A DNA stretch of 48,734 bases, the filler included, from Streblomastix strix (taxonomy: Eukaryota), in assembly GCA_008636045.1 (NCBI GenBank). It is 2 parts of 2 records of this genome, joined end to end, with 100 filler letters (N's around TTAATTAATTAA, not from the genome) between each part and the next. Parts side by side here need not be neighbours in the genome. Positions count along the whole stretch, not along the records: positions 1 to 24,318 come from SNRW01000239.1; 1 more part is not named here. One strand, given 5' to 3'. Of this stretch, positions 1-48,734 are shown in pieces; position 1 is the first letter of the stretch, and every line of letters starts with the position of its first letter. The notes under the pieces were generated by a model. The model did no database searches, was not told the origin of the DNA, and saw only the letters and a list, made by a program, of their open reading frames with translations. The position numbers were made by a program, and so were the translations under genes.

Positions 1-3000
1 CTTCTATTTCTTTTAAGCGATCTGTTTTTGGTGAACTTTTGTTTCTATCTGATTTAATTGGACTTTTAATTCTATCTGATTTTAATGGACTTTTAATTCT
101 ATCTGATTTTAATGGATTTTTCTCTTTATAATTTAATCTGTCCGATTTAATTGGACTGTTTGATTTTTGTTCGTTTTTATTGATTGGAGATTTGTTTCTA
201 TCGGATTTCTATGAATTTTAATATTAATTATCTTCAACTTTTAATTATTTAATTTTTTCTGAATTTTAGCTATCTTTGGTTTGATATTAATTTTATTCTT
301 TTCGTTAACTTTACTCATTATCTTTATCTTAGATATATTGTTATAATTTTTATAATTATATTAACTATTATTAATATGAAATTAATTATTGCTGATATTG
401 CTGTTGTAATGATATTAATTATGTTTGTGCATTTTTATCGTTATCATTTTATTTATAATTATTTTTTTATTTCTATTATTTTGAAGTTTCTTGTTATAAA
501 TTTAATATTTATTATTGCAACGATTGTAGCACGGCAAGTTAAGCAAATAATTACTATTACAATTGAGAATATTATTATGATGAATATTGTTATTCTATTT
601 ATTAATTAGATGATGATGATACTATTTTATATGGTATTGAAGGAGAAGCTTAATTTGTAGTAAAAGGTGTTGGAGATATAGAAGTTTATGGAATTGAGAA
701 TGATGGGAATTGATGTGATGGAAAATACGCAGGAATTTAATTAGAATCTTAATTAGAAATTTAATTTGGAATTTAATTAGAATTTTAATTTTGGTATTAA
801 TTAGTTGAAATTTGAAAAGGAGGAGAAGCAGTTCTAATTGTTGAATCTTTTTCCAGCTCAGAGTATGTTTGATATGATTATTAAACTTTCAAATTAACTT
901 GTGTGTTTCTATCTGAATTTTATTTAGTTTTTGGGATGGATTGCGGAGAATTAAATGATTATGTCGGTGAATATATAGATTTATGAGTTGATTAAGCTAT
1001 TTGTATCTATTATTGCTACTAAAATTAGTTCTACTGTTATGTTTAATGAGAAGATGGAGTTAAAATTGATGAATTTGGGAGAATTGTTGATATTTAAGGT
1101 TATTATTATTATTATTACTATTTAAATGAAGAAGATTAAGATAATTAATATGATTAAGACTATTATGTTTATTATTATTATTATTATTTAAACAATTAAT
1201 CCTAATTAAATGATGTATTCTATGAAGCAGGTTATGAAGGTGGGAGAGGTGGCATTATAATCTAATTCAATGATGTGTTATTGTTTCTGTCAATTATCAA
1301 ATTGTCTTATTCATCAATATTGAATGATCTTTCATTATTGTCAGTTGATGTATCTTAATCTTTATATTTATATTTATTATCTTTTTATTAATTAATATTA
1401 TTATTAGTATCATTAAATCTTTAATTTTATTCTTATTCTTCTTCAATTTTTTCTTATTTAATTCCAAAAATCTTTCTTTATCTTTCAACAATATGATTTT
1501 TATTATCAGAAACACTTCTATTAGTTATATTATCTTAATAAACGGATTCTTTCTCAGATTTGATGCTTTTCTCATCTGGAGTAAGTTTCTTACCTGATTA
1601 TCTAAGTTCTTTTAATTCGTATTATATTATTTATTTTTCCTATTCTTCTTTCTTCAATTTATCATTTTCTATTTATAGTTTCAATTATTATTCAATTTAT
1701 AATTTTCTTTATTATTCTTTCTCTTCTTCTTATTATTATTCTTTCATTTTTCTTTATTGTTCATCAAAATATTACTACTATTATATTTATTGTTTATACT
1801 CAAATTCTTTCAGATTTTAATCTTATTTTTCATTTTATTTCTTCGTTTCCTGATCATTTTGCATTTTCTATTCTAATTCATATTCATCCAGTTCGACTCG
1901 GCATAAATATTCTTATCCGCTCGATTCATCATATTTATACATGTATTTGAATTTAGAGTTCGGTGAATTGTGTTATTCAAGTAATTGTTGCTTTTCTTAT
2001 TCTTTTTGATATTTTTCTTTCAATTCTTATTATAATATTTATTCTCTTTCTTTCTCTTTTTATTTTTGTATTTAGAATTATATCGATATTAGTTTTTATT
2101 CATCTACGTCTTTATTATTTTATTTTGTTATATTTTAATTTTAATTAATAATATTCTCTTTTCTGAGTTGTTATTTATTATTCAATTAATCCAATTATAT
2201 CTGTTATTATGATAATGTTAGTTGTTATGAATATAATATTGAAGATTAATAAGGAGAAATTGTTTACTATTAAATTTAATCTTAGTTCTTTATTAATTAT
2301 TATTCTTATTAATTATCTAATTATTATTATATTTATTCATTTTATAATAATCTTTACTATTTCAGTGAATTTGAATCATGTTTTGGAGAATGACTATGGT
2401 GATGCTTTGGTGAATTTGAATTAGATTATTCATTAGATGATATTTATTTATGAATATTACGAGATTAATCTTATTTATGATGATGAGATTCTATTAAATT
2501 GTTATTGATACTTAATCCATCAAAACCTAATTTTTCATATTCTTTCAAACTTGATTTATATTATTTTTTATTGGATTTTATTTCATCTTATTCTTTTGTA
2601 TTATTTCTTTATTATTCATTTTATAGATTTCTTGATAGTTCTTATTCAATTGAACTTTAATCTCCTTTCCGATAATAATTCAATATAGATGATGATTATA
2701 CAGAAGGTTATACTGGTGAATGTGCTAAATATCTTTTCTAATTATATTTGTTTATTTATTAATTCTATTATTATTATTCATTTTTTATATAATAATGACG
2801 ATTATTTGGTGAATTTGAATTAGAATCAGAATTTGAATCAGATTTTGAATGATGATTTTTATCTGGAGATGGAGAAATAGAATGTTTATGCGGAGAAATA
2901 GAATGCTAATGCGGAGAAATAGAATGCTAATGCGGAGAAATAGAATGCTAATGCGGAGAAATAGAATGCTTATTTGGAGTATGCGAATGATGATGAGTAG

Positions 3001-6000
3001 GTGTAATATATTATGAATTAGTTTAATCAGGCATTGAATGTGTCAGAGATTGAATTTATGATTTGATTTATTAGATTTATTGCTGTATTATTTATTATTA
3101 TGATGATGATGTTTAAGATTATGATTAAATATTTTCTTATTAATATAATGCATCAAAATTCTTATTCATATTTGGAGGTGTCCAAGAATGCTACTTTCTC
3201 TGTTATGGTGAATATTGATGATTATTTGAATTATATGGAGATATTGATATTGGAGGATTGGTTTATAATGAAGATGATTATTACAATTATTGTAAGTGGA
3301 GAAGCTGTTGTTCAAATTGTTTTGAGATTAAGATAGAGTTGTCTTTTGAATATTCTTTGTCTTTTTTTTAATTTTTCTTTTATGATTTGTCATTATCTTT
3401 ATTATCATCATTATCATTATCATTATCATTTTGTTCTAAATCAAAAGTAACTGACTTATTTTTATCTCTATTTTTGTCCTAATGTTTATCTTTTTCTTTA
3501 ATTTTCTTCTTTTTATCATTTTTCTAGTCATTTTAATTATCACTCTAATTATCTTTATTTTTCTTATTCTTTTTATCTTTCTTTTTATTTTTCTTTGATT
3601 TATTTGATTTTGAAGAAGATGAAGAAGAGGATAAAGAAGATGAAGAAGAAGAGGATGAAGAAGATGACGAAGAAGATGATTTAGATGATTCATCTGATGA
3701 AGGTGATTGTTTATTTTTTTTCTTTTATTTCTTATTCTTTTTCTTTTCTTTATTATTTTCTTTATCTTTTTATTATAATTATTCATTTTTTTATTTCGAT
3801 TTATTTTCTTCATTTTCTTTATCTTTTTATTATAATTATTCATTCTTTTATTTCGATTTATTTTCTTCATTTCCTTTATTTTTTATTTATTAATTCTAAT
3901 CAGATTCATCATTTGTTGATGATAAATTAAGGTCTAACAGATATGATTATTCTTCCAATATTTGTTTCTGTTCTTTAAATTCAATATTTCTTGCTTATTA
4001 TTAAATTGAATTACTACTAACATTAGCAGTATATGGTATAATTGTAAGTGTTTTATGTGATTAATTGAAAGGATCATCTTCTTCTTATTTATAATTAATT
4101 TATTCTTTTTCAAACTTTTTTCTTTATTTAGAAGATCTTTCATTATTATCAATAGATTTATCTTTTTCTTTAATTTATTCTTTTTAATTTTAATTCAAAT
4201 CTTTATTTTCTGTATCTTTTGAATTAAGCATCAGTTTTGCATTCATTTCGGTTGTTTTGTGAAGAAGAAGAATTAAATTCAGAAGAAGTTCTTAGTTTTT
4301 GCTTTCTTTTTCTTATGATTTCAGTTTTTCTATCTCATTTTCTATATCAGATGCTTTGCCAAGTTATTAATTATTATTATTGTTGTTGTATTAATTATCT
4401 ATTTATTAATCTTTTAATTATTCAATGTTGTTTCTGTTGTTATATTTACTTTCCAATTCAGATTATAATTCATCATTATTTTATTCGGATTTTTATTCTT
4501 ATTACTGATTATATTATTTATTTTCTAATTATTTGCTTTATTTCCATTCTGATAAGTCCTTTTCAAGTAATTCAACTTTTTATTATTAATTAGAATCATT
4601 ATATTTTTTATTTAACTTTTATTAATATTATTGATTCATCATCTTTTATTAATTCAATCTATTTGATGGTGATCTTGACCTTGATCTTGATTTTGAAGAT
4701 GTTGGAGTTTGAACTGAAGATTAATGAGCTTAATTTGATTAAGAAGATGAAGACGATGATGAAGTTATATTTGATAGAACAGATGGTGATTATGGATATG
4801 GAAGAATGAAGTTACTTATTAGTTATTTCTATTCAGTTCGCTTATTAGTTTATTATTATTTCTTATTTGAAATTAATTTATTATATTTATTATTCTTTTT
4901 ATTCGTCTTATCTTTATCTTTCATTTATTTATTTACAGGTGGTAATTAAAGTGAATTTTGAGATGAATCAGACAATATAGTTGAAGAAGAGTGAGTAATT
5001 GATCTGGATGAGCTTGATTATCTAGAAAGCGAAGGAGATTGAGTCAATCTTTATGAATAAGGTGTTTTGATTGGTGAAGTAGAATGTGCTTTTGAATTAG
5101 AATTAGAATGAGAATTAGAATGAGAATTAAAACGAGTATTTGGAGAAAGCGATTATTTTTATTATGATTTTGATTTATATTCTTATTTGGATTATTAAGA
5201 TGAAGAAGAAGACGAAGATTAATTTTTATTTGATTTGCTTAATTCAGTCTTTCGAAGTGGAGATGATTGTTATAAAATGGATGAATTTTGTATTGGTTGA
5301 GGAAATTTAATGTTTTTATTGGGTGAAATCGATTATTTATACAATTTTGGTGAATTTTACTTCATTTTTGATTTTTTCTTTTATACAATATGACTTTCTT
5401 ATTCAATATTTTTATCTAAATTATCAATTATTTATTTATATTATTACTGCAATTATTAAATATTATTATTATTCAATTTATTCTTTCTTGGCGTTGGAGG
5501 TTTTTCATTCATTTTTCTAATTTTATTGGATTATTCATTATTTTATTCAGTTTAATCTTGTTTCAAAGCAGATTTTGATGATTTAAGTGTTTTAATTTGA
5601 TTGGTTGATAATTAATTTACTGAAGTGCTTGTTTTTGCATCTAATTATTGTATTTATTATTTTTGAACTTGTTTTTATTTCAAATTTTATTTTTATTATT
5701 TATTTTTATTTGTTGGAGATTATATTTCATACTAATTTAGTATATTCGTATCTTCTAATATTTATCCTTATTATAATATCGATTAATCATTTTGATCAAT
5801 ATCCAAATCATGCAAAATTGAAGTTTATGAAGGAGAATTATATTAAATATATTATTGTTGATTATTTGTATTAAAATCGGGTGGAGGAGGAATTGGAGGT
5901 AATTAAAACTATAATTGCAGTGCATTATTATTATAAATAGAATTATGATTATTATTATTAGATAATAATCCTTTTCTTTATTAAATATGAATAACTGATG

Positions 6001-6868
6001 GTGGTGATTCTGAATAAGAAATTGATGATTAATCTCTTTTTAATTTAGATTTAGATTTATTATTTGAATTTGAATGCGAATGGGATTTGGAATGTTTTTA
6101 TGTAATAAATGAAGATTATTATTGTTATTATTAATCTTATTATTTTTTATTTGAAGGAATATGCGATCTTTGATAAGGATTTGTAGTTTCAGATTAAAGA
6201 GGTGAGTAAACATTCCTTATATATTCATTCAAATTCAAATCTCTATCATATTCTCTGATTTTAATAAGTTGATCTTATAGTTTGAATAGAGTAGATTAAA
6301 ATAAATCATCTTCTTTATTTGATATTTTTTATTCATTTATATTTTAATTCATATTATTAAATGAAGGAGATTTCTTCTTAGTAATTGATTGATCCGGTGA
6401 TTGGGATTTCATTCGAATACTTCTGTCAGTTCCATTTATTGAGTAATGAGATCCATTTGGGGGCGAATAAGTAAGTGTTTCATTCGCTTCAATGATTTTT
6501 CGTTCTAAGACTTCAATTTCTTTCTCTCGAAAGTTATTCAGTGCATTTAATCGCGCATTTTCTTCATTTTATAAGTCGTTTTATTTCTGTTTCTCTAAAA
6601 CTTATTTTTCGGTTTGTTTTTGTTTTATTTAAATTTGTTTTTGTAATTAAATTTTATCTTAATTTAGTTTTAGCAGTTCTTAAATTAGACTTTAAAGTTT
6701 CTTTTTGTCAGAAGGCTATAGATTTGCTAAGTTATTTACATGATTATCATTTTATTCATGTTGTTCTAATCGCACAGTCTTTGCTTGCTTCGCATTATTT
6801 AAAATATTTGCTTGTTTGGTGACAGAAGGTAATGGACTCCTATCACTTAATCTATTACTAGAACTCAT
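1..6868 (-). CDS. Very large low-complexity (Gln/Ser/Pro/Asn-rich) protein, 3'-partial; N-terminal coiled coil possibly KIAA1328/hinderin-like
   Basis: With TAR=Gln, ATG 6868 gives MSSSNRLSDRSPLPSVTK...LANLQPSDKKKLQSLIQELLKL. Spot checks at ~3400 and base 4 are in the same frame (>2280 codons, no intron seen). Many SP motifs. The KIAA1328 similarity is motif recall only. Confidence 0.75.
2874..2970 (-). repeat. 21-nt coding tandem repeat (ISPHQHS, ~4.5 copies)
   Basis: Unit gcggagaaatagaatgctaat repeated; in frame on the minus strand. Confidence 0.85.
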
Positions 6869-7800
6869 TAAATGGAAGTGATGAAAATAACTATTACAAA
6901 AAATTATTAAAAATAAATTTATGCAAAATGAATTATTTTGAATTTTAATTTTAAATTAAAATTTTGAGTCAATTTTAGAATATTTTGTAATTATTTTAAA
7001 AAAATGGTATATTAAAATAATTTTAATTTTAAAAATTTGAATAATATATTAAAAATTAGTAAATGAATTGAAAGCAATTGTTTGGGTTTATAGCATTTAT
7101 ATAAAATTAATAAATTAAATTATTATTTAGTATATGCATCATCTACGTAAATTAAAGAATTTCTTTAACTTAATTAAGTGTTTTTATTGAAATTTTGGTA
7201 ATTACCGTTTAACCACACTGTTATTTCTTTTGACTATTCAAATTTTTATTTCTTATTTATATTAGATTTTATTTGACTTTTTATTATTTATTTTAATAAT
7301 TTTTCTCTTTTTGTTGAAATTGGTTTTTCTTTTAATATTTCTATTTTTTTGCCTCAAATTTCTTTCAATATTTGTAATTTACAATTTATTGCGAACTACT
7401 TTTTATCGCTAATTTTTATTTTATTAAATATAAATTAATAATCAATTTTAATATTTATCATCTTCATTTTATCGTTTTTTTCATTTATTAATTCTATTTA
7501 TATATTTATTAGGCATATCTCAATGATGAAGACGACGTATTCAAAGTAATAAAATTTGAAGCGATTCTAGAACCAACAGCAGTGAAAATAAAAGGATCGC
7601 TTTCGTTGGAAAATGGAACAGAATGGAAGAGTAAATGTGCTATTCAATGAGAGTGAAGTTTGATATTTTTTATTATTACAAGTATTATTTATTAATTAAA
7701 TGTCCTTAGGTTGACTTTAAATGTATTTATTTTAATAAATTTAATTATCTTATATTTACTCATTTATTTATTAATATCAATCCATTAACAATACTCAAAG

Positions 7801-8188
7801 AAACATACACAGCGATTATGCATTTGAAGGCGCATATGACTTCATAATCGATATATTATCCAAAGTCAAAGTAGATGGACTTTTCATAGAATACGATGAT
7901 CAAAGATCTGGTGGCTTTGAACCCCTATCTAAAATATTCGCATCGGATCCTACACGAAGAGTAGTTCTCGGACTTGTCACATCCAAATTTGGCAAACTCG
8001 AATCCGAGGATGAACTGATAGCCAGAATTCACGAAGCAGAGAAATGCATCCCTATTGAAAATCTTTGCTTATCAACACAGTGCGGTTTTGCATCTGGCGA
8101 ATAAGGGAACATTATAACTGAAGAGGAACAGTGGGCTAAAATATCTCTGGTTATTAGAGTGGCTAAGAAAGTGTGGAGCGATGCGTGA
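7801..8188 (+). pseudogene. Orphan terminal exon of a cobalamin-independent methionine synthase-like (MetE C-terminal / YxjG-YxjH type) methyltransferase
   Basis: After an AG acceptor at 7800: NIHSDYAFEGAYDF...VDGLFIEYDDQRSGGFEPL...RVVLGLVTSK...RIHEAEKCIPIENLCLSTQCGFASGEQGNIITEEEQWAKI...VWSDA*. No upstream HxC-containing exon recognised nearby. Confidence 0.8.
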
Positions 8189-8792
8189 TAAATAATGATA
8201 AATGATAATAATGATAAATGATTGATAATGGTGAATGAGTTTATTCTTGAATGGGTTTGTATTTATCTTTAGTACGAGGGTATTTTAGAGGAATTTATAT
8301 TTAATTTTGTTTTAGAGAGGAAATTTTAATTTTTAATTTATTTTTATAATTGTTTTTGAGCTTTATAAGAAGATTGAGATGCTTTTACTCTTTTCTGTTA
8401 ATGAAAGAGTTTTATTAAATTTAACTTTTATATTTTCTAAACGGTTTGTTCAATTCCCAATGAATGTAAGAAATTTAATACTAATAAACAAATAGAATGA
8501 AATATAAATTTTAAACTTTTAGGATTATTTTATGCATGGTTATCTTTTATTCAACTATTTCAATTGTATTTATTCAACAAAAAATAAAAAAAGATAAAAT
8601 AAACTCATTATATAAAATTAAATAATATAAAACTCATTGGATGTTATTAATTCTTCTTTATTAATTGGAAATATGGCATTCTGAAAAAAGCATTGCCTAT
8701 TAATAGTTATGTGGAGAACAATTAACAAACTATTATATATTATAATTGGCAAGGCAGTTTTATATTTTTCTTATTCATCAGATCTAATCATT

Positions 8793-10990
8793 TCAATATT
8801 CATCATTACTTTCATCATCTTCCCTTTGTTCATCTTCAATTATATCTTCTGAATCATCTTCATCATTTCTTTATAATTTATTATTATTATTTCCTTAAAT
8901 TTTAAACTTATTTAAAATTTGATTTTTTGCATTGGAGGCATGAATTATAATATTTTTGTCTTAATTAAACATCAAACCATCAATTTCTTCTTATCCATTT
9001 TATTCTTCAACAAATTCTTCATTAGTTTTGATAGTTTCTGATTTAAAATATGTGTATTTATTAGATGACTTCATTTTGTTGTTAATTAATGTGAAGAACT
9101 CAAAGATATTTTCCACCGCCGAATTGATTTCGACATTTCCCTCTGATTCAGATCCTCCACAAGTTCCAATTAGTGAAATTAGTGAACTAACATAATTATT
9201 AATGATAAGAATTTCAACATCATCATTATCTCCAAAATATCGAATTTAATTCAGACATTCACAACTTTTCATTCTTATTAAAGCAGATTTGCAAACTTAT
9301 TCTTCAATTTCATTATCATTTCCTATACATATTATTATATCATTATTTTCATTTTGGCGATCAAGAAGATGATAATTCATTAATTTGATTAATGAAGGAA
9401 TAATGATATGAAATGATGTAACATTACCAACATTTTCCTCGTTGAACATAAATCGATGAAGAAGAATTAATGAAGAATAAATAATATTTTAGAAATTGAT
9501 TATAATTGATTGTGAATATTGATCCTCAATTTATAATTTATGAAATAATTCATTGTTTACAATGTCAATATCAAAATGAACTAGATGATTAAAAAGGATG
9601 AACTTATCTTTAGGATAACTATCATTAAAATACCTATTTGGGAGATTTTCAAATAAATTTAAGGCTGAAGATTGAAGATTAAGAACATAAAGAGTTGATT
9701 TCAAATTTATTCTCTTTTTGCATTGAAGTGAAATTGAGCAATTTATATGAATCAGGTGGATTAAACAGTCATGAATTATAATTGATTGAAATTGATTCTC
9801 ACAATCATAACGTTTTTCATTATTATCATAAATTTTCAAAATTTTGTTTATGAATTTCATTTATTCTTCAATTTCTTCATCTTTCATTATATTATTCATA
9901 TTAAATTCTTAATCATTATTTTTTCTTTGCATAATATTGATTAAATTAGTAATATTCTTATTTATTACTATCTTAATATGTTCATTAATATTTTCTTCAT
10001 TATAAACAAATTCCAATACTAAATATAAAAACGCTGCTAATTATTAAATCAAATCAGAAAAGTTATGATCTTCTATGTTTTCTTCTTATTAAACCTATTA
10101 AACAAAAAGATTTCCAATCTTTGAAATAATACTGGATTTCTATTTATCTTCATAAATCCATTCTTTCAAACATCCTGATTTGAAAAGTATCTCTAATATT
10201 CTTATCAATATTCTTAATGATACTGTTGAACAATTTTCCAATTTAATATAATTCAAATTATTCATCTCGTTTTTTGCTTATGCTACTTTCTTTTCTTCAC
10301 GATTAGAATTTTAAAATTATTATTAAATTTGTGTCAGTAAATATTCTTTGCAAGTATTATTAACTAAATTTGAATTCAACAAAATATTGATTTATTCATC
10401 TGGGAAAATAGTTAAATTTCCAAGAGCTGTTAATTGATAATATAAAAGTAAATATAATTATTAAAATTAATTAATAATTCTTAATAATAATTTATTATTA
10501 ATTGTTAAATGCACACCAATTAATTATGCAAGAGGTTAAAATTTTGAAATATCAATCTTTATTTCTTTATCATCAAGCACCGAATTATTAAGTTTGTTTA
10601 TAGCTTTTTCCGCTGCTTTTCCATTTTTCATCAACACAAATCCATAAATTTGATATTCATACTTAGGAATAAATTACATAAGAACTTTTCCAGCTTTTTC
10701 AAAATGCTTCTTTAACTTCTTTTCATTTGTTTCATAACTCAAATTACTCACAAATAATTAAACTGGATTCTTAATAGTTTTCAAATTTTCTGTTTGTGTA
10801 ATAAATTATATTGAAAATAATCGTTATAATATTCATTATTAAAGTAATTATAATTTTCAATAATATTAATTATCAAACCGATTGATGGAATTACAATAGA
10901 AGGCTTTTCTAAGGAACTCGAAGAACATAACTCATTCTCTGAATATTTGATAAGTTTATCTTAATGATCTCCAGATTCAATTGAAGCCAT
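8793..10990 (-). CDS. RRM-domain protein with a long helical (ARM-like) C-terminal region and acidic tail; probably intron-containing
   Basis: QLFVSNLSYETNEKKLKKHFEKAGKV...YGFVLMKNGKAAEKAINKLNNSVLDDKEIKI shows RNP2/RNP1 (~10550-10760). Ends EDDESNDEY-TGA. Confidence 0.75.
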
Positions 10991-11635
10991 GGTTCAATAA
11001 ATTTTCAGAGTCTTCCAATCTAAAATTAAAATAATAACGTTAATGAAAAGTTAAGATAGTTAAAATTGGAATAAAAATTCATATAAATGTATAATTTTAA
11101 GCAAATTTAGTAGAATTTAAGTTGTATAAGCACAAAGAACATTTGAAAAATATTTTTATAAGCAATCCAGGTTTTAATTTATTTTTTTAACTAAACTCTA
11201 ATTTTGAAATTAAATACTAAGAAAGTTAAAAGTTTTTGTTAATATGCAATATAATAAGAAGATATATTGTAATTTTATATGAGTTTTATGTTAATAGATC
11301 TAGCAATGATGGATGAAAATATTATTTGAGTTGTGTATAGCGAGATATGATTGTATGTTGAGTGTACTAATAATTATTATATTTAAAATATTTATTGTAA
11401 CGTAGTTATTATGATTCTCTTACAATTGAAGCACTTTCCAATGAGAACTTTTTTTAAAAAAAAATTTGTAATGGGCAAGATCGTGAAACCTTTGGTTGTA
11501 ACGATCTCATTAATTTGACAGATTTAATTTTATTTCACTTAAATAAATAGTTTTTAAATAAATATCACTTACATTAAATTGGAAATTTTAATAATTTTTT
11601 TTAAATTTTTAAATTTACAATATTTTTGAATATCA

Positions 11636-12575
11636 TCATTCTCTCCGAGCTTAAACGTCGTTGTAAATTGAAACTATGGTTTGAGATTTTGCAGCATAAT
11701 TATGAATTACTAAGTTTTCAAGCCCATTCATTAATATTTCTGCTTATTATTTGGTCATTAAAGTAACTTCTTAAGAAATTTCTTCATCAACATATGGAAT
11801 ATACTTGTGATTTATTAGATCATGATCAAATTCTAATACTTCAAATAATTAAAATATAGTACTCATATCTTTTTTATTAAACATATCATTTAAATCTTCA
11901 TATACATATACTTAATCTGATATATATTTAAATTTCTTAGTTATTGGATTTTATTCCTTATTTTTGATTCTAATTCCAGGCGATACTATATTTCTTAATT
12001 TTCCTTAATTGTATTCATCAATATATTATTCAACACATGCAAATACATCAACATCATATTTTTCATTAGAACTAATTTTACACATTGAATTACCCTTAAG
12101 ATTAGATACTGATTACATATTACAATATATTTATATGTAAACCACCATGAGCAGTTTATACAAAACCAACATTTAAACTAGTATCTTTCTTCATTTTTTC
12201 TAAGAGTTCATCGCGAACTACCTTTCTTTATTCATCATCCAATGATTTATTGAAATCAATATCAACAACATCTAAATATGGTACCTTAGCAATATTTATG
12301 CAAGATCCAGTGATTTTCTTTCCTTAAGTACCATAATCAATCTTATTATGGAAATATAAGTTAGTTTTAGCATGGAGAATTCTCTCATTTATTGTTTGAG
12401 ATGTGAATTCTAAAGCTTATTAATCAGCACTTGCAATTATAATATCCATAGCTCTTTCCATTTGATCAGCTATTTCTCTTGATACACCATGTTTTGCAAG
12501 AGTTTCATTATATTATTTATCAAGTTACTGTTTTATTTCGGGAGATAATTCTTCGACTTTTTAACTTTGCGCCAT
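11636..12575 (-). pseudogene. Prim-Pol (AEP superfamily) primase-like gene, frameshifted and probably 3'-truncated
   Basis: YLDVVDIDF (DxD) ... VQTAHGGLHI[frameshift ~12130]YCN ... YDVDVF ... RNIVSPG, matching the Prim-Pol motifs. No helicase domain follows. Confidence 0.75.
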
Positions 12576-12894
12576 TTTGCCATCTACCTAAAATGTTATT
12601 TCTAAAAAAAAAGATTAATTAAAAATAATTAAAATAACTAAAAAAAATAATTAAATAAAAAATAATAAAAAATGGAAATTAATTAATTTTTAATAAATCA
12701 AGAAAAATCATTTTTAAAATTCAAAATTTTATGCTCGAGCCTCGAACCGCCTTAAATTCCTTATTTTTAATTAACTTTATATATATAATATTGGATCGTT
12801 TTTTATTATTAATTATGCAAATTAAATTATTTGATTTTGCACTAATTTATAATTAACAAAAATAAATTTAATACACATCTTATTTTTCTATCTT

Positions 12895-13345
12895 TCATCC
12901 ACTCCTAATCATTGTTCCACTAACTTCACCAATGATTTCAAAGTTTAAAACCTAAGGATCAGGTGCATCATTAAAGGTAAATCTAATGATAGTATCACAT
13001 AGATAGTGCATCTGAGGAGTTATCTAAGCATATGTTGGAGTAGGATATGCTCTTGTTGCTATAAATGAAATGAGATTGTTTTGATTTTCATCTGCAGCGC
13101 GTTTAATCAATTCAGTACCGACAATTCCTTCTGTTAAACTACCTGATAAACTAACTTATATATTAGTTCTAGCACCCATTTTAGACGCATTATATCCTCT
13201 CATGAATGAATCATCAGTTGCCATCTTCCAAGCAAGCATGAATTTATGAGGATAATATACTTTTACTGCTTTAGTTCCTACACATAACGTAGTATTATAG
13301 AAGATATTCTCTGTTTCTTAGATATTACCAGTCTTCCTATAGTAA
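12895..13345 (-). pseudogene. C-terminal fragment of a probable major capsid protein
   Basis: VYYPHKFMLAWKMATDDSFMRGYNASKMGARTNIQVSLSGSL...ITPQMHYLCDTIIRFTFNDAPDPQVLNFEIIGEVSGTMIRSG*. No start; alternating beta-strand pattern; sits in the morphogenesis module. Capsid identity is inferred, not proven. Confidence 0.55.
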
Positions 13346-13429
13346 AACTAGTATCAATGGATAATATCATTTAATTACTATTTATCATCTACTCCAAATA
13401 ATTATCGTTATTATTGATTAATAATAATG

Positions 13430-15275
13430 GGTAATTTTAACCTGTTAGTTATATCTCAAATTAGGCATTTCTGAATGTCTTTCTTCCATTAATCGTTTAA
13501 TCAGTTCCAACATTAACTAACTCATTATTATTAAACGTTATTTTTGAACTATCACTATTAATACTTAAACCAACACTATGATCATCTTGTCGTAGAGATG
13601 ATGGGGTTATTGTAAGCGCTTTATCATTTGTTTTACTTATTTCCCATTAACCTGCTTGAGTTGTATTTATAGCCGAAGTATCACATTCTAAATATAATGC
13701 TGAATAATTACTATAATTTTCTATTCTAATGACATTATTATATGTATTATAACTTCGATTCATTGGATTAACTTATATCATATTATTTATTATTCCACCA
13801 TTAGCTAAATCAGAAGTAATTGGTATTTATGTTTATGATCCTGTGATTGAGGTGACAATATCTTATGTTAAAATCTCAGTAACTCGAGTAGCCCAATATG
13901 TACTTTATTTACTTACAGTAACAGTTACCCCTCCGCTACCGGTCATCATATGAATCAATCCAGTATATACAGCAGAAGAATAAGAACCTGTATGTGTATG
14001 TAATATCTAATCAACTCCATAGTATATATTATATCCAGTTTATACATATTATGGAGCAGTAATATTGCCATAAAGCTCAACGATTCCATTAACGGTATAA
14101 TTAGGAACCAAATCAATAGTTTACATAGCGTTTGTATTACATGTTACTTAGAATTATATATAAGGTGCTCTTGTACTTGTTCCTGTAGGAAATACACATA
14201 ATCAAATATATCCACCGGATCCACTAGAATATTATCTTGATAATTTTGAATCTATCGTTGTTGTATCACCATTGGCGCATAACACTTCTGAAGCAGTTCC
14301 ACCTGATTTAATAAATTTAGTAGCAGTAATGTTACCATCATAAGTCAATTGCTATGGATGAATATGATCATGTCTTGAATAATATGCTGAAGTACCATTA
14401 TTTCCAACTCCATTAACTATAGGTACAATTGAAGCATTAGTTTAGACATTATTAGGATGAGAATGATCATTTCTAGCGTAAGAATCAACTGTACTATAAG
14501 ATCCTTCTGCTGAATCAATATTAGGAATAGTATCTACAGTCTGAATTGGATGTTAATGATCCGATCTTGCATAAGAACTAGCTTATCCAACAGTACCAAC
14601 TGATGTATCTTTACTTGATAAAACATCAGAAACTTATAGTGGATGCTTATGATCTCCTCGTGAATACTCATTTGAAGTTCTTGCAACTCCAGTTCCACTA
14701 TCAACTAATGGAATAGCATCACTTGCAGGAATTACTTAATCAGGAACTGGATCTCCACTGTTATACCAATTCTAATCATACATCCATACTGTTTCACTTT
14801 CAGCAGAGAAAGCAAAGTCACCATTGGCAGAGTTTTCTAATTATTATATATCTGTGTTCAATAAATAATACCTTCTAAAATGTGTTTATCTATTAAGTTC
14901 ATCATTAGTTACATTAATTTATTATTACAAACCACCAATATCTTAAGTTGCAGTTCCCAAAGTCTATTATAATACGTTAACTTCTTATTCTAACGTAGTT
15001 ATTTTACCTAAGAAATCACTATTTAATAAATTTATATTTTTCAATGTCATTATACCATTAGTTTCCAGTTTCATAGCATAATTCAATGGATTATCTATTG
15101 GTGCATATATTAATGAGTTTTAATCATCAACTGTCAATGATTATTCACTTCCTAATAATTAATTATTGGAACTTGATGATTTTTTTGAATACTGTATCAA
15201 ATATTGAAAATCTGATTAAATCAAAGAACGAATAACTTAGATCTATTATTTACTCAAGGTTTTAGCTAATGTCAT
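13430..15275 (-). pseudogene. Long fibre/spike protein with phage tail-fibre-type repeats; internal stop, 3' end lost
   Basis: Coiled coil, then four repeats YSRGDHKHP / YARSDHQHP / YARNDHSHP / YSRHDHIHP, then KFIKSGGTASEVLCANGD, a beta-rich region and VNVGTDQTINGRKTF. In-frame TGA at 14202-14204. Confidence 0.75.
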
Positions 15276-15313
15276 ATTTGAATAAAGAAAAATAAATATA
15301 ATCATAAAATGTA

Positions 15314-16327
15314 TCATTGATTCTTTAGTATTTCATATTTACTCTACCATTTATTAAGTATTATGAATTCATATTTATTAAGAGTTCCATACAGTAACAT
15401 AAACTCATCAAAGTCAAGATTCTATATAGAATTCTCTTCATAGGCTTGTTTTAAATCACTTTCAGATAGATTAACTCCTAAACACATGACATGAGATAAA
15501 ATTCTAGCAGTTTTAAATAAGTAACTTGGACGTTAAGCAACAAAGAAAACTGAATTTTTACTAAGTCTACTGTCGGAAACTAAATGTGTTATTGTCTTAG
15601 CTAATCCTGAAGAGAATCTTTAAATATCAGCATTACTTCCTATTTCATCAAATATTAACAATGAATTTAATAATAAACTATGGAATAATATAGTAATCTT
15701 CGTTACTTTTAATTCTGCATCACCATCATCTTATGATATTTCTATTTTTCTCTCGAATTACACGTTATGAATCATTGCAGGAATAGTAAATCTCATTATC
15801 ATTGTTGGAACACTATATTTAGTTATGATATTAATATATTCTTAACGAAATATCTATGCAATTCTTCTTGCATAATCCTTAGGTTTTTCTAATTATTATT
15901 CAGGTGTTGCTGAAGCAATTCGTGATGGATTCTATTTTATTGGATTCATTATTAATATTCTTTCTTTCATTCTCTATATATAATCAGATTTGTACGATAC
16001 ATTTACTTCACTTAACTTCCAATATGTATATATTTCATTAACTTAATATTTAATTTCATCAAATTAAGGAAATAAATACATAGCTTCATCGTATGTTATA
16101 TTTGTTAAGATTATATTCTTAGAGTTTAGATTCAATGCCATAGTCTCATCAGCTCCAAAATTAGAGAAATATAAAATGAATGGATTGATTTTTTATTTGT
16201 AGATTACTATCAGTTTACTTAATAAAGTTGTTTTACCTGAATCAACTGCACCAACTATATAATGATTCTCATTGATTAAAAATAATGAATTCCTTGTCAA
16301 TGGCTTGGTTTTATATTCATCTAACAT
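15314..16327 (-). CDS. A32/FtsK-HerA-type genome packaging ATPase
   Basis: Walker A YIVGAVDSGKTT, Walker B LLIFDE, then DSR...VFFVAQR. Span is 338 codons. An upstream ATG at 16373 is one base out of frame. Confidence 0.85.
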
Positions 16328-16396
16328 AGAATTATCCGTAAAATGTCACAGATTATATCTCAGATAATGTCATTATATTTTTTATAAAACAAACAT

Positions 16397-16780
16397 ATGT
16401 TAAATATTATTATAATAATAATAAATTCTATATTTTATGGAGTTAACTTCATTGTATCTATAATTTCTCTATCAATTCCTAAGTAATTAACAGATATTAT
16501 TGCATTAATAAAATAATTATGGAGTTATTTTGATGTGATTCCAGTTCCTATTAATATAATTATATATATATTTCAGTTTGTTTATCGTCGAAGAAAGAAA
16601 TTAAAAATGGAATCATAGGAGAAACCAAGATATTTTCATTGGTTTAAGTATTCAAATGAATAAACTGAGGATTTCATTAAAGAAGCGATTGAAAAATAAG
16701 ATGAGGAACTTGCAAAGTAGTGGAGATATATATTGTATTTAAAGTTATTGAATCTTAAGACATATGATAATGGTAATTGA
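16397..16780 (+). CDS. Small viral membrane protein (two hydrophobic segments followed by RRRKK), 127 aa
   Basis: MLNIIIIIINSIFYGVNFIVSIISLSIP...VIPVPINIIIYIFQFVYRRRKKLKMESQEKPRYFHWF...; intact ORF under TAR=Gln, divergent from the ATPase. Confidence 0.6.
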
Positions 16781-16814
16781 AATGTAATATATCTTCAATT
16801 TTATTTGTAATTTA

Positions 16815-17588
16815 TCGACTAGCCGATTAATTATGAATTGCATATGAATCACAAACTTAAACACAAAAATCCTTAGATAAATTAATCTAACACATTGTAT
16901 TTATTATAACATTACCATTAGAATTAATATAGCAATCTATAGGAATTGAACCAGTCCAAACTATTGGATAATCATATACTCTTTACGCAAACATAACAGC
17001 ATTTAACGGTATGTTAGTTGGTGTTCCACTGAATTTTGGTTTTATGACATTATCAACGATTGAGAATAAAGTATATGCAGATTAACAAAGAGTATTTTGA
17101 TCTGAGTGAGTTATTTGCATTGAAAGATATACTCTACTATTTTATGTTGTTAGTGTACCCCATACTCGTGTTTCATACATTCCATAAGCAATAGCTGAAT
17201 AACGTGCGTCTTCAATAGGTTGATAATCTAATTTATCTTTATCAATAGTATCTCCATTAGCTAATAATATTTAATTACTTGTTCCACCTAATTTAATGAT
17301 TCTATTAGCTGTGATAGGCTATGTAAATGATTTGATTCCAGTAATAACTTATGCTGTATTCAATGTTACAAAGTCAGATATTGATTATTTCTTAAAGAAT
17401 TAACTAAAGTAAGTAAAATATTTTATTATTTCACTATCTATTTATTAAGTTATTTATTTTTACAATTTCTTCAGTGATTCTTTTTCTTATTATTATTTCT
17501 TCATCTTCTCATATTCTGATTTCATTTATTATAGTTCTTCTTCTAATGGATCCTCAAGATCAGTTATTTATTACGCTTCTTATTCCAT
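16815..17588 (-). CDS. Short fibre-like protein (coiled coil + tail-fibre motifs + beta-rich head); 3' end approximate
   Basis: FVTLNTAQVITGIKSFTQPITANRIIKLGGTSNQILLANGD shares both motif types with the long fibre. No TGA where the head appears to end (AGT CGA at ~16815). Confidence 0.7.
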
Positions 17589-17630
17589 TAGTTTTCAACA
17601 AAAATAAACAATTTCATAGTGAGGTTATAT

Positions 17631-18425
17631 TCAGAAATGCGTAGCGTTACTGTAAATCTTCGATTTTCAGAAATCGTTTGGTTCAATGTTAGATTCTATT
17701 GTTTCTGATAATCTAACATAGTCTTTGTTGACTCGATACAGCTTCTCAATACTATTCCATAATACGTTATCTATGTTGGAAATTGAGACATTTTTAATGA
17801 GAACATCTAAAATGCGAATTAAATCTTTCTTTTTATATGATCTGCTGCCAATGCACCAATGTTATCTCATCAGTGGTTCTTCCATTACAACTTCTATGTC
17901 TTTCTCCTCTTCTTATGTTATTAATGACAATAGTTTTATATAGTTATTAGAAGAAAATATGAAATCTTCACCACGTTTTCTTGTTGAGGTATTCTTCCAA
18001 ATCGTATCTATGAAGAATTTCTATACTTCTAAGTTAGGATGAGATAAGTAAGTATCCTTAACAACTTATTCTGGTTCAACCTAAGCAGTTTCACGTGGAA
18101 CTTCTTTATATTTATTAATATTATACTTATGTCTTCGTGGTCTTTCAGTTTATATCTCTCATTGTGGTTCCTCTTGCTCTTATCGTACATAAGATCTGCT
18201 CACATTTATGAGTTCATCGATGGTTAAATCTCTGCTTCGTAATGGTGTCTGAATCGAAGATTATATTTATAATGCTGGAATTTACACTGCCTTTCTGAAT
18301 CCGTTCGCTATAGCTTCATCAATGGCTTATAATCTAGCCTTATCTTCTTCTGAAAGTTCTTTCTTAACAACACTCGCATGTTTGCTTTTATGAACTCTCA
18401 TTTGATTTGTTTGTATTGTAGTCAT
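17631..18425 (-). pseudogene. Viral hypothetical protein with two in-frame TGA
   Basis: MTTIQTNQMRVHKSKH...KFFIDTIWKN...SKIYSNATHF*, 265 codons; internal TGA at 18159-18161 and 17667-17669. Confidence 0.6.
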
Positions 18426-18466
18426 AATATTTTGTGTTTAAATAAAATCAATAAGTATCTTATAAA

Positions 18467-19129
18467 ATGAATCAAGCATAGGCATTAAAGAATTTCATGG
18501 AAAACGGAACTTCAATTGAATATTTCAATAATGGATATATTATGTAAGTTAAAGATAAGATCAAAGTATATGAAGAAAGAAAGAAAGCAGCAAGAACTCT
18601 GACTCAAGCTTAATAAACTAAATTATTATTAGAAGCAAGAGGTGGAGGATAAACAAAACCTAATCGAGTATTAAAAATACATGTTAAATAGAACAGCGAT
18701 AAAGAAGCAGATGATGAGTAAGAAGATTATCACATGAATATCGACGATGATGACTGTGATGATTAATAAATTATCGTAGAATAAGCAACGAAGTTGCCTG
18801 CCGACTGGTAACCAAGATAAACTCCAAAACCAAAACCAATGAAAACAACAAAGAAGTAACCATAGATAAATGAATCTTCTCCATAAGTAGATTTAGAGGA
18901 ATTAATACGTTTACGAACAGAAAACTCATTTAAAAAGTAATAACATCAAGAATCTATTAAACTAGCTGAGAAATATAAAGCAAAAATAAGAGATTATAAA
19001 TAAAGGAAACTTAACGATGAATAATCAGAGCAAATATAAACTCCACCATAAGAATAAATTCCTGAATATTAAGAATAAAAATAACAATAATAATAAGAAC
19101 TTAGATTTAATGAAACAGATTTGTGGTGA
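18467..19129 (+). CDS. Viral hypothetical charged/disordered protein, 220 aa
   Basis: MNQAQALKNFMENGTSIEYFNNGYIM...ELRFNETDLW*; open ATG to TGA under TAR=Gln. Confidence 0.7.
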
Positions 19130-19161
19130 CTGCATTCTTCGTCATTGCTTACGCAGTGAAA

Positions 19162-19655
19162 TCAATCAGTTTCAACATCACGTTCATTATTCTCTTCAGA
19201 TGAATTATTATGATTTTCTTATATATATCCTAGTTATTAAAATGTTACTTGATCTTGATCCCTAATACTCAATAATTCCTATATTTTTATAACTTTCTCA
19301 TCGTATTAATCAATTATTTTATGAATCCAAGCAAGTTCATCTCTATTTGGAATTACAATTCTTTACAAACGTTGAATTAGTAATAACTAAGAATTCGGAG
19401 CATTATACTTATATTCAAGTGCTTTTTATTTATCCTTAGCATCATTAATTCTCTTCATGATTCGTTGAGCTTATTTTGCATCTTCTTCAGTTGCATACTT
19501 ACGTTTTCGAAGCTTCAAATTAGGAATTTAAGGTAATTCATCAGGAGATTTAAGTTTGAGATATTATCAGCGAATATTTATAATTATTCTTCAGGAGATT
19601 TAACTGGAACACTAAATTACCACTTCTCTTTTAAAGCTTTTGGCACAATTGCCAT
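19162..19655 (-). pseudogene. Small basic helical viral protein, frameshifted
   Basis: MAIVPKALKEKW...[frameshift ~19561]LKSPDELPQIPNLKLRKRKYATEEDAKQAQR...ERDVETD*. Confidence 0.55.
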
Positions 19656-19704
19656 GTTTCTATTTTTGATAAGAAATAAACGAAAAATAATAAAAAATTA
19701 AATT

Positions 19705-20877
19705 TCATATTTTAAAATATTATTTATATTTTTCATCTAATTATTGAATATTTTAAGCTTTTAATTTACAATATTATATTGGTAATTCTATTATTTTTAT
19801 ATCATTATATGGCTTTAATAATTTAGCAGATACATTACCATTAGAGTACTTAATAAACTCAGCTAATTCATTGAAATTTCTTCTTTATTTAATGAACTAA
19901 TGACTTGTTTTTGAGTAATCAAGATGAATCATTAGTAAATTTCCTCGTTAGAATGATAATAAGCCTTTGTTTTATTATTATTATTTAATTTCAAATAATT
20001 TATCTTATTATTATCTTATATATTATCCTTCGATGTCTTAGTTGTCATTAGCTTATTATGGTGAGTATTTATTATCATACGCAGAATGAGGAGTCTAATT
20101 ATACATCTTAACCATATGCTACGTCAAATCATTATCAGCGAATTTCTATCAATCATCACTAAATCCATTATGAATCGTTTTAATAACTGAGTCAACAACT
20201 CTATTATGATTAGTGAACTAAGAATCAGTGAAGAATGAGGTTATTTTATGTTCCTAGCAAAATGATTTCAATATACTTCCATTAAATCCCTTCTCACCAT
20301 CACATCTGATATTAGTAACATGATAATTCTTAACTAGTATTTACAAAGCATTCTTAATTTAGCCTGCTGATTTATCTCTTAATGGGAAAACAACGAGATA
20401 TTTAGTGTTGATATTGATACAGAATAGATATATTTAATTTGCTCTGATAATTCGTTCATCCATTGAGACTAAGTCAATTTCCCATGATCCAAGTTTTGGT
20501 GAGAAATATGGACGATTCAGCTTTGATAATGGCTTAATTTAGTAATCAGGAGGAATTTCTTGGATTTACTCAGGTGATTTGCCATGAAGCTTCTTAAAAT
20601 GCTCTATTTTGGATTTGAAGCGATATTTTAGATGGTAAGCGGATTCGGCTTCCCCTTAATTTTTTGCTTGAATTCTTGGTTAGTTACGTAATCTTGGTGC
20701 ACTTGATTAATCATGCTTTAAAATATATTATTTATATAATATCTCCAGTTATTTCTCATTCAATTTTCTCAAGTTTTACTTATTAAAATTCTTAACAAAT
20801 TCTTAATATTTCATTTAATTCATGTTGTGATAGGCGATATATTCAATCCATTAATCTATGTTTTATTAGCGATTCAT
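19705..20877 (-). pseudogene. Retroviral-type (rve) integrase of Polinton type with an internal stop
   Basis: RPYFSPKLGSWEIDL, YLFCININTKYLVVFPL, NIRCDGEKGF, HNRVVDSVIKTI, YNQTPHSAY; 391 codons; in-frame TGA at 20149-20151. Confidence 0.85.
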
Positions 20878-21062
20878 TTTTGAAAATTTAAAAATACCTC
20901 GTTCTAATGGAGGTTTACATATATATACAAAGCTGAAATCTGTAGAGAATTACATCATAAAATGTAGCAAATCTAATATTTATATACAAATCATCGTTTA
21001 TATATGCCTGGATACGTATTAGAAAGAATAGACAATGAGTTTATCAACTGCCAATGATAAAT

Positions 21063-24000
21063 TCAAAGTTATGATTATTCTTAATCAATCTTATATTAAC
21101 TAGATTTCAAACCATGAATATATGGCGCACAAGCTTAATTTCTAAGAACTATTGTTTTTGTGTTGATTTCACTGATTCCTATTCTTTCTTATATGACTTA
21201 TGATAATATTTCTTGTTTATGAATTAAAGATGTGTTATTTACTTTAATTATTATATTTTTATTAATGTTGTCTTCATATTATTATTTATTTATTTATTTA
21301 TTCTATTCTTGTTTTACTCCTTTCAATTTCATGGTTATTTTTTAATTCTTATTATTATCCATATAATAACACTTTGGAGCTAATGCTAAGCAAGTTGTAG
21401 ATTCTGATTCAATATTCCAACCTCATATCTTCTTCTTATCTTAGTAATTATTATCACTCACTGAAGAAAATAGCTATGAATATAATTAATCTCATAGTTT
21501 CTTATCTTTAATTGGCAAACTCTCATGAGCTATAGCTAAGCATAAACTATCAGTATCACCATAGATAACATGAATATAATCCATATCTAAGCAAGGAGTT
21601 AGAAAATTATAGTAAGCATTGAGATAGAAGTACTTTGAGTTATCCATAGTGAAGTAAGCAACTTATAATGGTGTTGAGCATGAACATCTCTTCTTTTCTA
21701 ATTCAACAATGAAGCAATTCTCGGAAATCTACTTATCAGTAAGAAACGTATTGGCCATATGATGTTTCCATAAGATTTTCTTATTGCACAATCTAAAATT
21801 TTTATATTTCTCTGAGTTAATAGAATCATAACCAAATGAGGTATTCACTTCAAGTTTGTTCTTTAATTCTTCACCTTTGTTACTTTCAATATGAGCCTTA
21901 CAACGAAGATTTATATTAGTTTTAACAAATTCATTGAATTAACAGTGTTTATTAAAGACAATAAGCTATTTAATATCATCAGTCACTAAATGAGAACGAT
22001 CTGTAAAAACCACAGATAATAATTATTGAGTTACATATATTCATCATGAGTTGATAATAGCATCATTAATTTCTATTCATCAATATCGTGTTACATATTA
22101 TTTTTTGTCATATTTTCATAAGTATATTCACCAACAGTATCTTTATCAGTGATTATCTTAAGATTTCTCCAAATAACAGGGAAATTAATGAATTCATTAA
22201 TATATTCATTAGAAATATGAGCTTTGACTTTAGCTATGAGTTATTGAACATTCTTGTTTATTATATCTTCATCAGAAGAGAATCTATGCTTATTGAATAT
22301 GTAATTATTTTGCTTATTCTTAGTCATGAATAACATATTTAACTCCTCCTGGCATGTACATCCAATGATTTGTATATGGAATTAGTGGATGTTGTTCTGA
22401 ACTCATACAAGAACCATAGAAACTATTGAAATCTAGACATATTATATTTTCAACGATATGACGAAGCTCATAAGATATTACCTGATTATCTTATAGTTTA
22501 AATTTATGAATTTAAGTCTTTCCAGCGATATTTTCTCTATGAATAACGAATGAATTACCACTTATCATATCATTACGTAATGAATCATATACTTCCTGAT
22601 TAGAAATAGTCATTGGTAAACTATATAATTCACAATATTTACTTAATTATATCATTAATCTCGGTTTCCTTATCTTTATTAGAAGCATACTTATTACAGT
22701 ATAGACAACAAGATAATACATTAGATTTAGTATGAGATTTCTCGTTATCTATTCTATCTAGTGTTGGCTTATTATCATAAGTAAATCTTGCTTAATACAT
22801 GTGACATCGTTATATTAAGAATACATCATGAAAATATTAATAATCATCATAAGTGATGTTATGATCTATTCTTCTCTTCTTTCGTTTATCTTACTCATTG
22901 CATGAATTGACTTTAGATTTCCAGTATTCCATAGATAAATCAAAGGGATTGGCTTTGTCTTCAGGATTATAACATGATGAAATATTAAAATTCTTATAGG
23001 CAAATGCGTATTTCTTTAAGCAAGATAATTTTGTTAACGAAGTATTCTATAGAAGATCTATATGATATGGAATATAATCATTAATTCTATTATCAATTGC
23101 TGATAATAATAGCTATGATTATCGTATTATATCATTGCTTAATTAGACTTTACCAATATCTCTTAGAAAATCATCGAGTTCCATATTAGCACTGACATAG
23201 TTCTTGGCATCAATAAATTTTAGATGAATGGAGTTATCAGTGGGTTTAACAATGATGTGTATTGGACAACTTCTTGAACCTGGTCTATCGATAATTTCAT
23301 TCTTCATTTATTTAATATTCTTAAATACTAGTGTCGTAGCTGATTTCAAACAGTCAAATCCAATAACATGTACTTCATATCGTTAAGGAACTTCATCAGA
23401 GAATTTATTATCTCTACGGATTTACAATGCTTCACTGAACACCTGGTCAAGCAATTTCTCAACGAAATCTTATTAAGAATTATCATATGATATAGTCTTG
23501 ATATAGTTCTTGGCTTTAATAGTTGATGCTACAGCTGTTTGGGTAAGATTTGGATATTAATAACCACGAATTTTCTATAACTCAGTTTAAAACCTGAATG
23601 TTATGTAATATTATGTTGCTTTATGCTCTGATTCTCTATTATGAGCAAGAAGATATCTATACGTCTTATTTGATGTTATTTGTGGAACAAATGGCTTAGG
23701 AAACTTCTTTAAAGTAATATATTTCTTGATTTAACCATTGTTTTTCTGGCGTTCTTTCATATGAGTATCCATTTTTCTCTTTGAATTATTATTAGGATCC
23801 TTGGTGAATACTGCGTGATTATTACATATAGGACAGATTTTAATACCTAATAGCTTCTCAACACTAATAATATACCTGAGATATTGGTTTCCGTCATCAT
23901 TGTTAAGAAGAAAAATATTATAATGCCTAGCTTATTAGTTATTAATATGATAATTAGTGAATAATTTATAAGGAACTTCAACGTTCTTATCATCATACTC

Positions 24001-24318
24001 ATAGCAATTGATATTGATATTGAATTTCTAACATACTTTCAATGAATCATCCCAATTAAATCCATGATAATTCTTAAGAAATTCACGTTGATTTTCTTTC
24101 TTGACACTGTAGAATTCAAAAAATAATCTTTTACCTTCAGCATTTCTTGAATTACGATCAATTTCAATTCCTTTTGAATCAGGCTTTGTTATACAAGTTA
24201 GATTATACCAGAAGCAAGTATTATAATCATCATCACAATGAATATATTTTATGATACTCTTCTTATTTTTATGAATCTTAATGAGCTCTTCCATATTCTT
24301 TCCAGGAAATGGTAATCT
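21063..24318 (-). pseudogene. Protein-primed family B DNA polymerase, degenerate, 5'-partial
   Basis: CLDFNSFYGS (motif A), KNKLEVNTSFGYD (motif B), IYGDTDS (motif C), ALAPKCY, KLKGV; upstream CPIC..H finger and degenerate exonuclease motifs. TGA at 21492 and 21423; frameshift ~22005. Confidence 0.9.
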
Positions 24319-24418
24319 NNNNNNNNNNNNNNNNNNNNNNNNNNNNNNNNNNNNNNNNNNNNTTAATTAATTAANNNNNNNNNNNNNNNNNNNNNNNNNN
24401 NNNNNNNNNNNNNNNNNN
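24319..24418. other. Artificial 100-nt contig linker (N44-TTAATTAATTAA-N44)
   Basis: Symmetric N runs around a palindromic six-frame-stop 12-mer; genes on both sides are cut. Confidence 0.95.
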
Positions 24419-24509
24419 ACCTTCATTAACAAACAAATTCCATCAAACATTATACCAAAATTTATTATTAATATATATGGACAGTAATTATAAACTATAC
24501 TTATCCAGT

Positions 24510-25776
24510 TTTATCAGCTTTTGGACTTATCTTTTAAGGTTTGTAAGATATATTTTGTTTGTTAATTAAGGTAAGGACAGTTCGAAATCTCTTATATAGG
24601 TATTTAATATAATAAAATCTAATTATTTCTATTAGTAAATATTTTATGCACTGAATATAAATATAGAGCAATTGACAAACGTTTTGCAGATCCATAATTT
24701 AATACAGATGTGATGAAACCGATGCTCATTGAATAATTGATGGATAAAGATATAATGCATCTTTCTGGGGGTATATTATTTATCTATTAATTATTTAATT
24801 ATAATTTACATGTTCATATATTAATAATTAGGTGAATTATAACGTGTTGCAATTGTGATGTGTTTAGGAAAACCAGCAGATGTTTATTTAATTGATGAAC
24901 CATCAGCATATCTTGATGCAGAGTAAAGAGTTGTTACAGCAAGAGTAATTAAAAGATATATAATGCATTCTAAAAAGACAGCATTTGTAGTTGAACATGA
25001 TTTTATTATGGCAACTTACTTAGCTGATCATGTCATTGTTTTTGAAGGTTATATATAACATTTTTTATCAATTTTTTTGTTTATTTTTTAACTTGTAACA
25101 ATATATCTTTAAAACTAATTCAATATATATTTATTATCTATTGACAACTTATTTATTTATTTATTAGGAACGCCTTCTAAATAATGCATAGGAAGATCTC
25201 CATAAACATTATTGACTGGTATTTAATTTTACTTATATTTCATTTCTTAATTTATACCATAATTATAAATTGAAAATATTTTTATTTTAGGATTAAACCA
25301 TTTCCTTTCTCAACTTGAAATAACATTCAGAAGAGATCCAACAAACTTTAGGTATTAATTATTCATGTATTTATTTATTTATTATTATTTATTTATTAAT
25401 TAAAGGCCAAGAATTAATAAATACAATTCTGTTAAGGACAGAGAATAGAAAGAAAGTGGAAACTATTTCTTTGTTGGAGAAATTGGTGAAGATGAAGAAG
25501 GAAAGAAAGGATCTGGAATTGCAGGTATTTATCTTAATTAAAATAGAATAACTGAAATATAAATAAATATATTAATTATTTACAGCTATTGGAGCATCAT
25601 CTATTGCTGAACGTAAGGAGTTGACTAAAAAGATGAAAAAAGAGAAACGAGCCGATGAAGCTGCAGCTGCTGCTCAGAAGAAAGCGAAGAAAGAAGCAAA
25701 TTTGGGGTCAAAGAAAGATCTTGAAGATCCAGAAGAATATAATGAGGACGAAGAAGCGGATGATGAGGAAAATTGA
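24510..25776 (+). CDS. ABCE1: ABCE1/RLI1 ribosome-recycling ATPase, 3' part, multi-exon
   Basis: [36 protein letters not shown]...[16 protein letters not shown]...[33 protein letters not shown], with GT-AG introns. 5' boundary approximate. Confidence 0.95.
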
Positions 25777-26188
25777 GCATTTTTACAGCTATCTTATAGC
25801 CTTATCGGGCAAATATGAGTGTATTTTATTGTTAATAAATAATAATTGTTAGATAATTACAAATTTTATCTAGTATAATGAATTTATTCACTGATCCTAG
25901 GTCAATCTCTTTACAAGAAAAAAATAATGTTTCAAATTACACACATTTAGAATAATAATAACTATTGTGAAAGTTTAGATAAAATATAGCAATAAAAAAG
26001 AGAGTTTGAAGAGCAAATAAAGAAAATTCATTTTCAAATTTTATCTATTAGACCAGAATAAAAAAAAAATAGCCTTCATGTAAAGAAATTATTATGCAAA
26101 GACCGAGTTTATTTAGTACATATAGTAAAAACCATACATACAAAAAATAATATCGTACGAGAATAAGAATTTGTTTATTTCTTTAGTA

Positions 26189-27793
<1,605 letters not shown>

Positions 27794-27831
27794 TTTTTGT
27801 TCAACTGCCGATCTGCCCCACTTACTGTTTT

Positions 27832-27919
27832 TTTTTGAATCAATCTTTCAATTAATAGCTTTTTAAAATGTTTTTGAATCAATCTTTCAATTAATTGCTT
27901 TTTAAAATGTTTTTGAATA
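27832..27919. repeat. 39-nt tandem duplication (~2.2 copies)
   Basis: tttttgaatcaatctttcaattaat(a/t)gctttttaaaatg repeated. Confidence 0.85.
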
Positions 27920-27993
27920 AAAATATAAGTTATTTATTTTTAAATGTGATTAACTATCTTATTATTAAAATTTGTTTTTATTGATATTTAAAT

Positions 27994-29750
27994 TCATTTT
28001 CCCTATGGATTTGTTGCACCCTCACGCCGAAGTAGAATAGGATTAGGAGCTTTGTTTGCTTAGTGGTAAGTTGATATAATTGATGATTAGGGAAGTTTTA
28101 CCTCAGATGCATTCTATTACATAGCTTGCTGCTTTCGTCGTTTTGTATCCATCGTGTGACATTCCATAGCAAATGGAGGAATTTCTTATGGTTCACACGG
28201 AAGTGGTTCGGTCCAAAAGAATGCATGATTCAGCGCTTCGTGTGCTTTCAATCTCTTTGCTGGGTTTAACTATAATAATTTTTCTAGTAAATCCACTGCA
28301 GAAGGAGGTTAATTCTTGAATCTTTCTGAAATAGTTCTCTATCGGTCTTTATCAGGTTTATATCGAGCAATTGATGCATTAATTCCACTTATTCCCATTC
28401 CAATGTTTTATGCTGCTGCATTTCCACGATAATAAGGTAAGTTCTCCACTTCAGGCCAATCCATTATATTTGGAGTTCCACACAATTTCCAAATTAAATC
28501 AAGTTAATCTGGTTCTTATTAACCTGGCATCAATACAACACCACCTGTTAGAAATTCTCCAAGAATACAACCAACACTCCACATATCAATTGATGAATCA
28601 TATGTCTATGCTCCTAATAGAAGTTCTGGAGGTCTATACCAAAGTGTAATAACCCTTGATGTGAAGATATTATCCCTTCTTTTATCAAATTCTCTGGCTA
28701 ATCCAAAATCTGCTATTTTCAATTCTCCTTTTTGTCCAATAAGAAGATTAGCTCCTTTTAGATCCCTATGAACAATATGATTCTTATGCATAAGTTATAC
28801 TCCTTATAATAACTACTTCATATAACATTTAATTTGTGGAAGTGTCAATCTTCCCGCCTCTGCTTCTAACAAACCTGCTAAATCATGCTCCAAATATTCA
28901 AATACATAATAAATATTTTCTAAATTTCAATTCAATGAGCAGAAGATAAATAAATAACATATAATAAAAAGAATTATTAAATAATAAATTATCTAAAATA
29001 ATTAATAATATACTTCCTTATGTAATAACTCGCTTTAAATCGACTATATTTGGGTGTCTTAACCTTTTTAAAAGCTTTATTTCTCTCACTGCTGTTAAAG
29101 GAAACTATATAAAATAAATACATTCATTGTTATAATTATACTAATTAATAAATAAATACATTCATTGTTATAATTATACTAATTAATAAATAAATACATT
29201 CATTGTTATAATTATACTAATTAATAAATAAATACATTCATTATTATAATTATACTAATTAATAAATAAATACATTCATTATTATAATTATACTAATTAA
29301 TAAATAAATACATTCATTATTATAATTATACTAATTAATAAATAAATACATTCATTATTATAATTATACTAATTAATAAATAAATANNNNNNNNNNTAAT
29401 AAATAAATACATTCATTATTATAATTATACTAATTAATAAATAAATACATTCATTATTATAATTATACTAATTAATAAATAAATACATTCATTATTATAA
29501 TTATACTAATTAATAAATAAATAATATATATTTATACCCCTTCCTTCTCATAGTCCAACTTTGCACGTTTGAGAGCAACCAATTCTCCAGTTGTTGAATC
29601 TCTTGCACGTTAAACATCACCATAAGTTCCTTTGCCAATGTCCTGCCGATCTACATAGTCCATTATGTTACTGCTGCATTTTTATTTCAATTCTCCTGAT
29701 CCAATACTTAATGTAGATGATAAAGTTGTCCCAGGAAAGAAACTAGACAT
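27994..29750 (-). CDS. Cyclin-dependent kinase, CDK9/CDK12/13 (transcriptional CDK) type
   Basis: [62 protein letters not shown]; two introns. Confidence 0.92.
29111..29523. repeat. 38-nt intronic minisatellite, at least 10 copies, with a 10-N gap
   Basis: aataaataaatacattcatt(g/a)ttataattatactaatt repeated inside CDK intron 1. Confidence 0.95.
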
Positions 29751-29803
29751 TTTCTTGATAAATTGATAATATTTAAATTGAATAATTAGTAAGAATTAAA
29801 AAC

Positions 29804-30366
29804 ATAAATAAATATATGGTTAATAAGTTTAAATATATTTTGAAGAAATAAGAAAGAGTGTTTCTATCGGATAAATATAGTTTGTTTTAAGTCGGTTATA
29901 ATTGTCGTTTGATATTGTTAATATTTCATTATATTTAGAAAAGAAATAGAAAGAGTTAGCATGACATAGAATTGGTTAATTGAAATAAAAATATTTTATA
30001 TAGTACACTTTAAACGTGATTTTGTGAAAAAAAACTAAATGTTAAATTAAAATATTAGAAGGATTAAATTGTTGTTGTTAGTAAATAAGAATTAAATATT
30101 GAATATAATAATCTGCAAATATTGTATTTGCAATGTTAGAGTGCAATGATTGGAGTAAATAACATTGAAAAAGCGAATTTGTATGAAAAGAAACGTATTT
30201 ATGTTATAATTATTGGTGTAAATGAAAAAGTATAAATTTAAATTTTATATAAATACAAGAATTTTCTTTAATAGTTCCTAATTATTTATTGATTAACAAT
30301 TGATTTATTAAAACTTTTATTTTTATATTTCCTTATAGTCGAACTTCAATTTATGTTAATCGTGCA

Positions 30367-30395
<29 letters not shown>
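29804..30395. repeat. 592-bp direct repeat, copy 1
   Basis: Near-identical to 35078-35669; about 5 substitutions seen by eye. Confidence 0.95.
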
Positions 30396-35064
<4,669 letters not shown>

Positions 35065-35077
35065 TTACTAAAAAAAT

Positions 35078-35669
35078 ATAAATAAATATATGGTTAATAA
35101 GTTTAAATATATTTTGAAGAAATAAGAAAGAGCGTTTCTATCGGATAAATATAGTTTGTTTTAAGTTTGTTATAATTGTCGTTTGATATTGTTAATATTT
35201 CATTATATTTAGAAAAGAAATAGAAAGAGTTAGCATGACATAGAATTGGTTAATTGAAATAAAAATATTTTATATAGTACACTTTAAACGTGATTTTGTG
35301 AAAAAAAACTAAATGTTAAATTAAAATATTAGAAGGATTAAATTGTTGTTGTTAGTAAATAAGAATTAAATATTGAATATAATAATCTGCAAATATTGTA
35401 TTTGCAATGTTAGAGTGCAATGATTGGAGTAAATAACATTGAAAAAGCGAATTTGTATGAAAAGAAACGTATTTATGTTATAATTATTGGTGTAAATGAA
35501 AATGTATAAATTTAAATTTTATATAAATACAAGAATTTTCTTTAATAGTTCCTAATTATTTATTGATTAACAATTGATTTATTAAAACTTTTATTTTTAT
35601 ATTTCCTTATAGTCAAACTTCAATTTATGTTAATCGTGCATCATTTCTACATTGTTTTATCATCTTTAT
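35078..35669. repeat. 592-bp direct repeat, copy 2
   Basis: Matches 29804-30395. Confidence 0.95.
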
Positions 35670-36383
35670 TATTAATTTTATATTAATTATAACTGAAATG
35701 TTTCTAATCCTGAAATATTTTTACTTTAAATTTCCTGCTTTAATCTATTTATTTCGTTTTTGAAGTCAAATGAAATTGTATGTTTGCAATATTATTTAAT
35801 ATATGGAGAAATATCTAATAAATATTACTTTGACTTCATCCCTAAATTCATCAAATGAGATAATATTTATAAAAGCGTGGATTACGCTGTGACTAGATTC
35901 CATTATACAATATATTTTCCTTTTATGAATATAAATATAAAAAATAGCTATGATTAACCAATTAATTGAATAAGTTAATATTAAATTAAAGATTATTATT
36001 TTTGAATAAATCCGAATTGAAGATTAAACTCAAGATATTTCAATCTTCATATTATATTGTAGCTAATATTTTCATTTATTCTCATAAATCACATATAACT
36101 TATCTGTTTGGATATTTGCAACCATTGTTTTACACTTGAATAAACCAAATTTTGGAATCTGAAGCCATTAAACAAAAATATATTTTATCCACCTTCAGAA
36201 CAATGTTTTAAAAACAGATATTGTACCTTGTTATATTATTTTTTAGGCTTTATAAAAGCTATTTTTTATATACATTAATAACCTATTATAAATATATTTA
36301 TATTACTTATACTAACAATTTTGTACATATTTTTATTTTTTTTTCAAAACAAAGAAAACTTGTCAGATAAAATTTCATAAAAT

Positions 36384-38437
36384 ATGAATAACTGCTGTCC
36401 AATTTGTCGATCCACTTTAACACGCCCTGCTGTTTTAAGCAACTGTCTTCATGTATTTGGTATATACTTTCCTAATTAGTTTTATTTCTTACTATATTTT
36501 AATACAGACCTACGTTGTATCTTATTTATAATATCATCAGATGCAGGATTAAGAAGATGCCCTCTTTGTCGTGCTCCTATATCACTAATCTTCTTTGATT
36601 GTGTGGATAAAGACAAATCATGCTCAGTGTGTGATGCTAATGATGAATCTTAGTTCTCCACACTAATATCTACTCTTCCTGGAGGTGATCTGTAATAAGA
36701 TGGGGAAAGAATATACAATGCAATGAGGTAGGATGTATAATATTAATCAGGATCTGGTATGTCTGTTGCAACTGGAGAAGGTGGAGCTTGTTTAAGTACA
36801 AGAAGGCGCATCTACGATGAACAACTTCTAATTGTAGACCCTGCTCCTTTTAAAATGCTTCGTCTTGTTGGTATTATTTATATTATTAATGTAACATCTT
36901 ATTTTATTTTTATTCTTTTATATTTTATTTCTTATTGATTTTAGATAAAATAATATTTAGATTTTTACTTCTAGAACTATCTTAAGAATGGATAGTTAGA
37001 GAAATGTAGGTTATATTCAAAAAAGTTGATGTACTTATGGAGGTTAATAAAGTAATTGAAATATTAGCAAATGAAGGACTTTTCAGTTTTACCACATCTA
37101 TTGAGTTATTTAATCTATTTATTAATGCTCCCACTTAATAATCTCTCTAATTAGCATCAAATATAAGTATCTTTAATAAACATCCATGTTCTACTTCTCT
37201 TATATTCCTTCGTGAAATATCTCATTATTTTCTATATATTTTGCGTTCTCCAATATTGAGCAGGTAAGAATTTGATGCAATTACGAGATATTATACCCTT
37301 CCAAATCACTATCAGAAATCTTAATAATAACTTTAGAATATCAGTATGAATTAGAAATTAAATTAATCAATTAAATTGTTCAATTATAATCAAAATATTC
37401 AAACAGATAATAATATAAATTTAACAAATAATGAATAAGAAATTAGTATTAAATAATGTGAGTTCATTTCAGAATTAAAAAGAATATGCTAAATTAAAGA
37501 AAAATAAAATAAATAAATATAAATAGAAAATATAAATAAAGAAGAAAATAAAGAGAATAATTTTGCTAATCAAAAAGATAAAACTCTTTTAAGTGAATCA
37601 AATGACCTAATTCCACATTTCTCTTCTATTTCCACTCTTCCTGTTATCATTTCTACATTTATTTGTCCTTAACTACATTAGTAATAAATAAACTCAAATT
37701 TAAAGCATCCAATACCAAGAAACGAAAGAATTAAATAAAGTATTCCACTTCCTCATATTAGTGAACACAGGAAAATATTTCCTTTAGAAATGATTGGTAG
37801 ATCAACTTCAAATCCAATAACATTAGATGATGAAGAAGAGGAAAATAATACAAATTAATAACAACAAATCTTAATTAATGATAAATAAACATCCCCTTCT
37901 CCTTCACTTTCATAAACTCCAAATGCATTTCATATTCCTTAAAATCATTCTACTTTTCTTTCATAAATTAATTTCATTCACTCATTAGGTTCATTCACAA
38001 ATACTATTGATTCTTTATACCATTTCCCTTCCATTGATATATATTTCTAATAAGACAGCCCAGATAATAAAGATATAAACTAATTATAATCATCTTCATC
38101 GATATTATCCCAATCCAATGTTACTCCTTCTGAATTGGAACGATGTAGAATTTTGGCATCTGAAGTTAAAAGACGCAGAAATTTGCACAAACATCATCTT
38201 TAGAGAGAAGAGAAAAAGAAAGAATAGGATATTGATATTAACAGAGAAGGTATCTATGAATCTGAATAGGATGAAGATGATACAAGGACGTCGTAATAAT
38301 AGGAATAGATCATAAACAACGTAAATGGCAGGAAGAGGAGACGCTTAAGTGAGAATGAAGAAGAAAATGATGTGGTATTTGTTGGTCGTATGAGTGAAGA
38401 TGCAAAGGAATTTCCCTAAAACTTCAATGAAGTCTGA
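36384..38437 (+). CDS. RING E3 ligase, Topors/Psh1-like
   Basis: CPIC...CLHVFDLRC...CPLCR RING, then RRRIY, EWIVREM, RSP...EFDAITRY and a C-terminal SIM-like DVVFV; two introns. Confidence 0.75.
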
Positions 38438-38508
38438 CAAATATAATATTGACGTTGATATATTTTTTTTATCAGAACTTCTGTGTAATTTGTTGATATT
38501 TTCTAATA

Positions 38509-41500
38509 ATGATCAATTCTGATACTTTAACACCAAATAATATAATTTTTTTCGATTTTAACCACCTTGGCCGTGCGCTGTAAGCTCTTCATGAGCAAAA
38601 TGGCTTGAACACCCAACACGCACAGCTTCGAGTAGAATTTGTAACCTGGTTATAGAGCACGCTTAGAACAGCTGCCATTATAAAAGGATTTTTGGTACCA
38701 AATGCCGGGCACATGGTCAATATTGAGCCCGTAAAAGTTCGCCAGGGTAATCTTCAATTTTCACGGTTAGATTGTTATTTATTTGGATCCTCACATACTC
38801 TTCTTGGTACAAATGATTGCGATGCCGATATTTATATTGATCTTGGGCTTGAATTTGAGGATAAAAGCAAAGAACTGGCACATTTCCTTGCTATAGATTC
38901 AGAGCGTTAAAGTAATACGAATAAAAGGAATGAATTAATTTAAGATTTGTAGAATATTAAATAATTATCGGTCATTAATTCCAATACTTTATAATTAGAT
39001 ACTGAAGATGAAACTGATCATATTAACTTGGAAAATTCAGAATAAATTCCACTCGCATTAGTTCCATAAGAGACTATGTTATAATAATAATAATTACAAT
39101 CATAACCACAGATGGTTGTTGCTCGAAGGACATCATATAGCCTTACGTTTGCTCCAGCAACAAGATCTGGTCCTGCTGATGAGAATATCTAATTTAATGC
39201 ACCTTCACCATCGCACAGTTATGGATTTAATAATCAAAATGAATTTAATTGGAGTGGAAATAAGATTGGATGGCGAAATTCATCTGATCATTCATTAGCA
39301 ATTAGAGCATTATAATTATTAAGATCTTTGATGCCTCATGATATTAGATGGGGATATAATATTCATTAAGAAGAATAAATGTAGTTGATACCTGCACGTG
39401 TTCCATTGCTTTGATTTACTCCTCCTCATCCATTTGGATATGGTACTAAACCTGATAGATTTAGAGCATTATCTAATGGTCCTGCAGCAATGTAAGCATC
39501 AAATGCATTATTGAACCATGATACATAAGGATGGGGTGTAAGTATGTTAGATAGTATGCATAATAAAATACCTTTGATTCAATCATGCGATATAAATTGC
39601 TCATCTCCTGATGGACTTACATCTTCTGCTGCTCTATTAAATGCATTGAATTCTCCACTATATTCTTTTTAAAATGAAGATTTAGATAATAATTAGATTA
39701 ACAATACTAGTTAATAACCTTTAGATGATAATGAATTACAAATGCTATCAAATAAAGAAAGGAAAGACGAGTAAGTAAGTACTCCAAATTATATGAAGAC
39801 ATTTCTTGAAAGTTATTAAAATTAACAAACTTCTAATTAATCTATTAATTCCGTATTAATTGTATTTATATTTTCTATCAAGATGTGGTTAAAAGGATGT
39901 TAAATTAATGATGCAAGGTATGGATATCCATCATCATATAATGTATCCGTTATGTGTTTGTATCTTATTAAAATAATGAGGAAGGTTAGACACCATTGGA
40001 AATAAGCATGTTTAGAAGAAAGTAAATAGAAAGAAATATAATTGAATTTAAATAGTAATAATTTAGAAAATGAAAATCAGAATGAATTTTATAGCAATAC
40101 TTCATCAAATCCTGTTTTTAATTCAAATTCAATATTTAATACACCATTACCACATCCAATACATTAAAATAGTACATCTTTGCTTGGAAGACTATTTTAT
40201 TCATTCTTCTTATTCTATGGATATATATTTGATTACATAAGTGATACAATTGTTGATGCAAGAAGTGATTAACAAATTGAATAGCAGAGAGAATATGAAG
40301 AAAGAAAAATGAGAATTGAAAAAGAAGAAATGGAATTAAAGGAAAAATAAAATGAATAGAAAAGAGAATAAAAGAGAAATAAATTAGAGTAAGAGAGAAA
40401 TAATAGAATAATTAATTAGTAAGAAAATGAGAAGAAATAGAAATTAATAAATAGTGATAATATAAACAATAAAAATGAAATTGAAAAATAAGATTATAAA
40501 TAAAATGATGATGATAGCGACCTAATATTCAATATTATTCAATCCAAAGATTAAATTTAAGAAGAATTTATTCCTATTAATATGAAAAATGGAATTTAAA
40601 TTGGAGATTAACAATAAAAAAAAGAATAAGAATTATTTTTAATGAATAAAAATGAAACAGAAACACCTGAATTCTTACCACTTCCATCTCTTGATGATTT
40701 CTCATTTCAAATTCATATAAATCCTTAATCTTATTCATCTTAATAATAATATCCTATTTCTGAAGTTGAATAATCTTAATTAAAGTCAGAAAATGAAAAA
40801 TAAAATTATATTCAACTTTCTTAAATTCCATAATCGTTATTGTCAATAAATTCACAATCATTTTAATAATCATCATTTCATTTGAACATTTAAAAGAAAT
40901 TATCTTCAAAATTATTTTCTAAATGTTATGAGATAATGAATCCTTTTATTTATACTCCAATTAAAAATAATGATAAAATGAATTATAACAAATAGCTTGA
41001 TATGAATAAATCTAACTTTAATTTATTTAAAGAAGATTAATAATTAATGCAAACTTTATCATCATCTCAATTTCATAATCCACCTTCTCCTTCACTTTTC
41101 CCACTTCATTAATAGAATTCATTATAACTAAATAAACTTCACAATCCTCATTTTATTGAATCAATAATAATCCCTCATTAATAACAAGATGAAAATAATT
41201 TATAAATTTTCAATTAAAATCAAACTTCATTAGATTCTTAATGAAATTATTCACAATTTAATTTACCTTAATAATCTTCTTTACTATAATAATAATAGCC
41301 AACATCATTTTCATCTTCATATCAATTATAATAAAAGTAATAGATATAGTTTCAATCACAATTCAACTAATATAAATTGTGTATATAAGGAATTGATTCT
41401 GGAGAAAAGTTGAGACCAATTGTTGGTAAATAATTATTTGACTTTATTTTCCAATGTAGAAGAGCTGAACATATTCTTAGATTATTTATAGTAATGAATC

Positions 41501-44500
41501 CTCAAATTGGTTTTATTATTATTATTATTATAATTATCATTTAAATCATGTATTTATTTTTATTATTAATTATATAAATAATAAAAAGAATTACAATAAA
41601 TTCCTGAAGAAGAGAAAGATGCAGAATCAATGTTTGATGAGGAAGCAGATGAATTGATTGATAAGGTTTATTATATTATTATGTTATTTTATTCTGATAT
41701 TTGCGTATTAATTTCTTTATCTCTTCGTTTTATCTAATAAAATCAATATTTAATTAAAAAATAAATTTATTTTATCAGATTTTGATAGGAAATGGGTTTA
41801 TATCTTAATTGGTAACAAAGAAAGAAGACATAATAAAAAGTAGAAGGGAAGAAATTGGAAGAATGAGATGTTAAACTGAATCTAATTTATTTTCGTTTGA
41901 TCACAATGATGAAAATAATGAATAAAAAGACGAGGATGAAAATATGTTGGATAATAAAAAAGAATAAATGAAGATTCACTAACATACTTATGAAAATATT
42001 AATTAGAAAGATGAACATTTGAAACATGATCTGAAATTGGATAAATAGAAAAACACTGAAAAAGAAAAGAATGATCATAGAAATAAATTAGAAATTAGAT
42101 TGAAAAGAGAATCTGAATTAGAAAACGAATAGTAAGAAATTAATTCTTCTGATGAGTTTAAAACAAATAAAATTGAGAAAGAATTTGAAAATTAATAATA
42201 AAATGAATAATTTACGACAAATAAATCAATATTAATTCCGTAATCATCAAATTCAAATCAATTATTACATGAAAATAATATATTAAGTAATTATTTATCA
42301 TAATATCCCAATTAATATTCATCTCCCAATCAATAATAACAGACTTAAACAGTTTAATTGAGTGAGTAGTAATAAATGATTATTCGTTTATGGTCTTTGT
42401 CTCTTGGATTAAATGTAAGAAGTATTGAATTGAATATGAAAGGTATGCACATGAAAGAGAAAGAAAAATAAATTAATATTTTCGATAAAGATAATAAATA
42501 TGGGAAGAAATTGAAGAAGAATGTTATTTAAATTAAATAATAAAATAATCAGTTTACAAGAAACATTAATTATAATGAAGAAAAGGATGAAGACGATGAT
42601 GTTAATAAAGGAAATGAATATATTCTTTGGACGGATGACATTAATTCATTATAAAACAATTTATATTATCATTAAAATGAACAAAACAATTAACTGTCTT
42701 CATACTCAAATACATAATAATAATCTTCCTCAATTTCACAATCACTTTAAACAAACAAGTTTACTTCTGCTGATTAAGTTTGCTTTTTATCCTTCATTCT
42801 CCTTCTTCATATTTCAATCTTTCTTTCTTTTCTTTTTATTTTTATTTTATTATTCATTATTCTTTATTTATTTTTTAATTAATTAATTATTATATATGTT
42901 TCTATTTTAAATATTATATTTTTATTTAAATATTAGATTTTGATTGAACTTCTTATATATAATAAAATTTTGACATAAGGATTGGAGAAGAAAGCAAAAG
43001 ATGAAAAAATATAAAGGTTTATTAATATAATTTATTAATGCAACTGTTGATTTTGAATATTTAATTATTTAATATGGATTTTTTATTAATTGCATTATAA
43101 ATATTTTCACAATTTTATACATTAATTTTAACAATAACTGTAACTGTAACAAGATTGGCACTAAGAACCAAAAGATTATAAGCAGAGAAACAATAAAGAA
43201 GAGAAGAAGAGCGGAAACAGATGATGGAAGATATGAAGAGGAAATAAACTATTGAAGAAGAAGAGAAAAGGAAGATGAGGGAGAAGGAAATTTTGGATCT
43301 TTTGGAATTAAATGCAAAGGGGAAAAAATAAAAACAATCAAAAACATAACAAGAATTAGACATTAAAGATGAAAAGGATGACAAAAAGAGAATTGAAAAT
43401 GATTAAAATATGAATGTTAACTTGAAAAAGGAGAAAATTTCGGAAAACGTCAATAATTTTGAAACACATTAACCATAGTAACTATTTTCATTTGAAGAAA
43501 TTCTTAGTAATTAAAATTAAAATTAAAAGAAAAATAATAAATTAATAATTAAATAATAAAAGAATGAAAATAGTTAAGATTCAGATATGGATATTGACTT
43601 ATAAGAATAAGAAGAATGTTTGAATATAGAAAATATATAAGCTTAGATTGAAGTATATAAAAAAGATAAGAATTTTAAAAAATAGAAATAATTTTTTTAA
43701 ATAAATAACCGTGTGAATTATAATAATGATAATAATGATAAAATTATATAACAAAATTGGCCTAGTAGTAAATAATTATAAAATGAATAAAATTTGTTTA
43801 GTAATAATTTATTAACATTATAATCACCAAATAAACATTAATCACCGAATTAATTTAATATAAATGAAATTTAATAAAGAACTATTTCACAAGATAAAAC
43901 AATAATAATTTCGAATAAAGATATAATTTAATCTTAATCAAATGTTTAAAATCAGAAACATTAAAAGAAAGAAATAATAAAAGATTCTGAATATGAGTTG
44001 GATAATAGAAGTTGGAATAAGATGAAAAAGAAGAAAAGAAAAAGAAATGAGGAAGAAAATGAAGATTCGTCTTAAGGTGAACTATATGAGAATAGTAAAT
44101 ATCATCGATTTTAGTAATATATAAAAGAAAAAGGATAAAAAGTAGAAATAAAGAAAGAAAAGAAAGTTTAAATAGATAATAATTCTGATTATGATATTAA
44201 TATTAACAGTAACATTGAAGATGATGATGAATATAGTGATATATCATATCGTATAAGAGAATTCAAGCATAATAATCAAAAAAGATTAAATAATGCCAAT
44301 ATTAGAGATAGAGATAATGTAAATAACCATATTGATAGATTAGAAAAGAATCAAATTGGAAGTTTTAGGAGAGGAAGATAAAATAATAGACCTGATGAAG
44401 AATATGATATTAGGATAGAAAAAGATAAGGAGGATGAAAATATTGTAAATGAATAATAAAATATAAAATAAAATGAATAGTAATCGAATAGAAGACAATT

Positions 44501-44825
44501 AAAGAGAAAAAGAGTTTAATCATCATCTTAATCTGCAGATACACATCTTTAATAACATAATCAAAATTAGCTTCATTAACATAAACAATAACATTTCTAA
44601 ATAGATTATTAATAATAACAAAAATCATAAAGCAACAATTATAATAAAAACCAAGATAATGATACTATAAGGAATGACAATAATAGAAACTAAGATTAAA
44701 AATCAAGAAATTGGTATTGGTCGAGTGGAATCAAGCCATCTTCTAAATAAGTTTAATAGAAATAATAAACATAAGAATAATCTAAATAAATAATAAAAGA
44801 ACAAGAAAAACAATTTTAAAAATGA
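38509..44825 (+). CDS. Terminal nucleotidyltransferase (TUTase / non-canonical poly(A) polymerase, Cid1/GLD-2/TRF4 family) with large low-complexity inserts; contains an in-frame TGA
   Basis: LFGSSHTLLGTNDCDADI, ARVPLL, SCDIN, IKMW...GYPSSY, LGRLFYSFFLFYGYIFDY. Assignment of the exons beyond ~41500 to the same gene is inferred. Confidence 0.75.
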
Positions 44826-45566
44826 ATTATGAAAAAATGAATAATATTTGATAAAATATGATTTTGAAAAATACAAATAATTTATTATTATGATAAATTA
44901 TATAAATTGTAAATGAAAGAAAATTATTAATCATATTAATCTTTGTATTATTATATAGGTTCCAGACACATTATATGATAATGAGGGAAAAGATTATATT
45001 TATTATTATAATTGAAAGATATTTATTCAATCTTAAATCAAACGAATTGAAAGAGAAAGAAATAATATATGTATCCTTTTTTCATTATTTAAACTTTATT
45101 TATAATAATTTATTTATTTATTTATATATTTATTTCTTAGTCTATTTATTATTAATATACTATTAAATATTATTAAAATAGCATTGAAATAGATGGAGAT
45201 AGTGAATGAACATTTCGAGATGAATCATTGAAAATGATTTGCTAATTTGAGTTCTGAAAATATGTCATTTATTTTGAATCACGCTTTTTTGTATTTTCTG
45301 CGGTATTTGCAAATCTGCAGTTTTATATAATTTTCACTTTATTTTTACATAATTATTTTATAAATAAAAATGAATGAGAAAATTCAATACATTTTGTGGA
45401 AATTTAAAATTTTTTCACGTTTATGTCGATGAGTAAGCAGTATGAGACTTTGCAAATATATACAATTTTCTATTTATTAGTATTTATTCATCAAATTTAA
45501 TGAAGATTTTGGAAGAAACCACGGCAGGTCCTTATTGAACCACTTGATCATTAATAAAAGAACCTT

Positions 45567-48500
45567 ATGCTTATGGCCCCTCCATCAGCTTTAATAACAT
45601 AAAATTTAGAAGTTATGCAGTAGCAACCGCAAAGAATTACTCCTTCTACTTCATAACAACATCTAGATCCCCAAATATAACCAATTAAATCTCAAAAAGT
45701 TTTCACAGTCGTTTCTTCAACACCAGCTCATATTGAGAGAGATTAATTTCATTAAACAACCCCATTTCCTCTATAATAATCGATTACTCCACCACCAGAG
45801 CTATTTATACAGCGACCTCCTCTACCACAAATGGCTATAGCTCCTCAAATGACACCCAAACCAACCACACAACCATGGCCTTAACTTCAGTAATAAAATT
45901 AAGCTCATAAACTTATAATGCAACTTCAAACTCCATCGCCTGGCTTGTTTGCTTATCCAGCTCAACCTCAATAACCTCAAATTCTTACTCAACCTAATCC
46001 TGTACAAATCTCTATTCATCCATAACATAGAGCATCTCTTTCACTTCCATCAATCTCAAGTCTTTCAATATCAAATTAAACGTAGAACAGATTACAATAG
46101 CCTTCTACATAATTAGATCAGCATATATAACTCAACTAAGGTCCAAGATTTATTGATATTTCAGATCTATGTGAAGAAAAAGAAGAAGTTGGAAAGGGAG
46201 GATCTGGAATTGTATATAAAGCGATTACTAATGATGGAATGCATGTTGCTTTAAAGAAAATCAAACTCAAATCTAAGGAATTTGTAAAGATGGCAAGAGA
46301 AGAAGTCGAAATATTACAAAAGCTAAGAGGAAGATCTGGAATCATATAATTGCTTAACAATCCACCGCTAACACAATTTAAAGTATGAATAAATGAATAA
46401 TATATATTTATCATTTTATTAATCCTTATAAATTAATATTTTTAATCAATAATGAATAATAACAGGAGAATGCAGAATTAGAACTTATATTTGAATGGGG
46501 AGAAGGTGGAGACATGGCATAGAGACTTTAAAAGCACAATAATTAGAAATAATCTCTTTCATCTGCTTCAGGATAGATTAGGTATTATTTATTATTATCA
46601 AGTAGAATATGTTAAATTTAACCTTTAATATCTTCTTTTACTAAATCATTAATAGATATCCAATTATGCCTTCATTAGAACTTCAATAGTGTTGGAGAGA
46701 AATGTTGGAATCTATTTCTTAGGTATATATTAATTTTTTAATTTTATTATAAATTGAATTTAATTTAATATAATAATAAGGTTCATTCATTTGGAAGAGG
46801 AATTGTTCATGGAGATCTTAAACCAGCTAATTTCTTATTTGTTGAGGGAAAGCTAAAGCTAATAGATTTTGGAATTGCGAAGGTTTTATAATTAATTTAT
46901 AAATATAATAATAAATTATTGAGACTAAGAAAACCAGTTTTAAATGCAATATCAATTTTTTATTTTTCAATATATTATTTATTAAATATGTAGACAATTG
47001 AAGATAATACAGTTCATGCTTAATAGTAAGAAGGAGTAGGAACATATAATTATATTTCACCAGAAGCCCTTGGTTGGGGAAAAGCTGATAATGGTATTAT
47101 AAAATACAAATATATACAAATTATTATTATAATTATTAAATTAACACATTATTTATTTATTCATTCATTAAACATATAATGATATATTTATATTCAAGGT
47201 CTTCCTGATAATAGAGTTAAGCTTGGTTTGGAGTCAGATATCTGGTCGCTAGGAATGATATTATATGAAATGATATTTGGAAAACCTTATTATAGTAATT
47301 TAAGATGTATAATTATATTTTTAAGATTTTTATTATACATGTTCTTTATTCATTAAACTATTCTTTTATCTATTTTCTTTCTTTAAAATTTAGCATAATA
47401 GAAAGTTGCTGCAATAATATCAGAAGCATAAGTTATTATTCCTCCAGTTCCTGCTGAAATTTATGAATATAAACTTTTATTAGAGAAAATACTAATTAAA
47501 GACCCTAATAAGTATATATTGATTATTAATAATTAAAAGAAATCATAAAAAATGAAATTTCAAATTAATTAATTAACAAATAATAAATAGATTATATACA
47601 TTAGTTAAATAACTTACTTATATTATTTATGTTATTCTTTAAATTTGTAGAAGACCAACAATATAATAACTTTTGACTAATCTAATACCTCAATTGTATA
47701 TTAGTGAAAACTCAGTAAAGAAAATGATTTCACATGTATGTAATAAAATATTATCAATTTGTCATTGATATTTATTTATTTAATATTATAAATTATCATT
47801 TAAAATAGGCAATGAATTCTGCTGCTGTAGAGACAATTGAATGGTTTACTAGAAATATGGAGAAAAAATATTAAAAACTGTCTAATGATCAATTAAATGT
47901 ATATAATATTTTTATTAATTCAATATAATCAATTCCTTTCATTCTATTTATTATTTTTATTTATTTAACTTTTAATGTAAGCATTAATAATAGAAACAAA
48001 TTAATCTTACATCAGGAATTACTTCTATTATATCAAATAATTCATCATCATCTTAATATTAATTATTATCTAATATTAATTCTTAATAAAATATGAATTA
48101 ATAAGAATAAAATACTCAAATGGAAAAGGATATCAATTAGGACGAGGAGAATAAAGAAGGAGGAAGATAAGAAAATGAATAAATATTGAAAAATAACAAA
48201 AATAAAGTAATAATACAAAAATAAGATGAAAAACAAACTTTTTCAATGATGTAAAGTAATAACAATATTGGTAATATAAACGAACTTAATGAAATTAATG
48301 ATTTAAGTTAAATGTTAATGGATGCAATGAATGAAGTCAAAATAGTAACAAGAAAATTTTTAGATAATTGTTTAATATTTTATTATATAATAATAATTTA
48401 ATTTAGATTAATACTCCAATATTAACTTTTTATTATATTTATTCTTATTATCTATCAAATATAAATTTCAGAATTAAGACATTAAATTAATAATAATTAA

Positions 48501-48679
48501 AATGGGTCTGAAGTACGCCTATTCCCATTCTTTAGACCAGAATTAGTATCTCAAATAATAAATTTATAGTTATAATATAAATATTTAATTATTTCATTAT
48601 TTAATTTATTTTGATATGTACTATTTAGGCTGTCAAATTTGTTGAAGATGCAATTTCACTTCGTAGATCTTATAAATGA
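45567..48679 (+). CDS. MPS1: Mps1/TTK-like protein kinase, multi-exon; start uncertain
   Basis: [76 protein letters not shown]. Confidence 0.8.
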
Positions 48680-48734
48680 AGAGGATATTAATCATTATAA
48701 ATTAAGATTTTTATTAATTTCTATACAATAAATA

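Follow-up and report, generated by a model that had tools for sequence, protein, structure and literature searches.

A broken and partly deleted Polinton-like virus in a TAA/TAG-glutamine genome labelled Streblomastix strix

What occupies positions 11636-24318 of a 48,734-nt stretch of Streblomastix strix DNA (the window; two records of assembly GCA_008636045.1 joined end to end), where the standard genetic code leaves so little to read? Our analysis confirms that this interval is an integrated Polinton-like virus, present as a broken and partly deleted copy that is written in the host code (translation table 6). What is observed directly is the gene set, its genetic code and its breaks, together with host DNA on the left side and over 100 distinct capsid relatives carrying the same host label. 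From these we consider it highly probable that the copy is an internally deleted virus in a termite-gut flagellate, likely S. strix itself, that decodes TAA and TAG as glutamine, and that its capsid likely places it in a second lineage, separate from the published Trichomonas-like one. As a virus the window copy is dead, no more than a remnant, and the existence of recoded viruses in S. strix is, as a general fact, already published (Bellas et al. 2023, PMC10120064).

A recoded and decayed gene cluster

Translation with table 6 yields 11 closely packed genes that cover 93% of the interval, namely a protein-primed polymerase B, an rve integrase, an A32 ATPase, two fibre-like genes, a hydrophobic ORF, three unannotated ORFs, a primase-like gene and a capsid remnant. 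In the standard code the same interval holds two ATG-initiated ORFs of at least 80 aa, versus 13 in the window as a whole, and the longest stop-free run across 16 viral segments is 96 codons. A first-pass annotation had proposed about 11 packed genes, missed by the standard code, in an endogenous virus of a metamonad hidden by the reassignment of TAA and TAG; both proposals are borne out here, the second one being published already for this species. TAA or TAG encodes 234 of the 276 viral glutamines (85%), and the same two codons account for 325 of 406 and 30 of 43 glutamine codons in host genes, which supports a host that reads both as glutamine and an element written in the same code. The G+C content of the element is 27.0%, and that of its flanks 22.2% and 23.4%. 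No tRNA was found.

Seven of the 11 genes are no longer intact: they carry frameshifts or TGA stops, or have been partly deleted or truncated. Introns were rejected as the source of the frame breaks, as the differences from other copies are only 1-4 nt. On the left, host DNA is represented by a methionine-synthase exon (PF01717, E 2e-5) and an RRM gene (PF00076, E 1.2e-11) at 7721..10679, both reading in table 6 and both with low summed X1 depth relative to the element; at 11666 the summed depth of X1 contigs jumps from 6-41 to 1,766. This step is unclear in X4, and X1 is possibly the window's own source. Depth over the primase-like gene is lower than over the ATPase, although contig depth cannot rank genes. 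The left end of the element falls within the primase-like gene. On the right, genes do reach 24318, the last position of the range given in the first-pass annotation, but this position is the end of the contig, not a natural terminus, and is followed by a 100-nt linker (24319..24418; 44 N on either side of 12 nt that contain stops in all six frames) that is a probable join of two contigs. Beyond it is a host ABC-ATPase gene, of which the 3' portion is present; insertion of the element into that gene is not supported, since the linker separates the two. Neither terminal inverted repeats nor a target-site duplication were found in this copy, which begins within a gene on the left and stops at the contig end on the right.

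Replication, integration, packaging and particle genes

The largest gene, on the minus strand at 21063..24318, encodes a predicted protein-primed DNA polymerase B whose N-terminal part is vOTU-like and which contains an HNH-type nuclease insert; the gene carries three frame changes and two internal stops, and its 5' end is lost at the contig end. The polymerase assignment draws on PF03175 (E 1.2e-5 at 24.9 bits, cut-off 25.8; E 0.012 in a second search), on matches of three pieces to phrog_1907 (DNA polymerase) and on motifs A, B and C in order, and it holds though the gene is broken and the Pfam score lies below cut-off. The insert matches phrog_3118 (HNH, E 1.1e-7), and the vOTU-like part is a putative assignment made by motif. 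The neighbouring gene (19705..20877, minus strand), interrupted by an in-frame TGA at 20149-20151, is predicted to encode an rve-type integrase: PF00665 (E 0.013) and an IS30 transposase (E 0.0012) match the same stretch, both below cut-off, and the acidic triad reads D, D, D. A sequence search of the PDB with this integrase returned nothing. Three further ORFs follow. ORF C (19162..19566, minus) matches a single unnamed PHROG (E 4e-5); ORF B (18467..19129, plus) encodes a charged protein of 220 aa that matches nothing in Pfam, PHROGs or NCBIfam; and ORF A (17630..18425, minus), recovered by six-frame translation with TGA interruptions at 18159-18161 and 17667-17669, is 62% identical to the start of P0006 and has no family match.

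The putative packaging ATPase (15314..16373, minus) is open from 15314 to 16345, with its first 10 codons in a different frame. At near-invariant positions of the family, within the two Walker motifs (A and B) and the RH motif, its residues differ, and it matches neither PF04665 at E 0.1 nor any sequence in the PDB. Its 45 relatives are all labelled S. strix, and two of them, P0002 and P0005 (85% and 81% identical), match PF04665 above cut-off, through which we assign the window gene to the A32/FtsK type. Downstream lies fibre-like gene 1 (13351..15275, minus), which combines a coiled coil, four R.DH.HP repeats (residues 206, 237, 268 and 301) and a beta-rich tail; it has a frame break near 14203 and a deleted 3' end, matches nothing in the profile libraries, and occurs downstream of the ATPase in 12 fused gene models from other copies. 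Fibre-like gene 2 (16674..17588, minus) has a 27-aa segment in common with it (56%, E 3e-6) and is found upstream of the ATPase in P0006, P0007 and P0027. Both genes may encode fibres. A small ORF on the plus strand (16343..16780), in which one or two stretches are hydrophobic (hydropathy over 19 residues reaching 2.0), possibly encodes a membrane protein and has no meaningful family match in Pfam, PHROG or NCBIfam. The polymerase, integrase, ATPase, fibre-like genes and hydrophobic ORF are all recovered where the first reading of this DNA had placed them.

That reading had also called a capsid gene. Of this major capsid gene only the part for the C-terminal ~151 of ~640 aa is left (12895..13350, minus), 93% identical to residues 408-558 of P0046 and joined to the cut fibre-like gene 1 at a deletion junction (13349..13351) where the upstream capsid is missing. 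The N-terminal ~400-500 aa of the relatives match nothing anywhere in the window, and three X1 contigs continue past 13349 into what reads as the upstream part of a P0046-type capsid. The 103 capsid relatives reach ~650 aa and are all labelled S. strix; 59 have at least 500 aa, and 10 are named 'Major capsid protein' in UniRef. In a quick tree the remnant groups with P0046, P0048 and P0051, with outsiders on long branches. The family, with accessions such as EZS28_020020, EZS28_028703 and EZS28_023982, is too divergent for a match in Pfam. With a predicted model of the full-length relative P0054 (pLDDT 51, poor), all 32 Foldseek rows against the PDB are hexon, D13, iridovirus, PBCV-1, Sputnik or mavirus capsids (best E 0.018), and the top rows of a BFVD fold search are likewise jelly-roll capsids (best E 0.0017, best Z 4.8). 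The jelly-roll fold expected of this family is pointed to, weakly, by every PDB row, and none of the fold matches attains E 0.001 or Z 5. Virophage capsids appear among these weak rows alongside hexons and NCLDV capsids. No ORF in the window was identified as a minor capsid (penton) protein by Pfam or PHROG, and the deletion may have removed the gene; nor did any window ORF match an adenovirus-type maturation protease in Pfam, an absence that cannot be judged in a deleted, incomplete copy.

Next to the capsid remnant, the primase-like gene (11636..12575, minus) is cut at the left end of the element and frameshifted near 12130; at 12128, contigs from other copies have 4 nt fewer. Read by eye, it contains DxD, GGxH and a downstream R..V.P, which we take to be AEP motifs and which are common to P0148 (34-37% identity); identity to P0109 is 54%. 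Searches of Pfam, PHROG, NCBIfam and the PDB gave no match for the gene, searches of phage, plasmid and PDB sequences gave none for P0148, and none of 331 longer candidates scored. The structural model (pLDDT 32) is unusable; all the rows it retrieves are RRM/ferredoxin-like, none better than E 0.06, and no helicase domain was shown. On its motifs, this gene is a candidate AEP primase (Prim-Pol). The proposal that the element had gained a Prim-Pol accordingly stands as far as the expected motifs and a capsid-then-primase order repeated in two other copies; library and fold searches lend it nothing, and primase and polymerase B occur together in no other copy seen.

By analogy with known Polintons, an intact member of this family would insert through its own rve integrase, its linear DNA would be copied by the protein-primed polymerase, and the A32 ATPase would pump that DNA into a double-jelly-roll capsid bearing fibres; the primase-like gene may be a second or helper replicase. 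The window copy is unlikely to form particles of its own, because three quarters of the capsid gene and a whole polymerase frame are missing.

Breaks, capsid retention and gene order across copies

The state of this copy allows readings other than the decay of one virus. The element might be intact in the cell and its breaks produced in assembly from collapsed repeats. Bellas et al. 2023 (PMC10120064) cautions that assembly may introduce the stops seen in elements of this kind, and reports their removal by polishing in another protist; at several sites here, such as 15564 and 23328, no examined contig has the window's letter. At 16242, 15019 and 18051, however, that letter is found at about flank-level X1 depth (84-178 of tens of thousands), the 1.5-kb capsid loss and the cut primase are not polishing errors, and numerous database copies are likewise fragmentary, so that we regard this explanation as improbable. 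The loss of most of the capsid gene could also suggest that the family persists as a transposon that copies itself without a capsid, its capsid genes being relics. We find this very doubtful, given that most of the capsid relatives reach at least 500 aa, that subfamilies at 50-60% identity retain the capsid, and that capsid and ATPase travel together even in the distant metagenome elements L001 and L002, which argues for selection on the particle genes.

Whether both replicases belong to one natural virus is a further question, as the stretch could be a composite in which an element with polymerase, integrase, ATPase and fibres was joined at 13350, by recombination or misassembly, to one with capsid and primase. 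The break at 13350 is genuine, replicase swaps are common in the Polinton-like virus group, the P0087 subfamily has capsid, HNH and then a vOTU-like polymerase start in place of the primase, and no record seen holds both replicases. Against such a join, the order ORF A, fibre 2, ATPase, then capsid and primase recurs in the adjacent tags EZS28_006611/006610 on a single 14,773-bp record; P0006 and P0109, adjacent on one record and 90% and 82% identical to the window ATPase and capsid, give ATPase-side genes leading into capsid and primase; and no second break is seen from the ATPase to the polymerase. We therefore judge a composite unlikely and favour a single, internally deleted virus. Gene order is not the same in other subfamilies. 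Pattern scans of viral contigs with A1, P0250, P0242, A2 and A5 detected no relative, and neither did a first metagenome scan.

Relation to published elements and the recoding of the lineage

Endogenous viruses of S. strix and parabasalids form a 'Metamonada group' (cluster MMPC_40) in Bellas et al. 2023 (PMC10120064), defined by capsids that cluster with a Trichomonas capsid at 25% identity. The window element has in common with this group its host label, TAA/TAG as glutamine, high copy number and a highly divergent jelly-roll capsid. It might simply be an ordinary copy of MMPC_40 and one of the 820 S. strix capsid matches counted in that study, whose DIAMOND cut-off of only 23% identity over 100 aa could have let in distant members. 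We hold this to be possible though rather unlikely. None of the eight S. strix tags in the tables seen from that study is among our 103 capsid relatives, and a motif of the capsid printed there occurs in none of 301 proteins. The printed capsids have ~545-562 aa and are 30-33% identical to those of Trichomonas and Tritrichomonas, whereas the family in the window has ~640-650 aa and its nearest outsiders are metagenome capsids at 21-30%; the name Trichomonas was borne by none of 10 long, distant capsid profile matches looked up (among the matches listed, 150 of 212). The capsid family thus appears distinct from the Trichomonas-like one, in keeping with the divergent lineage suggested at first reading, and by tags, motif, length and kin the element likely belongs to a second S. 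strix capsid lineage. With no shared tag, metagenome capsids as the nearest outsiders and a metagenome locus in the standard code, this placement is likely but not proven.

Among better characterized elements, group 1 of the Maverick-Polintons (Polintoviricetes; PMC11161782) likewise combines a protein-primed polymerase with a vOTU-like part and nuclease insert, an rve integrase, an A32 ATPase and a jelly-roll capsid; the Ulp1/adenain protease and minor capsid of that group are not seen in the incomplete window copy, which has an extra primase-like gene. Group 2 Polintons and Polinton-like viruses with AEP or AEP-SF3 replicases also have a primase-like gene beside the capsid gene, but there the AEP usually replaces the polymerase (bioRxiv 10.64898/2026.06.19.733378), whereas the window stretch has both, a pairing termed uncommon (PMC3671162). 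Fibres, AEP primases and nuclease inserts each have precedents in the Polinton-like virus group (bioRxiv 10.64898/2026.06.19.733378; PMC11161782). Metamonad Polinton-like viruses are unplaced in the 2026 framework, which calls for more genomes (bioRxiv 10.64898/2026.06.19.733378), and no map of the genes in S. strix elements was seen in Bellas et al. 2023 (PMC10120064). Our analysis provides a first gene map for a capsid lineage with standard-code relatives, and suggests that capsid counts seeded with Trichomonas may miss an entire lineage.

In these relatives, L001 and L002, homologues of the capsid (26% identity across the remnant) and of the ATPase (27%, with an hhalign value of 99.7%) lie close together. 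They differ from the window element in using the standard code (no TAA or TAG in the four genes checked), in having remaining genes without a match in the window, and in showing no polymerase on the 13.4 kb examined. Since the capsid lineage has standard-code relatives, viral recoding to the host code could be traced on a tree, and since 85% of glutamines are TAA or TAG, the lineage would be readable only in hosts with such a code; recoding to this extent likely reflects long residence in the host. We lean, with moderate confidence, towards a fuller account in which Streblomastix hosts a second, unreported lineage with more than 100 capsid variants, whose nearest kin are standard-code metagenome elements, in which ~85% of the glutamines were recoded after host entry and at least one subfamily has both polymerase B and primase. 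If so, the viral load of the host would exceed the published ~11%, and the two lineages, taken as a pair, would serve to test how a virus takes on the altered code of its host. In support of the code, a glutamine of an ATPase motif is encoded by TAA in the window and is Q in 17 of 18 relatives and in the standard-code L002.

A recoded element and its setting

Our findings identify the copy at 11636-24318 as a real, decayed Polinton-like virus, of a kind already known. The surrounding sequence is AT-rich eukaryotic DNA in which open frames appear only under table 6, the code that reads TAA and TAG as glutamine. The first-pass annotation had described about 11 packed genes nearly missed by the standard code, and this description holds: the standard code gives 13 ATG ORFs of at least 80 aa across the window, only two of which fall within the element, and under table 6 it carries 11 genes occupying 93% of its length. 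Read from its right-hand end, and with genes on the minus strand unless marked, the element runs pPolB, integrase, ORF C, ORF B (plus), ORF A, fibre 2, a hydrophobic ORF (plus), ATPase, fibre 1, a capsid remnant and a primase-like gene.

Glutamine takes up 276 of 3,608 viral codons, and 234 of these (85%) are TAA or TAG, in comparison to 80% and 70% in two host genes. An intron-free host frame of 2,365 codons (2-7096, minus strand; no Pfam match) contains 325 such codons. The glutamine of the ATPase motif is TAA in this copy, and glutamine occupies the site in 17 of 18 relatives and also in L002, a metagenome locus in the standard code; as the S. strix relatives are themselves translated with the same code, L002 is the independent witness for this residue.

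The G+C content of the element is 27.0%, against 22.2% and 23.4% in the flanks. To its left lie an RRM gene and an exon for a cobalamin-independent methionine synthase catalytic domain (7540-8188, plus strand; PF01717); the gene has introns and, though it sits in a gut flagellate, may be of bacterial type. In sequencing run X1, which may be the source, summed depth, which gives no copy number, rises from 56-184 in the left flank to 2,282-83,757 in the element, with a step at ~11666; run X4 has no clear step at the element edge. On the right, 24319-24418 is a 100-nt stretch in which two runs of 44 N flank a 12-nt word carrying stops in each of the six frames, a layout that suggests a linker joining separate contigs. 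The element's end there is thus technical, and genes on either side are not to be taken as linked. Beyond it are the 3' portion of an ABC-ATPase gene with introns (24741-25610, plus strand; ABC_tran the only Pfam match, E 0.0096), which we take to resemble ABCE1/Rli1, and non-canonical poly(A) polymerase domains (37004-41244, plus strand; PF22600 and PF03828). Within a kinase gene region, a 38-nt unit is repeated in tandem ~12 times, with a gap of 10 N (29070-29561), and two 300-nt copies, 99% identical and 5.3 kb apart (29798-30097 and 35072-35371), are either dispersed repeats or the termini of a small mobile element.

Decay of this copy

The virus proposed to be hidden by the code is real and recoded, but seven of its 11 genes are broken. 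The primase-like gene and fibre 1 each carry a frameshift and a cut end, the ATPase start is out of frame, and the frames of ORF A, integrase and polymerase are interrupted. The proposed Polinton core stands for pPolB, integrase and ATPase; the capsid has lost its first ~490 aa. The ATPase also departs from nine near-invariant columns, both Walker motifs included; of 18 relatives compared, 16 show 0-11 departures and the remaining two show 19 and 51. A passage in Bellas 2023 (PMC10120064) warns that stops in such elements can be assembly errors. Some of the window's private letters occur at flank-level depth and others in no compared contig, so errors may account for some of the damage. From 13349, three contigs continue into upstream capsid sequence, marking a deletion that is unlikely to be an assembly artefact. 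This copy likely yields no particle.

Replication, packaging and fibre-like genes

Two pieces of the polymerase match PF03175 (E 1.2e-5, 24.9 bits against a cut-off of 25.8; and E 0.012), phrog_1907 matches three pieces, and motifs A, B and C are present in order, with an HNH-type insert preceding the palm. Motif reading places a vOTU-like cysteine motif in its N-terminal part, with tyrosine at the histidine site; the vOTU domain it resembles is described in PMC11161782. The integrase matches PF00665 at E 0.013 and, likewise short of cut-off, IS30 at E 0.0012. The Prim-Pol assignment retains DxD and GGxH motifs, in common with the stored relative P0148, without backing from family libraries or a structure model search. 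An A/T-rich 105 nt upstream of this gene (12604-12706) matches ~21238-21342, near the polymerase 3' end, in reverse (70%, E 3e-6), likely through low complexity.

All 45 ATPase relatives scored (from 1,929 candidates) and all 103 capsid relatives scored (from 221) are labelled Streblomastix strix; two of the former pass the PF04665 cut-off and ten of the latter bear a UniRef capsid label. With 46 sequences as input, the model of P0054, a full-length capsid relative, is poor (pLDDT 51), and its fold search gave no row at E 0.001 (best Z 4.8). Entries for jelly-roll capsids or scaffolds account for all 32 PDB rows, and the top viral-library rows are hexon, virophage and giant-virus capsids. The proposed fibre modules persist as two genes, whose fibre role we infer from repeats and a common segment.

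By analogy with Polinton biology, the element would integrate through its rve integrase, copy its genome by protein priming and package DNA by its ATPase into a jelly-roll capsid that bears fibres. The primase-like gene is a putative second replicase, perhaps formerly fused to a helicase; PMC3671162 describes pPolB paired with a primase-helicase as uncommon.

Gene order and lineage

Order in other copies was taken from database gene models in which adjacent viral ORFs have been fused in error (301 proteins screened). ATPase is followed by fibre 1 in 12, fibre 2 by ATPase in three and capsid by primase in two; eight more link fibre 2 with ATPase or capsid, seven reversed, and P0087 joins capsid, HNH and a vOTU-like start. 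ATPase and capsid share a record for three of 45 ATPases, among them EZS28_006611/006610, which repeats the window order; pPolB and primase occur together on no record compared. On this adjacency, the element's order is kept in its own subfamily and varies in others.

PMC10120064, the single paper found on such elements in Streblomastix, reports 820 capsid hits in S. strix (~11% of the genome), the same TAA/TAG code and one capsid cluster common to S. strix and Trichomonas; searches of its supplements 1 and 3 gave no matches. Preprint supplements may bear on novelty. A 2026 framework preprint leaves metamonad elements ungrouped. For the terms searched, S. strix either goes unmentioned in PMC11296320, 10.64898/2026.10.13.758929, 10.1101/2024.03.23.586382 and 10.1101/2025.04.19.649669 or gains no new information from them.

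Eight S. strix capsid tags, taken from 53 of 794 places in tables of Bellas 2023, are all absent from the 103 capsid relatives, and a motif of the one capsid printed in that paper is in none of the 301 stored proteins. A profile of the element's capsid family matched 212 proteins; of 20 examined among the 150 matches listed, ten are S. strix and ten are long, distant, unnamed or 'hypothetical' proteins from Logan, ENA, JGI or NCBI, on contigs of up to 21.8 kb. Tags, motif and profile matches, compared with part of the Bellas capsid tables, set the element apart as likely a new lineage, the second in S. strix. The metagenome loci L001 and L002 resemble the window in having a capsid of this type near a homologous ATPase, but use the standard code. 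After its ATPase, L002 carries three tandem look-alike ORFs of ~200 aa and a 701-aa ORF (5380-9443; no Pfam matches), the last, read by eye, a possible minor capsid.

Follow-up and report, generated by a model that had tools for sequence, protein, structure and literature searches.

A genetic code 6 gene for a predicted fibre with HxH repeats and phage-related modules in an integrated Polinton-like virus of Streblomastix strix

We consider it probable that a minus-strand gene in our window (the whole 48.7-kb stretch of DNA from the termite-gut protist Streblomastix strix that we analyzed) is one broken copy of a multi-copy Polinton-like virus gene for a predicted trimeric capsid fibre, the proximal shaft of which probably entered the virus in a single event, with a tailed phage of gut bacteria as its source. 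The sequence, code usage, breaks, neighbourhood, homology, and tree shape behind this reading were observed directly, and the domain folds are predicted. Phage-like fibres in Polinton-like viruses were known already; new here are an unnamed family of HxH repeats and its close gut-phage relative.

The fibre gene and the element around it

Genetic code and repeats. The window is AT-rich and had almost no ORFs with translation table 11 but long ORFs with table 6, and the fibre frame was open only with NCBI table 6. A table 11 reading of the fibre region was also tried and rejected, as it contained no ORF of at least 60 aa. A DNA pattern scan found the motif Y[SA]RxDHxHP exactly four times in the window, on the minus strand only, whereas none of 100 dinucleotide shuffles contained it. 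An earlier note on this DNA had reported four such repeats 26–30 aa apart. The four motifs were present, but their spacing was 93, 93, and 99 nt, or 31, 31, and 33 aa, and the commonest spacings among homologues were also 31 aa (142 intervals) and then 33 aa (27 intervals). The eight repeat histidines were 96–99% conserved in an alignment of 92 sequences. The other motifs of the earlier note, FIKSGG...LCANGD and DQTINGRKTF, were both recovered in the repeat frame: FIKSGG from 14315, CANGD from 14279, and QTINGRKTF from 13499 shared one frame with the HxH repeats, starting at 15275 on the minus strand. Over its full length this frame had 82% identity to homologue P0007 and 68% to P0009.

Breaks in this copy. 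The gene had been drawn as one stretch from 13430 to 15275, which did not hold, since an in-frame TGA interrupts it and homology reaches to ~13349 (Table 1). Among the 120 listed homologues, 96 read through a motif matching the TGA site and 24 lacked the motif. Residues 1–651 of the 778 in P0009 aligned from 15269 down to 13335, and positions 12898–13350 were 93% identical to the final 151 residues of P0130, which UniRef names "Major capsid protein". Fibre homology thus switched straight to a capsid fragment at ~13349, with the fibre end and most of the capsid gene missing as assembled. Because of the in-frame TGA and the fibre frame running into the end of the capsid gene, the copy is defective as assembled and cannot give a whole fibre or capsid product. 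Contigs from sequencing runs X1–X3 matched the copy exactly at 13842–13922 and 13903–14066 at a depth of ~15; further copies of the capsid gene in these runs departed from the window sequence at 13330–13349. The contig pieces listed for runs X1–X3 (387 further pieces lie beyond these) included none that bridged the junction or resolved the TGA. Stops and junctions in such elements can be assembly artefacts, according to the available text of PMC10120064.

Table 1 Coordinates of the fibre gene, its parts, and its neighbours in the window
Feature	Position	Strand	Basis or remark
Fibre gene 5' part, 357 codons, code 6	14205..15275	-	N-terminal region, coiled coil, knob, four HxH repeats, FIKSGG module
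Coiled-coil helix (predicted; bounds approximate)	14889..15035	-	Mapped from helix 14–62, AF2 model of P0007
89-aa module, small beta knob and first HxH repeat	14637..14903	-	Common to phage-type proteins
Four 31–33-aa repeats ending Y[SA]RxDHxHP, predicted metal-binding shaft	14352..14738	-	Pattern scan, His conservation
Y[SA]RxDHxHP motifs	14641–14666, 14548–14573, 14455–14480, 14356–14381	-	Pattern scan
ITATKFIKSGG...CANGD module	14262..14335	-	Found in phage fibre-like proteins too
In-frame TGA interrupting fibre gene	14202..14204	-	Frame translation
Predicted beta-sandwich, candidate binding domain, approximate bounds, spans TGA	13815..14246	-	pLDDT ~90, WceF match
Fibre gene 3' part, including DQTINGRKTF (13473–13502), ends early at ~13349	13349..14201	-	Frame and homologue alignment
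Major capsid protein gene, last ~150 codons, abuts truncated fibre gene	12895..13350	-	93% identity to P0130
P-loop ATPase, likely packaging ATPase	15314..16327	-	Walker A GAVDSGKT; putative packaging role from context
Second fibre-like ORF, IKxGG..LANGD and QxITGxKxF modules	16674..17588	-	46% over 28 aa to P0007, E 8e-5
ORF resembling a DDE integrase, apparently cut short	20149..20994	-	IS30 transposase, weak match (E 0.003)
Fragmented family-B DNA polymerase-like gene with HNH-like stretch	21065..24450	-	Motifs in different frames

The element. A query with the fibre read through its stop had 357 matches, and all 120 of those listed were labelled S. strix, including one database entry (P0095) that already carried the label "Tail fiber protein". 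The capsid query had 81 matches, all S. strix, many of them 620–650 aa long. When 69 of the 120 fibre entries were set against 58 of the 81 capsid entries, 10 fell on equally long contigs, eight of these within two locus tags. The element has two features of a Polinton-like virus, namely a major capsid gene (by sequence match) and multi-copy integration in a eukaryotic genome, and judged from its sequence it is an integrated capsid-encoding Polinton-like virus of S. strix. The eukaryotic host and integrating virus proposed earlier agree with the S. strix labels, the capsid gene, and the code 6 context. Endogenous code 6 viruses of S. strix, in the Metamonada MCP group, are described in the accessible portion of PMC10120064.

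Long low-complexity code 6 ORFs flanked the element on both sides. The 25 longest of 439 inverted repeats included no pair placed at the two ends of the element, one of which has N gaps, and no penton (minor capsid) gene was recognised in this copy. Summed contig depth in run X1 rose from ~50 to tens of thousands across 11.9–24.3 kb, a sum that does not represent copy number. The ATPase had only weak generic Pfam matches (AAA_14, E 8e-4, below cut-off). The polymerase-like gene carried DFNSFYG, YGDTDS, and KLKGV, which we take to be PolB motifs, in separate frames. Its N-terminal ORF (22633–24300, minus strand) contained an HNH endonuclease-like stretch (PHROG 3118, E 1e-7). The second fibre-like ORF shares short linker modules with the main fibre and has another C-terminal domain; the P0035 gene model fuses both.

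Phage relatives of the shaft and probable direction of transfer

Long relatives in gut-type prophages. A profile search of 1.84 billion protein representatives returned 2604 matches at E ≤ 1e-3. The best non-S. strix matches among the top 150 were proteins of 945–1687 aa with profile E values of 1e-174 to 5e-75, which reflect scores added over repeated modules, as these proteins matched profile positions ~20–190 repeatedly. Three of the 10 long relatives looked up had taxon names, Tannerellaceae and Bacteroides sp. Pairwise, the window protein had 47% identity to long relatives in a 97-aa alignment and 37% in one of 145 aa. Set against 62 distinct modules from the phage side, the 89-aa module of knob and first repeat was 30–53% identical (mean 43%), compared to a mean of 18% and a maximum of 27% in the shuffled control. 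In Bacteroides contigs L135–L137 the relative sits amid portal, head-maturation protease, tape measure, holin, and amidase genes, and in viral contig L131 it adjoins baseplate hub and tail-collar fibre genes. The modules are therefore phage-type, being homologous to proteins within phage structural operons. The search against phage proteins that the earlier note called for thus found homologues, the nearest named ones in prophages of gut-type bacteria. As a side observation, the fibre-like gene in the L135–L140 Bacteroides prophages has capsid-region genes on one side and the portal gene on the other, with several tandem related ORFs downstream in L139.

Proteins P0269, P0278, and P0298 (L135–L140) share the S. 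strix arrangement of a coiled coil followed by a knob and then a DHxHP repeat, with 37–47% identity. The Bacteroides/Tannerellaceae proteins repeat the unit of coil, knob, and single repeat several times, and Pfam Phage_tail_C occurred above cut-off at the C-terminal end of three of the 14 long relatives scanned, whereas in the S. strix protein a single knob is followed by four tandem repeats, and its C-terminal half has no counterpart in these relatives. Coiled coils on the phage side matched P22 gp26 and reovirus sigma-1, both of which are trimeric.

Spread of the repeat. The bare repeat occurred in at least 123 IMG/VR stretches by motif scan, a set selected on the motif itself, in which unselected upstream positions still agreed (P 88%, G 89%). 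Several repeat-bearing IMG/VR ORFs matched PHROG tail-fibre families elsewhere in the same protein. Searches of Pfam, PHROGs, NCBIfam, and PDB sequences with the window protein or family profile gave only coiled-coil matches. The HxH repeat, which has no Pfam match, is thus definable as a new family, a widespread fibre repeat without a Pfam, PHROG, or NCBIfam match here. In tblastn searches of 50,697 GenBank phage records, P0001 had no match at E ≤ 0.01, the repeats gave three chance-level rows (E 5–10), and P0326 gave one short match. Among other proteins with the repeat, P0348 contained 26 HxH-type motifs, mostly 31 aa apart, and L065:3426-8519 (minus strand) encoded a long HxH array protein with seven pattern matches.

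Profiles of the sandwich and the distal segment found nothing among 7332 phage-side ORFs. The earlier proposal of a phage-derived receptor-binding fibre was therefore supported for the shaft, which is phage-related, but the candidate binding domain had no sequence relative among those ORFs.

Tree and distribution. We built an unrooted tree from 89 columns of 104 modules, 42 of S. strix type (reduced from 121 at <78% identity) and 62 from the phage side. The S. strix rows formed one side of a branch with support of 100/85 and were not nested inside a phage clade. Since these modules form a single branch, one acquisition fits. Bacteroidota and Bacillota were both represented in the contig labels of the phage-side modules. 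Among the best 150 profile matches, all 10 of the divergent unlabelled short matches that were looked up came from S. strix, and the rest were assumed to. From this distribution, with the module spread over Bacteroidota and Bacillota and found among eukaryotes in S. strix only, we infer transfer from phage to virus; the direction is read from distribution only because the tree is unrooted and without nesting. The fibre shaft was, going by these sequences, likely borrowed from a bacteriophage.

It is unlikely, in our estimate, that the gene encodes a fibre with an old and promiscuous module received through other eukaryotic viruses or unsampled phages, so that the likeness to Bacteroidales would be no mark of the donor. 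Such a history would suit a bare repeat spread over many unrelated viral contigs, a module found in contigs binned as Clostridia too, S. strix modules that are sister to the sampled phage set instead of nested in it, and a FIKSGG module whose matches were other fibre-like phage proteins, among them one that carries an S74 chaperone domain. It fits poorly with a knob and first repeat that stay contiguous and collinear at up to 53–56% identity, and the best 150 profile matches showed no eukaryote besides S. strix, to which all 10 of the divergent short matches looked up were traced.

Opportunity. The nearest named relatives lie in prophages of gut-type Bacteroidales, and it is bacteria of this group that coat Streblomastix cells. 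Filamentous Bacteroidales live on the Streblomastix surface, as the available text of PMC2717939 describes. These surface bacteria offer an opportunity for transfer, although none of the relatives found was shown to be termite-derived. The earlier suggestion of an acquisition in a bacteria-rich gut would fit the gut-type prophages. Fibres of Polinton-like viruses are usually recognised by remote profile matches alone. Here the module retains 30–53% identity to phage proteins, and therefore a transfer from phage to eukaryotic virus is traceable and could be tested with termite-gut viromes.

Predicted folds, function, and variation among copies

Folds. The AF2 monomer model of P0007 had a helix at residues 14–62, a small knob at ~63–110, and an unfolded repeat region at 112–256 (pLDDT <50), followed by a sandwich at ~265–420 (pLDDT ~90) and weaker, beta-rich distal parts (overall pTM 0.41). 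The repeats occupy residues 113–241 of 686, with the sandwich and ~400 more residues after them. The modelled sandwich matched the jelly-roll of WceF (Z 9.7, rmsd 2.9, 124 residues aligned), as did that of a second model (Z 9.2, rmsd 3.6, 131 aligned). WceF came first among the nine best PDB matches, of which seven were phage tailspike, fibre, or baseplate chains and one was a protease; the phage rows after WceF scored Z 5.6–6.3, and the tailspike and fibre domains matched over both models Z 5.6–6.7, a range that common beta-sandwiches reach too. WceF is a homotrimer with its sandwich after a triple beta-helix, according to the accessible part of PMC7949094. The best named BFVD matches were phage tail fibres (E 3e-10 and 9e-10) with low fold-match TM-scores of 0.1–0.4, and the BFVD matches included gp37-labelled entries for which the aligned part is not specified. 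The models thus support a resemblance of the predicted domains to parts of phage fibres and tailspikes.

Proposed assembly. From the models and homology we infer a trimer, bound metal, a place on the virion, and receptor binding. An intact copy would give a homotrimeric capsid fibre of intertwined chains, with the coiled coil and knob at its base, near the capsid. In each of the four repeats, the HxH pairs of the three chains would together place six histidines about a single metal ion on the three-fold axis, in the manner of gp37; these metal sites may stiffen the shaft. The variable beta-sandwich and distal beta-repeats would then bind the host surface.

Variation. Mean pairwise identity in the homologue alignment was 0.63 for the repeat region. 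Head domains were compared among the genomic copies as the earlier note had suggested, and the sandwich was among the most variable parts, with a mean identity of 0.57 and a 5th percentile of 0.17. Repeat-region and sandwich identities were uncorrelated (Spearman −0.06 over 2521 non-independent pairs), while the halves of one segment correlated (0.61 and 0.88). Each of the three main repeat types occurred with both main sandwich types. The uncorrelated similarities suggest, at the level of sequence, that copies exchange modules and that the switch falls close to the FIK module. Part of this mixing could come from chimeric assembly or from faulty gene models. We find it very unlikely that the whole of a more elaborate history applies, in which the virus took its fibre from a Bacteroidales phage, docks on the bacterial coat to reach the protist, and reshuffles shaft and head modules between copies.

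Other roles and origins. The protein would decorate the capsid or form a head fibre, serving the particle structurally or by scavenging metal instead of binding a receptor, in a reading prompted by the Bacteroides prophage homologue, which comes after capsid-region genes and has "minor head protein" as its best PHROG label (E 5e-24), and by Atlas leads, among them clusters of the phage head fibre family PF11133 that scored low (0.75). We judge this very unlikely, given a sandwich that matches tailspike and fibre domains and whose variability across copies fits the expectation for a binding domain. Contamination by bacterial or phage DNA might be imagined for a single-cell assembly labelled metagenome-derived from a host with Bacteroidales symbionts on its surface (PMC2717939, available text), but we reject it as having next to no chance of being correct because it is contradicted by code 6 usage (42 TAA/TAG codons read as Gln in 618 codons, one of them on a Gln kept in 42/62 phage modules) and by gene context (the capsid gene of a eukaryotic virus on one side and an ATPase of the same code on the other, with hundreds of paralogues).

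Relation to described fibres and other sequences in the window

Polinton-like viruses. Returning to the fibre of an integrated Polinton-like virus, the available text of PMC12220804 describes phage-like fibres across this group, and such fibres were found in Gezel-14T particles (10.1101/2022.07.28.501842, in the part available). The accessible text of PMC12724248 reports gp37-like proteins in a virophage, a small eukaryote-associated dsDNA virus. As far as these partial sources go, the published Polinton-like virus fibres are likewise long, modular, and phage-fibre-like and occur in capsid-encoding protist viruses, with Ltf present in purified particles. They differ in domain content: the Pfam domains that the available text gives for them (S74 chaperone, collagen, laminin G3, PTR PF12789, adenovirus fibre) matched none of 72 S. 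strix family members at E ≤ 0.1. PTR (PF12789), from Trichomonas elements, was thus also without a match in the 72, and the same Pfam search gave one weak BppL_N match. Published fibres were usually recognised remotely by profile, whereas the S. strix relatives were found via plain sequence search at 37–47% identity. The S. strix viruses of PMC10120064 share the host, code 6, and the capsid gene, and the words "fiber" and "tail" do not occur in its main text as available. The available text of PMC11161782 likewise contains neither "fiber" nor "fibre". Listings of the literature on Streblomastix polintons and capsids and on polinton fibres included no publication on the S. strix fibre family, although supplements may hold annotations.

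T4 gp37. HxH pairs bind iron in T4 gp37 (PMC11705849, available part), and in its tip, as in the S. strix fibre, they are repeated in a fibrous protein. The S. strix repeats are longer units in a proximal shaft that is followed by a globular sandwich, whereas the gp37 HxH pairs are at the distal tip. Neither T4 gp37 nor its collar domain came up as a sequence match in Pfam, PHROGs, or PDB. The array thus differs from the gp37 tip, which the earlier note named as an example of HxH repeats, in lying in the shaft and not at the distal end.

Elsewhere in the window. A 300-nt direct repeat with 99% identity occurred at 29798–30097 and 35072–35371, 5.3 kb apart, and a 38-nt tandem array with an N gap at 29070–29561. 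Judged by its motif, the plus-strand stretch at 7721–8188 presumably encodes the C-terminal region of a protein resembling cobalamin-independent methionine synthase.
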